IMG/VR virus record: IMGVR_UViG_3300023174_000038
Location: 186,001-250,000 of that record
Length of the DNA stretch: 64,000 nucleotides
Direction: 5' to 3' (one strand)
The translations under genes and the position numbers were made by a program. Positions within the stretch are counted from its first letter, which is position 1; every line of letters starts with the position of its first letter. Positions 1 through 64,000 of this stretch are shown here, in pieces. The notes below the pieces were generated by a model that was not told the DNA's origin, ran no database searches, and was given only the letters and a program-made list of their open reading frames with translations.

Positions 1-1
1 C

Positions 2-79
2 CCAAAAGATTATACGTTTAAAAAGCAATGGTGGGAATTTGACATATCTGGACTTATCATAAAACTGATAAAAATTTAA
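2..79 (+). CDS. 3' end of probable fatty acid (delta-9-type) desaturase, partial
   Basis: Reads PKDYTFKKQWWEFDISGLIIKLIKI*; WWEFD resembles the C-terminal WWE(I/F)D motif of acyl-lipid desaturases; next gene is desaturase-like. Confidence 0.55.
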   Translation, partial: PKDYTFKKQWWEFDISGLIIKLIKI

Positions 80-511
80 ATGTTTGTTTTGTATTTTTTG
101 TTATGGACTCTAATGTTATATTGGATCCATAGAATAGGTCATTATCTACCTGTGATGCGTAATATACATATGCATCATCATAGATTTGTACTACAACATA
201 AGACCACGTGGCATTGGTCTAATCTATTCTTGTTTAATGATGACTGGACTAGTACTATAGATTTATGGCTTACTGAAGTTATACCTACATTACTTTTTAG
301 TCTAGTAACAGGACAATGGTGGATAAGTATATTTTATTATATATGGGCAGCGTTTATACAAGAAACAATAGAACACAATAAAAATTTTAACACCCCTATA
401 TTAACTAGTGGCAAATGGCATTTAATACATCACCGCTCTACTTTTAATTACGGGTTGTTTATACCCATATGGGATATAATATTTAGGACATACATACGTG
501 TACACAAGTGA
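80..511 (+). CDS. Fatty acid hydroxylase / sterol desaturase family protein
   Basis: His boxes YWIHRIGH, HMHHH, EH, HLIHH, NYG and hydrophobic segments. Confidence 0.8.
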   Translation: MFVLYFLLWTLMLYWIHRIGHYLPVMRNIHMHHHRFVLQHKTTWHWSNLFLFNDDWTSTIDLWLTEVIPTLLFSLVTGQWWISIFYYIWAAFIQETIEHNKNFNTPILTSGKWHLIHHRSTFNYGLFIPIWDIIFRTYIRVHK

Positions 512-1424
512 AAACAATTGGTATCAATGGCAATATGGTGATGAACCACTATTTGGTCGTCAAACAAGTAATTTGCCGTTTAACACATTCTACAGTAAAT
601 CAGATGTGCTGATTGGTTCCTTTAAGGAAGAATTACAGAAGGCAGCAAAAAGTACATTGGATCATTACCCCGGATTAAAACCTTGCATATTCTTTAGTGG
701 TGGGGTAGATAGTGAATTGATTCTACGTGCTTATTTAGATATAGGTGCTAATCCTGAAGTATATATTGTACGATATAAAAACGATTTAAACATTTATGAT
801 GTAAGCTATGCTATAACCATTTGTACGATATTAAAAGTTGAATATAATTTAATAGATTTTAATTTACAACAATTTTATGAAAATGATGCTGAAAAAATAG
901 CAGAGGATGCTCAGATAGATCGTCCTAGAATGTTGCCTCACATTAAATTTACTGAATGTGCAGATGGATTAATTATTGTAGGTCATAGCGATATCCGATG
1001 GTATAGACCACACGATGATTATACTAAAAAAGCTACGTGGTTAGCACAAGACTTTGAGCATGATATTGGTTGTGACAAATATAATATATTGCACAATCGT
1101 CCTGCAATCTATCAATGGTGGAAATGGACACCCGGTTTAGTAATATCTTATACTCAACTTAAATGGTTTAAACAATTAGTCAATGATGAAATAATAGGAA
1201 AATTGGGACTTAATTCTTCAAAACTATTAGGATTCAGAGAAGCATATCCCGACTTAATAACTAGAGAAAAACAAACTGGTTTTGAAAAGACTGATGAATT
1301 AATAAATGAATTTGAATCTTTCCTCAAACAAAAATATAAAGGTTTGCCTTATAGACAACTAGTAAATAGAACGTTAGATGACCTATTGACAGAGATAATT
1401 GGAATCCCGCATGATATTAAGTAA
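498..1424 (+). CDS. PP-loop (adenine nucleotide alpha hydrolase-like) protein
   Basis: FFSGGVDSE motif; paralog of 20304-21209. Confidence 0.7.
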   Translation: MYTSENNWYQWQYGDEPLFGRQTSNLPFNTFYSKSDVLIGSFKEELQKAAKSTLDHYPGLKPCIFFSGGVDSELILRAYLDIGANPEVYIVRYKNDLNIYDVSYAITICTILKVEYNLIDFNLQQFYENDAEKIAEDAQIDRPRMLPHIKFTECADGLIIVGHSDIRWYRPHDDYTKKATWLAQDFEHDIGCDKYNILHNRPAIYQWWKWTPGLVISYTQLKWFKQLVNDEIIGKLGLNSSKLLGFREAYPDLITREKQTGFEKTDELINEFESFLKQKYKGLPYRQLVNRTLDDLLTEIIGIPHDIK

Positions 1425-2589
1425 TAAAACTAATGGCTATTACATTGTCAATGGTGTCTCTACTGGTAACAAATTACAAGCAATACTTGAGGCTAGTAAA
1501 ACAAAATCAGAATTACGTTGGAATTTCTATGATGATATATTTTCTGCAGCCAGTAGTAAATTCAACAACAATCACATATTGCTTAAAGAATTATATAGAG
1601 CAAGAGCCCAGCAATTAAGAGATAGTAATGAATATCTAATTCTAAATTATAGTGGCGGTAGCGATAGTCATAATATACTAATGACTTTTTTAGAGTATAA
1701 TATAAAACTAGATCATATTTTTGTTCAATGGCCTGAACAATTAATGGACAAAGGTATATATACTCCTAATAGATTAGACAGAACTAACGCAAATTTTCAC
1801 AGTGAATGGGATTTAGTATTAAAGAAAGACTTAGTTTGGTTGAGTAGTAAGTATCCTGAAATTACTATTGAGATAGCAGATTGGACTACTACAGTAAAAG
1901 AGCAATTTTACAAAGATGATATATTTGCCAATGATGTTAGTAACCTGCCTAGCATTGCTAGGGCCCAAAAACAAAATACATTTAGTATAACAGAAGGTAC
2001 GCTAGCACTTCAGGGCAAAAAAGTGGCTAGTATATTTGGAGTTGATAAGCCGTGTGTAATTCATAAAGAAGGTAAATGGTTCTTTTACTTTGTTGATACT
2101 GCTTGTATGGCTCAACCAAATCCTGATAATCCATATGGTACTGAGTATTTTTATTGGTCTCCTAATTTTCCTGATATTGCAGTAGCACAGGCTCATATGA
2201 TGAAACGTTATTTTGAAATAAATAATACCAAAGCATACTTAGTACAGGCACCGTCTGAGCGTATAAAAGTAGACCCGTCATTTATTAATATCAGCTATGA
2301 ACATCATTACCTTGAATATGCACAAGTAGCAGAAATTGCAAAACTAGTTTGTTATCCATATTGGGACTTCAATCGCTTTCAAGCAGATAAACCTTTTGCA
2401 GTATTAGATGGATTTAAATTGGGAACAAGAGCGTGGGATAATGTTCTTACTAAAATACCTAATTTTAACCGTGTACAACAAGCATGGGAATATCATTGGA
2501 AAAGTTATTTAAAACAGATAGATATGAAGTTTATGAGAAATCAGGACACAGTTAATGTTTGTAAAACTAAATGGCATCATTTTGGATAA
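1411..2589 (+). CDS. PP-loop (adenine nucleotide alpha hydrolase-like) protein
   Basis: NYSGGSDSH motif; ATG at 1411 preferred over TTG at 1399. Confidence 0.7.
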   Translation: MILSNKTNGYYIVNGVSTGNKLQAILEASKTKSELRWNFYDDIFSAASSKFNNNHILLKELYRARAQQLRDSNEYLILNYSGGSDSHNILMTFLEYNIKLDHIFVQWPEQLMDKGIYTPNRLDRTNANFHSEWDLVLKKDLVWLSSKYPEITIEIADWTTTVKEQFYKDDIFANDVSNLPSIARAQKQNTFSITEGTLALQGKKVASIFGVDKPCVIHKEGKWFFYFVDTACMAQPNPDNPYGTEYFYWSPNFPDIAVAQAHMMKRYFEINNTKAYLVQAPSERIKVDPSFINISYEHHYLEYAQVAEIAKLVCYPYWDFNRFQADKPFAVLDGFKLGTRAWDNVLTKIPNFNRVQQAWEYHWKSYLKQIDMKFMRNQDTVNVCKTKWHHFG

Positions 2590-2623
2590 TTTCCCGCAAT
2601 CTTAGGCTAGGAATAAATATTTT

Positions 2624-2938
2624 ATGTATACAATTTTTAAAAAACAAATAAGGGAGTCATTAAACATCCCTTTTTATTTTGAGAAACATCTTACACCAAA
2701 TGAGTATAAGGTATATTTTCACACTAATTTTGTTGTAAATGAAAAATTTATTTCACATGAAGTAACTTATTCAGAAGATAAATTAATTATTATTGACAAA
2801 TTAGTTTGGTCATCACGTGATGCATTTTTAGATTATGCGTCAGATGCATTTTGTTATGACATATTAATGTTTCCGAATAAAATGTATAATATTAAAAATA
2901 AAATTGCAACAGTAATATCAGTAGAGGGGATATCATAA
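2624..2938 (+). CDS. Small hypothetical protein, paralog of 3562-3867
   Basis: Shared pattern (R..NI.PFY; SEDKL/SDDNL; W.S.D); TAAATA 4 nt upstream of ATG. Confidence 0.7.
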   Translation: MYTIFKKQIRESLNIPFYFEKHLTPNEYKVYFHTNFVVNEKFISHEVTYSEDKLIIIDKLVWSSRDAFLDYASDAFCYDILMFPNKMYNIKNKIATVISVEGIS

Positions 2939-3528
2939 TGACAATAGGGTTACCAATTTGGAAGACGTTTGAATCCAACGATTTTTTTAAAGATTTACAG
3001 ATCCCTAAAGATTGGGATACATTAGAAGATTTTGTTAATTGGTATATGGAATCTAAAATTCCTATTATGATTCCATGGAATGCTAAAGTTATACGTAGTG
3101 ATGATGCTGTGGCTATTTCTATTTTCAGAAAAGGCCAGTATCAAGTAGAATTTTATTTAGAATATCCTGAAATGTATATACGTAAACATTCACATCCTAG
3201 AATGGAAGTTATAACTATGGATTTGGGTGGAGGAGGATTAACACCTAGAAATGAAAATAATACGTCAAGGATATGGGGTACTGCTTATATGAAATTATTA
3301 GCAGGCGAGTATCATGGTGGTGACACTAGTAGTTTATTAAGTAATGGTTTTTGCACACTTGCATTTCAAAAATGGGAAGATCCTACTGAAATGACTTCTG
3401 CAGCCATTCAATGGAAAGGTGAAATCCAAGGGCCTATTCAAGCAAAACTTATTAAAGATAATGTTAAAACAGCATTAGTTCAGGATAATTATGCAGATGC
3501 TACTGGAATAGATAAAAACAATCAATAA
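2938..3528 (+). CDS. Cupin-like protein, paralog 1
   Basis: HSHPxME and later HG; shares SDDA..I..FRKG..QVE.YL and WKG...GPI with 5018-5587. Confidence 0.6.
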   Translation: MTIGLPIWKTFESNDFFKDLQIPKDWDTLEDFVNWYMESKIPIMIPWNAKVIRSDDAVAISIFRKGQYQVEFYLEYPEMYIRKHSHPRMEVITMDLGGGGLTPRNENNTSRIWGTAYMKLLAGEYHGGDTSSLLSNGFCTLAFQKWEDPTEMTSAAIQWKGEIQGPIQAKLIKDNVKTALVQDNYADATGIDKNNQ

Positions 3529-3561
3529 TTGGACTAAATATTATAACGGAGAAAAACAATC

Positions 3562-3867
3562 ATGTCATACAAAATAACAAGAACAGTAGTCAGACCTAAC
3601 ATCAGCACACCTTTTTATGAAGACCATGCTGATACCACCATTATAGCTTCTTATATTCAAACTACTTACCAGAATACTAATAAAATGATAGAAAAAACTA
3701 CTACAATTAGTGATGATAATTTAACATCTGTTACCGAAATTACCTGGGATTCATCTGATAGTTGGAATGAATTTCTTACTGATAACTATTTAATGACAAC
3801 ATATTTTATGCCTAGTAAAATTTATGAAGGTACACATGGTATGTTTTCTACATTTGTAGGTGCTTAA
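3562..3867 (+). CDS. Small hypothetical protein, paralog of 2624-2938
   Basis: ORF with GGAG SD and TAAATA upstream. Confidence 0.7.
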   Translation: MSYKITRTVVRPNISTPFYEDHADTTIIASYIQTTYQNTNKMIEKTTTISDDNLTSVTEITWDSSDSWNEFLTDNYLMTTYFMPSKIYEGTHGMFSTFVGA

Positions 3868-3876
3868 ATTTGATGT

Positions 3877-5016
3877 ATGACTCATTTTAATCCTCATTCA
3901 AATGATTGGTTAAAAAATAAATTTGATATATATAAAGAACTTAGAGCTAGAGATAAAGCATACTGGAGTGAAACCTATCAATTATATGTTATTACTAGAT
4001 ATGCCGATGTAAAATATGCGCTAAGTGAACATGATATCTTCTCATCTGCTAAGGGAAACTTAATAGTAGAAATGCCCTTTAGATTTGGCAGAACGTTAGG
4101 TGCTAGTGACAACCCATCACATGATGTATTTAAAAATATAGTAAAAAATGCGTATAGTAAGGATAATATAAATCGTATAGTAGATTTATTTTCTATTAAG
4201 GCAATAGAGTTACTTGAGAATAAACAATCGTTTAATGTTTCTACCGTTATAGAAGAACTAAGTGCTTGGGTAACTGCAGAAATATTAAACCTACCTTATG
4301 ATAAAGAACAGGTTAAAAATATCATTTTAGGTATACAGCGTCATAGTCCAGGATGTGTTTCAGTTAATGTAGATAGAACGTATTTAAATATATTTACTAA
4401 GTTACTTGATGACTTAACATCTAGAAAAGTAAAACCCACTGGTCCGGGTATATATAAAGAATTTATGACTAATCATCCAGATGTACAACCGGTAATGTCT
4501 TTGTTTCATGGACCAACTATATCCGGAGCTAGTTCACTTACCGGAGCATTAGAATTTTTAACATTAGATGTAGTTAGAGAAAATCAATTAGATATATTAT
4601 TAGAAGATAGGAATAATATTCCCAGCGTAATAGAAGAATCATTAAGATTTCATGCATCAACTGGTAGATTTTCTAGAACAGTAACTAAAGATGTAACACT
4701 ACATGGGATTGACCTTAAACCAGGTGATAGAGTTGCGTTATGTTTAGAATCTGCAAATAGAGACCCTGAAAAATTCATAGACCCTGAGAAATTCATTCTT
4801 AATAGAAGTACAGTTGGTCAATTAGCATTTGGTCATGGATTACATGCTTGTATAGCATTAGCTATTAGTAAATCAATAATGACTAAATATTTAGATATAT
4901 TATTAGATGTTGTTGGCAAATACAAAATAACAACATCTAATTCTGAATTAGAATATGTAATGACTGCATCCGGCAATGATGATATGATATCTAATATATG
5001 TATAGAAAAAATATAA
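3877..5016 (+). CDS. Cytochrome P450
   Basis: EESLR (ExxR), SANRDPEKF, heme motif FGHGLHACIA. Confidence 0.93.
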   Translation: MTHFNPHSNDWLKNKFDIYKELRARDKAYWSETYQLYVITRYADVKYALSEHDIFSSAKGNLIVEMPFRFGRTLGASDNPSHDVFKNIVKNAYSKDNINRIVDLFSIKAIELLENKQSFNVSTVIEELSAWVTAEILNLPYDKEQVKNIILGIQRHSPGCVSVNVDRTYLNIFTKLLDDLTSRKVKPTGPGIYKEFMTNHPDVQPVMSLFHGPTISGASSLTGALEFLTLDVVRENQLDILLEDRNNIPSVIEESLRFHASTGRFSRTVTKDVTLHGIDLKPGDRVALCLESANRDPEKFIDPEKFILNRSTVGQLAFGHGLHACIALAISKSIMTKYLDILLDVVGKYKITTSNSELEYVMTASGNDDMISNICIEKI

Positions 5017-5017
5017 T

Positions 5018-5587
5018 ATGACAACTAGATACAATGATAATCCTGACTATGTAAGAAAGGCATTCAATCAACTAGCAGATCCATTTGCTGATTTTGTTGT
5101 GCCTGAAACTTGGGACAACGTACAAGAATTTGCAGATTGGTGGATGGGAATACGTATGCCTATTGTTTTTCCTAAGTATCCGGAAGTATTTTTGTCAGAT
5201 GATGCTACTGCTATATGTTTATTCCGTAAAGGACGATTTCAAGTTGAGTTGTATTTAATACACCCAAAGCCCGGTGTTCCAACACATGAACATCCTGATG
5301 TTGAAGTGATTAAAATACGTACCGGGTTACCCGGAGGACCAGTAGCAAGTGATGTATTATATAATGGTCAAGCACACGGGTCTGGTATGAAATTAGAAGC
5401 AGAGATAAGAGGGTTCCCCTTACTTGCCATTCAGCATTGGCTTACTAGGGAGCCTACTACTATTGCATCAATGTGGAAAGGTCCTACTGCAGGACCTATA
5501 CATGAAGCACTTATACGCAGATACAATCCAGATGCGTATGTAATAGAAGGCTATGCAGATATTACACAAAAGATGAATAAGTCATAG
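5018..5587 (+). CDS. Cupin-like protein, paralog 2
   Basis: HEHPDVE and AHG motifs; similar to 2938-3528. Confidence 0.6.
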   Translation: MTTRYNDNPDYVRKAFNQLADPFADFVVPETWDNVQEFADWWMGIRMPIVFPKYPEVFLSDDATAICLFRKGRFQVELYLIHPKPGVPTHEHPDVEVIKIRTGLPGGPVASDVLYNGQAHGSGMKLEAEIRGFPLLAIQHWLTREPTTIASMWKGPTAGPIHEALIRRYNPDAYVIEGYADITQKMNKS

Positions 5588-6055
5588 TGACTTTAACATT
5601 TCTTCATGAATAGGACCTAGTGGCTCTCCACGATATTCTATAGTAGCACTTAATGGGTTTTTGATATCGGCAGGCCAACGTTGAATGTTATAAACTACTG
5701 CACCACGTGGTCCTATATCAAACCCATGTGTAATACTACTAGGACTAATTTTTCCTATAACACCCACATCTTCATCAGTAAGAACAATTGTCATAAGTGG
5801 TACAGGGTCGGGAAATTTAAGATAAGCAGTCATATCCCCACTTATAAAAATTACTTGATTCTCAAAAGGATGTGAATGCATTACTGTTGTTTTGTTTGGA
5901 AACAATAAGTAATATTCAATTACTACATTACCCTCAACCCATGCTAATGTACTAGCACTAGTGTCGGTATAGAAAACTCTATTATTTGGGATGTTAGGCA
6001 TATGGCAAAAACCACTGTCAACAAACGATTGTATTATCTCATCTGCGCTACGCAT
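5582..6055 (-). CDS. Cupin-like protein, paralog 3
   Basis: HSHPFEN, THG, EYRGEPLGPIHE matching paralogs 1 and 2. Confidence 0.6.
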   Translation of the reverse strand: MRSADEIIQSFVDSGFCHMPNIPNNRVFYTDTSASTLAWVEGNVVIEYYLLFPNKTTVMHSHPFENQVIFISGDMTAYLKFPDPVPLMTIVLTDEDVGVIGKISPSSITHGFDIGPRGAVVYNIQRWPADIKNPLSATIEYRGEPLGPIHEEMLKSL

Positions 6056-6134
6056 ATTTTAGTACTCTCTTTCAATATATTTATTCACATTTAGTACTCA
6101 TATTGATTTTTGGGTCATTTGTTTTTTAAAATGC

Positions 6135-6163
6135 TTGACATTAATTCTTGGCTGTGTTATACT
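6135..6163 (+). promoter_or_regulatory. Sigma70-type promoter
   Basis: TTGACA-17 nt-TATACT. Confidence 0.8.
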
Positions 6164-6227
6164 TCAGCATGAATTGAAAAAAGGTGTAAAAATACACTAA
6201 TTTACAACCAGGACTAAATAAAAGACT

Positions 6228-6365
6228 ATGATGAATAAAACTTGTAACATGCTAAAGCATATCGGACAGTGGCTAACGTTAGTCAGTGTATCCTTTGTAC
6301 CAGCATATCCAACAAGTATTCGCGGTTCAAATGATAACCAAGAAAGAACCCCGGGGACTAGGTAA
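6228..6365 (+). CDS. Putative attenuator leader peptide (45 aa, all 20 amino acids)
   Basis: MMNKTCNMLKHIGQWLTLVSVSFVPAYPTSIRGSNDNQERTPGTR*; TAAATA at 6215-6220; terminator follows. Confidence 0.65.
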   Translation: MMNKTCNMLKHIGQWLTLVSVSFVPAYPTSIRGSNDNQERTPGTR

Positions 6366-6392
6366 CAAGTTAACATCATAACAACTTTATCT

Positions 6393-6433
6393 AACCCCTG
6401 GGAAACTAAAAAGTCTCAGGGGTTTTTGCTTTT
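6393..6433 (+). terminator. Intrinsic terminator / attenuator hairpin
   Basis: AACCCCTGGGA...TCTCAGGGGTT stem followed by TTTGCTTTT. Confidence 0.8.
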
Positions 6434-6445
6434 ACAGAGAGGAAT

Positions 6446-6474
6446 TTGACAAGAAATGGATAAACAGATAGAAT
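6446..6474 (+). promoter_or_regulatory. Sigma70-type promoter
   Basis: TTGACA-17 nt-TAGAAT. Confidence 0.65.
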
Positions 6475-6623
6475 ACAAAACTTCTGAAAACAAACGTGAT
6501 TGGTTTAGCAATCATGTTTTGACTAAGGAACAAGTAGCACAGTTGATAGAGAATAAACTTCAACGTGCTAAAGTCTATCAAGAGGCTATTGAGAAAGTTA
6601 AAAAACTAACTTATACCAATTGA
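6456..6623 (+). CDS. Small hypothetical protein (55 aa)
   Basis: MDKQIEYKTSENKRDWFSNHVLTKEQVAQLIENKLQRAKVYQEAIEKVKKLTYTN*; GAGG upstream. Confidence 0.55.
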   Translation: MDKQIEYKTSENKRDWFSNHVLTKEQVAQLIENKLQRAKVYQEAIEKVKKLTYTN

Positions 6624-6624
6624 T

Positions 6625-6750
6625 AGATAGCGTGAATAGGCAACGAGAGCCGTAATACAGCGCAAAATGTATAGAATGGGCGGACTGAGGCATAAAATCT
6701 GTGGCGGTAACACAGAAAGTCAGAATCAGGCGGAGGTAACGATCTCCGCA
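6625..6750 (+). ncRNA. Candidate structured ncRNA A
   Basis: GC-enriched non-coding stretch; hairpins TCTGTG/CACAGA and GCGGAG/CTCCGC. Confidence 0.45.
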
Positions 6751-6759
6751 GAAAAGGAT

Positions 6760-7374
6760 TTAGTTCCTTTTCTTATATAAATCTCTTTCATTATTGTAAC
6801 GATTGAATTTACGACCTTTAATCCAACCCTGGTCATAATAGTGAGGATAAAGCGCATATGGAATACATTGACTCTTGCTCAAATCAAAGTTTGAAACCCA
6901 GATAGTATTTCCTTTAGCATTTCCTTTCCTTTCTTTTGTCCAACTAAGGCGTTGTCCATGTGAACTGGCCGCTAGGTATTTTTCACGATAAACGGCATCA
7001 TTTAACATTCTATCTCGGTGCTTTAATCCTGCAATCTTAGCAGCCTTGGTTTGCTGTCCCGGTTGATGTCCTTGATTAGGTAATGTGTTTATATAAGAAA
7101 AGGAACCGTGGCCCCCTTCTACTATATTATAAGTAGTGTCTAAACTAACGAAATCCGCGTTTACGACCTGTTTTTCTCTAAATAACATTGATTCTTTGTC
7201 ATTGAAGTGTTCAATGATTTCTTTGACAAAATTCTCTTTACCATATTTTTTGATTGCACGATGAAGATTCAGACCGGATCCAAAGTACCCATCATTTAAG
7301 TCGGAAGTTTGATGAACACCTATATAGATTTTATTATTTAATGTATTGGTGATTTTGTATAGATAATAGAACAT
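6760..7374 (-). CDS. GIY-YIG homing endonuclease (Seg-like)
   Basis: YLYKITN...KIYIG, YFGSG, AIKKYGKENF, YNIVEGG. Confidence 0.88.
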   Translation of the reverse strand: MFYYLYKITNTLNNKIYIGVHQTSDLNDGYFGSGLNLHRAIKKYGKENFVKEIIEHFNDKESMLFREKQVVNADFVSLDTTYNIVEGGHGSFSYINTLPNQGHQPGQQTKAAKIAGLKHRDRMLNDAVYREKYLAASSHGQRLSWTKERKGNAKGNTIWVSNFDLSKSQCIPYALYPHYYDQGWIKGRKFNRYNNERDLYKKRN

Positions 7375-7428
7375 ATTGTATTTATACGGACAGTAAGATG
7401 AAACTATATTAATATACTAACCCTATCA

Positions 7429-7529
7429 TGTCGTGTAGTGATACACGGCATTCTAAAACATACATCGTGGAAAATAAGGCCAAGAGGGCAACCCTGTTGA
7501 TTAGGGTGTACTATGTGTGTTTTAGAATG
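7429..7529 (+). ncRNA. Candidate structured ncRNA B (long closing stem)
   Basis: Hairpin TGTCGTGTA/TACACGGCA then 17-bp stem CATTCTAAAACATACAT/ATGTGTGTTTTAGAATG ending at the tRNA-Arg start. Confidence 0.55.
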
Positions 7530-7605
7530 CGACCGTAACTCAGTGGATTAGAGTACCTGTCTACGAAATAGGGAGTCGGAGGTTCAAGTCCTTCCGGTCG
7601 CACCA
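7529..7605 (+). tRNA. tRNA-Arg(ACG)
   Basis: Cloverleaf, anticodon arm CCTGT-CT ACG AA-ATAGG, encoded CCA. Confidence 0.95.
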
Positions 7606-7611
7606 ATATAT

Positions 7612-7687
7612 GGGACCATAGCTCAGTCGGTAGAGCAGTGGACTTTTAATCCATTGGTCGGGCGTTCGAACCGCCCTGGTCCCACCA
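7612..7687 (+). tRNA. tRNA-Lys(TTT)
   Basis: GTGGA-CT TTT AA-TCCAT, CCA. Confidence 0.95.
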
Positions 7688-7693
7688 TAATAT

Positions 7694-7783
7694 GGAAACG
7701 TGGCAGAGTTTGGTTTATTGCAACAGTCTTGAAAACTGTCGGTCCGAAAGGGCCCGTGAGTTCAAATCTCACCGTTTCTACCA
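7694..7783 (+). tRNA. tRNA-Ser(TGA)
   Basis: ACAGT-CT TGA AA-ACTGT, long variable arm, CCA. Confidence 0.95.
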
Positions 7784-7784
7784 T

Positions 7785-7861
7785 GGTGCTTGTCGTCAAG
7801 CGGTTAAGACCTCGGATTGTGATTCCGATATGCGTGGGTTCAAATCCCATCAAGCACCCCA
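7785..7861 (+). tRNA. tRNA-His(GTG)
   Basis: TCGGA-TT GTG AT-TCCGA, G-1:C73, CCA. Confidence 0.95.
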
Positions 7862-7862
7862 T

Positions 7863-7937
7863 GGATGTATAGCACAGCGGTAGTGCAATTCCTTCATACG
7901 GAATAGGTCAGTAGTTCAAATCTACTTACATCCACCA
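7863..7937 (+). tRNA. tRNA-Met(CAT), probably elongator
   Basis: ATTCC-TT CAT AC-GGAAT, CCA. Confidence 0.85.
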
Positions 7938-7942
7938 AACAT

Positions 7943-8016
7943 GCCCGGTTAGTTAAAAAGTATAACACACCCCTGATAAGGGTGAATCAGAGGAGCATTA
8001 CCTCTACTGGGTACCA
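7943..8016 (+). tRNA. tRNA-Ile(GAT), atypical D and T loops
   Basis: CACCC-CT GAT AA-GGGTG; acceptor GCCCGGT/ACTGGGT-A-CCA; T loop AGCATTA. Confidence 0.8.
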
Positions 8017-8023
8017 AATTTAC

Positions 8024-8097
8024 TGGGGGTTAGTTAAATGGTATAACATCGGATTTTGATTCCGAGATCACAAGTTCAATTCTTGTACCCTCTGCCA
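8024..8097 (+). tRNA. tRNA-Gln(TTG)
   Basis: TCGGA-TT TTG AT-TCCGA, CCA. Confidence 0.92.
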
Positions 8098-8179
8098 GTT
8101 ACGGAATATAATAAAGCCAAATTGATTGACAATCTGATATTAATCCTATTATAATGTTAAAAATTATATAGAAAGGTAT

Positions 8180-8503
8180 GTGATGGCAGGCAGATACATC
8201 GTTAGAAAATTTAAAAACGGAGTTAAGCATTTTTGGGATACTGATACAGGCAGTTGTATACACTGGTCTAAAGTCCAAGAGCGTATACCTAAAAAAGAAT
8301 TTGACAAATTATTTGAACAATTCAACAATAAACAACCAAAAAAAGAAAATGTTACTGAGCCACTTCCAAAACTATCTGAAATTTTGAGTGAAGTAATTAA
8401 CTTATATTCTGAAAAAATTTCAATAGAAGAAATAGTTGGAGCATTGGAGTTGTGCAAGACCCGTGCGTTAACAATGCATAAAATAAAAAAAATAAATCAA
8501 TGA
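8180..8503 (+). CDS. Hypothetical protein
   Basis: ORF after TTGACA-18-TATAAT (8126-8155) with AAGG SD. Confidence 0.65.
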   Translation: MMAGRYIVRKFKNGVKHFWDTDTGSCIHWSKVQERIPKKEFDKLFEQFNNKQPKKENVTEPLPKLSEILSEVINLYSEKISIEEIVGALELCKTRALTMHKIKKINQ

Positions 8504-8664
8504 GAGTGCCAGTTATGGGATAGACGATAGATTTGAGTCCCTGTCAATCTAGTCACAGTGGGGTTAACTGTGATGACACTATAGTATGATTTACGGGTGT
8601 ATAAACTTGCCTATACGAGACAATCTAACGAGGCTTACTAACAATAAGATAGTTAGGCTCCCTC
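8502..8664 (+). ncRNA. Candidate structured ncRNA C
   Basis: Hairpins TAGATT/AATCTA, TCACAGT/ACTGTGA, GTATA/TATAC, CTAAC/GTTAG; partial end pairing. Confidence 0.5.
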
Positions 8665-8671
8665 TTTTATC

Positions 8672-8746
8672 GGGTCCTTAGTTCAATGGATAGAATACGA
8701 TGCTTCGAACTTCGGGATGTGGGTTCAATTCCTGCAGGACCCGCCA
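8672..8746 (+). tRNA. tRNA-Arg(TCG)
   Basis: CGATG-CT TCG AA-CTTCG, acceptor GGGTCCT/AGGACCC-G-CCA. Confidence 0.88.
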
Positions 8747-8793
8747 TATGGCATTAAATACATATAGTGATAATAACAGAAAAGGAGTACTAC

Positions 8794-9354
8794 ATGGCTG
8801 TTCTAGCACTAGATATCTCGGGAGTTCCCCGGCAATGGATATCAAATGATGACGCAATTACCTATAAAGCAAAAGATGCCATAGCATGGTCAATGGGTAA
8901 TATTGTGGCTAAATATCGTGGTGGCATACAAAATGACGGTACATTAAGTTACTTAGAAGCTAATAGCATTATTGCTATCAAAGGTCATGGATTCAATCCA
9001 TACAAACACTCATGTGTTGCATTAACTAATAAAACATTGTTTGGTCGTGATAGACATGTATGTGCTTATTGCGGTGAACAGTTTCCAAACTATCATCTAT
9101 TAAGTCGTGACCACATTGTTCCACGTAGCAAAGGTGGTGAAAACACTTGGATGAATGTTGTTACCAGTTGTAAAACTTGTAACAGCAAAAAAGGACATAA
9201 GAGTTTAAAAGAAGTACGTATGGAATTACTATATGCACCTTATGTCCCAAACCACTACGAAAATATGATATTACAACATAGAACAATACTTGCTGACCAA
9301 ATGGAATATTTGTTAGCAGGTGTTCCAAAACATAGTAGAATATTATTAAGTTAG
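8794..9354 (+). CDS. HNH endonuclease family protein
   Basis: RDRHVCAYCG, SRDHIVPRSKGG, NVVTSCKTCNSKK; AAGGAG SD before ATG 8794. Confidence 0.9.
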   Translation: MAVLALDISGVPRQWISNDDAITYKAKDAIAWSMGNIVAKYRGGIQNDGTLSYLEANSIIAIKGHGFNPYKHSCVALTNKTLFGRDRHVCAYCGEQFPNYHLLSRDHIVPRSKGGENTWMNVVTSCKTCNSKKGHKSLKEVRMELLYAPYVPNHYENMILQHRTILADQMEYLLAGVPKHSRILLS

Positions 9355-9379
9355 TGTATAATACTATTAAATAAAATAC

Positions 9380-9454
9380 TCCCTTATAGCTCAGTGGTAG
9401 AGCAGCGCCCTTGTAAGGCGAAGGTCCCGTGTTCAAGTCATGGTGGGGGAACCA
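9380..9454 (+). tRNA. tRNA-Thr(TGT)
   Basis: CGCC-CT TGT AA-GGCG, CCA. Confidence 0.93.
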
Positions 9455-9461
9455 AATATAT

Positions 9462-9537
9462 TCTCTTGTAGCTCAGTCGGTAGAGCGTTTGACTGTTAAT
9501 CAAAATGTCCCTGGTTCGAGCCCAGGCAAGGGAGCCA
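9462..9537 (+). tRNA. tRNA-Asn(GTT)
   Basis: TTTGA-CT GTT AA-TCAAA, CCA. Confidence 0.95.
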
Positions 9538-9542
9538 AATTT

Positions 9543-10241
9543 ATGCATAAGATAAAAATATTCAGTCATATCATTGATACCCCAGATAGTTTAATGATTT
9601 TTAATAATCAATTCTCTTTACTTAAAGAAACTGGGTTACTAGACGTGGCATACAAAATATATCTATGCGTTAACGGAGAAGTATCTAAATTTGATACAAT
9701 ACAAGAATTAGCGAATCAATATCATAATGTAGAAATGATTCATACCAATACTAGTATTGAACATTATGAATATCCCACATTAAATTTTCTTAAAGAAAAT
9801 ATTGATAACGATACTGATTCTTATATTTTGTATTTTCATGTTAAAGGTGCTAGTAAAAACGAATCCAAAGATATACGTAATTGGCGTTTTCTATTAGAAT
9901 ACTATAATATCATAAAATATCAAACCTGTATAGATTATCTTAACAAGGGATATGATACAGTTGGTATACTATATAGAGAGGGTTTTCATAGTCAATGGCT
10001 ACACTATAGTGGAAACTTTTGGTGGGCTAATTCTAATCATATTAAGCGTTTACCTAAATTACCTCACCCATCTGATACATTAGGTGGCGGGAATAGTAAA
10101 ATTAGTATGTTGCCGTATATGAATGAAAACTTTAGATATGACCATGAAGCTTGGATAGGTTGTGTCAAACCCTGGAATTATATATCGTTGTTCCAAGATG
10201 ATATAGAAGAAGAAACACGTAGGATAATGAAATTATGTTAG
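9543..10241 (+). CDS. Hypothetical protein, possibly glycosyltransferase-like
   Basis: YEYPTL, LYFHVKG, HYSGNFWWA motifs; start moved past the tRNAs. Confidence 0.6.
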   Translation: MHKIKIFSHIIDTPDSLMIFNNQFSLLKETGLLDVAYKIYLCVNGEVSKFDTIQELANQYHNVEMIHTNTSIEHYEYPTLNFLKENIDNDTDSYILYFHVKGASKNESKDIRNWRFLLEYYNIIKYQTCIDYLNKGYDTVGILYREGFHSQWLHYSGNFWWANSNHIKRLPKLPHPSDTLGGGNSKISMLPYMNENFRYDHEAWIGCVKPWNYISLFQDDIEEETRRIMKLC

Positions 10242-10951
10242 TATCAGTAGACCCTTTTTATCATGTAACCATTGACAATTTTTTTGAGGAATCTTTAGCA
10301 GAAAAACTATCTAATGAATTTATTGATTATAATGATGAACGTTGGTTTTATTACAATAATGTTATTGAAAATAAAAAAACATTAAACGATTGGAGATTTT
10401 TACCCAAACATATATATCAAGCATTCACTCAGTTTTGCTCAGATGAATTTGTTAAAAAACTACAAGATATGACTGGTATAGAAAAATTGTATCCTGATTA
10501 TGGATTGCATGGTGGCGGCTGTCATATGCATGGTAGAAACGGTAAACTTAATATACATAGAGATTATTCTATACACCCTAAATTAGGATTAGAACGAAAG
10601 TTAAATCTTATTATATATCTATCTAAAGATTGGGATACGTCATGGGGAGGTGGATTAGAATTATGGTCACACGATGATGAAAACAATCAACCAAAAGAAA
10701 AAGTAAAAGAAGTAGAATGTGTTTTTAATCGTGCTGTACTTTTTGATACGACACAAGATTCTTGGCATGGTTTACCTGAACCCTTACGTTGTCCTGCAGG
10801 TGTCTATAGAAAAAGTTTAGCTATGTATTATATGACTAACCCTAGCCTAGAGGTTGACCCAAGACAACGGGCATTATTTGCACCCACAGAAAATCAGAAA
10901 AATGATATTGAAGTAAAAAACTTCATAGAAGAAAGAACAAAGCTTTCTTAA
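10235..10951 (+). CDS. 2OG-Fe(II) oxygenase
   Basis: HRD...LIIYL..WGGGLELW..FNRAVLF..SWHG..RKS. Confidence 0.88.
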   Translation: MLVSVDPFYHVTIDNFFEESLAEKLSNEFIDYNDERWFYYNNVIENKKTLNDWRFLPKHIYQAFTQFCSDEFVKKLQDMTGIEKLYPDYGLHGGGCHMHGRNGKLNIHRDYSIHPKLGLERKLNLIIYLSKDWDTSWGGGLELWSHDDENNQPKEKVKEVECVFNRAVLFDTTQDSWHGLPEPLRCPAGVYRKSLAMYYMTNPSLEVDPRQRALFAPTENQKNDIEVKNFIEERTKLS

Positions 10952-10954
10952 TAG

Positions 10955-11029
10955 CTGGCGTTAGTATAATGGATAATACAATCGGCTTCTACCCGATGAA
11001 TGTGGGTTCGATTCCTGCACGCCGGACCA
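10955..11029 (+). tRNA. tRNA-Arg(TCT)
   Basis: ATCGG-CT TCT AC-CCGAT, CCA. Confidence 0.92.
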
Positions 11030-11083
11030 AATAATATACGTATTTTATAGGTTAGAGATAAATACTCTAACCGAGGAGAGAGT

Positions 11084-11425
11084 ATGTGGAAATGTAAAAC
11101 ATGTGAAAAAGAAGGACAGGAACATTTTTATAAAAGCCAAGCTTGGTATTGTAAAAGTTGTTGGAATGTTCGTACGGCACACCGATCTAAAAACAATGTA
11201 AAAATTCTTAAAGAAGAATACGGTGGAAAATGCACCAAGTGTGGTTACAATAAATGCATGGATGCACTACAGTTTCACCATGTTGATCCTACTAAAAAGG
11301 AATTTTCATTAGGGTTAGCAAGACAAAAAAATTTAGATAAACTTAGAAAAGAGATGGACAAGTGTATTTTGGTTTGTAGTAATTGTCATATTGAAATTCA
11401 CCATGACATACATAAAAATAAATAA
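11084..11425 (+). CDS. HNH endonuclease with Zn-binding Cys pairs
   Basis: CxxC pairs, LQFHHVDP, CILVCSNCH. Confidence 0.85.
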   Translation: MWKCKTCEKEGQEHFYKSQAWYCKSCWNVRTAHRSKNNVKILKEEYGGKCTKCGYNKCMDALQFHHVDPTKKEFSLGLARQKNLDKLRKEMDKCILVCSNCHIEIHHDIHKNK

Positions 11426-11427
11426 AA

Positions 11428-11456
11428 TAGAGGTTCGATTCCTCTACGCCGGACCA
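11428..11456 (+). repeat. Duplicated 3' end (T arm and acceptor strand) of tRNA-Arg(TCT)
   Basis: AGAGGTTCGATTCCTCTACGCCGGACCA vs GTGGGTTCGATTCCTGCACGCCGGACCA at 11002-11029. Confidence 0.9.
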
Positions 11457-12035
11457 TTATTGAATTAGAAGTTGCCAATCTTCATTGCTATAGTGATAAT
11501 CTTCCAACACTTCTAGCATTCTTGCAAAGACAATTAATCCTCTTTTGTGATTAATTAATTCTATTTGATGTAATTTTATCTTCTTTTCAGCAAAAGTTTT
11601 TAATAAATTCTCACCCTCTTTTTTCAACTTAATTTTTTTTGAAACAATATTCAATTTGGCTATTAGATTGTTACATTCTACGATGGCAACAGAGGTTTGT
11701 TGTTGTAATGCACGTATTTCTATTTTCATTTTTAGTATTAAGTCATCAAATTCTGGGTTAATGTGTGGTAGAAATTGTGTTATCATAACAGACAGTCTAC
11801 CAAAGACTTCAGTATTAAGATTGAAGTCATCATAGTGATCACCTGTTGAATCATAGTGTTCACGTTTAGTTGGATCACTTAACACTTCATATGCTAATTT
11901 CATTCGCTTAAACTTTTCTACATCTCCTCCCTTGTCAGGATGATATAATTGTGCCAAGATTCTGTATTTTTGTTTGATTTCTTCAGACGTACAGGTTTTT
12001 GGTAATTCTAAATCATCGTATAGGGAGGTTGTCAT
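11457..12035 (-). CDS. DnaJ-domain protein
   Basis: LYDDLEL...YHPDKGG...AYEVLSDPTKREHYD. Confidence 0.88.
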   Translation of the reverse strand: MTTSLYDDLELPKTCTSEEIKQKYRILAQLYHPDKGGDVEKFKRMKLAYEVLSDPTKREHYDSTGDHYDDFNLNTEVFGRLSVMITQFLPHINPEFDDLILKMKIEIRALQQQTSVAIVECNNLIAKLNIVSKKIKLKKEGENLLKTFAEKKIKLHQIELINHKRGLIVFARMLEVLEDYHYSNEDWQLLIQ

Positions 12036-12088
12036 AACAATATTTATCATGAAATATTGCATGTAGTATTAAGTACTATGTTTAAAAT

Positions 12089-12198
12089 TTGACAATAAAT
12101 CCTCAATCTGCTATACTCTAGTTATAGATTGATTGAACAAGTTTTTGGGAAACAGTGAAACAAAAGAATTTGACAATAAATGGTAGTTATGATACAAT
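12089..12198 (+). promoter_or_regulatory. Two tandem sigma70-type promoters
   Basis: TTGACAATAAAT...TATACT and TTGACAATAAAT...TACAAT, 17-nt spacers. Confidence 0.75.
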
Positions 12199-12286
12199 CA
12201 TAGCATGAGTTGAGAAAGTCATCGTACTAATCAACAAGGTTCTTTAAAATTCTGAGTTATCATATAGCCCTGTTTAAGTTACAGGG

Positions 12287-12501
12287 ACTATATGAAAATA
12301 CATTAAGGTCACCTAATCCGTTAGGCAGGTCTATGGGGTCAGCCGGTGGACGACGCCGGGTCGCATAGGGTGCAAGAAGCGTATCGACAATAGCAATATT
12401 GTTTAACGTGACGGGCAGTTAGGCAGTAATGACAGAAACAACGATCCAGTAGACGGTACTGGTGGATACAGTTTACGTTCCTTAATGTGTTTTCATATAG
12501 T
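12287..12501 (+). ncRNA. Candidate structured ncRNA D (22-bp closing stem)
   Basis: ACTATATGAAAATACATTAAGG/CCTTAATGTGTTTTCATATAGT enclosing a GC-rich multibranch core. Confidence 0.65.
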
Positions 12502-12502
12502 G

Positions 12503-12629
12503 TGTTATTAGTTTTGCTGACGTAAGCGCCTGAGTAAACGTCAACTCTAACTAACTATGTATAGAAACGGTAAACTTGCAAATAATTCCGTTGAGCATAG
12601 CAAATAGTGCGTCAGCAAAACTAATAACA
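12503..12629 (+). ncRNA. Candidate structured ncRNA E (22-bp closing stem)
   Basis: TGTTATTAGTTTTGCTGACGTA/TGCGTCAGCAAAACTAATAACA, ends 1 nt before tRNA-Glu. Confidence 0.65.
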
Positions 12630-12630
12630 T

Positions 12631-12705
12631 GGAGCATTCGTCTATCGGTTAGGACATTAGGTTTTCATCCTAAGAAGAGGAGTTCGATTCTCCTATGCTC
12701 TTCCA
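12631..12705 (+). tRNA. tRNA-Glu(TTC)
   Basis: TTAGG-TT TTC AT-CCTAA, CCA. Confidence 0.93.
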
Positions 12706-12708
12706 AAG

Positions 12709-12905
12709 AATCCCGTTACTACTTTCGTTAAAGTAGCGTTTGAATAGCGATAGAGTTCCGGTGGCAGAAAACCGTTAGCGTGAGGATTAAAAATACCCTC
12801 GCAGGCTCTGATAGGCAGAATCTCAACTGCACACAGACTTTGAATAAATGGAGATGGACAGAGTAACTGCTCAATTAAGGGCTTGTGTGGAAACAAGTAG
12901 CTTAT
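12709..12905 (+). ncRNA. Candidate structured ncRNA F
   Basis: Hairpins CTACTTT/AAAGTAG, CGGT/ACCG, GCGTGAGG/CCTCGC, GAG-TAACTG-CTC, CTTGT/ACAAG. Confidence 0.5.
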
Positions 12906-12915
12906 ACTAATTTTT

Positions 12916-12978
12916 TGAGTTACATCGCCTTGATACTTCTCTCAGTAATGAGACACTAGGTCTTGCAACCGTAACTCA
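12916..12978 (+). ncRNA. Small tRNA-sized structured element G
   Basis: TGAGTTAC/GTAACTCA closing stem; inner TCTCA-GTAA-TGAGA. Confidence 0.4.
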
Positions 12979-12982
12979 TCTT

Positions 12983-13068
12983 GGAGATGTAGGAAAATTG
13001 GTAACCCCAGGAGACTGTAAATCTTCCGCCTTATGGCACTACTGGTTCAACTCCAGTCGTCTCCACCA
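12983..13068 (+). tRNA. tRNA-Tyr(GTA)
   Basis: GGAGA-CT GTA AA-TCTTC, variable arm, CCA. Confidence 0.93.
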
Positions 13069-13135
13069 AGAATATAGGAGGGTCGCTGGGCAGGCGTACT
13101 CTTAAACGACCTAGGCCAAAGGGGTGTCCTATTCT
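13069..13135 (+). ncRNA. Small structured element H
   Basis: ATAGGA/TCCTAT outer stem, GGGTCG/CGACCT inner stem. Confidence 0.4.
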
Positions 13136-13141
13136 GTGTTA

Positions 13142-13216
13142 GGTCTCAAAGTGTTCACGGACGCATACATGCCTGTCACGCATGAGGAGCGGGATCGTTA
13201 CCCGCTGGGACCGCCA
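13142..13216 (+). tRNA. tRNA-Asp(GTC), atypical T loop
   Basis: CATGC-CT GTC AC-GCATG; T loop ATCGTTA; GCCA end. Confidence 0.88.
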
Positions 13217-13262
13217 AAATATTTGACAACAATCATTGTATGATATATAGATAACAAGTTTT

Positions 13263-13347
13263 GCGAGTGTGGTGGAATCGGAATACACACAAGACTTAAA
13301 ATCTTGCGCCGCAAGGATTGAGGGTTCAAGTCCCTCCACTCGCACCA
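13263..13347 (+). tRNA. tRNA-Leu(TAA)
   Basis: CAAGA-CT TAA AA-TCTTG, variable arm, CCA. Confidence 0.95.
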
Positions 13348-13356
13348 AAGAATGAT

Positions 13357-13433
13357 GCCTCTATAGCGCAATTGGTTAGCGCAGCGGACTCATAATCCGT
13401 TGGTTCCTGGTTCGAGTCCAGGTGGAGGCACCA
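13357..13433 (+). tRNA. tRNA(CAT), probably Ile2 (lysidine type)
   Basis: GCGGA-CT CAT AA-TCCGT; context resembles proteobacterial tRNA-Ile2. Confidence 0.8.
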
Positions 13434-13441
13434 GTTAAGCA

Positions 13442-13533
13442 GGAGACGTGGCCGAGTGGCCGAAGGCAGCAGGTTGCTAACCTGTCGTATGTAGTAATAT
13501 GTACCGTGAGTTCGAATCTCACCGTCTCCACCA
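13442..13533 (+). tRNA. tRNA-Ser(GCT)
   Basis: GCAGG-TT GCT AA-CCTGT, long variable arm, CCA. Confidence 0.95.
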
Positions 13534-13534
13534 A

Positions 13535-13717
13535 TTAGCGATGGTTTGTTTTGTTTATGATTTGATGTAAGATGTTAGGATCATCACTCATCATCCTAGC
13601 TAGTAAACCAGTAAGATAACCCCGTTCATATAATAATTGTTCGTGGCTATCTTTGTAATTACGTTTGTTTTGACGCAACAACTTTTCAACAACATCAATA
13701 CAGTTTTGTAGTTCCAT
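13535..13717 (-). CDS. Small hypothetical protein (MELQNC...)
   Basis: TAAATA 4 nt upstream of ATG 13717. Confidence 0.6.
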   Translation of the reverse strand: MELQNCIDVVEKLLRQNKRNYKDSHEQLLYERGYLTGLLARMMSDDPNILHQIINKTNHR

Positions 13718-13732
13718 ACTGTATTTATAAAA

Positions 13733-13930
13733 GAACGTTCCGGGTGTCTCCGGATAGTGTGACCCACACGATGAGAAGTAGTGTGACAACTACGGGTGGT
13801 AGTCTTTAAACCGAAAGGCCGCTAGCAATGCGAGAACGGTCCCTGTCGGGAAGCGGGTGGAAGGAGTGTGTGATGGGTATGATAGCGTCATATCTTGATA
13901 CTCTATAATTACCGCCGGGGGATGCAGAGC
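13733..13930 (+). ncRNA. Candidate structured ncRNA I
   Basis: GC-rich; hairpins TCCGG/CCGGA, GTGTG/CACAC, GTAGT/ACTAC, TATGA/TCATA; TCCCT/GGGGA. Confidence 0.55.
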
Positions 13931-13936
13931 ATATAT

Positions 13937-14014
13937 GCAACGGTGGCAGAGTGGTCCAATGCAACGGATTGCAAATCCGTAAAACCGTCAGTTCAAATCT
14001 GACCCGTTGCTCCA
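13937..14014 (+). tRNA. tRNA-Cys(GCA)
   Basis: ACGGA-TT GCA AA-TCCGT, U73-CCA. Confidence 0.93.
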
Positions 14015-14019
14015 AACAA

Positions 14020-14184
14020 TTATAGTGCTTGTATAAAAGCAAGTGCTGTTTCAATATTATTGAAGAATTTCATAGTCAATTTGAAATTGTCAACATCAAA
14101 TACCATAATGTAAAATGTATGTTCAGCACTCATTGATAAGTGTATAACAAGTCCTGTTTTCGTGATAGCGTCATATATGTACAT
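14020..14184 (-). CDS. Small hypothetical protein (MYIYDAITK...)
   Basis: TAAATA 5 nt upstream of ATG 14184; longer ORF overlaps tRNA-Gly. Confidence 0.55.
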   Translation of the reverse strand: MYIYDAITKTGLVIHLSMSAEHTFYIMVFDVDNFKLTMKFFNNIETALAFIQAL

Positions 14185-14196
14185 AAATATATTTAT

Positions 14197-14270
14197 GCGG
14201 GGTTCGTATAGTGGTAATACCTCAGCCTTCCAAGCTGATGCGGAGAGTTCGATTCTCTTACCCCGCTCCA
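14197..14270 (+). tRNA. tRNA-Gly(TCC)
   Basis: TCAGC-CT TCC AA-GCTGA, U73-CCA. Confidence 0.95.
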
Positions 14271-14286
14271 TTATTATAAATATCAT

Positions 14287-14817
14287 ATGAAATTACTATT
14301 TGTGCCATTAGATATAAAAGTCACTGATATCAACTTTGATTTAGGTGAAAAACAAAACTATCACATAAATCATTGGGAAACATTTGATGTTATTGGGAAA
14401 GAAAATAATTATCAAAACTATAACAGTTTATTAAATCAACTTCCAATAACGGATATCACTATCTTTACACATAAGATTCAAAAAACTAAAATTGGACCTC
14501 ATTATGATTATCATGGTTTGCATGATGAATTATATAAACATTTCAAAGAAAATGAGCCAGCCGGCTATCATGTAGTTTTAAAAGGTAAAGGTGACTCATT
14601 AGAAATTTTTAACGGCAAAGAATGGATTAACCCTATATTACCTAAAGTGCCTATAGCATACTTACTAAATTTAACTTCTTGCATACATAGAGTAAAAGAA
14701 GATAATTCAAGAGAAACACTGTATATACAAGGTTGGTTAGATATTAAAAAACATAATCAATTAATAGAACGCAGTTTAAAACAATATGGCAATCTAGCAG
14801 TATATAGCCAAGCTTAA
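14287..14817 (+). CDS. Hypothetical protein, possible double-stranded beta-helix oxygenase
   Basis: PHYD...IHRV...R pattern; TATAAATA upstream. Confidence 0.5.
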   Translation: MKLLFVPLDIKVTDINFDLGEKQNYHINHWETFDVIGKENNYQNYNSLLNQLPITDITIFTHKIQKTKIGPHYDYHGLHDELYKHFKENEPAGYHVVLKGKGDSLEIFNGKEWINPILPKVPIAYLLNLTSCIHRVKEDNSRETLYIQGWLDIKKHNQLIERSLKQYGNLAVYSQA

Positions 14818-15093
14818 TTATTTACCAATTCTATTTAAAATGTTCATTGCTCTGGTTCTTAACCGTTCAGTAAATTCTGATTCAGTTAATGCTCCTTTAG
14901 CAAGATTACATTTTCTACAAGTTACTTGAAGATTATTATACGTGGTTTCTCCACCTTTACTTTCAGCAATCACATGATCTATGTGTATTTCTTTATCGGA
15001 TAAGTCTTCATCACAATAGACACACCATTTTCCGTCCCTTTCAATAACTCTACGACGTAGGTTAAGAGGGATGTATTGTTTCTTTTGTAGCAT
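14818..15093 (-). CDS. HNH endonuclease
   Basis: RDGKWCVYC, HIDHVIAESKGG, NLQVTCRKCNLAK. Confidence 0.9.
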   Translation of the reverse strand: MLQKKQYIPLNLRRRVIERDGKWCVYCDEDLSDKEIHIDHVIAESKGGETTYNNLQVTCRKCNLAKGALTESEFTERLRTRAMNILNRIGK

Positions 15094-15158
15094 AAATTTA
15101 TTTAGCTACCCAAATATAGTAGACAGATAAATAGTTTTCTGTTATTATGAATAATAAA

Positions 15159-15243
15159 GCGGACGTGGCGTAATTGGCAGCCGCACCAGATTTAGGTTCT
15201 GGCGTCGTAAGATGTGTGAGTTCGAGTCTCACCGTCCGCACCA
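15159..15243 (+). tRNA. tRNA-Leu(TAG)
   Basis: CCAGA-TT TAG GT-TCTGG, CCA. Confidence 0.95.
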
Positions 15244-15247
15244 AACA

Positions 15248-15321
15248 GGGGGATTGATGTAATGGGAGCCTGGGACCTTTGCAAGGTCTTCGTAACAGTT
15301 CGATTCTGTTATCCTCCACCA
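15248..15321 (+). tRNA. tRNA-Ala(TGC)
   Basis: GGACC-TT TGC AA-GGTCT; G3:U70; CCA. Confidence 0.9.
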
Positions 15322-15327
15322 AGATAG

Positions 15328-15402
15328 CGCGGGGTAGAGAAGTAGTAACTCATCAGGCTCATAACCTGAAGATCGGCGGTGCGAATCCGTCCCCCGCATC
15401 CA
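15328..15402 (+). tRNA. Initiator tRNA-fMet(CAT)
   Basis: CGCGGGG/CCCCGCA with C1:A72 mismatch; TCAGG-CT CAT AA-CCTGA. Confidence 0.9.
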
Positions 15403-15406
15403 GTTA

Positions 15407-15483
15407 CGGAGTGTGGCGCAGTCTGGTAGCGCACCTGGTTTGGGACCAGGGGGTCCAAGGTTCGAATCCTTGTACTCCGACCA
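15407..15483 (+). tRNA. tRNA-Pro(TGG)
   Basis: CCTGG-TT TGG GA-CCAGG, CCA. Confidence 0.95.
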
Positions 15484-15505
15484 ATGTTTTTAAAAAGGAA
15501 ATAGT

Positions 15506-15670
15506 ATGACATGCAGAGGATATGATGCGAAAGCAGTGAAAGTTTCAAAGACAGTTAAACGTGCCGCGGCAAAAATTATGGACAACCATAAGCGTGGTGA
15601 CTTTATTCGTAGTTATGTAGAGATTGAAAGAAGTAATTCACGTACAGGTTCTCGTAAGGATAGCAAATGA
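15506..15670 (+). CDS. Small basic hypothetical protein (MTCRGYDAK...)
   Basis: 54-aa ORF with AAGGA SD. Confidence 0.55.
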   Translation: MTCRGYDAKAVKVSKTVKRAAAKIMDNHKRGDFIRSYVEIERSNSRTGSRKDSK

Positions 15671-15846
15671 GTAAAGGTAGCTTGCCAAGACCTTATAGTG
15701 TTGATTTGAAAACTTTCAACAATAATTGGGATAATATCTTTCGCAAGCCTGATCCAAGAATTATTGAGGATCAAAAGAATGAAGATGAAGCATTTGAACA
15801 AATTGCTAGTCAATCAGAAGTTAAAGATAGTACCCAAGGTGGTTAA
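15667..15846 (+). CDS. Small hypothetical protein (MSKGSLPRP...)
   Basis: 59-aa ORF coupled by ATGA overlap. Confidence 0.55.
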   Translation: MSKGSLPRPYSVDLKTFNNNWDNIFRKPDPRIIEDQKNEDEAFEQIASQSEVKDSTQGG

Positions 15847-15855
15847 ATAGAATGT

Positions 15856-15930
15856 GGATCGTTAACTCAGTGGTAGAGTAGCGCCTTTACACGGCGAATG
15901 TCGGGAGTTCGACCCTCTCACGATCCACCA
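15856..15930 (+). tRNA. tRNA-Val(TAC)
   Basis: CGCC-TT TAC AC-GGCG, CCA. Confidence 0.93.
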
Positions 15931-15945
15931 AACAAAGGAGTAATT

Positions 15946-16086
15946 ATGAGCAAAAGTGAAGATGTAATTAATAGAGCATACGGACACATTGTCAAAGAAG
16001 TTACTCCGGTACTTATTTTTGATATTACTATATTTCGTGGTTTTAAATACTATTGGTACAAATTACTTAGAAAAGTAACAAGATAA
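15946..16086 (+). CDS. Small hypothetical protein
   Basis: AAGGAG SD then ATG 15946. Confidence 0.5.
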   Translation: MSKSEDVINRAYGHIVKEVTPVLIFDITIFRGFKYYWYKLLRKVTR

Positions 16087-16090
16087 AATT

Positions 16091-16627
16091 ATGGCACATC
16101 CGCAACAATTTAATTATATACAAAAACTTAAACTATTATATCCAACTCATTTCTTTAATAGCAAAGTACTTGAAGTGGGTAGTCTTAACATTAATGGTTC
16201 AATACGAATCTTTTTTAGTCATTGTGATTATTTAGGAATTGATGTTGGTCCGGGTAATGATGTTGACTTAGTATGTGAAGGTCAAACGTTAGATCATCCA
16301 GACAATACATATGATACAGTTGGTAGCTGTGAATGTTTTGAACATAATCCTTATTGGGTAGAAACATTCGTTAACATGCATCGTATGGCTAAACCAAATG
16401 GACTAGTGTTTATGACATGTGCTACTACTGGTAGACCAGAACACGGTACTACTCGTACTACACCACAAGATAGTCCTCTTACTACAGGTATAGGGTGGGA
16501 CTATTATAGAAATTTAACTGAAGAAGATTTCAGAAAAGAATTAGACATAGATAATATGTTTAGTACATATAAATTTGAAGTGGGTTCACCCCATGCAGAT
16601 TTGTATTTTTATGGTATTAAAAAATAA
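16091..16627 (+). CDS. Class I SAM-dependent methyltransferase
   Basis: VLEVGS, YLGIDVGPG, CFEHNP. Confidence 0.8.
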   Translation: MAHPQQFNYIQKLKLLYPTHFFNSKVLEVGSLNINGSIRIFFSHCDYLGIDVGPGNDVDLVCEGQTLDHPDNTYDTVGSCECFEHNPYWVETFVNMHRMAKPNGLVFMTCATTGRPEHGTTRTTPQDSPLTTGIGWDYYRNLTEEDFRKELDIDNMFSTYKFEVGSPHADLYFYGIKK

Positions 16628-16635
16628 AGGTAAAT

Positions 16636-16857
16636 ATGTCACAAAGCAGAGCAAGATATTCAAGTGAAGAAGCCGCACTTATGGTCGGTAATCGTTTTGA
16701 TTTAGTTCTTATCGCTTCACAAAGAGTAAGAGAATTAAAGCGAGGACATCGTTCACTACTTACTACTAAAGCAGGACCAATGGTAACTGCATTAGAAGAA
16801 ATTGAACAAGGACTTGTTGGACGTGAATATCTTAAACGTATTAGAAAAAATTTGTAA
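16636..16857 (+). CDS. rpoZ: RNA polymerase omega subunit
   Basis: ARYSSEEA..VGNRFDLVLIASQRVREL..ALEEIEQG. Confidence 0.9.
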   Translation: MSQSRARYSSEEAALMVGNRFDLVLIASQRVRELKRGHRSLLTTKAGPMVTALEEIEQGLVGREYLKRIRKNL

Positions 16858-16861
16858 ATAT

Positions 16862-16935
16862 ATCTCCCTAATGTAATGGCAGCATACCGGTCTCCAAAAC
16901 CGTTAGTCAAGGTTCGAGTCCTTGGGGGGATGCCA
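16862..16935 (+). tRNA. tRNA-Trp(CCA)
   Basis: CGGT-CT CCA AA-ACCG, G73-CCA. Confidence 0.9.
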
Positions 16936-16949
16936 AATAAAGGAATGTT

Positions 16950-17552
16950 ATGCCCGCTGTATTTTTAACAAGTGACACCCACTTTGGGCATGCCGGAGTA
17001 TGCCATTTCACACGTAACGATGGGGTTACAAAACTTCGCCCATGGACTGATCCAGATGAGATGGATGAAGAAATGGTTAAGCGTTGGAACGAAACAGTAC
17101 GACCTAATGATAAAGTATATCATTTGGGTGATGTTGTAATCAATCGTAAAGCACTAAAGATTATGAGTCGGTTAAACGGTGACAAAGTATTGATTCGTGG
17201 TAACCACGATATCTTCCGTGATGATGAGTATAGAGAACACTTTAGAGAGTTACGTGCCTATCATGTTATGAATGGAATGATATTAAGTCATATTCCTATA
17301 CATGAAGAATCATTGGGACGATTTGGTGTTAACATTCACGGTCATTTACATGCCAATCGTGTAATGAAACATGTTGAGACTTTACATGAGTTTCATGAAC
17401 GTGGTAGTAGACATTATATTGATGTACGTTATCATTGTGTATGTGTAGAACATACAGACTATAGACCTATATTGTTTGAAGATGTTATCAAACGCATTGA
17501 AAGTGAAGGTGGTACTGTAGGATTTAAGAACGGTAATGGACCTACAATGTAA
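16950..17552 (+). CDS. Calcineurin-like metallophosphoesterase
   Basis: SDTHFGH, LGD, GNHD, SH, HGHLH. Confidence 0.9.
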   Translation: MPAVFLTSDTHFGHAGVCHFTRNDGVTKLRPWTDPDEMDEEMVKRWNETVRPNDKVYHLGDVVINRKALKIMSRLNGDKVLIRGNHDIFRDDEYREHFRELRAYHVMNGMILSHIPIHEESLGRFGVNIHGHLHANRVMKHVETLHEFHERGSRHYIDVRYHCVCVEHTDYRPILFEDVIKRIESEGGTVGFKNGNGPTM

Positions 17553-17580
17553 AAATAGACCCTTCGGGGTCTATTTTTTT
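17551..17580 (+). terminator. Bidirectional intrinsic terminator
   Basis: AAAATAGACCC-TTCG-GGGTCTATTTTTT. Confidence 0.85.
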
Positions 17581-17585
17581 GGCTA

Positions 17586-18806
17586 TCATCTGACTATTTG
17601 ATTGTTAGAATAATCTTGTAGATACATACGACCTCTAGGTACTCTATTCTTTACAGCGTATTTTTCTAGGTCTTGCATAGCTTGTTGTTGTGTTTTATTT
17701 ACTGCGGTTGCAACTTGCCTTCCTGCATTATATATTCTCCAATCACTTATACGTGGACCTTCAGGTTCAGTAGGTTGTGTTGCTTGAGTTGGTTCAGGTT
17801 CAGCTGGTTGATTTACAAAAACATTATCATCCGGTGGTATATCCTTGCTCGGTGCACCTGGGGTTGATTTATAACTTTGAGGGAATTTTGCTACTATTTG
17901 TTTGGCAGCTTCTCTAACATCATATCCGTCAGGTGGACTAATTTCTTTACTACCGGCTTTTACTTCACCAGCTTTTGTAAGTATTGCTTTAACAATTTCT
18001 TTCATTAATCCGGGAAATCTTTTAGCAAACTCAGCATCAGCGCCAACTCTATTATATCTTTGATCCTGTGTACTATTTACAAGTTGACTAGTAGGTGCAT
18101 GTAATTGCCACTTTCCATTTTTATTATCAATGTTTTGTTTATCAACAATACTAACGATAGGACCATCAGGAGCATAATTATTAAACCAATTTAATCCACT
18201 AGATCCACCTGTACAGAAGTTACTCATGTGTCCTGTTTGGTTATTAAATGTATAACAAGCACCGTAGTTCAATGGCATGATAACATGAAATCTATCATTA
18301 TCTAGTAATACAATTTCTTTTCTATTACGTTTATGCTTTTCTAATGCTTCAGCATCTTTAATTCTTCGTAGAGTATTACGATACTCATCTTTTCCCATTG
18401 CCTGTTGTAATGCCCGTATACTAGGAAACTTATTAAAGTCTTGATCTGGCTTCTGTAATAAACCACGTGTACTTAATGCTTGCCATGCACCTAATGCATC
18501 TCCGCCCTCACCATTCAAATCTTCATAATCTATAGCATGATTGTTATATAGTTTTAATAACCAATTATCAAACTTACCTTCTTTGCTCAAATCACCATAC
18601 TCATTTTTAGCTAGTGTTTGATTAACTAATTTACTCCAAGATTGAACATAATCAGCGACTGTGGGTCTTGGACCCATATCTGCTATTTCATTTTTAGGGA
18701 ATGTCCTATCATGTCTGACAGCAATAGCTAACATTTTTGCTAGCTTTGGGTCCTTCATTATATTAGTACCTATATTAGCTTCTGTTAAAAAGTGTGTTGC
18801 TCTCAT
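17586..18806 (-). CDS. Hypothetical protein, possible virion internal protein
   Basis: 406-aa ORF; N-terminus MRATHFLTEA. Confidence 0.7.
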   Translation of the reverse strand: MRATHFLTEANIGTNIMKDPKLAKMLAIAVRHDRTFPKNEIADMGPRPTVADYVQSWSKLVNQTLAKNEYGDLSKEGKFDNWLLKLYNNHAIDYEDLNGEGGDALGAWQALSTRGLLQKPDQDFNKFPSIRALQQAMGKDEYRNTLRRIKDAEALEKHKRNRKEIVLLDNDRFHVIMPLNYGACYTFNNQTGHMSNFCTGGSSGLNWFNNYAPDGPIVSIVDKQNIDNKNGKWQLHAPTSQLVNSTQDQRYNRVGADAEFAKRFPGLMKEIVKAILTKAGEVKAGSKEISPPDGYDVREAAKQIVAKFPQSYKSTPGAPSKDIPPDDNVFVNQPAEPEPTQATQPTEPEGPRISDWRIYNAGRQVATAVNKTQQQAMQDLEKYAVKNRVPRGRMYLQDYSNNQIVR

Positions 18807-19708
18807 TATACTAAACTCCTTTTTAGATAAGCAAGAACCGCACTTAATTTCTGTCTATCTCCGTTAGCTATATCTGACAACACTTTTGTAGGACCGTCAT
18901 TCTTTTCTGATGATAAACTACTATCACGATATCTATAACCACTGGTTACATTACCTGTTAATTCTGGATAGTAATATCTTGCCGTTAAAACTATACTATT
19001 GTTTACAGCACTAGTAAGTAATTCAGTCATGGCACCATTATCTAAACCTTCAATTGCCTGATCAATTAATTTTACCTGATCAATTTTCTTATCTACTTTG
19101 TGATGAGCATCATTTTTTGCCATACTAGCAATAACGCCATTAATATCAGCTTTAGAAGCAATTAGTATTTTCTTAAAAAGTGGTTTGAATCGTTTGGTTA
19201 ATTTATTCGTAGTAGTAAAGCCTGCAGGCTCTGGTTTATTGCTAGCACGATCCTGGCGTAATTGTTTAGAGTACTCACTATCCATGAAGTAAAATTTTCT
19301 AGCATCACCTACAATCTTTTTTAACAAACTATTAGCATCGGTAACATTGTCTGCAAAGGTAGAATATACCATATTGCCCTCATCAGGATCAGGTTTACCG
19401 TTACTAGCGAATATTTGATATGAACCAGACCTTGATGCTCTTCTTCCATAGCTATCGGATACCATAAATCTTACTGCGCCGAATCCTTTATTACCTGCTA
19501 TTAATAACCATGTCCCGGGATGATCTTTTAGATCAGTCCATTTGGGTCTGACCGCAGGTTCAGGCTGAATATCATGACCAAAAGCTTCTTTAGAGTGTAA
19601 CTGTTTTAATATTTCTTGTGCACCTGGCCCGGTAAATTGAGCCATAGCTGTACTGGCTTCTGAAACTATGCTTTCGCATAATTGTGAAAAATACTTATAA
19701 TTATCCAT
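18806..19708 (-). CDS. Hypothetical protein, possible virion internal protein
   Basis: 300-aa ORF; N-terminus ...LCESIVSEA; TAAATA upstream. Confidence 0.7.
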   Translation of the reverse strand: MDNYKYFSQLCESIVSEASTAMAQFTGPGAQEILKQLHSKEAFGHDIQPEPAVRPKWTDLKDHPGTWLLIAGNKGFGAVRFMVSDSYGRRASRSGSYQIFASNGKPDPDEGNMVYSTFADNVTDANSLLKKIVGDARKFYFMDSEYSKQLRQDRASNKPEPAGFTTTNKLTKRFKPLFKKILIASKADINGVIASMAKNDAHHKVDKKIDQVKLIDQAIEGLDNGAMTELLTSAVNNSIVLTARYYYPELTGNVTSGYRYRDSSLSSEKNDGPTKVLSDIANGDRQKLSAVLAYLKRSLV

Positions 19709-19729
19709 ATATGTATTTATTCTTTCCGT

Positions 19730-20320
19730 TTATTTACGTCCTATAATCATATATCGTTTATAGCCATTAGTCTCATATTGTATGTTTGTAACACCGGAAT
19801 ATATCAAATTACTTAAATTAAACCGATTAACTAACTCATCTAAACTATCGGTTGTTTGTTTTATAAACCAAGGGAATTCAGGATCTTTCATATTAGTAGT
19901 TTGAATACATACCAATTTTCCTTTTGGAACTGAATCATACCATTTATTACTATCCATTTGGTCTATACTACAGTTAATAAAAATGCTATTAATACAGTTA
20001 CTAAAATCATAGTCATTAACGTCCTGTACATGATTATAAACTCTAGGTAATTCATATTTCCACATATTACATATTTTATTAGCATTAGTTATTGCTTCTG
20101 GATTTATATCATAACCATGAACCTCATAATAGAATGTAGGGTTACGTGTAAGTAGCATAAATGCTAATAGATTATCCCAGCACCCTAGAATATGTAATGA
20201 GGGTATGCTAATACATTCACGATGTATAGCGTTTTCTAGTTCCTCACATAGCCATAGTTTGCTTTTAATCAATCCATGATAAAAGGATTCATGTGTATCA
20301 AATTTAGTTGAATTTGTCAT
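19730..20320 (-). CDS. Methyltransferase-fold protein
   Basis: SKLWL, ILGCW, GYDIN, FINCS, RYMIIG. Confidence 0.6.
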   Translation of the reverse strand: MTNSTKFDTHESFYHGLIKSKLWLCEELENAIHRECISIPSLHILGCWDNLLAFMLLTRNPTFYYEVHGYDINPEAITNANKICNMWKYELPRVYNHVQDVNDYDFSNCINSIFINCSIDQMDSNKWYDSVPKGKLVCIQTTNMKDPEFPWFIKQTTDSLDELVNRFNLSNLIYSGVTNIQYETNGYKRYMIIGRK

Positions 20321-21209
20321 TTTCAGTTACCGTTGTATTTAATAGTGTTTTGATAGTATTATTCCATTTAATGTGAGATTTAGTAAGTTTTAATTGTTTA
20401 ATTAAATCTATTTTATATTTTAATAAATTGAATTTTGACGTTTTATGATTTTCCCAACCATAACTTCTTAGTCTGGGTTTTAATTCAGGGTACATAGTTT
20501 GATACATACGTGATTTAAAATTGGATACATCTTCTCCTAGTACATAATTATCCAAATGTATTTGTATTAGTTTACTACTAGATTCTAAACTATATCCGAT
20601 CATATTACCTATACCGTGTATACCGTTATCAGTCATAAACCGTTCATAACTGGCAAACTCTAGTCTAAAAGGTGATAATACTTTATTTGGAATGTGTGTT
20701 TGCGGCCAAGGCCAATCTCCCCCTATAATAGGGAAATAATTACATTGTTCAATTAACCATAAATGTGTTGCTACATGAGGTTCTATGATATAATAAGGTG
20801 TCAAATAGGACAAATGTTTCCCATTCTCAAAAAATTTATCAGCATCTAATTCAACCAGTTTATGAGTTATATTATTTTCTCTACAAAATTTTTCAGCATA
20901 ATATAAATCATGGGTATTAATGATTAACCCTTCTATTTTAATCATCAATGTGATAGCTATTACCGGTATATTGTTTTTTAAACAGTATAACAATACTAAT
21001 TCACTATCTAATCCACCACTATATAATACCTCTACATATTTGGTCTGTCTGTTGGATAAATGGTCATTAAATATATCCGTAATATCACGCCCATATTCAA
21101 ATGGCACATCTAATAATTCTGTGGTAAATCTATGATAATTTTCTCCTAATTCTAGGGTACATTTCTTAAAATCATTTAATCCAACAGTCCATTCAATAAC
21201 ATTTTCCAT
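20304..21209 (-). CDS. PP-loop protein, paralog of 498-1424
   Basis: LYSGGLDSE; NTHDLYYA; matching layout. Confidence 0.7.
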   Translation of the reverse strand: MENVIEWTVGLNDFKKCTLELGENYHRFTTELLDVPFEYGRDITDIFNDHLSNRQTKYVEVLYSGGLDSELVLLYCLKNNIPVIAITLMIKIEGLIINTHDLYYAEKFCRENNITHKLVELDADKFFENGKHLSYLTPYYIIEPHVATHLWLIEQCNYFPIIGGDWPWPQTHIPNKVLSPFRLEFASYERFMTDNGIHGIGNMIGYSLESSSKLIQIHLDNYVLGEDVSNFKSRMYQTMYPELKPRLRSYGWENHKTSKFNLLKYKIDLIKQLKLTKSHIKWNNTIKTLLNTTVTENDKFN

Positions 21210-21297
21210 GATAATATTTAGTTGCTAAAAAATGTCGCTAAATAATAGCATATTTTAAATTTATGCTAAATACGAATAACACTACTCCGAGGCTAAA

Positions 21298-21798
21298 ATG
21301 CTACATTTCATCAAAGATATCACACACAAACTATTAGAATTTATTAAAGACGATCCAGTAAGACCGGAAATATCAACCGATTTTCGTGTTAGTAATGGAC
21401 GATTAGTTGCCGCATTAACTGATGAATCACCAGATAATCCTGATGCTATGGTATGTGTTAGTTTTCATGATTTTATTCCAGAGAATGTTAAAGATTTAGA
21501 TAATACTACCCAAGTACCAACAACAGCAGTATTTTATACTATATGGAGTTATAAAGCCGGTAAAGGTGCCGAATTATTATATCAAGCGGTTAAGGGTATT
21601 CAGGAACAATATCCCAGTGTTAATAGATTTGTAACATTAAGTCCTAAAACTAATATGGCAAGAAGATTCCATTTACGTAATGGTGCTATTGTTTTTAGAG
21701 AGAATATAGAAACTATTAATTATGAATATACACCAACAGTAAATACAGATAATAACTCGGAGAATAATAATGAGCAAAGAGAATCTATTAATAGTTAA
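21298..21798 (+). CDS. GNAT-fold protein resembling the malonyl-CoA decarboxylase C-domain
   Basis: TTAVFYTIWS and FVTLSP motifs. Confidence 0.5.
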   Translation: MLHFIKDITHKLLEFIKDDPVRPEISTDFRVSNGRLVAALTDESPDNPDAMVCVSFHDFIPENVKDLDNTTQVPTTAVFYTIWSYKAGKGAELLYQAVKGIQEQYPSVNRFVTLSPKTNMARRFHLRNGAIVFRENIETINYEYTPTVNTDNNSENNNEQRESINS

Positions 21799-22063
21799 TG
21801 AAGTAGAAGATGAAGATCCGGAAATGTGGCAATATGAACATAGTGCCATTATTGCATCAGAATTTATTAATGATGTATTATTAAATCAATTAGATAAATT
21901 TGAACTAGATAATGATGATGACACCTATATATATGGTATTGCTAGTCATGGATTATTTGTTTCATTAATAGCACGTTTAGGTGAAATGGGATATTCTGAA
22001 AAAGAATTACGTAAAGAAATTAAAACGTGGCTTAATACAAGTGTAGGACAAGTAATACATTAG
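21770..22063 (+). CDS. Acidic hypothetical protein
   Basis: ORF with GGAG SD. Confidence 0.6.
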   Translation: MSKENLLIVNEVEDEDPEMWQYEHSAIIASEFINDVLLNQLDKFELDNDDDTYIYGIASHGLFVSLIARLGEMGYSEKELRKEIKTWLNTSVGQVIH

Positions 22064-22209
22064 TATTACATTTTTCACAAACAAAAGTACTACTTTTGCT
22101 CCCTTAGGGGCTTCAAAATCGCTAGAAAGTTCAGGAACTTATACTGATACACTTCTAGCGGTTTTTGCCAATATTTGACAATAAATGGGCTTTCATGTAC
22201 AATTCATCT

Positions 22210-22548
22210 ATGAACTCAAAAATCGCCCGTAAACGTAGAACAGATCGCAATCAAGTGATATACTATATACAAGATACAGTAACACTTGAGTATTATGTTG
22301 GTTTGACTGCCCTTTGTTTTGCAGGTAATGTCCGTAAGACACTAGTCCGTCGTATGCAAAAACATATGCAACGGGCCATGACTGAAAACAAAACTTGGGG
22401 TTTAAGTCGTGCATTACGTGAGCGAGGTGCTGAACGTTTTGTATTTGGAGTAGTTGAAGTTGTGCGTGGCAAACGTCCTGCACATGCCCGTGAAACAGAA
22501 TTGATTAACACATTGCAACCAGCATTGAACACATTTGGAGTAAAATGA
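22210..22548 (+). CDS. GIY-YIG domain protein
   Basis: VIYYI...YYVG...R..KH...E..LI...LN; sigma70 promoter at 22176-22204. Confidence 0.7.
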   Translation: MNSKIARKRRTDRNQVIYYIQDTVTLEYYVGLTALCFAGNVRKTLVRRMQKHMQRAMTENKTWGLSRALRERGAERFVFGVVEVVRGKRPAHARETELINTLQPALNTFGVK

Positions 22549-22772
22549 AATTAAACAATATATTGCAATGGATCGGTGCAGTATTCATTATTGTTGGTCA
22601 TATATGTAATGCAGTTGGACCTGATGCTCATCCCTACAATATTGTAGCATTTACATTGGGTACAATTATGTTTTTAACATGGACAATACGTGTAAAGAAT
22701 AATCCGCAACTGGTAGTAAACATTGTAGCAATAGTCACTTGTTTAATTGGTTTAGTTAATGCATGGAGATAA
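22545..22772 (+). CDS. Small membrane protein
   Basis: Three hydrophobic segments. Confidence 0.65.
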   Translation: MKLNNILQWIGAVFIIVGHICNAVGPDAHPYNIVAFTLGTIMFLTWTIRVKNNPQLVVNIVAIVTCLIGLVNAWR

Positions 22773-22773
22773 T

Positions 22774-23034
22774 ATGAACAAAAAAATTGAAGAATTGATG
22801 TATCATGCTGGCCTTACTGCACAAGGATGCTGGGATGAAATGGATGAATACGACCGTAATGCTATTGAAACTTTTGCCGAACTAATTGTTTTGGAATGCG
22901 TTACTGTACTAGATACGGCTCATGAGGATGCTAGATTAAGTAGTAATTTTGGTGAATCTTTGTTAGCCCTATTAAAGTGTTTTGGTCAAGGTCATGCAAC
23001 ATATTTAAAAGAACATTTTGGAGTTGAAGAATGA
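22774..23034 (+). CDS. Hypothetical protein
   Basis: GGAG SD; FAELIVLEC motif. Confidence 0.6.
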   Translation: MNKKIEELMYHAGLTAQGCWDEMDEYDRNAIETFAELIVLECVTVLDTAHEDARLSSNFGESLLALLKCFGQGHATYLKEHFGVEE

Positions 23035-23339
23035 ACAAATTAGTTAGAGATGGAATGGTTGCTGTATTGTATAGTCCCGACTACGGTTCGGGATGGTATA
23101 CGTGGAATCACGACCATCCTGAAATATTATTTGATCCTGCTATCGTTAAGTTAGTAGAAGAAAATAAATGGGATGAATTGAAAACATATGTTACACTAAA
23201 ATATCCTAAAATATTTATTGGTGGTATGGATGATTTGAGAGTAGCATGGATACCTGAAGGTGCAATGTTTAGAGTAAACGAATATGACGGAGATGAATCT
23301 ATTGAATTGAAAGATGATGCGGATTGGTTTACGGCATAA
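23031..23339 (+). CDS. Hypothetical protein
   Basis: VAVLYSPDYGSGW...EYDGDE. Confidence 0.65.
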   Translation: MNKLVRDGMVAVLYSPDYGSGWYTWNHDHPEILFDPAIVKLVEENKWDELKTYVTLKYPKIFIGGMDDLRVAWIPEGAMFRVNEYDGDESIELKDDADWFTA

Positions 23340-23364
23340 GTAATGTATTATTGGGGGCTGATTA

Positions 23365-23601
23365 ATGAATAAAAAAATTAAAGATATTGCCAAAGAGGCT
23401 GGCTTTGTTACTTGGGCCAATGAATCATGGGGGCCAGGTGCAGGCAAGATTGATTGGGCTGGCCCGTATGATAAAGAACTAGAAAAGTTTTATGAATTAG
23501 TTGTACGTGAATGTGCCAAAGAAGTTAAGGATGTATATAAACAGGGCGGTGGCACATATGGTGAAGTTATTTTAAAAAAAATGAATGTTAAAATCAAATG
23601 A
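23365..23601 (+). CDS. Hypothetical protein
   Basis: FYELVVRECA, related to 22774-23034. Confidence 0.6.
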   Translation: MNKKIKDIAKEAGFVTWANESWGPGAGKIDWAGPYDKELEKFYELVVRECAKEVKDVYKQGGGTYGEVILKKMNVKIK

Positions 23602-23709
23602 TACTTTATATAACTAATAAAGCTCGTACAGTCTTTCTACCCTACGAAGAAGGTATGATTGAATGGCTACATGAGAATTATCCTTTCAGTCAATATAGAA
23701 TAGAAGAAT

Positions 23710-23913
23710 ATGAAAAGTAAAGAACAAATTATAACTGATATGTGTTATACATATCGGCAAGATTATGGTTTAGATAAAGACCCAAATAGTCCATCATGGT
23801 GTGCAGGCATGACACCGGAAGAACGCAACGGATTATATAATACAATGGCTCAAATTTATGAAAATAACATTGCACCACTATTAAAACATTATGGAGAGAA
23901 AAATGGAAAATGA
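23710..23913 (+). CDS. Hypothetical protein
   Basis: ORF in co-oriented string. Confidence 0.55.
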   Translation: MKSKEQIITDMCYTYRQDYGLDKDPNSPSWCAGMTPEERNGLYNTMAQIYENNIAPLLKHYGEKNGK

Positions 23914-24067
23914 TAACCGTGTTGAAATTGAATTAGATTTAAATGAACATGAAGTATATTTGTTGGCTATGGAAGCACATAAACGTGATATTACGCTAAA
24001 TAAGATGATAGAGAGTATTTTACAAGAAGTGGTTGACAAACATAAAGTCAACGAAACACTAGTGTAA
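23903..24067 (+). CDS. Small protein, possible ribbon-helix-helix
   Basis: MENDNRVEIELDLNEHEVYLLAMEAHKRDITLNKMIESIL...; GGAG SD. Confidence 0.5.
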   Translation: MENDNRVEIELDLNEHEVYLLAMEAHKRDITLNKMIESILQEVVDKHKVNETLV

Positions 24068-24094
24068 AACGTTATATAAGTATAGGAGATAGTT

Positions 24095-24397
24095 ATGAAA
24101 AAAATTCTATTAGCATTATCATTACTAGCGGTAACCGGAACAGCAATGGCACAACACTATCATGGACACGGTTTACGTCACGGTGGTTACTATCGTGGTC
24201 CTGGAGTAGGTTGGTGGGTAGCTCCTGTAGTTGTAGGAGCGATCGGTTATGAATTAGGTCGTCAACAAGTTATTGTACAACAACAGCCGGTAGTTATACA
24301 ACAGCAAACTGTGCCAGCTAATGTAACATGTACCGATTGGAAAGAGGTACAAACATCAGATGGAAAAATATATAGAGAACGAACTTGTACACAGTAA
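24095..24397 (+). CDS. Secreted hypothetical protein
   Basis: Signal peptide; AGGAG SD. Confidence 0.7.
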   Translation: MKKILLALSLLAVTGTAMAQHYHGHGLRHGGYYRGPGVGWWVAPVVVGAIGYELGRQQVIVQQQPVVIQQQTVPANVTCTDWKEVQTSDGKIYRERTCTQ

Positions 24398-24442
24398 CCA
24401 AAATGTCTTGTGTGATATTGTTCAATATGTTACAATATTCAT

Positions 24443-24730
24443 ATGAACGATATTTTTTATGGAATTTTTAATTGGATCAAAGATGATTACCGTACTCATC
24501 CTATTAGGTTTATCATTGAGTTGCTTGCTTGGGGCATTTCAATTGGGTGTTCAATTACCATGGCTCTCACAGTCCCCAATCCGCCTTTACTTGCTTTGTA
24601 CCCTATTTGGATCTTCGGCTGTAGTCTCTATGCTTGGGCTAGTTTTACTAGGAAATCTTTTGGGATGTTGGCTAACTACTTGTTACTTGTGACAATTGAT
24701 AGTGTGGGATTAATAAGGATGATAATGTGA
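24443..24730 (+). CDS. Membrane protein
   Basis: Three hydrophobic helices. Confidence 0.65.
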   Translation: MNDIFYGIFNWIKDDYRTHPIRFIIELLAWGISIGCSITMALTVPNPPLLALYPIWIFGCSLYAWASFTRKSFGMLANYLLLVTIDSVGLIRMIM

Positions 24731-25104
24731 TAAACAAATTAGAACAATATAAAAAATACTTTGCCTTTACCGGTACTAGTACTCGTAGTGAATATTGGGG
24801 TGTATACTTAATTAGTTGGGCCCTATTAGGTCTTACTAGTACATTGGCTTTTATAGTATTTGTATTAAGTTTACCCTTTACTATTGTAGTAATAGGATTA
24901 CTCGGATGGATTACTTCACTGGCAATATTATGTGTAGGTAGTGTACTATCATGTTGGTTATGGATTGCAACCACAATTAGGCGTTGTAATGATGCTGGAA
25001 TCAATTCATGGTTTGCTATTACCGTATTATTACCCCCACCTTTTGGAACTATTCCAGTCGTTGTATTTGGGTGCTTAGATCCTGACACTACTGCCAAAAA
25101 TTGA
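24727..25104 (+). CDS. DUF805 family membrane protein
   Basis: YFAFTG...RSEYW...RRCNDAG. Confidence 0.8.
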   Translation: MINKLEQYKKYFAFTGTSTRSEYWGVYLISWALLGLTSTLAFIVFVLSLPFTIVVIGLLGWITSLAILCVGSVLSCWLWIATTIRRCNDAGINSWFAITVLLPPPFGTIPVVVFGCLDPDTTAKN

Positions 25105-25137
25105 CATAAATACGTTTCCTATGTTATAATATGCATT

Positions 25138-25296
25138 ATGAAACAAAAAATACTATCATTCATTATTGAACAGCCCAAACATCGGGCACATAGAGTGTTG
25201 TTTTCTTGCAACACACCGTTCAAACCTAAGGTTGTACAATCTAAAAAAGGTCTGTACAATCGTAAACCTAAGCATCCAAACCGCACTGAAATTTAA
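25138..25296 (+). CDS. ArfA-like alternative ribosome rescue factor (52 aa)
   Basis: TPFKPKVVQSKKGLYNRKPKH vs E. coli ArfA [23 protein letters not shown]; own sigma70 promoter 25101-25130. Confidence 0.6.
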   Translation: MKQKILSFIIEQPKHRAHRVLFSCNTPFKPKVVQSKKGLYNRKPKHPNRTEI

Positions 25297-25308
25297 CAAG
25301 GTAAACAT

Positions 25309-26040
25309 ATGAAATCCTACATAACATTATTGTTGGCAATAATTGCCTCAATTTCGGCCATGGCTCAGGACTATGATATTAGTGATACTATAATTAATAG
25401 TTCACATTTAAGATCAACCTATTATACAAAAAGTTCATTTTTTGATTCCGGTACTGATTTTGATACATTTATTAAAACAGTTGATAAAACAAAACCAACA
25501 GTCATTCATTCGCATGGCTGTTCAGGTATTTGGGGTGATGATACTACATTAAAAAATTTCTATACAGGGTTAGGCTTTAACTTTGTAATGCTTAATTTTC
25601 ACAAGAGAGGTGATGCAAGTGCATCATGTTCATCCTCCGGAGGATTTAGTTATCACGCAGATCCCTATAAACGAATACCACCTAGATTATTGGAATTAGT
25701 AAACCACATAAATGTTCTTAAAGCCAATGGAATAACTACCATATATGCGACTGGTCACAGTGAAGGTGGAATGGTAGTACAATTATTGCAGGACGAAGTG
25801 TCAAAGGCCATCATTCATTCTATGAGTTGTGTACCTCTTATAGAAAATGAGCGTAATGCCAAAGTACAATATTTACATTTGGTTTCACGGAATGATCCAT
25901 TATTAACCCGACCCGGAGTTAGTCATATATGTACAAATCGTAACAATTATACAACCGTTACCTCATCCGTACGGTCACATTCAGCACTAGCAGACCCATC
26001 CTGGGAATCAAAAATTAAAGAATTTTTAAATGTAAAATAA
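25309..26040 (+). CDS. Secreted alpha/beta hydrolase
   Basis: Signal peptide, HGC, GHSEGG nucleophile elbow, downstream D and H. Confidence 0.75.
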   Translation: MKSYITLLLAIIASISAMAQDYDISDTIINSSHLRSTYYTKSSFFDSGTDFDTFIKTVDKTKPTVIHSHGCSGIWGDDTTLKNFYTGLGFNFVMLNFHKRGDASASCSSSGGFSYHADPYKRIPPRLLELVNHINVLKANGITTIYATGHSEGGMVVQLLQDEVSKAIIHSMSCVPLIENERNAKVQYLHLVSRNDPLLTRPGVSHICTNRNNYTTVTSSVRSHSALADPSWESKIKEFLNVK

Positions 26041-26049
26041 CACCAAAAT

Positions 26050-26078
26050 TTGACAATAAATGGATTTGGTGCTACAAT
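26050..26078 (+). promoter_or_regulatory. Early promoter repeat
   Basis: TTGACAATAAATGGATTTGGTGCTACAAT. Confidence 0.8.
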
Positions 26079-26109
26079 ACTTATATTGAATCATTAAAAG
26101 GAAACAAAA

Positions 26110-26334
26110 ATGTCACTTAAACAAAAAGCATTACTTCAAACACTGGCCATCATTGTCGGAACCGTACTAGGATCAGTACTAATTGCATATCTTATTTCTG
26201 TACTTGATAGAGATACTTTAGTATACATTACTGGTACAGCATTTTTCGGATTTATGTTTTATTCTATTTATGGGCTTGTTTTGAGCAGGCTTGAGTCTAA
26301 AGAAACTTTGGATAAATTGTCATCCAAAATTTGA
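26110..26334 (+). CDS. Small membrane protein
   Basis: Two TM segments; stop lies inside the next TTGACA. Confidence 0.6.
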   Translation: MSLKQKALLQTLAIIVGTVLGSVLIAYLISVLDRDTLVYITGTAFFGFMFYSIYGLVLSRLESKETLDKLSSKI

Positions 26335-26359
26335 CATTAAATGGTTTTGGTGCTATAAT
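26331..26359 (+). promoter_or_regulatory. Early promoter repeat
   Basis: TTGACATTAAATGGTTTTGGTGCTATAAT. Confidence 0.8.
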
Positions 26360-26388
26360 AGAGTCTTATTCAGTCAAAAGGAGTTCTT

Positions 26389-26664
26389 ATGAACATTAAG
26401 CAAATTAATACTGCTATCATGCAGGGTGATCTTACTAATGAAGAATTGAACAGTATCAATGATGCTATTCGTTTTGCTCGTGCCCAACTAGTGGTACGAA
26501 ACAAATCGGCATTGACGATTGGATCCAATGTTAAATTTACTAGTTCAACCCGTGGTACAATCTCTGGTGTTGTAAAGAAAATCAATCGTAAATTTGTAAT
26601 TGTAGATCAACCGGGTCAGTTCCGTAGTTGGAGAGTGCCCGCTAACATGTTGGAGGTTTTATGA
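26389..26664 (+). CDS. Hypothetical protein, SH3-like C-terminus
   Basis: AAGGAG SD; IGSNVKF...GVVKKINRK...WRVPANML. Confidence 0.65.
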   Translation: MNIKQINTAIMQGDLTNEELNSINDAIRFARAQLVVRNKSALTIGSNVKFTSSTRGTISGVVKKINRKFVIVDQPGQFRSWRVPANMLEVL

Positions 26665-26834
26665 GTTATTTTGTCGGAATCGTTATCGTTATTGCCCTCG
26701 TTGCAATTGGCCCGTTACTGACTATTTGGTCGTTGAACGTATTGTTCCCGGCATTAGCTATTAAGTACTCATTAGAGTCTTGGTTAGCTGTAGTAATTTT
26801 AGGTGGATTGTTTAAAGTAGGAAAAACAAAATGA
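26661..26834 (+). CDS. Small membrane protein
   Basis: MSYFVGIVIVIALVAIGPLL...; GGAGG SD. Confidence 0.55.
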   Translation: MSYFVGIVIVIALVAIGPLLTIWSLNVLFPALAIKYSLESWLAVVILGGLFKVGKTK

Positions 26835-26992
26835 GTGATTTGGAAATTGATATCGTTGAAATGTTGGGTCAAGGCACACACCCTGCAACTATCTCCGCTG
26901 TACTTGAAGTGCCTGTCACTTGGGTTTATGAAGTGTCCGATTCCTTACAGGATAGGGAACTGTTTAGCCCGTACAAAACAGTCAACTCCTAA
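26831..26992 (+). CDS. Small HTH-like protein
   Basis: MSDLEIDIVEMLGQGTHPATISAVLEVPVTWVYEV... Confidence 0.55.
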   Translation: MSDLEIDIVEMLGQGTHPATISAVLEVPVTWVYEVSDSLQDRELFSPYKTVNS

Positions 26993-26994
26993 AT

Positions 26995-27051
26995 TTGACA
27001 ATAAATGGATTTGGTGCTATAATAGAATCTTAGACAGTTAAACAAAGGACT
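26995..27051 (+). repeat. Promoter-leader cassette repeat
   Basis: TTGACAATAAATGG...TATAATAGAATCTTAGACAGTTAAACAAAGGACT; near-identical copies at 47-48.7 kb. Confidence 0.85.
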
Positions 27052-27056
27052 AACAA

Positions 27057-27470
27057 ATGGCTTACATGAATCAGGAACGCAAAGCAAAGATTACACAAGC
27101 ACTTAAGCCTATCTTGGCTAAGTACAAGGTTAAAGGATCTTTGTCGGTTCGTAATCACATGACCATCGTATTGACCCTCAAATCCGGTGCTATTGACTTT
27201 ATTGGCAATAGCAACAAGGTTTGTGGCAATGATTTTTATCAAGTGGCTCGTGGGTTCAAACCCAATACAAATGGATACGATCAGGTGAATCAATATTGGT
27301 TCCAGGATCACTATGATGGTGTTGCTAAGGAATTCTTGACCGAGGCATTTCAGGCGTTAAAAGCTGCCGATTGGTATGACGAATCGGATGCAATGACAGA
27401 TTATTTTAACACGGCATACTATGTTGATGTTAACATTGGCAAATGGAACAGTCCATATATTGTTCAATGA
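27057..27470 (+). CDS. Hypothetical early protein
   Basis: ORF directly behind cassette promoter and SD. Confidence 0.75.
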   Translation: MAYMNQERKAKITQALKPILAKYKVKGSLSVRNHMTIVLTLKSGAIDFIGNSNKVCGNDFYQVARGFKPNTNGYDQVNQYWFQDHYDGVAKEFLTEAFQALKAADWYDESDAMTDYFNTAYYVDVNIGKWNSPYIVQ

Positions 27471-27584
27471 ATCAAATAATGGGTAACACAATGGTTGACA
27501 ACAAATGGCTATTGTGTTATCATTATATCAGTGCTGAGTGATATCAGTACATTTTTAAACTTAGCTTTTTTTAAAGGAAACATA

Positions 27585-27965
27585 ATGGCTAATTCTAATC
27601 AAACTTTCAAAGTCGCTGGTATTACTATTCACAATGGTAACGCTAAAGTTCGTTTCACAGATGACATGGTCCGTCGTATTAAGCAATTCACTAAAGGTGG
27701 TGCTAGTCGTGTAGACTTTGTTGAGTTGCCGTCAGAAATGACAAAAGTAGAAGCATTAAAGTATCTTGCAACACTTCCTGAGTTTGCTAGTGCGTCAGAT
27801 CAGGCAACTATTGCTGATACACTTGAAGATAAAACAAAAGAAGCAAGTAAAGGTGAAGTTAAAGTAAAAGCTTCTAAATCAAAGCCTAGCATTGATGCTA
27901 TCAAAGCTCGTGCTAAAAAAGCAAAAGTGTCCGCAGAAGATGTATTGTCTGCTATTGCTGAATAA
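27585..27965 (+). CDS. Hypothetical protein
   Basis: AAAGGA SD before ATG 27585. Confidence 0.7.
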   Translation: MANSNQTFKVAGITIHNGNAKVRFTDDMVRRIKQFTKGGASRVDFVELPSEMTKVEALKYLATLPEFASASDQATIADTLEDKTKEASKGEVKVKASKSKPSIDAIKARAKKAKVSAEDVLSAIAE

Positions 27966-27990
27966 TTAACAGGGCTTCGGCCCTACAAAT

Positions 27991-28203
27991 ATGAACCTAA
28001 ATCTATCTACATTCCGTCGCTCGTTTAACCCTCGTAGAGAATTTAATCCTGCAGATAGAAAAGATTTGCTGGAATTCAAATTTTTTAAGAAGCATGGTAA
28101 ATGGAAAACAGGTTGTCCATTCTTTCTTGAGGATCCATTTGTTGAGATTCCGGCAATGTGTGAAAACAAATTCACAACTTATATGCTAGAGAAGATGAAA
28201 TAA
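27991..28203 (+). CDS. Hypothetical protein
   Basis: WKTGCPFFLE. Confidence 0.6.
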   Translation: MNLNLSTFRRSFNPRREFNPADRKDLLEFKFFKKHGKWKTGCPFFLEDPFVEIPAMCENKFTTYMLEKMK

Positions 28204-28205
28204 AT

Positions 28206-28230
28206 AAAGCCCCTTAATTGGGGCTTTTTT
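28206..28230. terminator. Bidirectional terminator
   Basis: AAAGCCCC-TTAATT-GGGGCTTTTT between convergent genes. Confidence 0.8.
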
Positions 28231-29065
28231 ACGGATTGTTAACAGATTTGATAACCCAATAGTCACTACTCATATCAGGTTTAATTACGTCAAATGGCAT
28301 ATAAAAATAACCTCTATCACCCCAAGCTTCTCCCCAGCTATTTCTGACAATAAACACTTTTTTAGTTTTGTCATATCCAACAAGTAATACAGCATGTCCG
28401 CCTAATAGCTTTTCACGTTTTTTATTTGGATAAGGCATATTACCAGTTCTAGCAACAGTAGCTGACATGAAACTTTCATACACATAGAAGCCCATCACAA
28501 CTGGATAGCCGTTCGTTAATGCGTCAATACATCCATTAAAATCTTCCACTCTTTCGTATCGTGTTACTTTACGATTCAATGCGTCACTCTTTGCCTCATT
28601 GATTGGTTCTTGTTTAAACTTATTAATATTATATGGCCAATAAGTTTCTAAACTAACACCATACTTGTTTGTAGCTTTGATTCCATCACGTATGAATGCA
28701 CCGCTATCATAGTTAATCGTGCCCATTATTAATCGTTCATAGTAGTATATAAACAATCTACTAACATCAGTTGGTTTACCATTACGTTTGTTTAGTAGTT
28801 CTATTGCACCTGCGATAGATTGACCGGTACAGCTACCTAGTGTACCTTGATTCTCAATCGGGCTACAATGACTTCTTAAATCAACAATGTCAATAACTGT
28901 TTTCTGTGTTATTTGATATTTGTAATCTCTGTGGTCTAGTTTATCAGCTTTCCATATTAATGAAAATGTGTCAAGTGTCCTAGGTATAACTTTTTTGCTG
29001 ACAGGTGGATTAAAGGTATGATCCTCGTTAGTGTTTATGATTGTGCGTGGATCTTGTTTTGGCAT
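28229..29065 (-). CDS. Papain-like (C1) cysteine peptidase
   Basis: QGTLGSCT, GGHAVLLVGY, RNSWG. Confidence 0.92.
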   Translation of the reverse strand: MPKQDPRTIINTNEDHTFNPPVSKKVIPRTLDTFSLIWKADKLDHRDYKYQITQKTVIDIVDLRSHCSPIENQGTLGSCTGQSIAGAIELLNKRNGKPTDVSRLFIYYYERLIMGTINYDSGAFIRDGIKATNKYGVSLETYWPYNINKFKQEPINEAKSDALNRKVTRYERVEDFNGCIDALTNGYPVVMGFYVYESFMSATVARTGNMPYPNKKREKLLGGHAVLLVGYDKTKKVFIVRNSWGEAWGDRGYFYMPFDVIKPDMSSDYWVIKSVNNP

Positions 29066-29074
29066 AATTTTCCT

Positions 29075-29746
29075 TTATTGTAAATCAAATAAAATTATTT
29101 CAGATTCATTTGTATTGGTTATTGTGATGATTGATTCTTCACTAAAACTTAAACCATCACCTTCAATTAATTCTATATTATTTATTGTTATTGTCCCTGT
29201 AATGATATACATATAGTATTTGCGTGTAGGGTCTATGTTGTATGTGTAATCATTTGTAAAAATACCGGCTAGTAGTTTGGCATCTTGTTTGATTGGGAGT
29301 TTCTCTGTAATATTACAGAACTTGTTTAGTTTATCTTCACGTGTAAACTGATACCAGTTGTGTCTTGGTTCAGTATCAAACAGATTAGGTCTAATCCAAA
29401 GTTGTAGATAACGATTAGGTGTGTCTGCGGTATTGCCTTCAGTATGACTTATACCTTTACCTGCACTCATTCGTTGAACACCACCGGCCGGTACTTCAAC
29501 ATCATTTCCTAAACTATCTACATGATGACTACTACCTTCTACAACATAACCAAATATTTCCATGTTCTTATGTTCATGCCAAGGCACTTGCCAAGCATAC
29601 TGAACACGGTCGTCATTGATAGTTTGAAGGTCACTAAAGTTCATATAGCGAGCATCAAAGTAACTTGGGAAGCTAAACGTCCTGTAACTGTTTATAAAAT
29701 CTGCTCTAGGATTGCCCCTGGTGTCAGCTGGTCGGTGAACAATCAT
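29075..29746 (-). CDS. Pirin family protein
   Basis: TFSF..YFD, INDDRV, HEHKNME, H.DSLGN, MSAG.GISHTE, LQLWI. Confidence 0.9.
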   Translation of the reverse strand: MIVHRPADTRGNPRADFINSYRTFSFPSYFDARYMNFSDLQTINDDRVQYAWQVPWHEHKNMEIFGYVVEGSSHHVDSLGNDVEVPAGGVQRMSAGKGISHTEGNTADTPNRYLQLWIRPNLFDTEPRHNWYQFTREDKLNKFCNITEKLPIKQDAKLLAGIFTNDYTYNIDPTRKYYMYIITGTITINNIELIEGDGLSFSEESIITITNTNESEIILFDLQ

Positions 29747-30286
29747 TTAGCACCATTGGTTTCCGTTGACAATGAGTGGTTTGATTACGGTAAATGTAGC
29801 AGGTAAGTTCCAAGTGCCTGCCAATGTGTAAATTGGACCGTTGAAGTAATTGGTTCCAGAAGTTTGCCAGATAGGATTACCGGTATCAACCACACCCATA
29901 TTCAAAAATACGTTATTGTCGCCGTAGTCATAAAGACACATAATAACCACACCAGAGGCAAGTGTGCTACCGGCTCCCCAGGTAACATCGAACATATAAG
30001 CATTAGTATCAGGATTCAATCCATTACTAGCCCAGTACGCACGAATCTCAGCAAGTTTGGCAGGACTACCGCCGTTGTTTAAACTTAAACTAGGAGTCCA
30101 AACTGCTTCTCCTGGCCCACTTTGTCCAGTAGTAGTAAATCCTGTATTACCGTTAGGGGTTATATAGGTTCCTCCATAGGAAACAGTAAAGTCTGTTGAA
30201 CTTAGTGAGAATGATGCAACGGGTGTACCGGCGCCAATTACTATTCCGCCACCGACGTTTATTCCGTTTTCTATTACTATTGCCAT
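29747..30286 (-). CDS. Probable virion accessory protein
   Basis: Gly/Thr-rich; N-terminal IENGINVGGGIVIG. Confidence 0.55.
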   Translation of the reverse strand: MAIVIENGINVGGGIVIGAGTPVASFSLSSTDFTVSYGGTYITPNGNTGFTTTGQSGPGEAVWTPSLSLNNGGSPAKLAEIRAYWASNGLNPDTNAYMFDVTWGAGSTLASGVVIMCLYDYGDNNVFLNMGVVDTGNPIWQTSGTNYFNGPIYTLAGTWNLPATFTVIKPLIVNGNQWC

Positions 30287-30311
30287 GTTATATCCTTTTG
30301 TTTATTTATCT

Positions 30312-31022
30312 TCATACACCATACCTAGTTCTTATGGTTGTGTAATTTGATTGAATCTCTGTTGATGATAAAGCACGATTGTAAATTAATGCCTGACCAA
30401 TGTTGCCCTTTAAGGTTTCAGTTCCGCCGACATTGGTAGCACCAACTTGTAGTAGACTTGATGATACATTGAGTCCACTGGCAGCGGCTGACGCAACTTG
30501 TGTGCCGTTGACCCAAATTTTTCTAGTAGTTCCGTCCCATTGCGCTACAATATTAACCCACTGTGATGCAGGACTGACTGTGCTGGTTGCGGCTAGATCG
30601 TTAGTATACCAGTAGTTTATTAAAGTATTTGTACCAGTGGTTCTAAGTTGATTGGTTTGATTAACAATACTTGAATTACCTATGCCAATCATGCCCCCAA
30701 AAGTGGGCCAAGTGCCTGTGGGCCACTGAACCCATACGCTCATAGTATATGCACTTGTGCCTATAGGAATACCTGTAGTGGTTGCTTTGTTAAAATAGCC
30801 GTTGCTAGACAAAGTAAAGTATCCACCGCCCGAACTAGTATATGAGATATTGCCAGAGTTCTGCATTACAACATTGTTGTTTTGCCCGCTTAGATCATAC
30901 CAAGTGGTACCTGAACCCGCATAACTTGCAGATACGGCTGCATCAAGATACAATTGTAGTCCACTAGATACAATACTATCAATTACAGTTACGCCTTTAA
31001 GAGTTACACCTTGTATTATCAT
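30312..31022 (-). CDS. LamG / concanavalin A-like lectin domain protein
   Basis: GLQLYLDA..SY.GSGTTWYDLSG...IYNRALSSTEI. Confidence 0.85.
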   Translation of the reverse strand: MIIQGVTLKGVTVIDSIVSSGLQLYLDAAVSASYAGSGTTWYDLSGQNNNVVMQNSGNISYTSSGGGYFTLSSNGYFNKATTTGIPIGTSAYTMSVWVQWPTGTWPTFGGMIGIGNSSIVNQTNQLRTTGTNTLINYWYTNDLAATSTVSPASQWVNIVAQWDGTTRKIWVNGTQVASAAASGLNVSSSLLQVGATNVGGTETLKGNIGQALIYNRALSSTEIQSNYTTIRTRYGV

Positions 31023-31032
31023 AGTTGATCCA

Positions 31033-34000
31033 TTAACTGATTGCTATCCAACCGTAACGAACAGTGACATTACCGCCGCTAGTGTTGTTGATGCCAAAGT
31101 CAAATCTATTAGTAGTTGCACTTGGAGCGGTATTACTACGAACTATGGCATTTGCTGTACCTACAAACTGATTGGGTATACTGGTAAAGTCTATGGGTGT
31201 GCCACCACCGTTGTAGACCCAGGCATACTGAGCACCCACAACAGGCACATTGGTGTTGGTAACAGTGGCTGTGGCATTCCAAACCAAGATACCATTGGGG
31301 ATATTGCAATCAACCCACATTTGATAAGTCTCGCTGGAACCCACAGTAAAACTCTGGGTGCTGTTGCCTGTAGGCACCGTCCAAGTGCCTGAAAACCGTG
31401 TGACCGCATCCACCGGTGTGTTGTTGGCATAGTTTACGGCAAATGTGTTGCCAGGCAACTTCAAGTTGCCGGTGTTGTCAAATGTCCAATTGTATGAGCC
31501 GGCTACCAAGGTTACATTTGATTGTGTACCAACAATGTTACCAGCTACATTTACAGTTACATTGGTTAATGCCGCACCATTACCAACAAAGTTTCCTGAT
31601 GTAGTAATATTACCTGTGGCGCTTAATTGTCCAGCAGTGTTTACATTACCACTAATGTTTGCAGTACCTGTGATATTAGCACCAGTACCGGTTATTGTCA
31701 TTGTAGTGTTACCAACAGCCGCTATAGTTACATTACCATTAGCAGTTGCGATATTGACATTACTATTACCATTAGCTATTCTTGCTACATTACCGGTCCA
31801 CGCTGTATTTTGTACAGTAGAATCAGGGAATTTAATAGTTGCACCAGCACGTGATAACTCAAAAGAATTATTAGCATGTGATATTCTACCAAATATATTA
31901 CCTGTTAAGAATCCACCTGTACCAAAGATAATGTCTTTTGTTGTACCTTGACTTCCTGTTGCTAATATTAAATTACCACCTTTGGGTCCTGTAATAAGTT
32001 GTCCAGGAGCATATGATTCTACGAATAAATATCCATCTCCTGGGCCTGTAATAGTATAATTGGCATCACCAAATCCACCACTAGTAAAGCCCATATCAGC
32101 CCAACCACCAGTATCATCACCAAGACGACCTTGTGCTACCCAGTCTGCACTACCGTTGTCAGATACATTATTAATAACAGCTTGTATATAAGCATTATGA
32201 TTGCTACTTGCAATCATTACTGCATGTTCTAATCCAGCCAATGTGTTAGCACCTGGACCAATATAGATAGTGTTACCACCTAATACAACTGTATCCGGAG
32301 CATAGAATGTTCCATCTTGGGCAAATATAAAATCATGCACACCTGCATTTGCGTATATAGTAAAGTTAGCACTAGCTGGACCTATTAAATCGCCGGGCAC
32401 TGATAAGTTACCATCTGTTCCAAATGTCCACATAGCAGTATTACTATTACCATCATTACTGTTGATAACAACATTACCTGTATTTGCTAACTTAACATAT
32501 AAGTTATCACTACCTAAGAACAACTCTGTTTCATACAAGTTGCCACTTGTCATATGTATATGGTCACCGTCATTCGCTGTTGGATATATTAATAACTGTT
32601 GATTGGCAGTAGTTCCACCTGCTGGTTTTAAAGCAATAGCACTACCACTAAGTGATTGGTCTGGAATGTTAGTTTCATAAACAACACTATTTAATGGCAA
32701 GGTCAAGTTACCAGTAGTATCAAAGTTCCAAGTCTTTGTGCCACTGACATTACCTGCCTGTATGGCCACATTGCCGCCCTGTAAAACAGCAATATTGGCT
32801 TCTTCATCTGTACCTAAAATCAAATTAGCACCAGCGGCACCGGCTGCCATATGTATATCCGCGGCCCCGGTCAAGTAAATATTTACATATGCGGCAGCAT
32901 CAGCAGGGTCTGGTTGTAGTTTTAAGTTACCGTCACCGATAATATTGATATCATTGAATGTAACATTGCCTGTATTACCACCGATTGATACTTGAGTACC
33001 ATTAGCATAGTTAACTGCAAATGTATTACTTGGTAGTGTTAGGTTACCGCTAGCGCCAAATGACCATGTCTGTACAGATTGGCTATTTCCAATATTACCT
33101 GCTAGTAAATTAACATTACCATAAGTATTATATAATGCTACTGCATTACCATCTCCCTGTACAGGAATTGACATTCCGGCAGTTTGACCATTACCTAAAT
33201 CTGAATTGTTTACAACAACACCAGTATTAGAATAAATGACCGTGTCATCAAAACCTATATTACCTGTGTTAGCACCACCTGCTACTGCCGCAAATACTCC
33301 GTTGCCGTATAATACATTGCTACTATTACCAGTTAAGTTAATGTTAGCAATGTTGCCTATGTTAGTAGCAATAATATTACCTACTGTAACATTAGCATTG
33401 ATAGAAATATTTCCAGCCGTATTAGCTACAAGGGTTACACCGTTATTAAAGCGAATATCTGCTTGTTTGAATTTAGAAGTAGTAACTCCTCCCAAATTTA
33501 AACTAATAAATTGCAAGTCTAATCCGTAATTAAATCCTGAATTAGGGGTTGAATTTTTCATACTTACAGCATAGGCTGCATTTGCAGTAGTTAATCCACC
33601 GTCACCATCTAAATATGCAACAACAGCACCATCTGCTGTTGTAGTTTGATCACCCACTACACCAAGTACGCCTGCTTTAATAAACTCACTAGCATTAGTA
33701 CCGGTAACTAAATATTGACCAGTTACACCTGTAACATAGTTACGTGTTTGAGTTAAATTACTACCTGTCACTCGTCCGCGAATAGCTTGTGCGCTAGCCG
33801 GATCTGATGAGGAGTTACTACCAAATGTAGAATCAACATTAAGAACTGATTTTGTGGCTACAGTTGCACCGCCACCTACAATGTTAGCTACTCCGGAAAC
33901 ATTGGCAAACGGTGTAGCAAATACGCCAGTTGTTTTGTCAAACGTAAATCCTGTATTACCACCAAATGCCCCCACATCATTAAATTGAATTTGTGTATTA

Positions 34001-34425
34001 GTGCCACTTGGTATACCGTTTCCACCAGAAACAGTTGTCCAACTTAAATTACCACTACCATTTGTAGTTAATGTTTGACCATTACTACCACCTGTTATAT
34101 GTAAATTAGCTACCGCTCCTAATGTTACATTAGCAGTATTACTAAAGTTAACAACACCGGTTGCATTACTTACAGTCAAGCCAGTTAAATTACCTATGCT
34201 TGTTATATTTGGTTGTGCATTAGTTGTTACTGTATTTGCTGTTGTAGCTTTGGCAGCCGCAACATAATTTCCACCAGCACCTGCAAGTACTAAATTAGCA
34301 ATATTAGCCATAACAGTTTTCTGTGTTGTAGGCGTACCCGACATATTAACTACTGGTAGTACTGTAGAACTTGCTAAGTTTGCACCAATGTCTACTAATT
34401 CTGTAATTTTAATTGTTGTTGTCAT
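31033..34425 (-). CDS. Long tail fibre-like protein
   Basis: 1130 aa, Asn/Gly/Thr-rich, repeated W.F...GNL.LP modules. Confidence 0.75.
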   Translation of the reverse strand: MTTTIKITELVDIGANLASSTVLPVVNMSGTPTTQKTVMANIANLVLAGAGGNYVAAAKATTANTVTTNAQPNITSIGNLTGLTVSNATGVVNFSNTANVTLGAVANLHITGGSNGQTLTTNGSGNLSWTTVSGGNGIPSGTNTQIQFNDVGAFGGNTGFTFDKTTGVFATPFANVSGVANIVGGGATVATKSVLNVDSTFGSNSSSDPASAQAIRGRVTGSNLTQTRNYVTGVTGQYLVTGTNASEFIKAGVLGVVGDQTTTADGAVVAYLDGDGGLTTANAAYAVSMKNSTPNSGFNYGLDLQFISLNLGGVTTSKFKQADIRFNNGVTLVANTAGNISINANVTVGNIIATNIGNIANINLTGNSSNVLYGNGVFAAVAGGANTGNIGFDDTVIYSNTGVVVNNSDLGNGQTAGMSIPVQGDGNAVALYNTYGNVNLLAGNIGNSQSVQTWSFGASGNLTLPSNTFAVNYANGTQVSIGGNTGNVTFNDINIIGDGNLKLQPDPADAAAYVNIYLTGAADIHMAAGAAGANLILGTDEEANIAVLQGGNVAIQAGNVSGTKTWNFDTTGNLTLPLNSVVYETNIPDQSLSGSAIALKPAGGTTANQQLLIYPTANDGDHIHMTSGNLYETELFLGSDNLYVKLANTGNVVINSNDGNSNTAMWTFGTDGNLSVPGDLIGPASANFTIYANAGVHDFIFAQDGTFYAPDTVVLGGNTIYIGPGANTLAGLEHAVMIASSNHNAYIQAVINNVSDNGSADWVAQGRLGDDTGGWADMGFTSGGFGDANYTITGPGDGYLFVESYAPGQLITGPKGGNLILATGSQGTTKDIIFGTGGFLTGNIFGRISHANNSFELSRAGATIKFPDSTVQNTAWTGNVARIANGNSNVNIATANGNVTIAAVGNTTMTITGTGANITGTANISGNVNTAGQLSATGNITTSGNFVGNGAALTNVTVNVAGNIVGTQSNVTLVAGSYNWTFDNTGNLKLPGNTFAVNYANNTPVDAVTRFSGTWTVPTGNSTQSFTVGSSETYQMWVDCNIPNGILVWNATATVTNTNVPVVGAQYAWVYNGGGTPIDFTSIPNQFVGTANAIVRSNTAPSATTNRFDFGINNTSGGNVTVRYGWIAIS

Positions 34426-34443
34426 TTTTATTTCCTGATATCT

Positions 34444-35061
34444 TTAAGCAAATACTGCACCGTTATTACCTACACAGAACCATTTGCTTGCTATATATTG
34501 TAATGTACATGCGTCGCCGGTATTGCTAAATGTCATTGTGCCTGAACCACCCCATCCTGGATTGGTTACGGTGACAACCATATTGCCACCCGAACTGAAC
34601 ATCATAAACGTTTTAATTTGTCCTGCTGTACCAATAGCTAATGTCGCTGTACTTGCTGTTGTTGTTGTAAAATAACTAGCAGTAACCGCAACATTTACAG
34701 CCGATCCGCTTGATAAATTCTCACTACTATTCAATAACAATTGTCCTGAAACACTTACATTTGAGGGTAAATCTACAGTTACTGTTCCTGTAGTTGTTAC
34801 TGGGCTACCGGTAATTGTTAAATTATTACTTGTGAAACTGACGTTAGTTACACCCGTGTTAATTATATCTACTGTGCCTGCAGTACTGTTAGCATTTACT
34901 GTAATTCCGGTGTTTCCGGTAAATGTATCGTATGGGCTAGCATCCGTAAATAGTGTTGCAAAATTGTCTTTTGTCTTATTAAATGCTGTGTATAGGCTGT
35001 CGCTACCCGTAGATTCGTTTTGTAATCCAATATTAATTACTTGTAGTCCTGAAATTGCCAT
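34444..35061 (-). CDS. Baseplate / tail fibre connector-like protein (T4 gp9/gp10-type N-terminus)
   Basis: INIG......GSDSLYTAFNKTKDNF. Confidence 0.6.
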   Translation of the reverse strand: MAISGLQVINIGLQNESTGSDSLYTAFNKTKDNFATLFTDASPYDTFTGNTGITVNANSTAGTVDIINTGVTNVSFTSNNLTITGSPVTTTGTVTVDLPSNVSVSGQLLLNSSENLSSGSAVNVAVTASYFTTTTASTATLAIGTAGQIKTFMMFSSGGNMVVTVTNPGWGGSGTMTFSNTGDACTLQYIASKWFCVGNNGAVFA

Positions 35062-35110
35062 AATTTAATCCTTATTATGTATTTATCAATAAGGACTAAA
35101 TGTAATATCG

Positions 35111-35437
35111 TCAGGATGGACTAAAACTACTCCCGCATCCGCATGTTGTTACCGCATTAGGATTACTGATTTTGAACTGCGAACCGTTCAAATCTTCAAC
35201 ATAATCTATGCTGGCATTCTGTAAATATTGTGCTGATATGCTATCAACCAACATACTTAATGACCCTACAGGTATCTCAAAATCATCTTCATTTTGTTCT
35301 TCATCTATAGTAAAACCATATTGCATTCCACTACATCCTCCACCTTGAACAAATACACGAATTCTAGCTTTTGGATTGTTTTCCTCTGCTAAAATATCAG
35401 CTATCTTTATAGTAGCATTCTCTGTTATTGCTATCAT
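35111..35437 (-). CDS. erpA: Fe-S cluster insertion protein ErpA/IscA
   Basis: [20 protein letters not shown]. Confidence 0.9.
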
Positions 35438-35988
35438 AAACTCTTACCCCATCTTGTGTTAATTACATTCCAATTGATGATTTTCCATTGTTCTTTTAGA
35501 TACTTTTGCTTATCACTACCATAATCTAATATCCAGGCATGCTCCCATCTATCAACTAATAACAATATATCATTACGTACTGCATGGTTCTTAATTGTTT
35601 TAATCTTACCATCAGTTGCTAAGTATACCCATCCAGATCCTTCTAACTTCATGAATTCAATTTCAAACTGAGACTTCATATCGTCATATGTTTTATAATG
35701 TTTGTTGATAAAACCTAACATAGGGCCGTTTGGCTTGTTGTTATTTCTAACTTCACGGAATTGTGGGAATAATGTGTTATGCAAGAAAGCACCTGCATAG
35801 TTGAAATCTTTGTCACCCTCACCCTTGTTATAACGTTCGGCATAGCCCTTAGCTAGTTTATCATAATGTAGGTCAAGGGTATCCTGGCTTAAAACAGGTT
35901 TAACCTCACTCGCAGTGAAGTTTAGTGGTATGATTTCTATGTCTTGAGGTTTAGCTTTATCCTCAAGTAATTGAATTATATCTCTCAT
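35434..35988 (-). CDS. Fe/Mn superoxide dismutase
   Basis: LHY, FLHN, GSGWVYL, DRWEHAW. Confidence 0.88.
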
Positions 35989-36053
35989 ACATATATTTAT
36001 TCATTTTTAATAAAAGGACATAAATAAATTATAAGGAGTGAAATCTAACTATT

Positions 36054-36824
36054 ATGGATGAAAAATATAAATTTAGGGGAGAAAGAATTTCTGAAGCTAA
36101 AAGAATGAAACAATCAGAATTTTTAAACAGAGCCACATCTGTGCATGGTAGTAGATATGATTATTCTAAATCATTGTATGTGAATGCACATACCAAAATA
36201 AAAATTGGTTGTTCAGAACACGGAATATTTGAACAGAGACCTCACGACCACGTTAAAGGTAAAAACGGATGCCCAGTATGTGGCGCAATTAACAGAAGAA
36301 AAAACCATTCAAAACAAGCATTTGATAAATTTTTAATATTAGCAAAAAAAATACATCAAAACAAATATCAATATATTGTTGAATCATATACCGGGATAAC
36401 AGATTTGATGGAAATAGTTTGTCCAATACATGGTGTATTTAAACAAAGTGCTGATATTCATAAAAGAGGAAATGGGTGCCAAAGGTGCGGCTCCGGTCCT
36501 ATTTCAAATATGTCACAACAATGGCTTGATTCTTTGAATATAGTAGACCGAGAATATTGGATAACAATTAATGAAAAAAGATATAAAGTAGATGGATATG
36601 ATATTAATTCAAATACCATTTACGAATTTTTAGGTGATTATTGGCATGGAAATCCAAAAGTACATCACCCAGAAAAAATTAATTCGCATAATAAACATAC
36701 CTTTAAGGAACTATATGAAGGTACTATTGTAAGATTAGAAATTTTTAAAAAAGCAGGATATAATTTAGTTTTTATATGGGAAAATGATTATTTAAAGCCG
36801 TCTGACAATTCTTCCCTTGGATAA
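36054..36824 (+). CDS. Putative homing endonuclease (Zn-ribbon repeats plus PD-(D/E)xK domain)
   Basis: Two C..HG.F.Q...H..G.GC..CG repeats; [16 protein letters not shown]. Confidence 0.8.
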
Positions 36825-37004
36825 ATCATACGGTGAAAATTCTATTAAAACCGTATCCCCTAACAAAATTTTAATATCATGCTGGCGCATCTTGCCAGAG
36901 ATATAACCTATTACATTTGTGTTATTTACTTTAACACGAAACATGGCATTGGGTAACACATCTGTTACCGTACCATCCATTCGTAAACCTTCTTCTTTTG
37001 CCAT
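36792..37004 (-). CDS. infA: Translation initiation factor IF-1
   Basis: [43 protein letters not shown]. Confidence 0.95.
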
Positions 37005-37026
37005 GTGTTTTGCTTTACGCTCCTTT

Positions 37027-37422
37027 TTAATTCCTACGCATTGTGCTAATTGCTTTAGCCTCTTCATCACTAAAGACCGGCACAGCATTACTTTTATGCA
37101 TAGTGCCAATCCCAATAATTTTATTACCTGTATATTGTGGAATATCTTTAGTGCGTACCGCACCTTTGTGACCTGTATCTAAACTGTTAATACGTACAGA
37201 CTCACGACCTACGGGTGCAGATAGTGTATATTGTAATGGTTCTGCCGCTAAAGCACGTTTGCGCTTTTTGTCATCCGCATCAACTTCCCATTTTTTTTGT
37301 AGTTCTTTCCAGTCGGCATCAAGCTGACGGGCTTTTTGTGCCTCTGCGCTATTGCGAAACTTAATTTTGCCTTTGCGTTTACCGCCGGTATTAAGCCAGG
37401 GTCCTTCTAAATGCATGGTCAT
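37027..37422 (-). CDS. Hypothetical protein
   Basis: [20 protein letters not shown]. Confidence 0.7.
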
Positions 37423-37487
37423 GATGTGTGGGTCATAGTTATTAAACAGTTATAATTATAGCAAAATATGGATTATTTGTCAAGTTT

Positions 37488-37871
37488 TTACTTCTTTAAT
37501 ATTGCCCAAACACGCTCTTTTTCTATGATCTCGGCTTCTAATTCTTTATAGCGTTTACCCAATTCTTTTAGTTCATCCCATCTATCTTCTAGTTCGGGAT
37601 TGGTGTGAAGAATCGCTAATCGTTCTTCAATCTTAGAAAACATATCAGTAAGGCTTTTGCCCTTGATAGTTACTTCACCTTCAAAATCAGCATTACCCTT
37701 TACAGATAGAGAATTACCTTTAAGGCTAGGATCAGTTGAAATAACGTTTGAGGTACCATTTAAACCCCAATATATCCCATTTGAAGTAGTATTAGGTATA
37801 GTAACTGTACCGGTGGTAACCGTATTGAAAGAATCACCTATCATAGTGTTATTATAATTTGGATAACTCAT
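37488..37871 (-). CDS. Hypothetical protein
   Basis: ORF, C-terminal coiled coil. Confidence 0.65.
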   Translation of the reverse strand: MSYPNYNNTMIGDSFNTVTTGTVTIPNTTSNGIYWGLNGTSNVISTDPSLKGNSLSVKGNADFEGEVTIKGKSLTDMFSKIEERLAILHTNPELEDRWDELKELGKRYKELEAEIIEKERVWAILKK

Positions 37872-38053
37872 TTGTTTGCTCGTTTTAAGATATATTTGCC
37901 CTTCTCATCTATAGCAAATTCAATCTCATCACCCTCACGCCAGCCTAATTCATCTAACAATTGTTGTGGTATAGGCAACATTAAATCGCCTGTTTCAGGA
38001 TCTTCATGTGTAATTACTTCATAACGAACTAAATCTTTGCCAAGTTTCTTCAT
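37868..38053 (-). CDS. AbrB/MazE-type DNA-binding protein
   Basis: GDLMLPIPQQLLDELGWREGDEIEF. Confidence 0.75.
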   Translation of the reverse strand: MKKLGKDLVRYEVITHEDPETGDLMLPIPQQLLDELGWREGDEIEFAIDEKGKYILKRANK

Positions 38054-38061
38054 ATCAATAC

Positions 38062-38619
38062 TTATCTAGTTAGATAGGGGGCATAAATCTTTTCTAGTGA
38101 ATTAATAGTATGCTCAGTATTTTCATCCTCATGCTTAACAGCAATGCCACCTGCATTACTCCAAAGATTTAAATACTTACCATAATCATCTACTAAGACA
38201 TTTGGCTCACTATTACTCAATGCGTATTTGTGTTTATGTTGAGTAAAGATAGCATTTTGTGTAGCATTTGGATTGTGTTCATCTAACCAATCTTTTTTAG
38301 CTTCTACACTAGCACTAGCATATGGTCCACGTAATGGGGCACTTAATACAGTATATGGAATTTTATGTTGATTTAACCATTGTACAACTTTGCCTCCGCC
38401 TTGAAGAGGTTTTAGTTCTCTAAAAAACTTATATACTTCTTCAGGGCTACTTGAAGCTAACTCATTTATTGATGTTTCAGTATCAGGAATCTCTTTGTAA
38501 TTACCAACATTATGTTTTGCGGCCCAAGCCCCAAAGAAATCAGCTTGTACTCCATCCATATCTAAGTATAGATGCGGCATCTTTTTGTTTGTATTTTCCA
38601 TCAATTCCTTAAGTTTCAT
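38062..38619 (-). CDS. 5'(3')-deoxyribonucleotidase, HAD family
   Basis: LDMDGV, LSAP, KKDWL, LVDD. Confidence 0.85.
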   Translation of the reverse strand: MKLKELMENTNKKMPHLYLDMDGVQADFFGAWAAKHNVGNYKEIPDTETSINELASSSPEEVYKFFRELKPLQGGGKVVQWLNQHKIPYTVLSAPLRGPYASASVEAKKDWLDEHNPNATQNAIFTQHKHKYALSNSEPNVLVDDYGKYLNLWSNAGGIAVKHEDENTEHTINSLEKIYAPYLTR

Positions 38620-38626
38620 TTAGCTA

Positions 38627-39163
38627 TTATATCACAAACGGTATAATAAGCCAAATGCCTTGGGCTAATAGTAATGAACCAAATATACTAACTCCAATAC
38701 TACCCCAATACATACGTTTATCTACAGCTAGAATACTAGCAGATAATAACACAATAGCTAATTGAAATGCCATTGCGGCAAATGTTAACCATGGCGTATG
38801 CTTTTTGGCTTCATCACGTTCACTTTCAATCTGTAATGCTTTAGCCATTAACTCTTTCTTGCCCTCACCTTTAGCCGGATCACTTTCATAACGGTCAATC
38901 TTAGCTTGTAATATTTCTTTACGTTTTATATCGGTAGTAGCTTCTAATTGCCCTTCAGCAATACTTTGCTTGATAGATTTTGCTTGGTAAAAGTTCCAAG
39001 TATCATTTGCTTTGATAGTGTTACTTAATATTTTACCACTAAATCCACTAGACATATAGGTTGTAATTGCTAATAATAGTGCAATGACAGTAATTACCCA
39101 TCCTGCTCTATCTTTAATTTGTGCTTCACGTTCACTGCGTGATAATGTTTTTACTTCTGCCAT
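38627..39163 (-). CDS. DUF4337-like membrane protein
   Basis: ANDTWNFYQAKSIKQ; three TM segments. Confidence 0.7.
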   Translation of the reverse strand: MAEVKTLSRSEREAQIKDRAGWVITVIALLLAITTYMSSGFSGKILSNTIKANDTWNFYQAKSIKQSIAEGQLEATTDIKRKEILQAKIDRYESDPAKGEGKKELMAKALQIESERDEAKKHTPWLTFAAMAFQLAIVLLSASILAVDKRMYWGSIGVSIFGSLLLAQGIWLIIPFVI

Positions 39164-39397
39164 TTTGTTTCCTTTAGTATTATGCTATTTTATTGAATTT
39201 GTTCAATTAAATATATATTTATACCCAATCTGAAGGAGTAAGCCTATGAGTTGGTTCAAGCATAAACCCAGAACAAAAACACCCCCAAAATTACATGCAC
39301 ATCATTCAAGCCCTATAGCAGAAAAACTATTAAAAGAGACAAAACTTGAAGTAACTGGCGTAAAAGCTAAGTTAGCAGAACAAGAAAAAAAGAAAAA

Positions 39398-39580
39398 ATG
39401 ACGGGAAGAGAACTACATACAATGTACCAACAATGGTGCCAGGGTAATGACCAGTATGATTTTCGTTGGTTAGACTTTGTTGAGATGGCTGCAAGACAGT
39501 TTAAACAGCCGGAAAGTGAAGTATTAAGAGAGTTACAGAAACACTATTGGTTTGTTAAAAATAACAAAGAATGTAAGTAA
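39398..39580 (+). CDS. Small hypothetical protein
   Basis: ORF track. Confidence 0.45.
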   Translation: MTGRELHTMYQQWCQGNDQYDFRWLDFVEMAARQFKQPESEVLRELQKHYWFVKNNKECK

Positions 39581-39633
39581 CTTAAAGATAAATATAAGCA
39601 TATTAATGGTGTTTTAACCATAAAGGAAATACA

Positions 39634-40524
39634 ATGCAAATAAGTAGTGGAATAGTTTTTACCAGTGGACTTAGTATAACCGGAAGTGATGGTCCGTCAG
39701 TTACACCTACAGTAGAATATCTTGTTGTTGCTGGTGGCGGCGGTGGAGGTGCCCTTGGTGGAGGTGGTGCAGGTGGTTTTAGAACAAATACTGGATTGTC
39801 TGTAACTTCTGGCTCTGCTATTACAGTTACAGTTGGCGCTGGAGGAACGGGTGGTAATGGTGCAGGAAGTCCTGCACATACAAGCGGCTCTAATTCTGTT
39901 TTTAGTTCTATAACCTCTGCCGGCGGCGGATATGGTGGAAATTTTGCTGCTCCAACAGCAGAATCTGGTGCTAGTGGCGGATCTGGTGGCGGTGGCGGTG
40001 GAACTGACGCAGGCGGTACTGCAGGTAGCGGTGGTACTGGAAATACTCCATCTGTTTCTCCAGCACAAGGAACCAATGGAGCTTCTGGTACTGTCCAAAA
40101 CACCACCTCAACGGGCGGTGGAGGTGGTGGTGCTACTAGTGCCGGCGCAGTAGGAACAAATAGTTCATTTGGCGGCCAAGGTGGTGCTGGTACAGCATCT
40201 TCAATCTCTGGTTCATCAGTAACTTACTCGGGCGGAGGCTCTGGCGGAGGCTCAGTTTCTAGGTCGGGGGGAACAGGGGGCGGTGGCGCCGGTGGTGCTG
40301 CTAATTCAGTAGGAACTGCGGGCACATCAAATACCGGTGGAGGTGGAGGTGGCGGTGGCAATTCTTCACCGCAAACAGGTGGTAATGGAGGTTCCGGTAT
40401 AGTAATCATTCGCTATGCAGATACATATGCAGCCGCAACAAGTACTACTGGATCTCCGACAATAACAGTTTCAGGTGGATATAGAGTATATCAATGGACT
40501 AGTTCTGGTTCAATAACCTTCTAA
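39634..40524 (+). CDS. Glycine-rich virion accessory protein
   Basis: VEYLVVAGGGGG...GGSGIVIIRY...YRVYQWTSSGSITF. Confidence 0.8.
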   Translation: MQISSGIVFTSGLSITGSDGPSVTPTVEYLVVAGGGGGGALGGGGAGGFRTNTGLSVTSGSAITVTVGAGGTGGNGAGSPAHTSGSNSVFSSITSAGGGYGGNFAAPTAESGASGGSGGGGGGTDAGGTAGSGGTGNTPSVSPAQGTNGASGTVQNTTSTGGGGGGATSAGAVGTNSSFGGQGGAGTASSISGSSVTYSGGGSGGGSVSRSGGTGGGGAGGAANSVGTAGTSNTGGGGGGGGNSSPQTGGNGGSGIVIIRYADTYAAATSTTGSPTITVSGGYRVYQWTSSGSITF

Positions 40525-40586
40525 GGGTAAATCTGATTAGTATATTCTCTAGTTGTATGATATACTATAACGAATAGGAGAATATA

Positions 40587-40904
40587 TTGAAATCACTTTA
40601 TCTAATACTACTAACTTTAGGAATATCAACATGCTCCTACTCACAAGAACTAAAAGACACTATAGAAGCAGAATTACCCTGCTATAACACAAAAGAACTC
40701 TTTAAAAGTCTTAGAGAAAAATATAAAGAAATGCCTCTACTTACTGGTAAGGCAACAGATATAGCTAGGTCAACTCTCAGTGTTTGGATGAACTCAACTG
40801 ATAAAAATTGGACAATAGTCGCTACTACAAAAGATATTAGCTGTATCGTTGGTATGGGAACTGATATTAAACTAATCAGCTACAAGACAGGTACAAGTAT
40901 ATGA
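40587..40904 (+). CDS. Secreted hypothetical protein
   Basis: AGGAG SD, TTG start, signal peptide. Confidence 0.6.
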   Translation: MKSLYLILLTLGISTCSYSQELKDTIEAELPCYNTKELFKSLREKYKEMPLLTGKATDIARSTLSVWMNSTDKNWTIVATTKDISCIVGMGTDIKLISYKTGTSI

Positions 40905-41632
40905 TTAAAAAATTAATAACAATTCTAGCATTAACAATATCTTCGGTATACGCCGATCCACTAACAGCACAAGCTTGGTTAGTAGCTGATAGTAATGGTA
41001 AAATACTAGAAGGCTCTAATATGTCCGAAGTACGTAGCATAGCTAGTATCACTAAACTAATGACTGCTATGGTAGTATTAGATAGTGGTCAATCATTAAC
41101 TGAAATCATCCCAAAGAAACTGTACAATAAACTTCTAACAAGAGAAACACTAATAGATTTGGCAATCGTTAAATCAGATAACAATGCCGCTAAACTATTA
41201 TGTGATTACTATCCAGGTGGATATAACAAATGTATTGATGCTATGAATTATAAAGCGGCATCATTACAAATGGATAACTCAATCTTCACCGATCCTACCG
41301 GTAGGATGCATACTAATGTTAGTACAGCACATGACTTAATTAAACTTGTATTTGCAGCCAGTACATATCCATTGATAGTAGAAGCAAGTAATATGGATGC
41401 TGTACGTTGGAGTATTGGTAAGAAGAAAACAGCAGAATTTAAGAACACTAATACTTTAGTAGGACATGGTTATAAATTCTTAGTAAGTAAAACTGGCTTT
41501 ATCAATAAAGCAGGTGGCTGTATTGTTATGATGATGGATACAGCAAATGGAATCAGGACCGTAGTCCTGTTGGGTTCAAAGAATACTAAAACTCGTATTC
41601 CAGAAGCAAAGATGCTATCTATGCTTTATTAA
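40901..41632 (+). CDS. Peptidase S11 D-Ala-D-Ala carboxy/endopeptidase (PBP)
   Basis: SITK, SDN and KTG motifs; signal peptide. Confidence 0.9.
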   Translation: MIKKLITILALTISSVYADPLTAQAWLVADSNGKILEGSNMSEVRSIASITKLMTAMVVLDSGQSLTEIIPKKLYNKLLTRETLIDLAIVKSDNNAAKLLCDYYPGGYNKCIDAMNYKAASLQMDNSIFTDPTGRMHTNVSTAHDLIKLVFAASTYPLIVEASNMDAVRWSIGKKKTAEFKNTNTLVGHGYKFLVSKTGFINKAGGCIVMMMDTANGIRTVVLLGSKNTKTRIPEAKMLSMLY

Positions 41633-41898
41633 TCTTTAGGTCCAAACTTAGTGATATCTTTCTTAGGAACATAATCAACACCGGGTACTGGACTATAGTC
41701 TTTTGTTATACTTGGTATCATCTCATCACCGTATTTTAATGTAATATAGCTGAATGTTCCGCTATTAGTAGTTTCTTTTAAACCAATCATTAAATGTCTA
41801 TGCCATGATATTTTCATATCAACAACCTTTTTAATATTATTGTCGGTTAGTATATCTGTGAAATTGTTGTTCTCACGGTAAAAAGTATAATATTTCAT
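41629..41898 (-). CDS. Hypothetical protein
   Basis: ORF in minus-strand string. Confidence 0.55.
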   Translation of the reverse strand: MKYYTFYRENNNFTDILTDNNIKKVVDMKISWHRHLMIGLKETTNSGTFSYITLKYGDEMIPSITKDYSPVPGVDYVPKKDITKFGPKD

Positions 41899-42095
41899 TT
41901 TTTCCAAAGTATAAAGTTTATGTAATCGGATTCAGTTTCAAAATAGAAATCATATAATCCACCATCACGTCCTGCAGGTACTTGACAATCGTAGCCCCAG
42001 TCGTTAGCACAGTTTCGTTGACACCAATCAATTACGGGTTTTAATTCTCCGTAACCAATTGTAATTCTAGTTTTGTATTGGGTATCGGGTGACAC
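41895..42095 (-). CDS. Hypothetical protein
   Basis: WC..NC...W...F.F....D...F.L.W pattern. Confidence 0.55.
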   Translation of the reverse strand: MSPDTQYKTRITIGYGELKPVIDWCQRNCANDWGYDCQVPAGRDGGLYDFYFETESDYINFILWKK

Positions 42096-42567
42096 TTACG
42101 TTGCCTTGTTCTAAAAATTCTAATCCTTTAGTATCTCTATATGCGTCACGGTAAAAGACCTGTTTTATACCAGATTGATATATAGCCTTTGCACAATGGA
42201 TACAAGGTGCATGTGTAACAAATAATATAGCATCCTCGCTAGATTCAGTACTTGCGGACACTTTTGAAATTACATTCATCTCGGCGTGGAGTACCTCATC
42301 CTTAGTAACTAACCGATATCTACGATTACTTTCTACTGTACTATCATATTCTTCAAATGGATATAGTTGTCCATCCCAAGCATCTCCTGGCATGTATTCT
42401 TTATATTCACATTCGTTAGTCCATCCAGTTGGCATGCCATTGTATCCTGTACCTAGGATCTTGTTACCTTTAACAATAACTGCACCAACATTTAATCTGA
42501 TAGCTGAACTTAGCTTGCTAGTTAGTTCAGCTATATCCATGTAATAGTCTATAAACTTAGGTTTCAT
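42067..42567 (-). CDS. dCMP deaminase
   Basis: VGAVIV, GYNG, HAE, PCIHC. Confidence 0.92.
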   Translation of the reverse strand: MKPKFIDYYMDIAELTSKLSSAIRLNVGAVIVKGNKILGTGYNGMPTGWTNECEYKEYMPGDAWDGQLYPFEEYDSTVESNRRYRLVTKDEVLHAEMNVISKVSASTESSEDAILFVTHAPCIHCAKAIYQSGIKQVFYRDAYRDTKGLEFLEQGNVSVTRYPIQN

Positions 42568-42803
42568 TTAACGTAGAATTTCTTAATATGTATTTTTGCA
42601 CTATGATCGGGTAAGATACTTAGTACATAGTTTGGCTCGTCATACTTTTTGCAAAAGGCTTCACCTAGTTTATAGTCACCTTTTATTTGTTCAAATAGAA
42701 ACTCTTTGCAAAAATTATCAAACTCTTGTTTACTAATACTAAAATCTTTTTGTCCTTTACCTAGAGTTTGTAAGTATAGTTGTTGCGCCATTTTATCAAA
42801 CAT
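42564..42803 (-). CDS. Hypothetical protein
   Basis: ORF. Confidence 0.55.
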   Translation of the reverse strand: MFDKMAQQLYLQTLGKGQKDFSISKQEFDNFCKEFLFEQIKGDYKLGEAFCKKYDEPNYVLSILPDHSAKIHIKKFYVK

Positions 42804-42806
42804 TAA

Positions 42807-43343
42807 TTAATCCCAAAGTGCTCTAAAATATTTACCAAACAGATCCAAACCTTCTTGGATACGATCTTCATGTAGTTGATGCCCTTCAGCATCATACCAA
42901 TGTGCGTCAGGATCTTTATCAACCATTTGAAATGTATCTTCTACTTTACCTGTTATAGGATTGGGGTATGTTTTATCAGTTTTAATCCAATCATAGTCAC
43001 TTTTGCCATGATGATATTTGTCACCATAATCTTCAAATGCAATTTGGTGAAAAGCCCAAATCATTTTGTCTAGTGTTTCATCCCAACGTTTAGCACCTTC
43101 TTCCCATGCCTCATCGTGTGATTCAATATAGAAATCAAAACTTTGTTGTGTACTATATTCTTCTCCGCCAACATCTACAAAATCACTGGGGATACCCTGT
43201 TTAGTTTGTTTTAGTTGAATTAATGCCGGATAGATAATAGTAGCTAGCGTGTGGTCTGTACTCCAAGTATCAAATCTATCAATTTGTACATTGATTTTTC
43301 TACGATTACCTTTTCTAGGGTAATTGCCAATATTTATTTTCAT
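42807..43343 (-). CDS. Hypothetical protein
   Basis: DTWSTDHTLA...GLDLFGKYFRALWD. Confidence 0.7.
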   Translation of the reverse strand: MKINIGNYPRKGNRRKINVQIDRFDTWSTDHTLATIIYPALIQLKQTKQGIPSDFVDVGGEEYSTQQSFDFYIESHDEAWEEGAKRWDETLDKMIWAFHQIAFEDYGDKYHHGKSDYDWIKTDKTYPNPITGKVEDTFQMVDKDPDAHWYDAEGHQLHEDRIQEGLDLFGKYFRALWD

Positions 43344-43666
43344 ACTTTTTCAGTTACCTTGCCTTCAATAAATGCAACAAAATAATCTCCGTGCTTTACT
43401 GTAGCATATTCAATTTTCTTGTATTCTCTACTTAGTTGTGCTAGTTGCTCCAATGAATTACCTTGACAAATAAAATCGTTTGTTTCACGGTCATATAACA
43501 AAATAATATCATCTACTAATTCTGTTTCTAATTTATAAACATTAGGTTTAGTTACTTCTTCAACAATGATAAATGAACGTAAGTTTTTACGTAGTTTATA
43601 CATTGTGTAGAACTCACCCATAACCCATCCTAGGGCTAGTATAAGAATGATATCAAGTAGTGTCAT
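43340..43666 (-). CDS. Membrane-anchored hypothetical protein
   Basis: N-terminal TM segment. Confidence 0.6.
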   Translation of the reverse strand: MTLLDIILILALGWVMGEFYTMYKLRKNLRSFIIVEEVTKPNVYKLETELVDDIILLYDRETNDFICQGNSLEQLAQLSREYKKIEYATVKHGDYFVAFIEGKVTEKV

Positions 43667-43670
43667 AATA

Positions 43671-43952
43671 TTATTTATTGATAGTTAAGTTAGACCATTT
43701 CTTTAATTTCTTAAACTTATTCTTTTTAGCCTGATCTAAACCTTCAACTGTAATACCCACATTGTTATCTGTAATCAATTCAACCATGGCCAGCAAGTCA
43801 CCCAATTCTTCTTCAAGCATTTGGATATTAGTCATTGGCTTATTAGGTTTCATTTGATCTGGACCGAACCTAAAACACTTGCTAACAGCTTGTGTAACCT
43901 CGGCACATTCCTCTTGTAAGATTAGTAGTATTTCTCTTGTATCTTCGTTCAT
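43671..43952 (-). CDS. MazG-like NTP pyrophosphohydrolase
   Basis: EECAE...EEELGDLL. Confidence 0.8.
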   Translation of the reverse strand: MNEDTREILLILQEECAEVTQAVSKCFRFGPDQMKPNKPMTNIQMLEEELGDLLAMVELITDNNVGITVEGLDQAKKNKFKKLKKWSNLTINK

Positions 43953-44179
43953 TTTTTATTCCATCTAAAATTGTTTAATTCTGCTACTACTTCATCTAAT
44001 GATTCCTGTACTTCCCATGTACCATGAGGAGGACAAAATACATATGTAATATTTTCAATTATACCATCTTCTTTTTTAGCAAGATTGGGTGTATTGAATA
44101 CTGTTGAAATCAAATCAATATTGATTGCAATTTTATTGCCTTTGTGTGCGTCACTGGCATTTGTAAGAGAGATAAACAT
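43949..44179 (-). CDS. Hypothetical protein, FlbD-like pattern
   Basis: IAINIDLI...VQESLDEVV. Confidence 0.55.
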   Translation of the reverse strand: MFISLTNASDAHKGNKIAINIDLISTVFNTPNLAKKEDGIIENITYVFCPPHGTWEVQESLDEVVAELNNFRWNKK

Positions 44180-44336
44180 TAAATTCCGATCATATTAGTT
44201 ATATATAAAAAAACAATTGCAAAATTAACTGCAAAAATTATTCCATCCATGTAGTACATCCACTTGGGACTATCTTTGTAATCTTTAGTTGCTAATATAT
44301 AACCAAAGAACAATACTACTCCTATGTTTATTAAAA

Positions 44337-44852
44337 TCATTGTTGTTTCCTATTAGCTTTAGTCATTACATATTTTTCGTGATAGGGTTTCCAATCGGTC
44401 AAGTAATGGTCATGTTTAATCCAACGATGTATACCTTTCTTTGCTTCTACTAAGAAGCCCCATTCACGTTTTTGTGGACCCATAAAAAATAGTGTTGTTG
44501 CTGGTTCCTCACCGTCAAGTTCAAGCCAATGATATTCACCTGCACCACGCTTAATGATACTACCAGGACCACGCCATGTTTGAAATTCTGTAAGCATTTT
44601 GCCATCATCATTAAACACTGGTGTATGTTCCCAATAACCACCTTTAAGAACAATAGTCATATAGCCCCAAGGATGGTCATGAAATATAGGGTCATCACTA
44701 CGCACAATTTTGTGCAATGTAACATTGAAGGGGAACCAATTACGGTCTTTGAGAAATAAATAATACCGATGCATGTAATCTAATCCTGTCCTACGATCAG
44801 GAATCAAACGATAACGACCTAACTTATTCATTACTTTGTGAAATAAACTCAT
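44337..44852 (-). CDS. Cupin-fold protein
   Basis: FHDHPW...GGYWE...YHWL...TLFFMGP. Confidence 0.7.
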   Translation of the reverse strand: MSLFHKVMNKLGRYRLIPDRRTGLDYMHRYYLFLKDRNWFPFNVTLHKIVRSDDPIFHDHPWGYMTIVLKGGYWEHTPVFNDDGKMLTEFQTWRGPGSIIKRGAGEYHWLELDGEEPATTLFFMGPQKREWGFLVEAKKGIHRWIKHDHYLTDWKPYHEKYVMTKANRKQQ

Positions 44853-44961
44853 TACTATCTCCTATCTGATTGACTATTATAACATACAACTGAATTAAAC
44901 ACAAGTATAAAGGCAGAAAAAGGGTGACGAATCACCCTTTATTCACATCTCAAATTTGAGA

Positions 44962-45222
44962 TTAAACAAGGCCCATTGCCATGGCCTTGTAACCAGCGGC
45001 TACAACTTCACGACTAGGAGTACCCAAACGATACTTAGTGTATGTACCACCAAGTTTGTTTGTACGCTTGTTAGCGTAGATTGCCAAACCGCCACGCAAG
45101 CGCAAATCGCTTACTGTTGCTGTTGGATTAGCAAACCCAAAACGTTGGGTAATTTGCTTTGCAGTCAATTCTTGACCTTGCTCAAATGCCTGGATAAGGC
45201 GTGCTTGTTTAGTTAATGTCAT
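44962..45222 (-). CDS. Winged helix-turn-helix protein
   Basis: LTAKQITQRFGFANPTATVSDLR; AAGGA SD; terminator 44917-44941. Confidence 0.65.
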   Translation of the reverse strand: MTLTKQARLIQAFEQGQELTAKQITQRFGFANPTATVSDLRLRGGLAIYANKRTNKLGGTYTKYRLGTPSREVVAAGYKAMAMGLV

Positions 45223-45319
45223 TTTATTTTCCTTTAAAAAAATCGCTGTTCTCACAACGTGTTACTATTGTATAACAACTAAGAGTTATATACAATATCT
45301 TTTGGTCACCTAGTTTAAA

Positions 45320-46168
45320 TTAGATGTCCAAAAACTTTAACTCAAACACATCGGCTTGAGGATCAGCACCCTTGTAACCACGAGGATTACATACCACTCG
45401 GGTAGTGCCAATATTATAATCAAATGGGTCATGCATATGACCATGCGTCCATAAGGTAATTTGTGGATGATTTAAAATGAATTCACTCAATTCACTATGA
45501 TAACCACCATTCATTACATAATGAACATTATGCTTATATCTGTCATGGGTACTCATTGCACTAGGTGCATGATGTCCTACAAATACAACTTTCTTATCCT
45601 TCATATCAACCAACACTTGTTTCAAATAACTTAGTGTTTGTTGATGACGATATACAGTATGTGCTGGTCGTAACTTACTATATCCATGCTCATCATTACG
45701 GATAACTCTGTAATCATTCATCATATCAGTTAATGCATGTAATGTTAATGGGTCACCCTTATTACAATCAGTCCACAATGTAGCACCAATAAAGGACACT
45801 TCATTGATAACCTTGATATCGTTCTCAAGGAAGTAAACATTGGGGTAAACAGCACACGCTTCACGCAGGTGATCTAAACTAGCTTTCCATCGTCCGTGAT
45901 AGAATTCATGATTGCCGGCAACATAAACAACATGAGGGAACTCATTGCTTACTCTACTGAGGAAAGCACGAAATCTTTGTGCGGCTTTTTGTCTTGTACC
46001 CAATTTAGTATAAGATTCATATGGGCTAGAGACTGTAGGAGGATGATTATGTAAATCCTCTGCTAACATAATATCGCCGGATAGGATAAGGACCTCAGCA
46101 CCGCCGGTGTTCTTAAGGTCAATATCTTCAAACTCTAAATGCAGGTCACTGCACAACGCTATTTTCAT
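45320..46168 (-). CDS. Metallophosphoesterase
   Basis: SDLHLE, GD, GNHE, HH, HGHMH, NPRGY. Confidence 0.9.
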   Translation of the reverse strand: MKIALCSDLHLEFEDIDLKNTGGAEVLILSGDIMLAEDLHNHPPTVSSPYESYTKLGTRQKAAQRFRAFLSRVSNEFPHVVYVAGNHEFYHGRWKASLDHLREACAVYPNVYFLENDIKVINEVSFIGATLWTDCNKGDPLTLHALTDMMNDYRVIRNDEHGYSKLRPAHTVYRHQQTLSYLKQVLVDMKDKKVVFVGHHAPSAMSTHDRYKHNVHYVMNGGYHSELSEFILNHPQITLWTHGHMHDPFDYNIGTTRVVCNPRGYKGADPQADVFELKFLDI

Positions 46169-46493
46169 TTAATTCTGCTATATGTTTACAAGTTCCACGA
46201 TACATATATCCCGGGCATGTACAAGTTTTTTCATCAGTATCAACAGAGTAAACATTACCTTTACTGCCAGACACTTTAATGATTGTACTCTTTTCTTTAA
46301 TTACCTTGAAAGGATTTGGCTTAACTGCTACAAACTTACGACCACGCTTGTCAATTGTGATCGGATTTTTGAAGTAATGAGGAGTAGTAGAACCAACCTT
46401 GATGTATGCAACCATTTTGCTTCCGTCAAGTAAGTATGTATGATTAGCATTGTTGCCATCATTCCAAACTGTTGTTTCTACTACTGATTCCAT
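46146..46493 (-). CDS. SWIM zinc-finger protein
   Basis: CTCPGY...CKH. Confidence 0.8.
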   Translation of the reverse strand: MESVVETTVWNDGNNANHTYLLDGSKMVAYIKVGSTTPHYFKNPITIDKRGRKFVAVKPNPFKVIKEKSTIIKVSGSKGNVYSVDTDEKTCTCPGYMYRGTCKHIAELNENSVVQ

Positions 46494-46494
46494 A

Positions 46495-46986
46495 TTAAGC
46501 TACCTCTGTTTCTTCTTGTGCAATACGATCTTCCTCGTCCATAATTGCAGACTCTAATGTAACAAAGGCTCCGTCGTGGTCACAGACAAACCAAACAGCC
46601 TTGCCATCAATGTTGCGCAGGATATAGTCATATTCCTGATGTTCGCACTTATTAAAATAATCATTGATATCATTGTAATAGCGAGCCTCGCAACCTACTT
46701 CACCGCGGTCACGACTATAGAATACACACATGTCCCGATATAGATTATTGTATTCAACCAATGTCATGTCTTCCATATCATAGTGACTGAAGGGATGCTT
46801 TGTTCCAATTTGAGGACGCAAACTTGACAAGTCACCGAGGTCAATCAAGTCACGCAAGATGAAGGGATTAGAATAATACTCCATCAACATTTTACCGTTG
46901 TGAGCCAAGTAACCATCCCAATGACAATATACTTGACCAATAGTACCATCAGCGAATTCTAATGCAATTGTAGAACGAGTAGCCAT
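46495..46986 (-). CDS. Hypothetical early protein
   Basis: MATRS...YCHWDGY. Confidence 0.75.
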   Translation of the reverse strand: MATRSTIALEFADGTIGQVYCHWDGYLAHNGKMLMEYYSNPFILRDLIDLGDLSSLRPQIGTKHPFSHYDMEDMTLVEYNNLYRDMCVFYSRDRGEVGCEARYYNDINDYFNKCEHQEYDYILRNIDGKAVWFVCDHDGAFVTLESAIMDEEDRIAQEETEVA

Positions 46987-47045
46987 TTTGTAAGTCCTTT
47001 ATTTAACTGTCTAAGAATATATTATAACACCAAAACCATTTATTG

Positions 47046-47324
47046 TCAAGCCGCAAGCCGCTCTATAATCCAACCCTCTTGGACCATATATTGATGGAAA
47101 TCCCGTGTAGCACGAATCTCAGGAGAGTCGGATGTAGTACCGCACATCTGCAAAGACCGTTCACGCATTTCAACAATTTCTGATCCAGTCCAGGTTGCTG
47201 TTGGATCAGTCATCATTTCATTAAACATGAATTGTTTTGACCTCTTATCCAATGTATTACTGAACGGGTCCAATTGCAAAATAAATCCAGGACCAAGTGA
47301 ATAAACTGTTTGAAGACTAGCCAT
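47046..47324 (-). CDS. Hypothetical early protein
   Basis: Cassette gene with AAGGAG SD. Confidence 0.65.
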   Translation of the reverse strand: MASLQTVYSLGPGFILQLDPFSNTLDKRSKQFMFNEMMTDPTATWTGSEIVEMRERSLQMCGTTSDSPEIRATRDFHQYMVQEGWIIERLAA

Positions 47325-47392
47325 TTTAAAACTCCTTTAATTAACTGTTGATAAGATATATTATACACCCAAACTCATTTATTGTCAACCTT

Positions 47393-47665
47393 TTACACCA
47401 AGTCAACTTGGACTTGTTTGCCTCGGAAAGTGTCACCGAGACCTGTTGGAACTACCTCGTTTTTACGTTTGGCTTCATAACGCAAATAAGACAATTTAAG
47501 CATAGCATCCCAGCAAAGTGTGCGGGCTGTGACTGTAGCGAATTGCTCGGTCATTTGCTTGATAGTCATATACATACCAATATCGTTCTCAGACCCATCA
47601 CCTTTAAAAATTACACGGAATTTTTGTGAGTTATTGAATCCGTCAATGATAGTTTTTGTACGCAT
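47393..47665 (-). CDS. Hypothetical early protein
   Basis: Cassette gene. Confidence 0.65.
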   Translation of the reverse strand: MRTKTIIDGFNNSQKFRVIFKGDGSENDIGMYMTIKQMTEQFATVTARTLCWDAMLKLSYLRYEAKRKNEVVPTGLGDTFRGKQVQVDLV

Positions 47666-47728
47666 TTTCTAGTCCTTTTCTTTACTGTCTAAGATTCTAT
47701 TATAGCACAATTCCCATTTATTGTCAAA

Positions 47729-47989
47729 TTACATTGACCAGTAAGTCTCGCTGGCCGGGTTGCAACAGTTGGGGGTGTCCGCATCAATTTCAACAAGCTT
47801 TCCGGTCATCAGATTCTTGACCGTTTTCTTAGGGAAAACGTAGTATGGATTAAGAACCTTAAAAGCTTCCAAAGTCTTTTGAGTTTGAGCCAAGGGGTTA
47901 GTTTCAATAAACTTAACCATTGAGATAAAACTCATACCCAAAAATTCTGCATCTTTTTGGATAACTTTAACTGCTGTAACTTCTTTCAT
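47729..47989 (-). CDS. Hypothetical early protein
   Basis: VKNLMTG...DTP.CCNPASETYWSM. Confidence 0.7.
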   Translation of the reverse strand: MKEVTAVKVIQKDAEFLGMSFISMVKFIETNPLAQTQKTLEAFKVLNPYYVFPKKTVKNLMTGKLVEIDADTPNCCNPASETYWSM

Positions 47990-48052
47990 TTGTTGTCCTT
48001 TAGTTGACTGTCTAAGATTCTATTATATACCCAAAACCATTTATTGTCAAAT

Positions 48053-48277
48053 TTAGGCTACTTTTGAATCCATCATTTCTGCTAAGATAAACTTGGCAAT
48101 ATTCAATTGTTTACGTACGGCCTCAGAGCGGCCCATAGCACCCAATTCCTGAGCATCAGAAAGAATGCCCATTACGACCATTTCCAGACCAGAAAACTGT
48201 GCGGTAATACTTTCCATGTACTGTTTACGGATGTCCTGTTCTGTCATTCCGTAGCAGTTAGTTTCAAAATTAGTCAT
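48053..48277 (-). CDS. Hypothetical early protein
   Basis: Cassette gene. Confidence 0.65.
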   Translation of the reverse strand: MTNFETNCYGMTEQDIRKQYMESITAQFSGLEMVVMGILSDAQELGAMGRSEAVRKQLNIAKFILAEMMDSKVA

Positions 48278-48332
48278 TGCAAGCTCCTTTAATCAATCAA
48301 TACATGTATTATAGACCCAAAACCATTTATTG

Positions 48333-48599
48333 TCAAATTTTGTATGAGCAATAACCACGGATTTTGCTTTGTTTATTGGTGTAGCTTTCATTGAATTTGA
48401 CTTCATAGCCCTTAGCTTTAAGAGCCGTCATTAGTGTTGACAGGTCACAGTCTTCCTCAAGGAAAGCATTAGTACCATTTTGGTAACTGTAAGGGGTGAT
48501 CTTATCAGCGATACCAAGACTAACCAACTTTGCTTTGGGGAAACGTGCCCATGCATGTCCGGGGTCACCAAATACTTTGATAGAGATTTTCTTTGTCAT
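48333..48599 (-). CDS. Hypothetical early protein
   Basis: DPGHAW...FLEEDCD. Confidence 0.7.
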   Translation of the reverse strand: MTKKISIKVFGDPGHAWARFPKAKLVSLGIADKITPYSYQNGTNAFLEEDCDLSTLMTALKAKGYEVKFNESYTNKQSKIRGYCSYKI

Positions 48600-48657
48600 T
48601 GCATAGTCCTTTATTTAACTGTCTAAGATTCTATTGTAGCACAATGTCCATTTATTG

Positions 48658-49185
48658 TCAAATTTCCCAATTATAGGGACATAACGCTAGTTGACGAAAA
48701 GACCGAAATCTAAAGTTTTCAAATTTTTTAATATTGTCTTTTTTAATATTGTAAGAATATGTAATTAATCCACAATTCTTTTTATTATGCATTGTAATAT
48801 GTTTACTCCAAAAGCTTTTGGGTAAGAAATAATACATTAAAGAATCGGTGTGCGGGTTGTAAACTATAACTCTTAATCCACCTTGTTTAAGTGTACCGGC
48901 AGATGTGACTACACTATGTACTGCACCTGTAAAACTAGTGTTTGATGTACCTGAAGAATTAACACCAATACTAGCTGTTTTACTATCGGTACCATCTGAA
49001 AAATCACAATGGCTACCATCAATAAATTTATAAGATCCTACTGCCGCAAAACTTTCCTCTATTAACCTAGTAACGTTAAACATATCAGGATTCTTGTAAG
49101 CCCAATTACACAAGTCCTGACTGCGTTTGAATGCAGGGTGATATTTGAAAATTACTTCACGGAACAATACTGCATTTTTAGACAT
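48658..49185 (-). CDS. Hypothetical protein, possible PD-(D/E)xK-like nuclease
   Basis: EE...DFSDGTDSK pattern. Confidence 0.5.
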   Translation of the reverse strand: MSKNAVLFREVIFKYHPAFKRSQDLCNWAYKNPDMFNVTRLIEESFAAVGSYKFIDGSHCDFSDGTDSKTASIGVNSSGTSNTSFTGAVHSVVTSAGTLKQGGLRVIVYNPHTDSLMYYFLPKSFWSKHITMHNKKNCGLITYSYNIKKDNIKKFENFRFRSFRQLALCPYNWEI

Positions 49186-49251
49186 AAAAAATTCCTATTA
49201 AAGTTACAATCAGATGTAAGTTTAACAGGAATTCAGTTTATTGTCAAATTA

Positions 49252-49845
49252 TTAACTGTTGCGTTTTTGCAACACACTATCAGCTAGGCCATATGCTACG
49301 GCCTCACTTGCACTCATAAAAAAGTCACGTTCCATGTCTTTTGCAAGTTCCTCAAACGTCTTTCCAGCACTATTGTGGTCAACATAGATTTGTGTTAGTG
49401 ACTTTTTCATAGCCAGTATCTCTTTAACTTGAATCTCCATATCAGTAGCTTGACCACGGGCACCACCACTTGGTTGATGAATCATATGTCGTGCATTAGG
49501 TAGAATACTACGTTTACCTTTTGCACCTGCTTGACCTAACAAACTACCCATTGAACAGGCCTGACCCATAACAATTGTTTGAACATCGGGTCTAATAAAT
49601 TGCATACAATCATAGATTGCCATACCAGCTGTTACTGAGCCACCTGGACTATTAACATAGAGGCTAATGTCTTTATCTGAATCTTCGCTTTCCAAATATA
49701 GTAGTTGTGCAACGATTAGATTTGCCATTTGGTCATGTACTTCACCTTCAAGTAAAATTACACGGTCTTTTAACAGACGACTATAAATGTCATAACTACG
49801 TTCACCTTTACTTGTTTGTTCTAATACCATTGGGACTAAGCTCAT
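49252..49845 (-). CDS. clpP: ClpP protease
   Basis: [29 protein letters not shown]. Confidence 0.97.
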
Positions 49846-49930
49846 ATTGTTTCCTTCTTTAAAAATATTTTGCGATAAATACTTAATGGTGCTATAATTA
49901 GCACTTCATTAACTCTTTGAGATATTATAC

Positions 49931-51007
49931 ATGAGATATACTGAATTTACAAGAACTTTGGTTGAAGCTGTTGACCAAATTAAAACTGTTACCAAACATG
50001 ATGTGGAACAGACTTTGCGTAAAGCTGGGTATGAAGATTTCAAAATCAACGGCAATAAAATCAACGTTTTGGTACAGATACCTGATGGTGCAAAGAAAGC
50101 TGAATTTCGCAATGATATCTTACAAGAAGTATTGGCTGTACTCAAAAAAGCATATCCACAAGATGGGGTAGAGTATTCAAGTGATCCTGGTATTAGTAGT
50201 TTGGGTGGTATAATATTTGCTAATAGTCCTGTACAAGTTGTTGTAAAAGACAGTGGTAAACAGGGTGAAAAAAGTGCTGGTGTAGCTAACGAAATAGAAT
50301 TAGCTAGTATTATTCAATCAGTAGTTGAAACATATGGTTCAGCTAATGTAACATTTGTTGATCCACGTGGTAAGAAGATGACCATTAAGAACTGCATAAA
50401 TGTTGACGTTGCAGGGCGTGATACAGGTGGACGCAAAAAAGCTGACGTAGTGTTACAAAGTCCTAAAGGATTCTTGCCAATTAGTATTAAGAAATTAGAT
50501 GCTGATATGTGGGAAAGTGCTGACAATTTGTTTGGTCAACGTGCCCGTAGTATCTTAGATAGTTTGGTAAAGAACGGTGATGTTAAACTTAATAAGATTG
50601 GCGAACGCAAGTCAAAAACAGGAAGTGTTCCTGTATATGAATTAAGTAAAGAGATTGTTATGGAGCCTACTGAAGAAGAAGCATTAAATGCAATCTTTGG
50701 TAGTGATTTAAATCCTAAAGGTGGAATTGTTATTCAGACCTTTAAGCCAGAGCATTTTGTACAAGATGGTGCTACTGTAACTGTTGATGCACATGCTGTT
50801 ATTACTAGTGCAGCCGATATACCAGAAAGTCATTTAATGGTTTGGTTGTTACGTAATGATAGTACACGTAATGGTGGTAGTTTAGGTGTTGCTGGTATTC
50901 GTCCCTTAGGAGTTACATTAACTCGCGGTATAGGTAAGAAGGGTACAAAAGATGTTATCTTAGTGGATCAACACGGTAACGTAGTTAAGAATCCAAATAT
51001 CAAATAA
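49931..51007 (+). CDS. PD-(D/E)xK-like nuclease-fold protein
   Basis: GVANE...KKADVVL...ISIKK; N-terminus MRYTEFTRTLVEA. Confidence 0.55.
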   Translation: MRYTEFTRTLVEAVDQIKTVTKHDVEQTLRKAGYEDFKINGNKINVLVQIPDGAKKAEFRNDILQEVLAVLKKAYPQDGVEYSSDPGISSLGGIIFANSPVQVVVKDSGKQGEKSAGVANEIELASIIQSVVETYGSANVTFVDPRGKKMTIKNCINVDVAGRDTGGRKKADVVLQSPKGFLPISIKKLDADMWESADNLFGQRARSILDSLVKNGDVKLNKIGERKSKTGSVPVYELSKEIVMEPTEEEALNAIFGSDLNPKGGIVIQTFKPEHFVQDGATVTVDAHAVITSAADIPESHLMVWLLRNDSTRNGGSLGVAGIRPLGVTLTRGIGKKGTKDVILVDQHGNVVKNPNIK

Positions 51008-51499
51008 TTAACATTTATCAAAACGTTGATGTTTAAACCAACGTTTACGACCGTGTCCTAATTTCAATGAAATTCCATGTTTGGCTAACCTTTCACGATG
51101 TGCGTAAAAGCTAGGACCATGACTCATTATTCTGTCCTTACCCTCACGTTCACGTTTTTCCCCGTCAATATCCCATTGATATTGATGAACCATTTCATGT
51201 GCTAGAGTAGTGATTAACCATTGTTTACAGAACCATTTGTCCATAAGACGGATTTTACAATAGGTTTTACGATATTTGACTATTTCATAACTAGCAAAGC
51301 ACATGCCCCAGTATTTTCTACAGCGGGCCGTAACCTCAATTTCAGGCATGTTCAACTTATTGTTAAAGCATGCCTGATTGATTATTTTATATAGTTCTAT
51401 TACTTCAGCTACATTTGTTCGGTAGCTTAGACGTTTTTGGTAACCGATACTTGGTAGCGGTTCACGCATTAGTTTGGAAAGTTCGGATTTTTTTGTCAT
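51008..51499 (-). CDS. SprT-like metalloprotease
   Basis: TLAHEMVH...SHGPSF. Confidence 0.85.
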   Translation of the reverse strand: MTKKSELSKLMREPLPSIGYQKRLSYRTNVAEVIELYKIINQACFNNKLNMPEIEVTARCRKYWGMCFASYEIVKYRKTYCKIRLMDKWFCKQWLITTLAHEMVHQYQWDIDGEKREREGKDRIMSHGPSFYAHRERLAKHGISLKLGHGRKRWFKHQRFDKC

Positions 51500-51597
51500 A
51501 CTGTATTTATTGTAGCAGGAACCTGTAATCTAACAATATATTAGGAAAAATAACCAATTTGTCGTCCGTGAGTAAATATATGTTTAGGAGAAATTAA

Positions 51598-51924
51598 ATG
51601 GAAATTATTATAGGATTGGTCATTTTGGCCGGGGTATCTTGGTTTTTTATTATGCGTAACGGTAAGAAAATAGAAGTTGCGGCACCTTATAAGGTAGAAA
51701 CACCTGCTCCAGTATCAGAGCCAGTTAAGGTTGAGGAAACTAAAGTTGAAGTAATCCCTGCGGGAACTGAAGCTTCGGTTGCGGCACCGGTTAAAAAGGC
51801 ACCTGCTAAGCCAAAAGCGGCAGCAAAACCTAAGGCAACTGCTAAAACAGCTACAGCCAAAGAGCCTGCTAAAACTACTAAAGCTAAAGCACCTGCTAAG
51901 CCAAAAGTTACAGTAGCAAAATAA
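51598..51924 (+). CDS. Membrane-anchored Lys/Ala/Pro-rich protein
   Basis: N-terminal TM then KAPAKPK repeats. Confidence 0.7.
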   Translation: MEIIIGLVILAGVSWFFIMRNGKKIEVAAPYKVETPAPVSEPVKVEETKVEVIPAGTEASVAAPVKKAPAKPKAAAKPKATAKTATAKEPAKTTKAKAPAKPKVTVAK

Positions 51925-51939
51925 CTACTGATTTGATTA

Positions 51940-52632
51940 ATGAAAATAGGATTTGATGTAATCAGTGACTTAAATCTTGTACCAGAAGAACAATTCAACT
52001 GGGAAGGGAAAGCAACAAGTCTCTATTGTATTATAGCAGGTAACATCAGTAATGATTTACGTACTATACATCAAATCCTATTACATTTATCACGTTTTTA
52101 TCAAGGTGTGTTCTACACCGCAGGAACATTAGAATATGAAGGTGTATCACATATACCATCACGTACTACTGAACTTTTTAATATATGTAAAAATATACGC
52201 AATGTAGCATATTTACATAATCATGTAGTTATAATAGATGGGATTGCTATTGTAGGTACAAATGGTTGGTATAACACTAATCTGTCTCATTCTTTATTAA
52301 CTCTATCCGATATAGAAAATGAACGTTATGAAGATATAGGATATCTAAGTAACACCTTAGAAAAATTACAATTACACTTAGATGTAACAAAAATTCTAAT
52401 TGTTAGTCATTCCGCTCCCAGTTTTGATTTACTATTTGGGGAAGAATCGGATGACATATATACAATCCCCCCTTTGAAATTAACATTAATTAAAGACCTA
52501 GAGGGTAAGGTAACTCATTGGGTATACGGTGATTACAATAAAACCGTTGATATTGTAATGGACAATGTTAATTACATTAACAACAGTTATTATAAAAGAA
52601 ACCCTTATTGGGCTAAAAGAATAGAAATTTAG
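51940..52632 (+). CDS. Degenerate metallophosphoesterase-fold protein
   Basis: ISDLNL, AGNIS, AGTLEY, WVYGD replace the canonical DxH, GD, GNHE and HGH. Confidence 0.65.
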   Translation: MKIGFDVISDLNLVPEEQFNWEGKATSLYCIIAGNISNDLRTIHQILLHLSRFYQGVFYTAGTLEYEGVSHIPSRTTELFNICKNIRNVAYLHNHVVIIDGIAIVGTNGWYNTNLSHSLLTLSDIENERYEDIGYLSNTLEKLQLHLDVTKILIVSHSAPSFDLLFGEESDDIYTIPPLKLTLIKDLEGKVTHWVYGDYNKTVDIVMDNVNYINNSYYKRNPYWAKRIEI

Positions 52633-52937
52633 TTAGTTTCTGACTCTACTTTAACTTGTAGAGGATAACCTTGACTACGTGCAGATACCGTTACTTCAAT
52701 TCCTTTTTGTTCAGCAATTTCGTAAGGTAAAACAGCAACAACTGCACTGCCGTTACTATGTATGTTCTCAGTAATATGTGCAGCCGTGTCATCAGTATAA
52801 TTGAAATATTCAATTAAACTACTTACAACAAATTCCATACTTGTTACTTCATCATTCAAATAAATGATTTTGAATAATGGGGGTTCCGTCAAATTCAAGT
52901 TAGGTTTGATTGTGGTTTTGATTTCTGTTTTAGACAT
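52629..52937 (-). CDS. clpS: ClpS adaptor
   Basis: LNDEVTSMEFVV...IHSNGSAVV...EIAEQK...YPL. Confidence 0.9.
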   Translation of the reverse strand: MSKTEIKTTIKPNLNLTEPPLFKIIYLNDEVTSMEFVVSSLIEYFNYTDDTAAHITENIHSNGSAVVAVLPYEIAEQKGIEVTVSARSQGYPLQVKVESETN

Positions 52938-52999
52938 AGTATTATATTAGTTATGTGTGTGAGTTGCCCCACACACTTATTTATAGAAGTTTTATTATA

Positions 53000-53449
53000 T
53001 TACTTAGTGTAAGTTATTGCAATAGATTTCGGCTTCTTCTCTTCAGGAATCTTACGTTCCAAATATACAGAAAGAATTCCGTTTTTTACTTCAGCATGTA
53101 TCACTTCAACATGTTCCGCTAATGGGAATGTTTGTGTGAAGTCTCTGCTACTTAAACCTCTATGTAAATATTCATAGTTAAGCATTTCTTCACGAACCTT
53201 AGATCCAGATATAATTAATGCATTATTATCTAATTTTATATCTACTTCGTTCTCTCCAAACCCTGCTACAGCGACCTCAATAGTGACAGTCTCCTCGCCA
53301 GTTTTTATAACGTTATGTGGTGGATAATTAGTATTTGTTTGTCCAGCCGTTAGACGCATTAATTCATCTAACATAGAATCAAATCCTATTCCAAATTTGT
53401 GAATTGATGGAATATCAATAGCACGAAGGGTTAATGTTTTTGTTGTCAT
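53000..53449 (-). CDS. Small heat shock protein (IbpA-like)
   Basis: IGFD, NYPPHN, AVAGF, YLHRGLSSR, NGIL. Confidence 0.93.
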   Translation of the reverse strand: MTTKTLTLRAIDIPSIHKFGIGFDSMLDELMRLTAGQTNTNYPPHNVIKTGEETVTIEVAVAGFGENEVDIKLDNNALIISGSKVREEMLNYEYLHRGLSSRDFTQTFPLAEHVEVIHAEVKNGILSVYLERKIPEEKKPKSIAITYTK

Positions 53450-53508
53450 GTTTTTCTCCTAATAAGCAAGTTATGACGATATCGGGCCCGCCGAATGCGG
53501 CACCCGAT
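53450..53508 (-). promoter_or_regulatory. ROSE-like RNA thermometer of hsp20
   Basis: CUUGCU-UAUU-AGGAG plus upstream GC hairpin. Confidence 0.7.
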
Positions 53509-53517
53509 TTTTTTAAG

Positions 53518-55413
53518 TTAAATTGATTCTTTAACTTCTGCATCAACTACATTGTCATCAGACTTTTGTGATTGAGATGCCTCTTTAGCTTTTTGTTCCT
53601 CTTCGGATTTAACCTTAGTAATAGGACCAATAGCTTCATATAGTTCTTTAACCTTGTTGTCAATGGCTTCAACATCGGTTCCGGCTAATGCAACTTCTAG
53701 TGCATCAATAGCATTAGATGCTTTTTCTTTTTCTTCGGCTGACACTTTGTCACCGTATTTTTCATAATCTTTACGGAAACTATTTAATGTTGATTCACCA
53801 CTATTTTTTGTTTGAATGAACTTAACTTGTTTAGCATCAGATTCAGCATTCGCTTCAGCTTCATCAACCATCTGTTGAATTTCTCTTTCAGATAATCCTG
53901 AATCAGATTTGATTGTAATCTTATTCTCTTTACCAGTACCTTTGTCTCTAGCACTTACATTAAGAATACCATTAGCATCAATATCTAATGTAACTTCAAT
54001 TTGCGGGACACCTCGCATTGCAGGAGGAATACCCTCTAAATTAAATTCACCCAATGACTTGTTATATGTAAACAAATCACGTTCACCTTGTGCAACTTTA
54101 ATAGTTACGGCTGGCTGATTGTCATCTGCTGTACTGAATACTTGACTATGTTTAGTTGGAATAGTTGTATTCTTTTTAATTAATTTAGTGAATACACCAC
54201 CTGAGGTTTCAATACCTAAGCTTAATGGTGTTACATCTAGTAACAATACGTCGGTACGTTCACCGGCTAATACACTACCTTGAAGTGCCGCACCTGCTGC
54301 CACTGCTTCATCTGGGTTAACATCTTTACGTGGTTGTTTACCAAATAACGCTTCAACCGTTTCCTGTACCTTAGGCATACGTGTCATACCACCAACAAGA
54401 ATAACCTCATCAATATCAGATGTAGATACACCTGCATCTTTCATGGCTTGCTTGCATGGCTGAATACTACGTTGGATTAATTCATCTACCAATGATTCTA
54501 ATTTGGCACGACTTAATTTAACATTTAAATGTTTAGGACCACTAGCATCTGCTGTAATATAAGGTAAGTTAACATCTGTTTGTGCTGAACTTGACAATTC
54601 AATTTTAGCCTTTTCAGCCGCTTCTTTTAAGCGTTGTAGTGCTAGCATATCTTTCTTAAGGTCAACCGCATTGTCTTTCTTAAATTCATCAACCAAGTAA
54701 TCCATGATACGTTGGTCAAAGTCTTCACCACCTAAGAATGTATCACCATTAGTTGATAATACTTCAATTTGAGTTTCACCTTCAACGTCTGCTAATTCAA
54801 TGATAGATACATCAAATGTACCACCACCTAAGTCATAGACAGCAATCTTACGATCCTTCTTGTCTTGTTTGTCTACGCCATATGCTAACGCAGCCGCTGT
54901 GGGTTCGTTGATAATACGCAATACTTCTAAACCAGCAATGCGTCCTGCATCTTTAGTAGCTTGTCTTTGACTGTCATTGAAGTAAGCTGGTACTGTAATA
55001 ACTGCTTGAGTAACTGTTGTACCCAAATAGTCTTCCGCAGTCTTTTTCATTTTGCGTAGTACTTCAGCACTGATTTGTGGTGGGGCTAATTTTTGTCCGT
55101 TTACTTCTACCCATGCATCACTATTCTCGTTTTTAACGATTTTATATGGCATTAAATCAATATCTTTTTGAACAGCGTTTTCTGTGAACTTACGTCCAAT
55201 TAATCGCTTGGCAGCATAGATAGTGTTTTTTGGGTTTGTAACTGATTGACGTTTGGCACTTGCACCTACTAGAATCTCATCATTGGCATAGGCAACGATT
55301 GAGGGTGTAGTTCTTGTACCTTCACTATTTTCAATTATTTTGGGAATTCCGTTTTCAATAACGGCTACACAGGAATTTGTGGTTCCGAGATCTATTCCAA
55401 TTACTTTGCTCAT
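53518..55413 (-). CDS. dnaK: DnaK / Hsp70
   Basis: [25 protein letters not shown]; start MSKV after AGGAG. Confidence 0.98.
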
Positions 55414-55482
55414 TGTTTTCTCCTTTGTAAAGCAAGATTTTTTCTCTATAGACCCGTTAGGCATCTATAGAAAAGTATTTAT
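55414..55482 (-). promoter_or_regulatory. TAAATA promoter and ROSE-like thermometer of dnaK
   Basis: CUAUAGAUGCC..GGGUCUAUAG hairpin then UCUUGCUU-UACA-AAGGAGA. Confidence 0.65.
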
Positions 55483-55521
55483 TATACTAGATTGTGTAAA
55501 GAAATATATTATTTAGGGAAA

Positions 55522-55740
55522 TTAATACAACTTTTTAGGCAATTGCTGGTCACGCAAATATTTGTCCCAACGTCTTTTAGCCTGACTTTTAGCTAGTTTA
55601 CGTTTAACTGTAGGTTTCACAAATTCTTGTCGGTCACGGGTTTCTTGTAAAGTACCATAATCTGTAATCATTTTCTTGAACTTACGTAAGGCCTTTTCTG
55701 TATTTCCGTCATTAACTAAAACTTTGCGTCCTCTAATCAT
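55522..55740 (-). CDS. rpsU: Ribosomal protein S21
   Basis: EKALRKFKK...RQEFVKPTVKRK. Confidence 0.88.
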   Translation of the reverse strand: MIRGRKVLVNDGNTEKALRKFKKMITDYGTLQETRDRQEFVKPTVKRKLAKSQAKRRWDKYLRDQQLPKKLY

Positions 55741-56942
55741 ATTGCGGCTTTTGGCTGTAAAATTTGCTCCTGATTAATATTTATCTTTTTAATGTTGTTT
55801 TCACGGTACTTCTTAGTGTTATACATATGAGGCATTAAAACCTTCTCAATCTCTGTATGTAAACCACGAGCACCGGTCTTTAATTTCATTGTATTTTCAG
55901 CTAACTGAGAAATAGCATCTTCTGTAAAATTTAACTCAATATCATCTAAACTTAATAGATACTTATATTGGTCGATATAGTTGTTTTTAACTTTTGTCAG
56001 GACCTGAACCATTTCGTCTTTTGTAAGATTTTCAACATTTACTGTAGTAGTAAAACGTCCGATGAATTCAGGAATCATACCAAATCGTGTTAAATCATCC
56101 GGGCTAACCATAGATAAATCACCCTCTTTGCGGGAGTCCTTAATATCAGCACCAAATCCAATACTAGTTCCATTGATACGATTGTTAACAATATCCTTTA
56201 ATCCAACAAATGCACCACCGGCAATGAATAGAATGTTCTTTGTATTAACCTCAATCATATCACCACTAGGATGCTTACGTCCTCCACCAGCTGGGATACG
56301 ACATGTTGTACCCTCAACCATCTTTAATAGTGCTTGTTGTACACCTTCGCCGGATACGTCACGGGTAATACTTGCACCTTCGCTTTTACGGGCAATTTTG
56401 TCAATCTCATCAACAAACACAATACCACGTTCTGCCAGTTTAGCATCACCACCGGCAGCATTAACTAGCATACTAATCATTGATTCAACATCATCACCTA
56501 CATATCCAGCCTCGGTCAAGCTAGTAGCATCAGCAACAATAAAGGGCACTTCTAAGTATTTTGCTACAGTTTTAGCTAATAGTGTTTTACCTGAACCTGT
56601 TGGTCCAATTAATAATACGTTACCTTTTTGTATTTCTAAGTCTTTTGGCGGATTATTAATACGTTTATAGTGATTAGCAATAGCTACACTAAGAACCATT
56701 TTAGCATTAATTTGACCAATAATATGTTGGTCTAAAAATTCTTTAATAGTTTCCGGATCATATCTTATATGGTCTTTGTTTATTGAATCTTCGGAATTGT
56801 TATTTTCATCAACCATTAATTGAGTACATAACTCAATACAGTCGCTACAGATAGCAACATCTTCTCCGACAATTAATTTATTTACGACATCTTTATGATT
56901 GCCGCAAAATGAGCAATGGCTTAATTTTGTTTCTGTTGACAT
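55737..56942 (-). CDS. clpX: ClpX ATPase
   Basis: CSFCG..ICSDC Zn finger, GPTGSGKT, DEIDK, RKH, IGF. Confidence 0.97.
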   Translation of the reverse strand: MSTETKLSHCSFCGNHKDVVNKLIVGEDVAICSDCIELCTQLMVDENNNSEDSINKDHIRYDPETIKEFLDQHIIGQINAKMVLSVAIANHYKRINNPPKDLEIQKGNVLLIGPTGSGKTLLAKTVAKYLEVPFIVADATSLTEAGYVGDDVESMISMLVNAAGGDAKLAERGIVFVDEIDKIARKSEGASITRDVSGEGVQQALLKMVEGTTCRIPAGGGRKHPSGDMIEVNTKNILFIAGGAFVGLKDIVNNRINGTSIGFGADIKDSRKEGDLSMVSPDDLTRFGMIPEFIGRFTTTVNVENLTKDEMVQVLTKVKNNYIDQYKYLLSLDDIELNFTEDAISQLAENTMKLKTGARGLHTEIEKVLMPHMYNTKKYRENNIKKININQEQILQPKAAI

Positions 56943-56955
56943 ACTAATACTTATC

Positions 56956-57969
56956 TTAATTATTTTTTACACATACTTTTTTAGGCACCACTGACAATTC
57001 AATTTTAGATAAATTGTGCATAATATGTGCTAACTTACTATCCTGATGAATTTTTAATTCAATTTTATTGATCGCACTAGAACTTTGATTAATACCTACA
57101 TTAATTGTTTTTACATAATTAATGTTATAAAACGGGTTGTTTAAACGATTTACTGCCGTAGTCTCAAAACATTGACTATATTGCGTTCTGTTATAGAAGT
57201 CTTTAATTTCCATATTAACCCGAACTTCATTCCAATCCATCATAGCATCTAATAACTTATTGGGAATAACAAATTCATTAAAATAATATTTCTCAGAACC
57301 TACTCTAACAGTAGAAGGGTATTGTTGTGAAAATCCTTTTTCTTGTGTCCATAATGAGGGTTTACCATCAGCTACTAATTGTATCGCATCATGCAGGGAT
57401 GCTACATAATTTGGGTTCCATGCCAATGTATAGGGAATAGTTAACGTTAGATTTCTATAGGTGTCTACCTTAACGACATAATCACTTTGATTAATATCAT
57501 ATGCCCGTCTAGGGTAATCATTTAATACACTAGAGAGAATCCGATCACCATTATTTTTATTTTCTAAGAATGATTTATATTGAGTATTATGTTTAGCACC
57601 GTCAAGGTTTTTACTATCCTTACCCTTAGATAGGATTCTGTCACTTAATCTTAATAAAGACAATTTAACATCTACAACTACCTGAACCTTATTACCTATG
57701 TTTTGTTGTGATATAATTTTATACTCATCAACAAAGGCTGAACTATATGCTAGGATTTCATTCTTAATAAGTTTTTCGTTGTATGATTCACGTTCACTTG
57801 CAATCACTACACCAACTTGATACTCAATAGCCTCTTTAAAAGCATTATGTTTAGCTTCTTCGTATGTGTTACCTAGACCGGTAGTACGAATGTAATTATC
57901 AGATTTAGAGGTAGACGCACATGCGGTAAGTATAAAACATACCGCTAGCAATAATAAACGCATAATCAA
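56956..57969 (-). CDS. Lipoprotein
   Basis: Lipobox LTAC. Confidence 0.7.
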   Translation of the reverse strand: MIMRLLLLAVCFILTACASTSKSDNYIRTTGLGNTYEEAKHNAFKEAIEYQVGVVIASERESYNEKLIKNEILAYSSAFVDEYKIISQQNIGNKVQVVVDVKLSLLRLSDRILSKGKDSKNLDGAKHNTQYKSFLENKNNGDRILSSVLNDYPRRAYDINQSDYVVKVDTYRNLTLTIPYTLAWNPNYVASLHDAIQLVADGKPSLWTQEKGFSQQYPSTVRVGSEKYYFNEFVIPNKLLDAMMDWNEVRVNMEIKDFYNRTQYSQCFETTAVNRLNNPFYNINYVKTINVGINQSSSAINKIELKIHQDSKLAHIMHNLSKIELSVVPKKVCVKNN

Positions 57970-58601
57970 TTACCGAATTTTTTACGCAATTGATTAGAAA
58001 CTTGTTCGGATTCTTTATCCCAACGAATTGTTACAGCAACTTCTTGTGGACCAACTATCTCTTGTTTGATAACCTTAAATCCACGCAAGATACCTTGAGC
58101 ATTAACACGAATGGTCTCGTTTAATTGATAAGCAGTATCATTGCTGTTTTCACGCACAGAATGATTTGTATCTTTTTCTGCATCTGTATCACTCATTGCA
58201 ACAACTTCTCCTGTTGTTGTGCGTGACTTCATTCGGTCGCTTGCTTTCTCAACGTTCTTGGCAAGTGTGTTAGTTACACGTGTGCTAGAAACATCTTCCT
58301 GAATAAAGTGACGTACATTTGCACGGGCACGATCACCTGCACGAATTAATGCAGTACGGCGATTGTTATCAGTGTTGCCATTTGAACTTGCAGTACCGAC
58401 TGATTCAATACTAGTGATTGCACAATTTGATTTGTCCCATGAATACCAAGCGCAATCAGTTTCAATACGAATTGTATCTTGTTTAAATGATGTGGAAAGC
58501 TTTTGATTACGGATCTGCTCAAATTCGCCTTCACCGCGTTTCATACTAGAACAGCCCACTAATGAGAGAGCAGTTACTAAAGCCAATAATTTGAAATTCA
58601 T
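57966..58601 (-). CDS. LPP20-like lipoprotein
   Basis: Lipobox LVGC; GGAG SD before ATG 58601. Confidence 0.7.
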   Translation of the reverse strand: MNFKLLALVTALSLVGCSSMKRGEGEFEQIRNQKLSTSFKQDTIRIETDCAWYSWDKSNCAITSIESVGTASSNGNTDNNRRTALIRAGDRARANVRHFIQEDVSSTRVTNTLAKNVEKASDRMKSRTTTGEVVAMSDTDAEKDTNHSVRENSNDTAYQLNETIRVNAQGILRGFKVIKQEIVGPQEVAVTIRWDKESEQVSNQLRKKFGN

Positions 58602-58659
58602 TTCAATCTCCGATAAGTTAAGATATGTGTATATTAACACAATAGCCAATTATTGTCAA

Positions 58660-60207
58660 TTATTTTTGATTCTTTAGGAACAATTCTATCTGTTCTTTTT
58701 CATTTTCGGACAACAAATCAAGGTCATATTCGCCCTTTTCTATCTTTTCAACCAAATATTTGATGTATTTTTGGTTATGTAGATAGGTATCCGACTGTTC
58801 CTTTTGAACCTCAATCCATTTGCGACTGTCATACTTATAAACACGGTTTGGTAATGCATCTACACGTACAAATACATCACCTTTATTAGCAACATTTGGG
58901 AATTTTATACCAAAATTTGTATTAATTGTACGTTGACTATCAGCGGTTAACATAAAGATATCTGGACGCAAACTCTTTAATGCTTCCATTTGATAATGCT
59001 TATCTTCAAACATTACATAACCACCATCTAATTCCTTATAAGGTTTTTCGGGTTCAATTGTTACTTCAGTATCTTTTACTTCAAATACCGATTCTTCTAC
59101 TACTTCTTCTTTTGTAGCAACCATTGGCTTAGTATCAAAACTTACAAATGGTTTACTTAAGTAAGGATGTTTTTCTAATAAAGATTTTGGTTCTTCTGGT
59201 TCTTCAAAGGGTCCGTCCTTTACATCACAATTTTTATTTGGACAGAATAAACCTATACCGGGTGCATTAACCAACTCAGTATCGCACATATAACAGTTAA
59301 TAGGATGTTTGGGAGTTCCAGCCATTGCAACAATTTGTTTAATTTGTTCATCGGTTAATGGACCGTCATCAGGTTCATATGCTGGTTCTGTGACAGTGGG
59401 AGTTGATATTGGTTCAGTCCCTAGAGGGCTGTCACCCTCCTCATCCCATTCTTTACTTGCATTAGCGGCAAGAACAAGCGCAATAGCTAATGGATCAAAT
59501 ACAATAACAAGTAAAATAATAACCCAACGTACCGCACTCTCTAACATATTGTTATCAGCATTATCACCATAAATCAATGCGGCAATATATTTGATAGGAC
59601 CAACTTCTGCTTCTACTTTGCGATTCTCTGCCGCAATAGGTGCTCGTTCTTCATTAAGTTTAGCAATTTCTTTCTGTGCATCACCAATATCTTTTTGCAG
59701 TTTACTACGTTCACCGGCTTGTTGTCTACGAATTTGTACCGCACGTTCAGCACTATTCTCGCTATCACCACGACTTAATCGTTGGTCAACTTGATTATCC
59801 ATTTGAGTTAATGCTTTACGTGCTAACTCAATATTGTCTCGTTGTGTTTTAATCTTTTCATCATACAAAGATAATTTGTCTTGACTATCACCAGTACTGA
59901 TGCCATGCTCCATGTGAGCTTTACTTAAGAAGCCAAATATACCCATACTTGTTAGTAATGCTAATGCAATAACGGCAGGTACAAGATAGAGTTTGAGTAA
60001 GAAACCTGCACGACCCCAGTACTTACGTAGCCAAACGGTTGTGGTGATCTTTCCTATTTCAAGGATACCTCCCATAATGATAACGGGAATAACCGCACCT
60101 GCAAAGATAGCGGTTAAGCCGATAATACTATACCAGGCAGCTACCGAACTAAGTGATAGTGCTACTAATAGTGTAAGATTTGAGAATGATAAAAATTTAA
60201 GGCGCAT
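58660..60207 (-). CDS. Membrane / coiled-coil protein
   Basis: TM segments, TSMGIFGFLSKAH, GPIKYIA, VFDPLA. Confidence 0.75.
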   Translation of the reverse strand: MRLKFLSFSNLTLLVALSLSSVAAWYSIIGLTAIFAGAVIPVIIMGGILEIGKITTTVWLRKYWGRAGFLLKLYLVPAVIALALLTSMGIFGFLSKAHMEHGISTGDSQDKLSLYDEKIKTQRDNIELARKALTQMDNQVDQRLSRGDSENSAERAVQIRRQQAGERSKLQKDIGDAQKEIAKLNEERAPIAAENRKVEAEVGPIKYIAALIYGDNADNNMLESAVRWVIILLVIVFDPLAIALVLAANASKEWDEEGDSPLGTEPISTPTVTEPAYEPDDGPLTDEQIKQIVAMAGTPKHPINCYMCDTELVNAPGIGLFCPNKNCDVKDGPFEEPEEPKSLLEKHPYLSKPFVSFDTKPMVATKEEVVEESVFEVKDTEVTIEPEKPYKELDGGYVMFEDKHYQMEALKSLRPDIFMLTADSQRTINTNFGIKFPNVANKGDVFVRVDALPNRVYKYDSRKWIEVQKEQSDTYLHNQKYIKYLVEKIEKGEYDLDLLSENEKEQIELFLKNQK

Positions 60208-60214
60208 CTAATAT

Positions 60215-60427
60215 TTAGTCTAGTGTTACGTCAAATAAGTGACTATAATAACTAAGAAATTCAGCTACAGGTAAAACAAGTTTTTGAGGGATATTGGGAC
60301 CTCTGGACACATGATATGTAACTAAATAATCACCGCGGTTCTCATCGGTCTTTTTTACCTGTATTACTTCAATCTTGTTACCATCTTCAAACACATAGGA
60401 TTGTCCTATCAAGGTATATGCGTTCAT
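60215..60427 (-). CDS. Hypothetical protein
   Basis: ORF. Confidence 0.55.
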   Translation of the reverse strand: MNAYTLIGQSYVFEDGNKIEVIQVKKTDENRGDYLVTYHVSRGPNIPQKLVLPVAEFLSYYSHLFDVTLD

Positions 60428-61518
60428 TTTGTATTATGATATACATCAAACTGTGCCCACTGTCCGCGCCAGTTGTCATGTTCACTATCCATACCATTAT
60501 CATCAAGTTCATCACCGTCATATACTAAACGTGTAACTACACTTGTACCTTGAACATCCCAATTGAATACTTTAAGTTTTTTAGGTTCAAATACACCTTC
60601 AATAGTAGTTTGAATGCAACTACCTTTACCACCTTGTGTCCACATCAACCAATAACCCTTACCTAGATGTTCTGGATATAGTTCTTCTTGTTCTTCTGAT
60701 GTTTCCCAACGACTATCTTCTTCACCATGTGCGTCACTAAAGAATGATTCTAAGTCACCCTCATAGATTGTTTCACCTTCGCTATTCTCAATAGTCATAT
60801 GTGTATCGTCTTGGTCAAAGCCCCAGAACGAATGTTTACCTTGATACTCATAATAAGGCAAATCAAATCGTGCCGCTTTAGGAGTACCATTCTCATCATA
60901 GTCATAGTTCTCGTTAAGAGCATCACTCAAATCATCTTCGTGTTCTTCACTACTCCAATGTTCATATTGTTGTTTCTTAATCTTGTGTACACCAATCTCA
61001 CGTGTACGACCCCAAATACGAATTGTATATGTATCTTCGGGATAACTTTCTTTTAATGAACCCTCATCTTCTGTATCGTCACCAAAAGGCCATTTAGCAG
61101 TTTCTACAAAATCACTATCTGGTGTTGGCCAATGTGCGGAAATTTTATCTACTACTGGTAGTTTTTCAAATTCACGTTTAAGTTCTTCAAGGTCTGCTTC
61201 CAAATCAGCCTCATCAATCGGTTCTTCTACATTGTGCCAACTTGATTCATCACCTAATTCATAAGTAACATCATACCCACCTTTGCGGTCAGTCCAACAG
61301 TCATCGTATTGAAACTCCCATTCCATCTCTACATCATTCTCATAGGCATCATTAATAACTTCTTCAAAATCAACTTCACCTAATTGAATGTCTGTAAGTT
61401 TTTGTACAATCTCATCCTCATCTAAGTCAGGGTAGATTTCACTTAATAATGCTTCATCAAGTTTAATAGCATATTGTCTATCATGTTGATGCCATTCATG
61501 TTTTACGATTGTTACCAT
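60424..61518 (-). CDS. Highly acidic hypothetical protein
   Basis: 364 aa, Asp/Glu-rich; AGGAG SD. Confidence 0.75.
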   Translation of the reverse strand: MVTIVKHEWHQHDRQYAIKLDEALLSEIYPDLDEDEIVQKLTDIQLGEVDFEEVINDAYENDVEMEWEFQYDDCWTDRKGGYDVTYELGDESSWHNVEEPIDEADLEADLEELKREFEKLPVVDKISAHWPTPDSDFVETAKWPFGDDTEDEGSLKESYPEDTYTIRIWGRTREIGVHKIKKQQYEHWSSEEHEDDLSDALNENYDYDENGTPKAARFDLPYYEYQGKHSFWGFDQDDTHMTIENSEGETIYEGDLESFFSDAHGEEDSRWETSEEQEELYPEHLGKGYWLMWTQGGKGSCIQTTIEGVFEPKKLKVFNWDVQGTSVVTRLVYDGDELDDNGMDSEHDNWRGQWAQFDVYHNTK

Positions 61519-61543
61519 TATATTCTCCTAATTATAGATTATA

Positions 61544-62878
61544 TCACTTGTCGTCACGAAAACGAACAAATCTGGGGAAACGCAAACTATACGTTCCATC
61601 TTGGTTCTGTGTAATCACATCACATAGGACTTCAGCAGTACGACCAATGACCATATTACGATTAGTCCAATAATCATCTCTATCAACATCACTAAAGCCA
61701 CTACCCACATTGACTGTAATTTCTTTCCCGTCGTCAACTCCATGACAAACAAGTGCTCCAAGTCTTCCCAAATTTCTACCAGTTCCTTCTTCAACACCCA
61801 CGACCTCCAAGTCTACAGTTAATGTTGGCTTCCATTTCATCCAGTCAGTACTGCGCTTGCAGATATAGGGAGCTTCTAATTCTTTAATCATAATGCCTTC
61901 AAATCCTGCATTAACTTGATCCTTAGCATAACGTTCAAGTTGATCCTTACCTGCGGCTGTGTCTAAGTCAACCATAATATGCGGTAACAACTCTACGTTA
62001 GGCATAGTGTCAACTACGTGCCGAATATGTTCAAGTATGGCTATGCGTTTACGCAGTTGAGCATTCCAATGTCCTTCACGGAAATCACTTAATGGAATAA
62101 TATCAAAAATATTAAACACACTATCATCTGCTTGCACATCAGTCTTACGGCGTGCTTGTCGCATCAGTTCTTGGAATGTATTACCAATTACTTCTCCATC
62201 TAATACAAATCCGTTAATCAATGCGTTCTGATGTCCTCTAGCAATCTTAATAAAGTTGTCGCTAATCTGTTTTTCAATGTGACCAAAGTTATCAAACACT
62301 TTACCATTACGGCTGTAGCAAACTGTAGTCACACCCTCACTTGCACCGGGTATTACAAACATCAATACACGAACACCATCTAACTTAGGCTCAAGGCGTT
62401 TAGTACCTTTCATCTCAGGACGACCTTCACTATTAGTTGCTAGTTGACAACCAAAGATTGGAATTTCGTAATCAGTTTTCTTACAGATTTTGTTGATTGT
62501 TTTTTCAGATATACCAGCACGTAAATCTCTACGAATAACAGGAGCACAGAATGTATTCCATTCTATGCTATCAAATCGTTCACTCATTTCATTGATAGCA
62601 TCAAGTGCGGCATTGCCTGACAAATCACGGTGCGACAATAGTGTAAGCAATGTATTAAAATCACTCCAAGGATTTTCAGCATCAACAATACCTACAGTAT
62701 CAGGAACTTTACGTACACCAAATGTCACATAAGGATTGTAACAAGCTTTTGTCAAACCCAAAAAAATCTGAGCATTAGTGCTACCTAGGACACTTGCCTC
62801 AAGCGCCTGTAAAATGATATCTTCCTTGTGCAGGCGACTATCACTTTCATTTAACTTTGTTATCCACGATGCTGACAT
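61544..62878 (-). CDS. ATP-dependent DNA ligase
   Basis: EPKLDGVR, LDGE, FDI, EGIMIK, WMKWK, SLRFPRF. Confidence 0.95.
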   Translation of the reverse strand: MSASWITKLNESDSRLHKEDIILQALEASVLGSTNAQIFLGLTKACYNPYVTFGVRKVPDTVGIVDAENPWSDFNTLLTLLSHRDLSGNAALDAINEMSERFDSIEWNTFCAPVIRRDLRAGISEKTINKICKKTDYEIPIFGCQLATNSEGRPEMKGTKRLEPKLDGVRVLMFVIPGASEGVTTVCYSRNGKVFDNFGHIEKQISDNFIKIARGHQNALINGFVLDGEVIGNTFQELMRQARRKTDVQADDSVFNIFDIIPLSDFREGHWNAQLRKRIAILEHIRHVVDTMPNVELLPHIMVDLDTAAGKDQLERYAKDQVNAGFEGIMIKELEAPYICKRSTDWMKWKPTLTVDLEVVGVEEGTGRNLGRLGALVCHGVDDGKEITVNVGSGFSDVDRDDYWTNRNMVIGRTAEVLCDVITQNQDGTYSLRFPRFVRFRDDK

Positions 62879-62887
62879 TTAAAATCC

Positions 62888-63070
62888 TTATTTTACCTTA
62901 CGTTTATTACATTCTTCATATGCCTGATCAGGAACTTGTTCATATGTATCTAGTTTGGAACATTGATACTCTAGTACAATATAATCAGGGTCATCAGTAC
63001 TTTCTCGCACTAACCACAATATTCCTATAATTACTAATATTGTGATAACTGTTGATTTGATGGTATCCAT
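62888..63070 (-). CDS. Small membrane protein
   Basis: TM segment; start MDTIK. Confidence 0.5.
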   Translation of the reverse strand: MDTIKSTVITILVIIGILWLVRESTDDPDYIVLEYQCSKLDTYEQVPDQAYEECNKRKVK

Positions 63071-63096
63071 GATATTACCCCTTACGGGGTATTTAG

Positions 63097-63525
63097 CTAC
63101 CAACTACTATTATAAAATACTTTCAATCCTAGGAACACTTCTGCCTTAGCGTTGTTTACAAACTCAAGGTCTTGTTCATAGTAATAATTATCTGCAGGAT
63201 TACCAAAGAAGAAACCTTCTGTACTAGGAAGTTTGCCGTGACGAATAGCACGTTCAAGATTATCTAAATCATCCCAAGTAAGTTCTAACTCAATGCCATT
63301 GAATTTTTGATCTTTACTTTGCAGACCAGGTTCTTTTTTACTATGCCAAAGTTGTTCCATCCAACCATGCAAGTTAGGATGTTTACGCCAATAAGCAATC
63401 TCATATGGCTTAGTAACTGTCTTACTCACAAACTCACTTGTAGTTGCATCAAACTCTGCGGTTTCATAGAAGTCATTATATTGACCTTTTTTGTTAGCAA
63501 CATAAGCATACATATCTAATCCCAT
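63097..63525 (-). CDS. Hypothetical protein
   Basis: MGLDMY...YWRKHPNLHGWME...YNSSW; GGAGG SD. Confidence 0.75.
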   Translation of the reverse strand: MGLDMYAYVANKKGQYNDFYETAEFDATTSEFVSKTVTKPYEIAYWRKHPNLHGWMEQLWHSKKEPGLQSKDQKFNGIELELTWDDLDNLERAIRHGKLPSTEGFFFGNPADNYYYEQDLEFVNNAKAEVFLGLKVFYNSSW

Positions 63526-63684
63526 AATATCCTCCACCTTTTTACGTTTATATTTCACTTAGCTTGTTCAACAGTTACCTGTTTAACTTTTTCTACACCG
63601 TTGTCAGCAATTTTGGCAATGCCACTAAAGCCCACAGTTGAGACTACAATACCAAGAATAAACCCTACTAATAATTTTGTCATT

Positions 63685-63918
63685 TTAAATCTCCGGAAAT
63701 TGATATAGTTCCCACTCTTCGGCATACTCTGTTTCTAAAACAGTTGCCGCATCTGTATAGCCATGATTGACTAATGTTTGAATGCAATTTTTAATAATCA
63801 AATTAGCAAACATGTCAGGATCAAAATCGTATGTATACGTAGAACGATTGCCGTCCTCATCAGTTTCAACATAGCCCTTAGCCTGTTTAAAAAGTTTTTC
63901 AATATCTTTATTCATCAT
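63685..63918 (-). CDS. Hypothetical protein
   Basis: FANLIIKNC, related to 22774-23034 motif. Confidence 0.55.
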   Translation of the reverse strand: MMNKDIEKLFKQAKGYVETDEDGNRSTYTYDFDPDMFANLIIKNCIQTLVNHGYTDAATVLETEYAEEWELYQFPEI

Positions 63919-64000
63919 TCATCTCCACCATCCCAAAATGTATTAACAAATCTCTACCTAACAACGGACCATGTTCCCATGCACTACATGCATAACGATC

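What the first reader, a model, noticed from the sequence alone, without database searches (positions are those of the whole stretch)
12503..12631. Second 22-bp-stem RNA ending at the tRNA-Glu 5' end
Seen: 12503-12524 pairs with 12608-12629 around an 83-nt interior. It starts 1 nt after element D and ends 1 nt before tRNA-Glu. Established: RNase P cuts at tRNA +1. Inference: tRNA processing would give this RNA a defined, stem-protected 3' end, so the tRNAs may punctuate an ncRNA polycistron.
Basis: partly seen in the sequence, partly recalled or inferred. Interest (0 to 1): 0.68.

Follow-up and report, generated by a model that had tools for sequence, protein, structure and literature searches.

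The report
Conserved phage RNA wedged between tRNAs
A 127-nt element closed by a 22-bp helix lies flush against tRNA genes in an uncultured freshwater jumbo phage and in over 100 related sequences; compensatory mutations show it is a real structured RNA absent from Rfam 15, probably cut out of the tRNA precursor by host nucleases, and its own function is unknown.

Summary
Window 12503-12524 pairs with 12608-12629 (21 Watson-Crick pairs plus 1 G.U). The element starts 1 nt after the neighbouring hairpin D and ends 1 nt before tRNA-Glu.

It is not a chance repeat. I found about 105 distinct homologues in IMG/VR and metagenome contigs, and none in 185,579 prokaryote species genomes.
- They keep a 21-27-bp closing helix through many compensatory changes: 61 different 5' arm sequences, 277 G.U pairs against 4 A.C.
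- The helix closes a conserved three-way-junction core.
- In 91 of 105, a same-strand tRNA starts within 7 nt of the 3' end. That tRNA varies among eight identities.
- In about a third, the upstream tRNA's ACCA end forms the first bases of the helix.

No Rfam family, tRNA model or phage T4 rnaC/rnaD matches it.

Best reading: a new structured-RNA cassette in a tRNA-punctuated ncRNA/tRNA operon. RNase P would define its 3' side, and an RNase III-type cut in the helix is likely. Processing and trans function are inferred, not shown. RNA-library contigs cover its interior only weakly.

Interest is moderate.

The parts
12089..12117 (+). Promoter-like site 1: TTGACA, 17 nt, TATACT, extended -10 TG. 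It lies upstream of D, E and tRNA-Glu.
   Evidence: 11 of 12 consensus positions; sequence
12170..12198 (+). Promoter-like site 2: TTGACA, 17 nt, TACAAT, extended -10 TG.
   Evidence: 11 of 12 consensus positions
12287..12501 (+). Element D, a neighbouring cassette. Its 22-bp stem (12287-12308 / 12480-12501) encloses a 171-nt G+C-rich interior. It ends 1 nt before E.
   Evidence: z = -5.2. In relatives the D-type stem covaries and its interior ranges from about 32 to 171 nt.
12503..12524 (+). E helix P1, 5' arm.
12528..12551 (+). Lone covarying pair G12528-C12551 that brackets hairpin P2. P2 is 12532-12534 paired with 12545-12547. Its loop, 12535-12544, is nearly invariant (UAAACGUCA).
   Evidence: Columns 27:51 read C-G 28, G-C 15, U.G 1. 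P2 columns 31-33 / 45-47 have 8, 19 and 1 double changes.
12555..12600 (+). Arm P3. P3a is 12555-12559 / 12596-12600. P3b is 12566-12570 / 12588-12592. The apical hairpin 12571-12587 is variable and covaries.
   Evidence: The apical pairs have 15 and 17 double changes. P3b G-C changes to A-U in L061.
12601..12607 (+). Junction strand J3/1 (CAAAUAG), nearly invariant. Its A12606 and G12607 could form tandem sheared pairs with G12526 and A12525 (inference only).
   Evidence: invariant columns
12608..12629 (+). E helix P1, 3' arm.
12630..12630 (+). Single spacer base, U at position -1 of tRNA-Glu. This is the expected RNase P cleavage junction.
   Evidence: U at -1 in 42 of 47 distinct contexts
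12631..12705 (+). tRNA-Glu(UUC).

Best explanation
Element E (window 12503-12629) is a gene-like cassette for a structured RNA absent from Rfam 15. It is embedded in the phage's tRNA operon.

Anatomy: a 22-bp closing helix (21-27 bp in relatives) holds a conserved three-way junction. The junction has a short hairpin with a nearly invariant loop (UAAACGUCA) and a longer arm with a variable tip.

Proposed mechanism:
1. E is transcribed on the + strand together with D, tRNA-Glu and F from the consensus-like promoters at 12089 and 12170.
2. It is released by the host's stable-RNA processing enzymes. RNase P cutting at tRNA-Glu +1 (12631) sets the 3' side.
3. There is no single-stranded spacer on either flank. 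In many relatives the upstream tRNA's ACCA is buried in the helix. An RNase III-type cut inside the two-turn helix therefore most likely separates the neighbours and frees the core on a shortened stem.
4. The core then probably acts in trans through its invariant loops. The partner is unknown.

Shown here: the helix, the covariation, the strand, the tRNA abutment, and restriction to uncultured phage and metagenome sequences, mostly freshwater.
Inferred: the transcription unit, the nucleases, and any trans function.
For: - Helix and fold.
- 44 distinct homologues are 98.3% paired. 26 of 38 pairs have double changes, and 0 of 500 shuffles or slid registers come close.
- Across 103 distinct copies there are 61 different 5' arms. 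The helix is 19 bp or longer in 97 of 103 (95 of them 21-27 bp). G.U is 277 against A.C 4, so the structure exists in + strand RNA, not in DNA.
- A same-strand tRNA follows within -7 to +7 nt in 91 of 105 copies and has eight identities. U is at -1 in 42 of 47.
- The upstream tRNA's 3' end lies 4-9 nt inside the helix in 34 distinct copies.
- Two near-consensus promoters lie upstream.
- RNA-library contigs lie on the array's non-coding elements, including the E interior at 12526-12608.
- Other stem-closed cassettes of about 20-22 bp, with different cores, occupy the same tRNA-Glu 3' position in arrays that lack E. A similar long hairpin abuts the first tRNA of the array.
- E. coli RNase III is reported to take part in T4 tRNA maturation (PMC4810235).
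Against: - No 5' or 3' ends were mapped. The only RNA evidence for E itself is one low-depth contig over its interior, while neighbouring element F is covered far more heavily in the same libraries. The tool warns that contig depth cannot rank RNAs.
- The phage encodes no RNase III and the host is unknown, so the helix cut rests on analogy.
- No complementary target of the conserved loops exists in the phage genome.
- No partner protein was identified.
- Cassettes with different cores share the long stem, so the stem alone might be the functional part.
Confidence: 0.55

Rival explanations
1. E is a cis-acting processing or insulator spacer only. The long helix and folded core keep neighbouring tRNAs from misfolding and give nucleases a defined cut site. 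The excised piece is then degraded and has no function of its own.
For: - Long stems of similar length close cassettes with unrelated cores at the same position, and also close D and the leader hairpin at 7448-7530.
- The upstream tRNA's ACCA overlaps the helix, so full-length E and a mature upstream tRNA cannot both come from one transcript.
- The E interior is represented by a single low-depth contig in RNA libraries, whereas F is abundant (with the tool's caveat on depth).
Against: - The interior is far more conserved than a spacer needs: 34 invariant columns in 44 distinct sequences, concentrated in loops and junction strands.
- The core has its own covarying helices and a lone conserved tertiary-like pair.
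- The same core is kept while the helix sequence and both neighbouring tRNAs change.
Confidence: 0.27
2. E is a trans-acting decoy or regulator aimed at host tRNA biology or anti-phage defence. Examples would be a tRNA-modifying enzyme or an anticodon nuclease. Its production would be tied to the tRNAs it accompanies.
For: - The element is nearly always next to tRNA-Glu(UUC).
- 133 of its 151 downstream partners read the tRNAs with 2-thiouridine at position 34 (Lys, Glu, Gln) or queuosine at position 34 (Tyr, Asp). From general knowledge, these are the classes known anticodon nucleases attack.
- The single-stranded loops are invariant.
- The element is restricted to phage contigs.
Against: The neighbour bias may only reflect inherited array order. 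There is no sequence or structural mimicry of a tRNA: ARAGORN and the Rfam tRNA model are silent on E. No partner is identified.
Confidence: 0.1
3. E is a DNA-level element: a miniature transposable element with terminal inverted repeats, a homing-endonuclease target, or a cruciform or origin-type palindrome.
For: It is 127 bp with 22-bp terminal inverted repeats. The tRNA array is full of HNH and GIY-YIG homing-endonuclease genes. E changes position between arrays.
Against: - There is one copy in the 348.7-kb genome.
- The arms vary freely while the interior is conserved, the opposite of transposase-bound repeats.
- G.U 277 against A.C 4 shows selection on one transcribed strand.
- Orientation always matches the tRNAs, and the junctions fall at tRNA ends.
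Confidence: 0.04
4. The stem is a chance inverted repeat or an intrinsic terminator.
For: The region is A+T-rich and contains several inverted repeats.
Against: z = -6.5. There is covariation in 26 of 38 pairs. No U-tract follows the stem, since the next bases are U and then the tRNA. The terminator scan does not list it.
Confidence: 0.01

Closest known systems
Phage T4 small stable RNAs rnaC and rnaD (species 1 and 2) in the T4 tRNA cluster
   Same: They are small non-tRNA RNAs of 139 and 119 nt. They are encoded head to tail right after a tRNA (1-nt and 6-nt gaps) in a phage tRNA operon interspersed with a homing endonuclease. Function is unknown. From memory, species 1 is an RNase III substrate in vitro.
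   Different: There is no homology: the E covariance model scores at most 9.4 bits on the T4 region. T4 rnaC carries a tRNA-like T-arm, and neither RNA has a closing helix of about 22 bp.
RNase III processing stalks of bacterial rRNA operons and phage T7 early transcripts; RNase III in T4 and chlorella-virus tRNA maturation
   Same: A double-stranded helix of two or more turns, formed by sequences flanking a functional RNA, is cut first. Neighbouring tRNAs are then finished by RNase P and exonucleases (general knowledge; PMC4810235).
   Different: Here the enclosed RNA is only 83 nt. The helix touches tRNAs directly and can include the tRNA's own ACCA. Cleavage is not demonstrated, and the phage has no RNase III gene.
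Mitochondrial tRNA punctuation, and tRNA-linked non-coding RNAs (MHV68 tRNA-miRNA transcripts, MALAT1 mascRNA, plant tRNA-snoRNA genes, E. coli 3'ETS-leuZ)
   Same: tRNA-processing enzymes define the ends of an adjacent non-tRNA RNA. In MHV68, hairpins follow tRNA-like units directly (general knowledge).
   Different: Those systems are eukaryotic or organellar, or are an unstructured bacterial spacer. None shares sequence or fold with E.
GOLLD and ROOL large ncRNAs and other orphan phage/tRNA-adjacent Rfam motifs
   Same: They are structured RNAs of unknown function found in phages and lake metagenomes, often beside tRNA genes (PMC12286853, listed; general knowledge).
   Different: No Rfam 15 family matches anything but tRNAs across 7000-17500, even at E up to 5. 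E is 127 nt, against 500-800 nt for those RNAs.
Correia/ERIC-type miniature inverted-repeat elements
   Same: They are about 100-150 bp with 20-26-bp terminal inverted repeats. Their transcripts can be RNase III substrates (general knowledge).
   Different: E is single-copy and strand-specific. Its arms are variable and its interior conserved.

Membership tests
Any Rfam 15 family (including tRNA, tmRNA, YrlA/Y RNA, GOLLD, ROOL, self-cleaving ribozymes) | Covariance-model score at or above the family's gathering threshold | tested here: not met
   At gathering threshold only tRNAs are found in the whole window. At E up to 5 over 7000-17500, no hit overlaps 12503-12629.
tRNA or tRNA-like gene | Cloverleaf detected by ARAGORN or RF00005 | tested here: not met
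   The 25 tRNAs found do not include E.
T4 rnaC/rnaD stable RNAs | Sequence and structure homology to T4 species 1 or 2 RNA | tested here: not met
   Model R1 run with filters off on T4 66000-76000 gives at most 9.4 bits, and none of the listed matches (E up to 10) lies on rnaC or rnaD.
T4 rnaC/rnaD stable RNAs | Non-tRNA small RNA gene placed within a few nt of a tRNA in a phage tRNA operon (the 'kind', not homology) | tested here: met
   T4 gaps are 1 and 6 nt. E gaps are -7 to +7 nt in 91 of 105 copies.
RNase III substrate | Uninterrupted dsRNA helix of about two turns (20 bp or more) | tested here: met
   22 pairs in the window. The helix is 21-27 bp in 95 of 103 homologues, and 99.1% of P1 cells are paired.
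RNase III substrate | Actual staggered cleavage within the helix | not testable with these tools
   This needs an in-vitro cleavage assay or end-mapping. Only contigs, not raw reads, were available.
RNase P-defined 3' end (tRNA punctuation) | Element ends at or within a few nt of tRNA +1 on the same strand, conserved across relatives | tested here: met
RNase P-defined 3' end (tRNA punctuation) | Observed RNA 3' end at position -1 of the tRNA | not testable with these tools
   Contigs cannot show ends.
Intrinsic terminator | G+C-rich stem followed by a U-tract | tested here: not met
   The stem is followed by U and then G of the tRNA. It is absent from the terminator scan.
Miniature inverted-repeat transposable element | Many dispersed copies; conserved terminal repeats; no strand bias of mismatches | tested here: not met
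   One copy in the genome. 61 different arm sequences. G.U 277 against A.C 4.
Retron msr-msd ncRNA | Flanking inverted repeats plus an adjacent reverse transcriptase gene | not tested
   Neighbours scanned with PHROGs are homing endonucleases, a methyltransferase and a phosphoesterase; no RT was seen among them. No dedicated RT search of the genome was run. The 83-nt interior is too short for msr plus msd (inference).

The most novel reading that the evidence does not exclude
E is one of a set of interchangeable RNA cargo cassettes that these freshwater jumbo phages plug into their tRNA arrays. A standard two-turn helix, which can borrow the upstream tRNA's ACCA, acts as a universal processing adaptor. 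The E core is a trans-acting RNA, such as a decoy or regulator, that binds a host factor linked to tRNA-Glu/Lys/Gln biology or to tRNA-targeting defence. This would be a new class of phage counter-defence or host-takeover RNA whose dosage is coupled to phage tRNA expression.
Probability: 0.12. Interest if true: 0.8.

Novelty: new variant of a known kind. Interest (0 to 1): 0.55.

Why it matters
Phage tRNA clusters are usually annotated as tRNAs plus junk spacers. Here the spacers are filled, base for base, by conserved structured RNAs. This one is supported by unusually clean covariation and occurs in well over a hundred uncultured-phage sequences.

It offers three things:
- A new RNA family to add to Rfam.
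- A natural example of bacterial-virus tRNA punctuation, in which a standard two-turn helix may act as a processing adaptor.
- A tractable test system. The promoters are E. coli-like, so the 1-kb segment can be expressed in wild-type, rnc and rnpA-ts strains to see how spacer-less tRNA arrays are taken apart.

If the core has a trans function, it would add to the very short list of phage small RNAs with known roles.

Tried and rejected
- Rfam at gathering and permissive thresholds found nothing but tRNAs.
- megablast and blastn of 12040-13300 against 50,697 phage records matched only tRNA segments, so no cultured relative was seen.
- The T4 rnaC/rnaD homology test was negative.
- There is no phage-encoded RNase III (TIGR02191) in the genome.
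- Only one significant copy of E was found in the genome (E = 2.2e-32). The only other + strand hit is 17 bits at E = 0.36, at G000:126496-126607, and I treat it as noise.
- Antisense targets of the conserved loops in the 348.7-kb genome were only self-matches and chance-level hits.
- A prokaryote-genome scan with a 21.5-base conserved pattern gave 0 hits, so there is no prophage or host clue.
- PHROGs on ten large ORFs of the window gave no lineage marker.
- I considered a hammerhead-like reading of CUGAUG in the helix and dropped it. Those bases covary as helix pairs and are replaced in relatives.
- I considered RNase P RNA-like or SRP-like readings of neighbouring element F by eye. I dropped them for lack of any model hit.
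- I could not check whether E is among the 8,495 IMG/VR candidate structured RNAs of PMC10690425, because no supplementary files are held.
- One paper search failed on a too-short term.

Full report
**Where the window comes from.** The window is bases 186001-250000 of a single 348,701-base IMG/VR virus record. CheckV rates it complete and linear. Sequencing runs that hold it are lake and freshwater metagenomes. It carries 25 tRNA genes, all on the + strand, between 7529 and 16935. HNH and GIY-YIG homing-endonuclease genes are interspersed among them. So this is the tRNA array of an uncultured freshwater jumbo phage. No cultured phage record matched beyond individual tRNAs.

**The observation.** Bases 12503-12524 pair with 12608-12629: 21 Watson-Crick pairs and one U.G (12523 with 12609), around an 83-nt interior. 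The RNA folds at -42.9 kcal/mol, 6.5 standard deviations below shuffles. The preceding hairpin D has a stem of the same length, 12287-12308 / 12480-12501, ending at 12501. tRNA-Glu(UUC) starts at 12631. Two near-consensus sigma-70-type promoters lie upstream at 12089-12117 and 12170-12198. There is no U-tract, no terminator call and no plausible ORF.

**Is it more than chance? Comparative evidence.**
- A 20-nt arm found 12 viral contigs.
- A pattern taken only from the interior found 53, which removed the bias towards identical stems.
- A MAFFT alignment of 44 distinct copies gives a three-way junction.
  - P1 has 22 pairs, 99.1% paired, and 15 of them show compensatory double changes.
  - P2 is a 3-4-bp hairpin with 8, 19 and 1 double changes. 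Its loop UAAACGUCA is almost invariant.
  - P3 has two largely invariant helices and a covarying, variable tip.
  - One isolated pair, window 12528:12551, switches between G-C and C-G in 15 sequences.
- Overall 98.3% of cells are paired and 26 of 38 pairs covary. None of 500 column shuffles or any slid register approaches this.
- Pooled, there are 103-105 distinct elements with 61 different 5' arm sequences. The helix is 19 bp or longer in 97 of 103, and 21-27 bp in 95 of them.
- The helix holds 277 G.U pairs against 4 A.C mismatches. That asymmetry means the helix is selected in RNA read in the tRNA sense. It rules out a DNA palindrome or transposon-type terminal repeats.
- The same conserved pattern has no match in one genome from each of 185,579 prokaryote species, and the phage genome holds a single copy.

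**Context that bears on mechanism.**
- In 91 of 105 distinct copies, a same-strand tRNA begins -7 to +7 nt from the end of the helix. In the first set, U is at -1 in 42 of 47.
- That tRNA is not fixed. It is Lys(UUU), Glu(UUC), Gln(UUG), Tyr, Met, Cys, Asp or Ala in different arrays. So the abutment itself, not one tRNA, is conserved.
- On the 5' side there are two arrangements.
  - Window type: D, then E, then tRNA-Glu, with 0-2 nt between modules.
  - Second type: tRNA-Glu (or Asn), then E, then the next tRNA. Here the upstream tRNA's last 4-9 nt, including ACCA, are the first bases of the P1 5' arm.
- In arrays without E, the spacer from tRNA-Glu to the next tRNA is filled by other cassettes. 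They have equally long stems (about 20-22 bp) that also start with the tRNA's ACCA, but their interiors are unrelated.
- A comparable hairpin (7448-7468 / 7510-7530) abuts the first tRNA of the array and is conserved in relatives.
- Other non-tRNA elements (F, G, H, S1) also fill inter-tRNA gaps to the base.

**Expression.** Only assembled contigs of four metatranscriptomes could be laid.
- Contigs lie on D's interior, on F, on 13600-14000 and on tRNAs.
- One low-depth contig begins at 12526 and covers the E interior to 12608.
- Depth over F is orders of magnitude above that over E in the same libraries. Uniform DNA contamination would not give that pattern. The tool warns, however, that contig depth cannot rank RNAs, and small hairpin RNAs are poorly captured.
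- I therefore take this as presence in RNA libraries, with a hint that E is not an abundant stable species.

**How it most likely works.**
- Shown: E is a conserved RNA structure on the tRNA strand, wedged between tRNA-processing sites.
- Inferred from established enzymology: RNase P cleavage at tRNA +1 releases the 3' side.
- Neither flank has a single-stranded spacer for RNase E. In many relatives a mature upstream tRNA requires the helix to be opened. A helix of two full turns without bulges is the canonical RNase III substrate.
- The most economical model is therefore an RNase III-type cut within P1. Exonucleolytic trimming back to the upstream CCA and RNase P trimming of the downstream leader would follow. 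This is the logic of rRNA operons.
- It matches the reported role of RNase III in T4 tRNA maturation (PMC4810235).
- The phage has no RNase III of its own, so a host enzyme would be used.
- The core's many invariant loop and junction bases argue that the released core has a function beyond spacing. I found no target in the phage genome and no partner.
- The main rival is that E is purely a cis-acting processing module.

**Comparison with known systems.**
- The closest kind is the pair of small stable RNAs, rnaC and rnaD, that follow tRNA-Arg in the T4 tRNA cluster. E is not homologous to them and differs in architecture.
- It works like rRNA processing stalks and like tRNA-punctuated transcripts of organelles.
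- It resembles in spirit the tRNA-hairpin transcripts of MHV68 (general knowledge).
- It matches no Rfam 15 family.
- A 2023 catalogue of 8,495 candidate structured RNAs from IMG/VR (PMC10690425) may contain it as an unnamed candidate. That could not be checked.

**Verdict.**
The punctuation idea is supported by comparison. 'Stem-protected 3' end' is unproven and in part unlikely.
- In novelty, this is a new RNA family and a new architectural variant: a standard long closing helix that can absorb the neighbour's ACCA, with interchangeable cores. It sits within the known kind 'small RNAs embedded in phage tRNA operons'.
- Interest is moderate. The case is clean and testable, but the function is unknown.

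Noticed in passing
window 12706-12900: Element F is a non-tRNA RNA of about 195 nt that starts -1 to +1 nt after a tRNA 3' end (Glu, Tyr, Ile, Lys, Leu or Cys in different arrays). Often another tRNA follows 13-15 nt after it. A 27-mer from it hits 99 IMG/VR stretches, and there are 71 distinct, very conserved sequences. Contigs of four metatranscriptomes cover it at very high word depth. It has no Rfam hit and no long closing stem.
   Followed up: partly
window 13534-13936 (conserved 3' half about 13733-13936): Element G lies between tRNA-Ser and tRNA-Cys. In relatives its 3' half abuts a following tRNA (Cys, Thr, Ile or Leu) by 0-12 nt. RNA-library contigs cover 13601-14000 at high depth. 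It has no Rfam hit.
   Followed up: partly
window 14015-14196 and 13069-13141: Element H (182 nt) fills the Cys-Gly spacer with 1-nt gaps. Element S1 (73 nt, closed by a stem of about 12 bp) fills the Tyr-Asp spacer with 0-nt gaps. Both recur in relatives.
   Followed up: partly
window 7448-7530: A 21-bp hairpin with a 41-nt interior has a 3' arm that runs 2 nt into the first tRNA of the array, Arg-ACG. Relatives L008-L011 and L030 keep an 18-24-bp stem there with a different interior.
   Followed up: partly
window 12262-12308 and 12480-12501: The 5' arm of D (ACUAUAUGA...) can pair either with an upstream segment, giving hairpin 12262-12297 around CCCUG/CAGGG, or with D's 3' arm. These are two mutually exclusive structures right after the promoters. 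The D interior varies from about 32 to 171 nt among relatives.
   Followed up: partly
L098, L127, L059, L070; L104, L114, L128, L064, L069; L103, L125, L090 (tRNA-Glu 3' flank): Arrays without E carry other cassettes between tRNA-Glu and the next tRNA. All start with the tRNA's ACCA as the first stem bases and have stems of about 19-22 bp. There are at least two further conserved core types of about 75 and 110 nt.
   Followed up: partly
E homologues in L001-L256: The tRNA immediately after E is Lys(UUU), Glu(UUC) or Gln(UUG) in 96 of 151 scored contexts (+ 54, of which 138 have a tRNA within 10 nt). It is Tyr or Asp in another 33. These are the 2-thiouridine-34 and queuosine-34 tRNAs. The bias may be inherited gene order or may be meaningful.
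   Followed up: no
window 6760-7374, 8767-9354, 10235-10951, 11084-11425, 14818-15093: Homing-endonuclease-type genes lie between tRNAs: a homing-endonuclease family with a weaker GIY-YIG-annotated match, three HNH (two truncated-looking), and an endonuclease V-like ORF. This resembles segB in the T4 tRNA cluster. Their positions differ between relatives, which explains the shuffled array order.
   Followed up: partly
window 12319, 12420, 12811: The heptamer TAGGCAG occurs twice in D's interior and once in F (GTTAGGCAG, GTTAGGCAG, GATAGGCAG). The copy in F is in an invariant stretch.
   Followed up: no
L007 and L024 (IMGVR_UViG_3300027749_002876, 524,565 b): One contig carries two complete D-E-tRNA-Glu-F arrays about 310 kb apart, with slightly different sequence. 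This may be a chimeric or concatenated assembly, or a true duplication.
   Followed up: no
window 16091-16627 and 16950-17552: A SAM-dependent methyltransferase (phrog_32762, E = 4e-74) and a phosphoesterase (phrog_547) flank the last tRNA, Trp. They are possible RNA-modification or repair functions next to the array.
   Followed up: no

What the first reader, a model, noticed from the sequence alone, without database searches (positions are those of the whole stretch)
25101..25296. Unannotated ArfA-like ribosome rescue factor in pre-truncated form
Seen: a 52-aa ORF below the track cut-off with PFKPKVVQSKKGLYNRKPKH and its own promoter. Established: E. coli ArfA works as a truncated product of a non-stop mRNA and is repressed by tmRNA tagging. 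Inference: the phage version has its own stop at the active length, so it escapes tmRNA control and gives constitutive rescue. This fits the translation-stress theme.
Basis: partly seen in the sequence, partly recalled or inferred. Interest (0 to 1): 0.62.

Follow-up and report, generated by a model that had tools for sequence, protein, structure and literature searches.

The report
Phage ArfA-like ribosome rescue peptide
A 52-residue gene in a 349-kb freshwater jumbo phage is a real, conserved, distant relative of the bacterial ribosome-rescue factor ArfA that ends at its own stop codon, so the phage probably frees stalled host ribosomes without the host's usual control; phage ArfA genes are already known, so this is a divergent variant.

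Summary
Window 25138-25296 (+) is a 52-aa ORF behind a perfect sigma-70 promoter (25101-25130). It is a real gene. At least 265 IMG/VR contigs and 207 protein clusters encode relatives, and substitutions are mostly synonymous in this frame only.

It misses the Pfam cut-offs for ArfA (13.6 bits) and DUF7230 (16.4 bits), but wider profiles support remote ArfA homology:
- A 144-member profile finds only ArfA chains in the whole PDB (E 0.003).
- Against 33 bacterial ArfAs, hhalign gives 92.5% probability and score 38.7; column shuffles reach at most 14.6.
- An annotated phage ArfA (Pseudoalteromonas phage J2-1) passes both Pfam models and bridges the two groups.

The F25, strand, Y-x-R and KH positions are kept. 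The invariant KGKGS motif, the hydrophobic tail and the 3' hairpin of arfA are absent, so "pre-truncated" is right.

New here:
- The mRNA looks leaderless: the ATG lies 6-9 nt after the -10 box in 80 of 80 relatives.
- The same phage, and two complete relatives, carry a tmRNA gene.

Rescue activity and release-factor partnership are inferred, not shown. Phage ArfA is already annotated and published, so this is a new variant of a known kind.

The parts
25101..25130 (+). Sigma-70-type promoter: -35 TTGACA at 25101-25106, 18-nt spacer with TG before the -10 box, -10 TATAAT at 25125-25130. The predicted transcription start is at about 25137-25138, at the start codon.
   Evidence: 12/12 consensus match. 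The same arrangement is present in 80 of 80 related loci, with 6, 7 or 9 nt between the -10 box and the ATG. It belongs to a phage promoter family with 37 strict copies in the genome.
25138..25296 (+). ArfA-like ORF, 52 codons plus TAA; no Shine-Dalgarno sequence and no leader.
   Evidence: M1 and K2 are nearly invariant in close relatives, which fixes the start codon.
25177..25203 (+). Codons 14-22 (K-H-R-A-H-R-V-L-F). They align with E. coli ArfA residues 12-20, the N-terminal helix region that includes A18.
   Evidence: hhalign alignments. R16 is kept in 136/144 members, L21 in 138/144 and F22 in 130/144. The AlphaFold2 model has its only helix at residues 19-22.
25213..25236 (+). Codons 26-33 (T-P-F-K-P-K-V-V). 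They align with ArfA P23-E30: F25 and the Q27-E30 strand that docks on RF2 domains II/IV.
   Evidence: Alignment. F28 is kept in 131/144 members and P27 in 137/144. The roles of F25 and Q27-E30 are taken from PMC8012679.
25237..25275 (+). Codons 34-46: a basic segment ending in Y40-x-R42-x-x-K45-H46. It aligns with the ArfA mRNA-channel loop and its KH motif, and lacks two residues of the KGKGS motif.
   Evidence: Y40 is kept in 129/144 members, R42 in 143/144, K45 in 141/144 and H46 in 123/144. The G38 column is a gap in 131/144. The KH pocket is described in PMC8012679.
25294..25296 (+). In-frame TAA stop, 6 codons after KH.
   Evidence: The tail after the motif is 5-9 aa in all 56 close relatives, against a median of 25 aa in bacterial ArfA.
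25309..26040 (+). Context only: a 243-aa gene with a signal-peptide-like N-terminus and a G-H-S-E-G motif. It is probably co-transcribed with the ORF and is an insertion relative to sister phages.
   Evidence: No Pfam or PHROG hit. Contigs of related strains join about 25245-25288 directly to about 26041-26050. In 46 of 80 relatives the stop codon lies inside the next promoter's -35 box.

Best explanation
The ORF encodes a divergent, phage-borne member of the ArfA superfamily: a small basic peptide that probably rescues ribosomes stalled at the 3' end of broken, stop-less mRNAs. By analogy with E. coli ArfA, the C-terminal basic segment (Y40, R42, K45-H46) would insert into the empty mRNA entry channel of the 30S subunit. 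The F28 and K-x-K-V-V segment would add a strand to domains II/IV of a host class-I release factor, most likely RF2, which then hydrolyses the peptidyl-tRNA. Bacterial arfA makes active protein only from a truncated, stop-less mRNA, and tmRNA tagging represses it. The phage gene instead ends at an ordinary stop codon at about the active length and has neither the hairpin nor the hydrophobic tail. Its product should therefore be released normally and accumulate whether or not trans-translation is working. It is transcribed from a consensus sigma-70 promoter as an apparently leaderless mRNA, probably early in infection. Shown here: the gene is real and under selection, it is remotely homologous to ArfA, it has its own stop, it has no 3' hairpin, and the promoter-to-ATG geometry is conserved. 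Inferred: ribosome binding, the release-factor partner, rescue activity, escape from tmRNA control, and timing. The likely benefit is recycling of ribosomes trapped on degraded mRNAs during infection. This would work alongside the phage's own tmRNA and its 25 tRNA genes.
For: Real gene. ArfA homology: (1) the ArfA model's only match in the whole 348.7-kb phage genome is this ORF; (2) the A2 profile (144 sequences) against 177,635 distinct PDB sequences returns only six ArfA chains, with the best E 0.0032; (3) hhalign of A2 against E. coli ArfA gives 82%, and against 33 diverse bacterial ArfAs gives 92.5%, P 5e-7, score 38.7 over 41 columns, while the reversed alignment scores 11.5 and 200 column shuffles reach at most 14.6; (4) substitution spectra match column by column at ArfA L19, F25, R26, R28, V29, Y39, R41, K44 and H45 (H/Y/N in both families); (5) there is a bridge sequence: Pseudoalteromonas phage J2-1 ATN93434.1 (51 aa, annotated ArfA) passes Pfam ArfA (41.3 bits) and DUF7230 (28.6 bits), also lacks GKGS, aligns to A2 at 93.5%, and hits phrog_6310 and phrog_2701, the same PHROGs hit by 13 and 17 A2 members. 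Own stop and no non-stop control. The E. coli arfA hairpin was recovered as a positive control. Promoter and leaderless geometry. Rescue theme: a phage tmRNA scores 91.2 bits on RF01850, and the two complete related jumbo phages also have one. A pelagiphage ArfA is reported to be transcribed during infection (PMC12753301).
Against: The protein itself is below the curated cut-offs of both Pfam ArfA (13.6 against 25.5) and DUF7230 (16.4 against 27), and has no NCBIfam or PHROG hit. The KGKGS motif is invariant in all 33 bacterial ArfAs sampled but absent from 131 of 144 family members; this copy keeps only K-K-G. The residue aligned with E. coli A18 is Val here (Val 71, Ala 24, Ile 19 of 144), and A18T blocks RF2 activation in E. 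coli (PMC8012679). Activation could therefore differ, or the alignment may be offset at that point. For a short basic peptide that binds the same rRNA channel, convergence cannot be fully excluded. The A2 profile did not recover ArfA loci in 301 bacterial genomes at E<=0.01. There are no RNA data, no assay, and the host is unknown.
Confidence: 0.6

Rival explanations
1. It is an ArfA-derived ribosome binder that does not activate a release factor. The peptide would occupy the empty A site and mRNA channel of stalled or vacant ribosomes to block host ArfA or SmpB-tmRNA access, or to park or shut off host ribosomes. That would make it a takeover or inhibitory factor rather than a rescue factor.
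For: The channel-binding half (Y-x-R-x-x-K-H) is the best conserved part. KGKGS is lost, and the A18-equivalent residue is a bulky Val in this clade; A18T in E. coli still binds ribosomes and recruits RF2 but does not activate it (PMC8012679).
Against: The F25-equivalent and the strand segment that recruits RF2 are as conserved as the channel segment (F28 in 131/144 members). The phage itself supplies a tmRNA, which argues that it promotes rescue rather than blocks it. Many family members have Ala at the A18-equivalent position (24/144).
Confidence: 0.17
2. It is an unrelated small basic nucleic-acid-binding peptide, for example a DNA or RNA chaperone or a transcription modulator of early infection, whose resemblance to ArfA is convergent or compositional.
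For: 13 of 52 residues are Lys or Arg. Curated family models are not passed. The complex prediction gave no verdict. The AlphaFold2 model is an extended chain with a single 4-residue helix.
Against: Column shuffling and reversal of the ArfA alignment remove the signal (score 38.7 against a maximum of 14.6), so composition does not explain it. The match spans 41 ordered columns that include non-basic positions (L, F, P/F, V, Y). ArfA chains are the only PDB hits. A sequence that passes the ArfA cut-off bridges the two groups.
Confidence: 0.12
3. It is a DUF7230-type protein with a function distinct from ArfA, since single sequences score better against Pfam DUF7230 than against ArfA.
For: 50 of 56 close relatives match DUF7230 at E<=1 (best E 1.4e-6), against 12 of 56 for ArfA. 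The nearest ESM Atlas cluster is named DUF7230 (score 0.93).
Against: DUF7230 has no known function, so this is not a real alternative mechanism. The best DUF7230 match in all six frames of E. coli K-12 lies inside arfA. One phage ArfA passes both models over the same residues. At the profile level the family is closer to ArfA (score 38.7) than to six bacterial DUF7230 proteins (score 21.0).
Confidence: 0.08

Closest known systems
Bacterial ArfA (Pfam PF03889; E. coli YhdL; PDB 5MDV, 5MGP, 5H5U, 5U4I)
   Same: The active forms are about the same size (52 aa here, 52-55 aa for ArfA). The order of elements is the same: an A-x-x-(A/V)-L-(L/F) helix region, a P/L-F aromatic residue, a (K/R)-x-(K/R)-V-(E/V) strand, then K-K...Y-x-R-x-x-K-H. 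ArfA chains are the only PDB family the profile hits.
   Different: It is below the Pfam cut-off. It lacks the invariant KGKGS motif (a two-residue deletion). It has no hydrophobic C-terminal tail and no 3' hairpin or RNase III site, and it has an ordinary stop codon, so there is no non-stop mRNA or tmRNA feedback. It is phage-encoded and apparently leaderless.
Annotated phage ArfA genes: Pseudoalteromonas phage J2-1 ATN93434.1, Citromicrobium phage vB_CbaS-RXM USM11455.1, pelagiphage HTVC027P gp30; also an unannotated ORF in Ralstonia jumbo phage RsoM2USA
   Same: These are phage-borne. J2-1 (51 aa) and RsoM2USA (40 aa) also stop a few residues after KH, and J2-1 also lacks GKGS. J2-1 aligns to this family at 93.5% and shares phrog_6310 and phrog_2701 with it. 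HTVC027P gp30 is transcribed during infection (PMC12753301).
   Different: Those proteins pass the Pfam ArfA cut-off (41.3, 29.6 and 25.7 bits), while this one does not. J2-1 keeps the canonical ArfA N-terminus and has a Shine-Dalgarno-led start that overlaps the upstream gene. The Citromicrobium copy keeps a long hydrophobic tail.
Pfam DUF7230 (PF23876), function unknown
   Same: It gives the best single-sequence Pfam match (16.4 bits; 50 of 56 close relatives match at E<=1). Members are small basic proteins with a K-Y-x-R-x-x-K-H-like end.
   Different: The bacterial DUF7230 proteins sampled have an N-P-V-A-K-type N-terminus and align only weakly with this family (hhalign 23.5%). Several carry hydrophobic tails.
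ArfT (Francisella) and BrfA (Bacillus): release-factor-dependent rescue peptides
   Same: They are functional analogues: very small proteins with a basic C-terminus in the mRNA channel. BrfA shares the KH motif. ArfT (40 aa) does not seem to be controlled by mRNA truncation the way ArfA is (PMC6299226, PMC8012679).
   Different: No sequence relationship to either was tested here. ArfT works with RF1 or RF2, and BrfA is made from a non-stop mRNA. Both are chromosomal genes of bacteria.

Membership tests
ArfA (PF03889) | Score at or above the curated Pfam gathering cut-off (25.5 bits) | tested here: not met
   13.6 bits, E 0.046, residues 28-46 on model positions 23-43. Only 3 of 144 family members reach E<=0.01.
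ArfA (PF03889) | Detectable homology to ArfA at profile level, specific and not compositional | tested here: met
   ArfA chains are the only PDB hits, with the best E 0.0032. hhalign gives 92.5%, score 38.7 over 41 columns, against a shuffle maximum of 14.6 and a reversed score of 11.5. There is a bridging sequence, J2-1.
ArfA (PF03889) | Conserved KGKGS motif in the mRNA-channel segment | tested here: not met
   G35-K36-G37-S38 are invariant in all 33 bacterial ArfAs. The corresponding column is a gap in 131 of 144 family members, and this copy keeps only K-K-G.
ArfA (PF03889) | KH motif near the C-terminus (binds a pocket of the mRNA entry channel) preceded by Y-x-R | tested here: met
   Y40 is kept in 129/144 members, R42 in 143/144, K45 in 141/144 and H46 in 123/144. 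They align with Y39, R41, K44 and H45 of E. coli ArfA.
ArfA (PF03889) | F25-type aromatic residue and a following strand that docks on RF2 domains II/IV | tested here: met
   Met at sequence level only. F28 (131/144) aligns with F25, and K-P-K-V-V aligns with R-Q-R-V-E. Contact with RF2 was not shown.
ArfA (PF03889) | Small residue at the A18 position (A18T abolishes RF2 activation) | tested here: inconclusive
   The aligned residue is V20 here. Across the family it is V 71, A 24, I 19 and E 15 of 144. The alignment has a one-residue gap nearby.
ArfA (PF03889) | Expression from a truncated non-stop mRNA (3' hairpin, RNase III or terminator, hydrophobic tail) repressed by tmRNA | tested here: not met
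   There is no conserved 3' hairpin, whereas the E. coli hairpin was recovered. Tails are 5-9 aa and none is hydrophobic in 56 close relatives, against a median of 25 aa with 18 of 26 hydrophobic in bacterial ArfA.
ArfA (PF03889) | RF2-dependent peptidyl-tRNA hydrolysis on non-stop ribosomes; synthetic lethality with ssrA | not testable with these tools
   This needs biochemical and genetic assays. The complex prediction with E. coli RF2 gave no verdict.
DUF7230 (PF23876) | Score at or above the curated cut-off (27 bits) | tested here: not met
   16.4 bits, E 0.0098 for this protein. 42 of 144 relatives match at E<=0.01, with the best E 1.8e-8.
DUF7230 (PF23876) | Profile similarity to bacterial DUF7230 proteins | tested here: inconclusive
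   hhalign gives 23.5%, score 21.0, against a thin alignment of six bacterial members.
Leaderless mRNA genes | Transcription start at or within a few nucleotides of the start codon, with no Shine-Dalgarno sequence | tested here: inconclusive
   The geometry fits. The -10 box ends 7 nt before the ATG here, and 6, 7 or 9 nt before it in 80 of 80 relatives. Most other copies of this promoter have leaders of about 18-35 nt, many with an AAAGGA-type Shine-Dalgarno sequence. No transcription start was mapped, because no RNA runs exist.
ArfT / BrfA | Sequence membership | not tested
   No ArfT or BrfA sequence was fetched. They were compared only through the literature (PMC6299226, PMC8012679).

The most novel reading that the evidence does not exclude
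The peptide may not be a simple ArfA copy. It could be one half of a phage-carried rescue module: a leaderless, uncontrolled ArfA-like factor paired with a phage tmRNA. Such a module would keep ribosomes available when mRNAs are being cut en masse, either by phage-driven host mRNA decay or by host abortive-infection RNases, making it a takeover or counter-defence device. With KGKGS lost and Val at the A18 position, it may also have changed partner specificity, for example working with RF1 as well as RF2, as ArfT does.
Probability: 0.2. Interest if true: 0.75.

Novelty: new variant of a known kind. Interest (0 to 1): 0.5.

Why it matters
Ribosome rescue is essential in bacteria, and ArfA is normally held in reserve by a feedback loop through tmRNA. 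This gene belongs to a large family of at least 207 protein clusters and 265 viral contigs. The family is recognised so far only as DUF7230-like proteins and as two PHROGs of unknown function, yet it appears to be ArfA stripped of that feedback and carried by phages. If active, it would show that phages commonly bring their own deregulated rescue factor, here together with a tmRNA and 25 tRNAs. It would give function to DUF7230-like and PHROG 2701/6310 proteins. It would also provide natural minimal ArfA variants, lacking KGKGS and with other residues at the A18 position, for dissecting how release factors are recruited without a stop codon. The conserved promoter-to-ATG geometry also offers a clean natural set of candidate leaderless phage mRNAs.

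Tried and rejected
- **Close relatives in cultured phages:** none found. Megablast of 24000-27000 and tblastn of the 52-aa protein against 50,697 phage records found nothing useful. A 1130-aa neighbouring ORF also has no match there.
- **Single-sequence and narrow-profile searches:** NCBIfam and PHROGs gave nothing for the single protein. The narrow 56-sequence profile found nothing in the PDB; only the wider 144-sequence profile reached ArfA.
- **Profile against bacterial genomes:** the A2 profile on 301 bacterial genomes recovered neither ArfA nor DUF7230 loci at E<=0.01.
- **Complex prediction with E. coli RF2:** no verdict (best score 0.18, mark 0.32; controls not run). This is not evidence for or against binding.
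- **AlphaFold2 monomer:** an extended chain with one short helix (residues 19-22), pTM 0.27. It is unsuitable for a fold search, so none was run.
- **Expression:** no RNA run holds the locus. The contigs laid show presence only.
- **Local hairpin:** a hairpin at codons 31-41 of this copy is not conserved in 17 relatives. I rejected it as an arfA-like cleavage site.
- **Context look-ups:** look-ups for family members with longer tails returned only short contigs.
- **Rejected readings:**
  - It is not a chance ORF or a non-coding element.
  - It is not a second copy or paralogue in this genome; there is a single hit.
  - The family is not chromosomal in bacteria. The only two hits in bacterial genome bins lie on contigs with phage clamp-loader and helicase genes.

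Full report
**What is there.** Window 25138-25296 (+) is a 52-codon ORF ending in TAA. Directly upstream is a 12/12 sigma-70 consensus pair: TTGACA at 25101-25106, an 18-nt spacer with TG before the -10 box, and TATAAT at 25125-25130. The window is bases 186001-250000 of a 348,701-bp IMG/VR virus record judged complete, with 36.2% G+C. It is a jumbo phage known from lake and freshwater metagenomes in seven studies. An independent run holds an identical contig over 25021-25859.

**It is a real gene.**
- The word search found 55 homologues of 48-64 aa at 54-88% identity.
- A pattern scan of IMG/VR found 265 contigs that encode a relative.
- The exhaustive HMM search of 1.84 billion cluster representatives found 207 clusters at E<=1e-3.
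- Among 51 distinct DNA copies, 60% of differing codons are synonymous in this frame, against 12% and 5% in the other frames. Third-position differences outnumber second-position ones about 3 to 1.
- M1 and K2 are nearly invariant in close relatives, which fixes the start codon.
- Only two hits came from 185,579 species-representative bacterial genomes. Both lie on contigs with phage clamp-loader or helicase genes, so they are phage contigs inside bins.
- A profile search of 301 bacterial genomes found no further copy.

**Is it ArfA-like?** On its own the protein is sub-threshold for two Pfam families: DUF7230 (16.4 bits, cut-off 27) and ArfA (13.6 bits, cut-off 25.5). That ArfA match is the model's only match in the entire phage genome. 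I therefore built wider profiles.
- An alignment of 144 diverse family members (A2), searched against every distinct PDB sequence, returned six hits. All six are ArfA chains, and the best has E 0.0032.
- I collected 33 diverse bacterial ArfAs from genome searches with the Pfam model and from E. coli K-12.
- hhalign of A2 against that set gives 92.5% probability, P 5e-7 and score 38.7 over 41 columns.
- The signal is not compositional. The reversed ArfA alignment scores 11.5, and 200 column shuffles give 8.5 +/- 1.8 with a maximum of 14.6.

The aligned columns share their substitution spectra:

| E. coli ArfA position | Phage family position | Conservation in 144 members |
|---|---|---|
| L19 | L21 | 138 |
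| F25 | F28 | 131 |
| R26 / R28 | K29 / K31 | K or R in most |
| V29-E30 | V32-V33 | V; E is second choice at 33 |
| Y39 | Y40 | 129 |
| R41 | R42 | 143 |
| K44 | K45 | 141 |
| H45 | H46 | 123; H/Y/N in both families |

A natural intermediate ties the groups together. The 51-aa protein of Pseudoalteromonas phage J2-1, annotated ArfA, passes Pfam ArfA (41.3 bits) and DUF7230 (28.6 bits). It aligns to A2 at 93.5%. It also hits phrog_6310 and phrog_2701, the same two PHROGs of unknown function matched by 13 and 17 members of A2. In addition, the best DUF7230 match in all six frames of E. coli K-12 falls inside arfA. I conclude that the family is a divergent branch of the ArfA superfamily. At the profile level it is closer to ArfA (score 38.7) than to six bacterial DUF7230 proteins (score 21.0).

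**What is kept and what is lost.** According to the review PMC8012679:
- ArfA F25 and the strand Q27-E30 dock on RF2 domains II/IV.
- Residues 15-24 form a short helix at the decoding centre.
- The basic C-terminus, including a KH motif, fills the empty mRNA entry channel.
- Removing the last 17-18 residues leaves full activity, but a 40-residue form is dead.

The phage protein has counterparts of all three modules and ends at the equivalent of about residue 51. This is close to the 52-55 residues of mature ArfA (PMC6299226). Three things are missing:
- **The KGKGS motif.** It is invariant in all 33 bacterial ArfAs and deleted in 131 of 144 family members; this copy keeps K-K-G.
- **The hydrophobic tail.** Tails after the motif are 5-9 aa in 56 close relatives, against a median of 25 aa, mostly hydrophobic, in bacteria.
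- **The 3' hairpin.** The E. coli hairpin is recovered by folding. The phage ORF has no conserved 3' structure, and its one local hairpin is not conserved in 17 relatives.

One caution applies. The residue aligned with A18, where A18T blocks RF2 activation, is Val here (Val 71, Ala 24, Ile 19 of 144).

**Expression signals.** In all 80 related loci examined, a TTGACA / TA(T/C)A(A/C)T pair sits upstream. The gap between the -10 box and the ATG is 6 nt in 5 loci, 7 nt in 66 and 9 nt in 9. Transcription should therefore start at or next to the AUG, with no Shine-Dalgarno sequence: a leaderless mRNA. This is specific to the gene rather than typical of the phage. Most other copies of the same promoter family (37 strict copies in the genome) have leaders of about 18-35 nt, many with an AAAGGA-type ribosome-binding site. 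In 46 of the 80 relatives the TGA stop lies inside the -35 box of the next promoter. In this phage a 243-aa gene (25309-26040) has been inserted between the two. Contigs of sister strains join about 25245-25288 directly to about 26041-26050. No RNA data exist for the locus, so the transcription start is inferred.

**Genome context.** Outside the window, at genome bases 38319-38707, the phage has a permuted, betaproteobacterial-type tmRNA gene.
- ARAGORN reads the tag as ANDSQFALAA.
- It scores 91.2 bits on RF01850 and 90.1 bits on RF04321.
- The two complete related jumbo phages that carry the ORF (524 kb and 367 kb) also match this model, at 95.4 bits and, at a contig end, 44.4 bits.
- The phage has no SmpB, Pth or RF-1-domain gene, so it would depend on host SmpB and release factors.
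- The window also holds 25 tRNA genes and an Hsp70 gene.

The phage therefore supplies both rescue routes.

**Mechanism and confidence.**
- **Best reading (0.6):** a deregulated, phage-encoded, release-factor-dependent rescue peptide that works like mature ArfA.
- **Rivals:** an ArfA-derived ribosome binder that does not activate the release factor (0.17); a convergent basic peptide (0.12); a DUF7230 protein with a distinct function (0.08, overlapping with the first, because DUF7230 looks ArfA-related).
- **Uninformative tests:** the complex prediction with E. coli RF2 gave no verdict and counts for nothing. The AlphaFold2 monomer is an extended chain with one short helix at residues 19-22. 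That is what one would expect of such a peptide off the ribosome, but it is weak evidence.

**Novelty.** Phage ArfA is already known. It is annotated in GenBank in at least two cultured phages. It is present but unannotated in Ralstonia jumbo phage RsoM2USA, where the opposite strand was called. It is reported as transcribed in pelagiphage HTVC027P (PMC12753301). What is new here:
- recognition that a large, phage-restricted, sub-threshold family belongs with ArfA;
- the family-wide natural stop and loss of KGKGS;
- the conserved leaderless geometry;
- the pairing with a phage tmRNA.

I rate it a new variant of a known kind, with interest 0.5.

Noticed in passing
Outside the window: genome G000:C1 38319-38707 (-), = L098:2345-2718; also L136 (G688) and L137 (G689): The phage carries a permuted, betaproteobacterial-type tmRNA gene with tag ANDSQFALAA (RF01850 91.2 bits, RF04321 90.1 bits). 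Both complete related jumbo phages with the ArfA-like ORF also match it. No SmpB gene was found in the phage.
   Followed up: partly
window 25309-26040 (+): This 243-aa gene has a signal-peptide-like start and a G-H-S-E-G (serine-hydrolase-like) motif, with no Pfam or PHROG hit. It is an insertion: sister strains join the end of the ArfA-like ORF directly to the promoter at 26050.
   Followed up: partly
window 26050-26078, 26331-26359, 26995-27023 (+); 47021-48661 (-, six copies): These are arrays of a near-identical promoter (TTGACAATAAATGG...TGCTATAAT). Most are followed by a conserved leader of about 30 nt ending in AAAGGA before small genes, which looks like an early-gene cassette system. 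There are 37 strict copies in the genome.
   Followed up: partly
window 22175-22203 (+) with ATG at 22210; genome 27941 (-) and 299430 (-): Other candidate leaderless genes have the same promoter type 6-7 nt before an ATG: ORFs of 112 aa, 84 aa and 265 aa. The last has a DnaJ-like N-terminus.
   Followed up: no
window 6135-6163, 12089-12117 and 12170-12198 (+): Copies of the promoter sit in front of the tRNA clusters. Two are followed by only a two-codon ATG-NNN-TGA frame, so they probably drive tRNA transcripts rather than proteins.
   Followed up: no
window 7529-16935 (+): There are 25 tRNA genes, including three tRNA-Met (CAT anticodon) and three tRNA-Arg.
   Followed up: no
window 53518-55464 (-), 3877-5016 (+), 61544-62878 (-): There is a full-length Hsp70/DnaK homologue (860 bits), a cytochrome P450 domain protein and an ATP-dependent DNA ligase. 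A P450 is unusual cargo for a phage.
   Followed up: no
window 24727-25104 (+): The upstream neighbour is a DUF805 membrane protein (48.5 bits; phrog_12855, moron/host-takeover category). Its stop codon overlaps the -35 box of the ArfA-like promoter.
   Followed up: no
L132:1534-1653 (+) = Ralstonia phage RsoM2USA MG752970.1, about 111844-111963: This is an unannotated 40-aa ArfA with KGKGS that stops just after KH (Pfam ArfA 25.7 bits). The record annotates a hypothetical protein (RsoM2USA_176) on the opposite strand instead.
   Followed up: partly
L089, L130, L120, L121, L126, L128 (bacterial arfA loci): Several bacterial ArfA reading frames end in ...LLAA, ...LMAA, ...KAA or ...QAA, resembling the C-terminus of the SsrA degradation tag. 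This may be an encoded degron. L090 is a 38-aa bacterial-bin ArfA with a stop right after KHR.
   Followed up: no
L030 and L067 (IMGVR_UViG_3300027749_002876, 524,565 bp): One related jumbo phage carries two diverged copies of the ArfA-like gene (83% and 71% identical to this one), about 336 kb apart.
   Followed up: no

What the first reader, a model, noticed from the sequence alone, without database searches (positions are those of the whole stretch)
35434..38619. Capsid-targeting-like N-termini on SOD and a nucleotidase
Seen: N-terminal extensions MRDIIQLLE (SOD) and MKLKELME (HAD nucleotidase), with similar MRATHFLTEA (18806), MDNYKYFSQLCE..SEA (19708) and MRYTEFTRTLVEA (49931). Established: T4 internal proteins carry an about 10-aa capsid-targeting sequence (MKTYQEFIAE type) cleaved after Glu by the prohead protease. 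Inference: these enzymes are packaged and injected with the DNA.
Basis: inference. Interest (0 to 1): 0.6.

Follow-up and report, generated by a model that had tools for sequence, protein, structure and literature searches.

The report
Capsid-targeting tags on phage SOD, nucleotidase
A 349-kb freshwater jumbo phage of the T4 superfamily puts a short, conserved N-terminal tag resembling T4's capsid-targeting sequence on many proteins, including a nucleotidase and, in a divergent form, a superoxide dismutase, so these enzymes are probably loaded into the phage head, though this remains unproven.

Summary
The window lies in a 348,701-bp freshwater jumbo phage related to RaK2, 121Q and PA5oct. It encodes a T4 gp21-type prohead protease and a gp23-type capsid protein.

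A tight N-terminal module, M-R-A-x-E-F-[IL]-x-E, recurs at exact N-termini. A regex finds 8 cases against 0.06 expected, and 5 related genomes hold 22 DNA-pattern hits against 0 in a control. It shares the EFIxE core of T4's capsid-targeting sequence, MKTYQEFIAE.

- **Nucleotidase:** its tag (MKLKELME) is kept in orthologues down to 34% identity. A linker of variable length follows, and some orthologues lack the tag altogether.
- **SOD:** its 14-16-residue extension (MRDIIQLLE) is a divergent variant. M1, R2 and E9 are invariant. Cellular SODs and a related Vibrio phage's SOD lack the extension.
- **SOD context:** the gene sits behind a late-promoter-like ATAAATA-N5-ATG. In 40 of 80 related loci it directly abuts a tag-bearing gene.
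- **Cultured relative:** the PA5oct homologue carries ...ISIAE|A and was detected in a virion preparation that was not clean.

Packaging, cleavage and injection remain inferred. I rate this a new variant of a known kind.

The parts
35434..35988 (-). Fe/Mn-type superoxide dismutase gene, 184 aa. It has an N-terminal extension of 14-16 residues and a shortened alpha-hairpin domain.
   Evidence: Pfam Sod_Fe_C 2e-20; Sod_Fe_N from residue 18, below its cut-off. PDB alignment places residue 18 at residue 4 of 1ues/1qnn and shows about 16 residues missing from the hairpin. H41, H70, D146 and H150 are invariant in 36 homologues; their assignment as the four metal ligands is by position in the alignment and textbook knowledge.
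35962..35988 (-). Codons 1-9 of the [12 protein letters not shown]. Proposed divergent capsid-targeting or propeptide tag ending in L-L-E.
   Evidence: M1, R2 and E9 are invariant in 114 distinct homologues. Mean entropy is 0.56 bits, the same as the enzyme body at 0.55. PSSM p = 0.005. An unrelated 108-aa ORF in L110 starts MRDLLTLLE.
35941..35961 (-). Codons 10-16 of the SOD, DKAKPQD. Linker between the tag and the SOD fold.
   Evidence: Positions 10-15 are more variable (0.95 bits) than the tag or the fold. They lie upstream of the part that aligns to cellular SODs.
35994..36000 (-). ATAAATA, 5 nt before the SOD start codon. Late-promoter-like site that would give a leaderless or nearly leaderless mRNA.
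   Evidence: Sequence read. Genome-wide, ATAAATA lies 3-6 nt (16 genes) or 17-24 nt (20 genes) before starts. Those genes include large terminase, baseplate wedge and virion structural proteins. The same arrangement is kept before the SOD in 42 of 80 related loci.
38062..38619 (-). NT5C-family (HAD) 5'(3')-deoxyribonucleotidase-like gene, 185 aa.
   Evidence: Pfam NT5C 2.4e-9, 37.7 bits against a cut-off of 24.8, from residue 17. phrog_2643 5'-3' deoxyribonucleotidase 4e-24. The DMDGV motif is read directly.
38596..38619 (-). Codons 1-8 of the nucleotidase, MKLKELME. Capsid-targeting-like tag ending in L-M-E.
   Evidence: Matches the strict regex. Orthologues at 34-95% identity keep M-[KR]-[IL]-x-[ED]-[LIV]-[LFM]-E. 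The variants MRIRELLEE and MRINELFEE score above every null 9-mer on the family matrix.
38581..38595 (-). Codons 9-13 of the nucleotidase, NTNKK. Variable linker before Met14-PHLYLDMDG.
   Evidence: In orthologues the linker varies in length and sequence (DTNKK, EIESEPEAK, SKVRARK, SAEPTGSS). Some orthologues have no tag at all (MKNKPYLYLD).
38627..39163 (-). DUF4337 membrane-protein gene. It ends 7 nt before the nucleotidase start, so the two are probably co-transcribed.
   Evidence: Pfam DUF4337 2.5e-31. The spacing is read.
39216..39223 (-). TATAAATA, a perfect T4 late-promoter consensus, 52 nt upstream of the DUF4337 start. Candidate promoter for the DUF4337-nucleotidase pair.
   Evidence: Upstream sequence printed. 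That TATAAATA is the T4 late promoter is established knowledge, not tested here.
17586..18806 (-). 406-aa protein of unknown function starting MRATHFLTE|A. A clear member of the tag family.
   Evidence: Regex hit. PSSM score 14.9, above every null 9-mer. Orthologues keep MRA[TI][HN]FLxE|AD. No Pfam or PHROG hit.
18806..19708 (-). 300-aa protein of unknown function starting MDNYKYFSQLCESIVSEA. It is preceded by ATAAATA-N5-ATG (ATAAATA at 19714-19720) and overlaps the start of the 406-aa tag-bearing gene.
   Evidence: The N-terminus and promoter are conserved in 17 related loci. It does not match the family matrix, p = 0.68. The L-C-E and V-S-E sites are read directly.
49931..51007 (+). 358-aa protein (phrog_12709, unknown function) starting MRYTEFTRTLVE|A. 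A longer variant of the tag.
   Evidence: 33 orthologues printed (of 35 related loci, 50-96% identity) keep M-R-[YH]-x-E-[FI] and, in nearly all, a hydrophobic-x-E shortly after. A hypervariable linker follows, Pro/Ala-rich in some, and differs in length by tens of residues.

Best explanation
The window belongs to a freshwater jumbo myovirus of the T4 superfamily, in the RaK2/121Q/PA5oct branch.

This branch uses a short N-terminal propeptide with consensus M-R-A-[TNKS]-E-F-[IL]-x-E, most often followed by a small residue. It is one residue shorter than T4's MKTYQEFIAE and shares its EFIxE core.

By analogy with T4, the tag would:
1. dock the protein onto the scaffolding core while the prohead assembles;
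2. be cut off after the Glu by the gp21-type prohead protease;
3. leave the mature protein trapped in the DNA-filled head.

The NT5C-type nucleotidase carries a good copy of this tag (MKLKELME plus a variable linker). The Fe/Mn SOD carries a divergent copy (MRDIIQLLE plus the linker DKAKPQD). Both genes appear to be expressed late. The SOD would come from a leaderless-type ATAAATA promoter. The nucleotidase would come from a TATAAATA upstream of the preceding gene.

The enzymes would then ride in the capsid. There they would either enter the next host with the DNA or protect the packaged genome. For the SOD this means removing superoxide in the virion or at the onset of infection.

Shown here:
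- the extensions exist and are conserved;
- the motif is over-represented at N-termini;
- the tag is dispensable in some homologues;
- the protease and capsid protein are of T4 type;
- the promoter-like motif has a fixed position before late genes;
- in relatives the SOD gene sits among tag-bearing genes.

Inferred: docking to the core, cleavage after Glu, presence in virions, ejection, and the physiological role.
For: 1. T4-type machinery. Peptidase_S77 scores 97 bits and Gp23 scores 329 bits. The capsid protein has I-L-E34 and L-A-E43 just upstream of the stretch that aligns to residue 15 of mature T4 gp23*. The scaffold protein starts MLDAIKPLLE.

2. Motif family.
- The strict regex hits 8 N-termini against 0.06 expected, with 1 internal hit.
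- The DNA pattern for MRAxEFhxE gives 22 hits in 5 related genomes against 0 for the reversed control. Codons differ synonymously.
- 100 distinct N-termini give the consensus.
- T4's CTS is MKTYQEFIAE (PMC8442874). With Gln5 removed it scores p = 0.0006 on the family matrix.

3. Tag-linker-domain architecture.
- Nucleotidase orthologues keep the tag while the linker varies. Some lack the tag.
- The 358-aa protein shows the same pattern, with linkers that differ by tens of residues.

4. SOD.
- The extension is absent from cellular SODs and from the SOD of Vibrio phage 2.275.O. That phage's capsid protein is the closest found among deposited phages, at 67% identity.
- M1, R2 and E9 are invariant.
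- Matrix p = 0.005, rank 15 of 341 N-termini.
- ATAAATA-N5-ATG is conserved in 42 of 80 loci. The same motif precedes terminase, baseplate and virion genes.
- In 40 of 80 related loci an immediately adjacent same-strand gene carries the strict tag. The background is 2.3% of genes.

5. Cultured relative. PA5oct gp261 is 36% identical to the SOD, and the two capsid proteins are 66% identical. It starts MNDSIKKYISIAE|AASSVKK and is marked ESI-MS/MS, meaning it was found in virion particles.

6. Precedents.
- T4 packages enzymes such as Alt and foreign proteins through such propeptides (PMC9026906).
- Bubblegrams indicate internal proteins in 121Q and phAPEC6 heads (PMC7247149).
- Chlorovirus PBCV-1 expresses a Cu/Zn SOD late and packages it (PMC7019647).
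Against: There are no proteomic or N-terminal data for this uncultured phage.

The SOD tag departs from the family at positions 3, 5 and 6 (D, I, Q instead of A, E, F). By register with T4 residues 4 and 7, positions 3 and 6 of the 9-mer would be the targeting positions (PMC9026906). The residue after the Glu is usually D or E rather than A, S or G.

The SOD 'linker' is only moderately variable among the close homologues seen; K11, P14 and D16 are nearly or fully invariant. The extension could therefore be part of the enzyme. This is more plausible because the alpha-hairpin is shortened.

The PA5oct virion list includes ribonucleotide reductase, thymidylate synthase, ligase and ClpP, so gp261 may be carry-over.

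In PA5oct the association of the motif with virion proteins is weak. The loose pattern gives 6/90 against 4/238, p = 0.03, and the strict pattern is not significant.

The window's nucleotidase has a Shine-Dalgarno-like AAGGA before Met7, which would skip the tag.

The AlphaFold model of the SOD was too poor to say how the extension sits.
Confidence: 0.55

Rival explanations
1. The motif family is a genuine capsid-targeting tag and the nucleotidase may carry it, but the SOD does not. Its N-terminal helix would be part of the enzyme, for example an oligomerisation or stabilising element that compensates for the shortened alpha-hairpin. The SOD would work in the infected cell's cytoplasm as a late-expressed auxiliary gene.
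For: - The SOD tag mismatches the family consensus at positions 3, 5 and 6.
- K11, P14 and D16 in the supposed linker are nearly or fully invariant.
- About 16 residues are missing from the hairpin domain.
- Its PA5oct homologue lies among ClpX, ClpS and FtsH proteostasis genes, and that virion list contains contaminating enzymes.
Against: - The SOD of the related Vibrio phage 2.275.O lacks the extension and keeps the short, about 190-residue architecture of this phage SOD group.
- M1-R2 and [LI]-x-E9 are invariant, as in the tag family.
- An unrelated 108-aa ORF has the same MRDLLTLLE start.
- In half of the related loci the SOD gene abuts tag-bearing genes.
- The PA5oct extension differs in sequence but again ends in I-A-E|A.
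Confidence: 0.25
2. The shared N-terminal module is a signal for something other than the capsid. One candidate is recognition by the phage's own ClpX/ClpP or DnaK system, giving timed degradation or folding of late proteins. Another is docking to some other assembly.
For: - The phage encodes ClpX and an Hsp70/DnaK in the same window.
- From memory, not tested here: ClpX recognises some substrates through N-terminal Met-basic-hydrophobic motifs.
- The carriers are functionally heterogeneous: a sigma-70 region 4 protein, a GP88 domain, DUF6321 and enzymes.
Against: - The module shares its EFIxE core, its length and its position at residue 1 with the experimentally defined T4 CTS.
- It always ends in hydrophobic-x-Glu, the gp21-type cleavage signature, and such a protease is present.
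- PA5oct virion-detected proteins include MKINDIITE, MKIKDILVE, MRLNEINLIE and MKILEFNLTE starts.
- Heterogeneous cargo is exactly what T4 internal proteins look like (PMC3012670).
Confidence: 0.12
3. The resemblance is chance. Short Met-basic...hydrophobic-x-Glu strings are common at N-termini of AT-rich phage genes and carry no shared function.
For: - The loose [LIVMF]xE criterion is not enriched at N-termini.
- The medium pattern still expects about 4 chance hits among 74 M[KR] starts.
Against: - 8 observed against 0.06 expected for the strict pattern.
- 22 against 0 in relatives.
- Conservation is at protein level across 34-96% identity while the adjoining linkers vary.
Confidence: 0.03

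Closest known systems
T4 capsid-targeting sequence (CTS) of internal proteins IPI/IPII/IPIII, and the propeptides of Alt
   Same: - A tag of about 10 residues at the very N-terminus, beginning Met-basic and ending hydrophobic-x-Glu.
- The core E-F-I-x-E is identical to T4's MKTYQEFIAE.
- A gp21-type protease and a gp23-type capsid protein are present.
- Cargo is heterogeneous and hypervariable. Cargo genes cluster and are swapped between relatives.
- The tag is dispensable for the cargo's fold.
   Different: - The consensus is one residue shorter and starts MRA rather than MKT.
- It occurs in the RaK2/PA5oct-like jumbo branch, where I found no description of a CTS.
- The cargo here includes recognisable enzymes (SOD, HAD nucleotidase) and a sigma-70 region 4 protein, rather than small basic anti-restriction proteins.
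- Targeting and cleavage have not been demonstrated.
Pseudomonas phage PA5oct gp261 (EST35_0261), an unannotated Fe/Mn SOD homologue
   Same: - 36% identical to the window's SOD, and the phage is related (capsid protein 66% identical).
- It has an N-terminal extension outside the SOD fold that ends in I-A-E|A.
- It is listed among proteins detected by ESI-MS/MS in virion particles.
   Different: - The extension is 4 residues longer before the Glu and has a different sequence (MNDSIKKYISIAE).
- It is annotated only as a hypothetical protein.
- The virion preparation also yielded clearly cytoplasmic enzymes.
- No N-terminal mapping is available.
Virion-packaged Cu/Zn superoxide dismutase of chlorovirus PBCV-1 (A245R)
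   Same: A virus-encoded SOD that is expressed late, packaged in the virion, and thought to lower superoxide early in the next infection (PMC7019647).
   Different: - An unrelated SOD family (Cu/Zn rather than Fe/Mn).
- A eukaryotic giant virus with an internal membrane, not a tailed phage.
- No propeptide or protease-based loading is known for it.
Propeptide-processed head and ejection proteins of phiKZ-like and SPN3US giant phages
   Same: Many head-internal proteins are loaded through N-terminal propeptides. A distant gp21 homologue removes them by cleaving after Glu (PMC9026906).
   Different: - Those propeptides are long and diverse, without a short shared N-terminal tag.
- The protease is highly diverged, whereas here it is a clear Peptidase_S77 hit.

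Membership tests
T4-type CTS-tagged capsid cargo (internal proteins) | The phage encodes a T4 gp21-type prohead serine protease and a gp23-type major capsid protein with a cleavable N-terminal segment. | tested here: met
   PF03420 scores 97 bits against a cut-off of 27. PF07068 scores 329 bits. I-L-E34 and L-A-E43 precede the region that aligns to mature gp23* residue 15. Cleavage itself has not been shown.
T4-type CTS-tagged capsid cargo (internal proteins) | A tag of about 10 residues at residue 1, similar to MKTYQEFIAE and ending in hydrophobic-x-Glu. | tested here: met
   Met for the family and the nucleotidase: regex 8 against 0.06, consensus MRAxEF[IL]xE, and T4 CTS minus Gln5 at p = 0.0006. 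The SOD meets M-basic and L-x-E but not the central E-F, p = 0.005.
T4-type CTS-tagged capsid cargo (internal proteins) | The tag is an add-on outside the cargo's fold, separable from it. | tested here: met
   The SOD extension is absent from cellular SODs and from Vibrio phage 2.275.O. Some nucleotidase orthologues lack the tag, and the linker is variable.
T4-type CTS-tagged capsid cargo (internal proteins) | The gene is expressed late, when proheads assemble. | tested here: inconclusive
   ATAAATA-N5-ATG lies before the SOD. The same motif is positioned before terminase, baseplate and virion genes. TATAAATA lies upstream of the DUF4337-nucleotidase pair. No RNA data exist.
T4-type CTS-tagged capsid cargo (internal proteins) | The protein is physically present inside mature virions. 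| not testable with these tools
   Only indirect evidence: PA5oct gp261 is flagged ESI-MS/MS in a virion preparation that also contained cytoplasmic enzymes.
T4-type CTS-tagged capsid cargo (internal proteins) | The prohead protease removes the tag by cleaving after the Glu. | not testable with these tools
   No N-terminal data exist.
T4-type CTS-tagged capsid cargo (internal proteins) | The protein is ejected into the host with the DNA. | not testable with these tools
   The phage is uncultured, found in lake and freshwater metagenomes of 8 studies.
Fe/Mn superoxide dismutase (PF00081 + PF02777) | Both Pfam domains score above their gathering thresholds. | tested here: inconclusive
   The C-terminal domain scores 73.1 bits against a cut-off of 20.9. 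The N-terminal hairpin scores 23.4 bits against a cut-off of 27 and covers only profile positions 3-47 of 82. About 16 residues are deleted.
Fe/Mn superoxide dismutase (PF00081 + PF02777) | The four metal ligands (His, His, Asp, His) and the gateway Tyr are present. | tested here: met
   H41, H70, D146, H150 and Y49 are invariant in 36 homologues. The C-terminal D-x-W-E-H-A block aligns with 1ues. The identification of these residues as ligands is by position and textbook knowledge. Activity has not been assayed.
NT5C / HAD 5'(3')-deoxyribonucleotidase (PF06941) | The Pfam model scores above its threshold and HAD motif I (DxDxV) is present. | tested here: met
   37.7 bits against a cut-off of 24.8. 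phrog_2643 scores 4e-24. DMDGV at residues 20-24 and VLVDDY are read directly. Substrate is unknown, and no PDB relative was found by sequence.

The most novel reading that the evidence does not exclude
A whole branch of environmental jumbo phages uses a T4-like N-terminal 'address tag' as a general, swappable loading system. It would fill the capsid with working enzymes and regulators: an Fe/Mn superoxide dismutase, HAD nucleotidases and a sigma-70 region 4 protein. The virion would then deliver an antioxidant, a nucleotide-pool modifier and a transcription hijacker together with the DNA. The SOD would be the first phage enzyme known to be packaged to deal with reactive oxygen, either inside the sun-exposed virion or at the first moments of infection.
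Probability: 0.35. Interest if true: 0.75.

Novelty: new variant of a known kind. Interest (0 to 1): 0.6.

Why it matters
If the tag works as in T4, cargo can be read straight from sequence. Any protein in this widespread freshwater phage group that starts M-R-A-x-E-F-[IL]-x-E would be predicted to travel in the capsid.

That would give a testable list of what these uncultured giants inject. The list includes enzymes (SOD, nucleotidases) and a sigma-factor-like protein, a kind of cargo not seen among T4's small anti-restriction internal proteins.

It would extend the CTS principle from T-even phages to the RaK2/PA5oct jumbo branch, where internal head proteins have been seen by bubblegram but not explained.

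It would also point to oxidative stress as something a phage prepares for before infection. PA5oct offers a cultured system in which to test all of this.

Tried and rejected
- **Loose criterion.** [LIVMF]xE at positions 8-14 is not enriched at N-termini. I dropped it in favour of tighter patterns.
- **'MRAMALYLKE' on the prohead protease.** This was a longest-ORF artefact with a TTG start 2 nt after the Shine-Dalgarno sequence. The likely start is MALYLKE, so I did not count it.
- **Structure of the SOD.** The AlphaFold2 model from 36 close homologues was poor (mean pLDDT 58.6, with residues 1-13 a helix below 50). It says nothing about how the extension packs.
- **Complex prediction.** Prohead protease with SOD residues 1-45 gave no verdict, with a score of 0.00. 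This is neither support nor evidence against.
- **PDB sequence search with the nucleotidase.** No hits.
- **DNA search of the region against deposited phages.** Only trivial matches.
- **Sequencing runs.** Only DNA metagenomes hold the stretch and there are no RNA runs, so transcript 5' ends could not be checked.
- **PA5oct supplementary proteome table.** Not held. The earlier preprint does not name the SOD. The MIJ3 proteome covers only four major bands.
- **PA5oct motif-versus-virion test.** Weak: p = 0.03 for the loose pattern and not significant for the strict one.
- **Big representative-protein search.** Not run. The operators called it costly, and the claim does not rest on absence of relatives.
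- **Translation-signal hypothesis.** I considered that the tag is a nucleotide-level signal for leaderless mRNAs. Tagged genes occur both with Shine-Dalgarno leaders and with leaderless-type promoters, and codons vary synonymously, so I rejected it.

Full report
**What the window is.** The 64-kb window is positions 186001-250000 of a single 348,701-bp virus record with 36% G+C. CheckV rates the record complete. It encodes a T4 gp21-type prohead protease (Peptidase_S77, 97 bits) and a gp23-type major capsid protein (329 bits). The capsid protein is 64-67% identical to those of Vibrio phage 2.275.O, Pseudomonas phage PA5oct/MIJ3 and the 121Q/PBECO4 (RaK2-like) coliphages. The stretch occurs in lake and freshwater metagenomes from eight studies, and no RNA run holds it. 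It is therefore an uncultured freshwater jumbo myovirus of the T4 superfamily.

**Checking the observation.**
- The gene at 35434-35988 (-) is an Fe/Mn-type SOD (Sod_Fe_C 2e-20). Its residue 18 aligns with residue 4 of cellular SODs 1ues and 1qnn. It therefore has 14-16 extra N-terminal residues. It also lacks about 16 residues of the alpha-hairpin.
- H41, H70, D146, H150 and Y49 are invariant in homologues. By position these are the four metal ligands and the gateway Tyr.
- The gene at 38062-38619 (-) is an NT5C/HAD nucleotidase (Pfam 37.7 bits, phrog_2643). Its DMDGV motif begins at residue 20, so it has a 13-residue extension before Met14.

**Is it more than chance?**
- A loose hydrophobic-x-Glu rule is not enriched at N-termini.
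- A tight family is. M[KRN]xx[EDHQ][FLIVM][FLIVMY]x?E occurs at 8 N-termini of 341 crudely called genes against 0.06 expected, with one internal hit. The members are MRAIEFVTE, MRAKEFITE, MRATHFLTE (window 18806), MRATEFIIE, MRAIELYE, MRFTEIITE, MNFVELFE and the nucleotidase's MKLKELME.
- The degenerate DNA pattern for M-R-A-x-E-F-h-x-E gives 3-6 hits in each of five related genomes of 303-525 kb. That is 22 in all against 0 for the reversed control, with synonymous codon differences.
- One hundred distinct such N-termini from this clade give the consensus M R A [TNKS] E F [IL] [T..] E, followed most often by A, S or G.
- T4's capsid-targeting sequence is MKTYQEFIAE (PMC8442874). The clade consensus is one residue shorter and shares E-F-I-x-E. 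With Gln5 removed, the T4 tag scores in the top 0.06% on the family matrix.

**The nucleotidase.**
- Thirty-seven orthologues in related IMG/VR loci, 34-95% identical, mostly start M-[KR]-[IL]-x-[ED]-[LIV]-[LFM]-E. Examples are MKIKDLME, MRIRELLEE, MKITELFE and MKIQELLE.
- A linker of variable length and sequence follows (DTNKK, EIESEPEAK, SKVRARK, SAEPTGSS), and then the conserved PHLYLDMDG.
- Several orthologues have no later Met, so Met1 must be their start. A few have no tag at all, for example MKNKPYLYLD.
- This conserved-tag, variable-linker, dispensable-for-the-fold pattern is what a targeting propeptide should look like.
- The one caveat is an AAGGA before Met7 in the window's copy, with no Shine-Dalgarno sequence before Met1. 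Met1 lies 7 nt after the stop of the upstream DUF4337 gene, so translational coupling is plausible.

**The other examples.**
- The 358-aa protein at 49931 shows the same architecture even more clearly. M-R-[YH]-x-E-[FI] and, in nearly all, a hydrophobic-x-E shortly after are kept in the 33 orthologues printed (50-96% identity). A hypervariable linker follows, Pro/Ala-rich in some, and differs by tens of residues.
- The 406-aa protein at 18806 is a textbook member.
- The 300-aa protein at 19708 is not a member by sequence (p = 0.68). It does have conserved L-C-E and V-S-E sites, a conserved ATAAATA-N5-ATG, and overlaps the start of the 406-aa gene.

**The SOD.** Its tag MRDIIQLLE is a divergent variant. 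It matches the family at M1, R2, L7 and E9 and has hydrophobic residues at positions 4 and 8, as some members do. It fails at positions 3, 5 and 6. It scores p = 0.005 and ranks 15th of 341 N-termini. Six independent lines favour a shared function.
1. In 114 distinct homologues (77-97% identical) M1, R2 and E9 are invariant. The tag is as constrained as the enzyme (0.56 against 0.55 bits). Positions 10-15 are looser at 0.95 bits.
2. The extension is missing from cellular SODs and from the SOD of Vibrio phage 2.275.O.
3. An unrelated 108-aa ORF in a 525-kb relative starts MRDLLTLLE behind the same promoter arrangement.
4. The SOD start is preceded by ATAAATA-N5. Genome-wide, ATAAATA sits either 3-6 nt (16 genes) or 17-24 nt (20 genes) before start codons. 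The genes with an ATAAATA close upstream include large terminase, baseplate wedge and virion structural proteins. The arrangement persists before the SOD in 42 of 80 related loci even though the surrounding sequence differs. This argues for late expression and for Met1 as the start.
5. In 40 of 80 related loci the gene immediately before or after the SOD carries the strict tag. It is on the same strand and usually has overlapping stop and start codons. Such neighbours start MRATEFITE, MRANEFITE, MNFKELME or MKIKHLME and range from 160 to 837 aa. The background is 2.3% of genes. These loci are phylogenetically related, so the count overstates independence, but the neighbours are many different proteins.
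6. The homologue in cultured PA5oct (EST35_0261, 36% identical) starts MNDSIKKYISIAE|AASSVKK before the SOD fold. It carries the GenBank note ESI-MS/MS.

**Limits of the PA5oct evidence.**
- The 93 flagged proteins include ribonucleotide reductase, thymidylate synthase, ligase and ClpP, so the preparation carried abundant non-structural proteins.
- Several flagged proteins have family-like starts: MKINDIITE, MKIKDILVE, MRLNEINLIE and MKILEFNLTE.
- The association is statistically weak. The loose pattern gives 6/90 against 4/238, Fisher p = 0.03, and the strict pattern is not significant.

**Protease specificity.**
- The capsid protein has I-L-E34 and L-A-E43 immediately before the segment that aligns with residue 15 of mature T4 gp23*.
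- The scaffold protein begins MLDAIKPLLE.
- This is consistent with T4-like cutting after hydrophobic-x-Glu but does not prove it.
- In T4, tag residues 4 and 7 govern targeting and residues 8 and 10 govern processing (PMC9026906).

**Best explanation and rivals.**
- The best reading is that the clade uses a T4-like capsid-targeting propeptide. The nucleotidase is a good carrier and the SOD a probable, divergent one. Both would be loaded into proheads, trimmed after Glu, and carried in the head. My confidence in the whole chain is 0.55. It is higher, about 0.8, for the existence of the tag family.
- The main rival (0.25) keeps the tag family but treats the SOD's extra helix as part of the enzyme.
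- A second rival (0.12) gives the tag another role, such as recognition by the phage's ClpX or DnaK.
- Pure chance is essentially excluded (0.03).
- Precedents for packaged enzymes are T4 Alt and engineered CTS fusions, internal proteins seen by bubblegram in 121Q and phAPEC6, and the late-expressed, virion-packaged Cu/Zn SOD of chlorovirus PBCV-1.

**Novelty.** I found no description of a CTS in the RaK2/PA5oct branch, nor of a tagged or packaged phage SOD, in the searched literature. The principle is known from T4. The consensus, the lineage and the enzymatic cargo are new, so I rate it a new variant of a known kind. Everything beyond sequence (presence in virions, cleavage, ejection, role) needs the experiments listed, for which PA5oct is the practical model.

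Noticed in passing
Whole genome (G000), for example window 35994-36000, 19714-19720 and 39216-39223: The late-promoter-like motif ATAAATA has a bimodal position. It lies 3-6 nt before the start codon with no room for a Shine-Dalgarno sequence (16 genes, including large terminase, a virion structural protein and the SOD). Or it lies 17-24 nt before the start (20 genes, including baseplate wedge and virion structural proteins), usually with a GGA/AGGA-like stretch between. The first class implies leaderless or nearly leaderless late mRNAs in a T4-superfamily phage.
   Followed up: partly
G000:C1:284983-285936 (-) = L085:983-1936: A 317-aa protein with a sigma-70 region 4 domain (Pfam 8e-19; PHROG sigma factor) starts MRAIELYE|S and is preceded by ATAAATA-N5-ATG. 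If the tag means packaging, this phage would carry a sigma-factor-like protein in its head.
   Followed up: partly
window 35111-35437 (-): An IscA/HesB-type Fe-S cluster biosynthesis protein (Pfam 6e-19) overlaps the SOD stop codon (ATGA). It stays close downstream of the SOD in relatives, directly after it in L041 and after three tag-bearing genes in L062. This suggests a functional iron-handling pair. It has no tag.
   Followed up: no
window 36054-36824 (+): A homing-endonuclease-like gene (PHROG endonuclease/HNH, 3e-25) lies on the opposite strand between the SOD and an IF-1 homologue. In relatives that position is often occupied by tag-bearing genes.
   Followed up: no
window 7529-16935 (+): There is a block of 25 tRNA genes. 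The 22 anticodons cover 19 amino acids; no tRNA-Phe was found.
   Followed up: no
window 36792-37163 (-), 53518-55464 (-), 55737-56942 (-), 3877-5016 (+): Host-like genes are present: translation initiation factor IF-1 (5e-21), a full-length Hsp70/DnaK (8e-259), ClpX with its zinc finger, and a protein with a cytochrome P450 C-terminal match.
   Followed up: no
G000:C1:261485-262810 (+) = L084:485-1810, residue 321: The only internal hit of the strict tag...YTK-MKIEELITE-GENW, lies just before a DUF6321 domain (residues 341-417). In PHROGs that domain also occurs in proteins of only 99-156 residues. The 441-aa protein, which itself starts MRFTEIITE, may be a fusion of two tagged genes or may carry an internal processing site.
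   Followed up: no
L041:3355-3981 (+) and L092:938-1528 (+): A second HAD-like protein in a 335-kb relative starts MKIIEILKE|Y before an FDIDDTL motif. The NT5C homologue of the T4-like Pelagibacter phage HTVC008M has a 22-residue extension starting MKYSAFKAE. Tagged HAD phosphatases may be a recurrent cargo.
   Followed up: no
G000:C1:57050-75040 (-): There is a single 5,996-aa ORF next to the baseplate wedge gene. It resembles the 3,857-aa virion protein gp128 of PA5oct in position and in N-terminus: MATRIRTLNFLPEIF against MATLKTFNKLPGIF.
   Followed up: no
L088:7291-7590 (+) (genome 97291-97590): The small ORF after the portal gene contains MHLFEMFTPAIE|GYQD. Its PA5oct counterpart gp150 (73 aa, virion-detected) starts MKINDIITE|GYYN. 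Both look like tagged prohead-core proteins of the gp67/gp68 kind.
   Followed up: no
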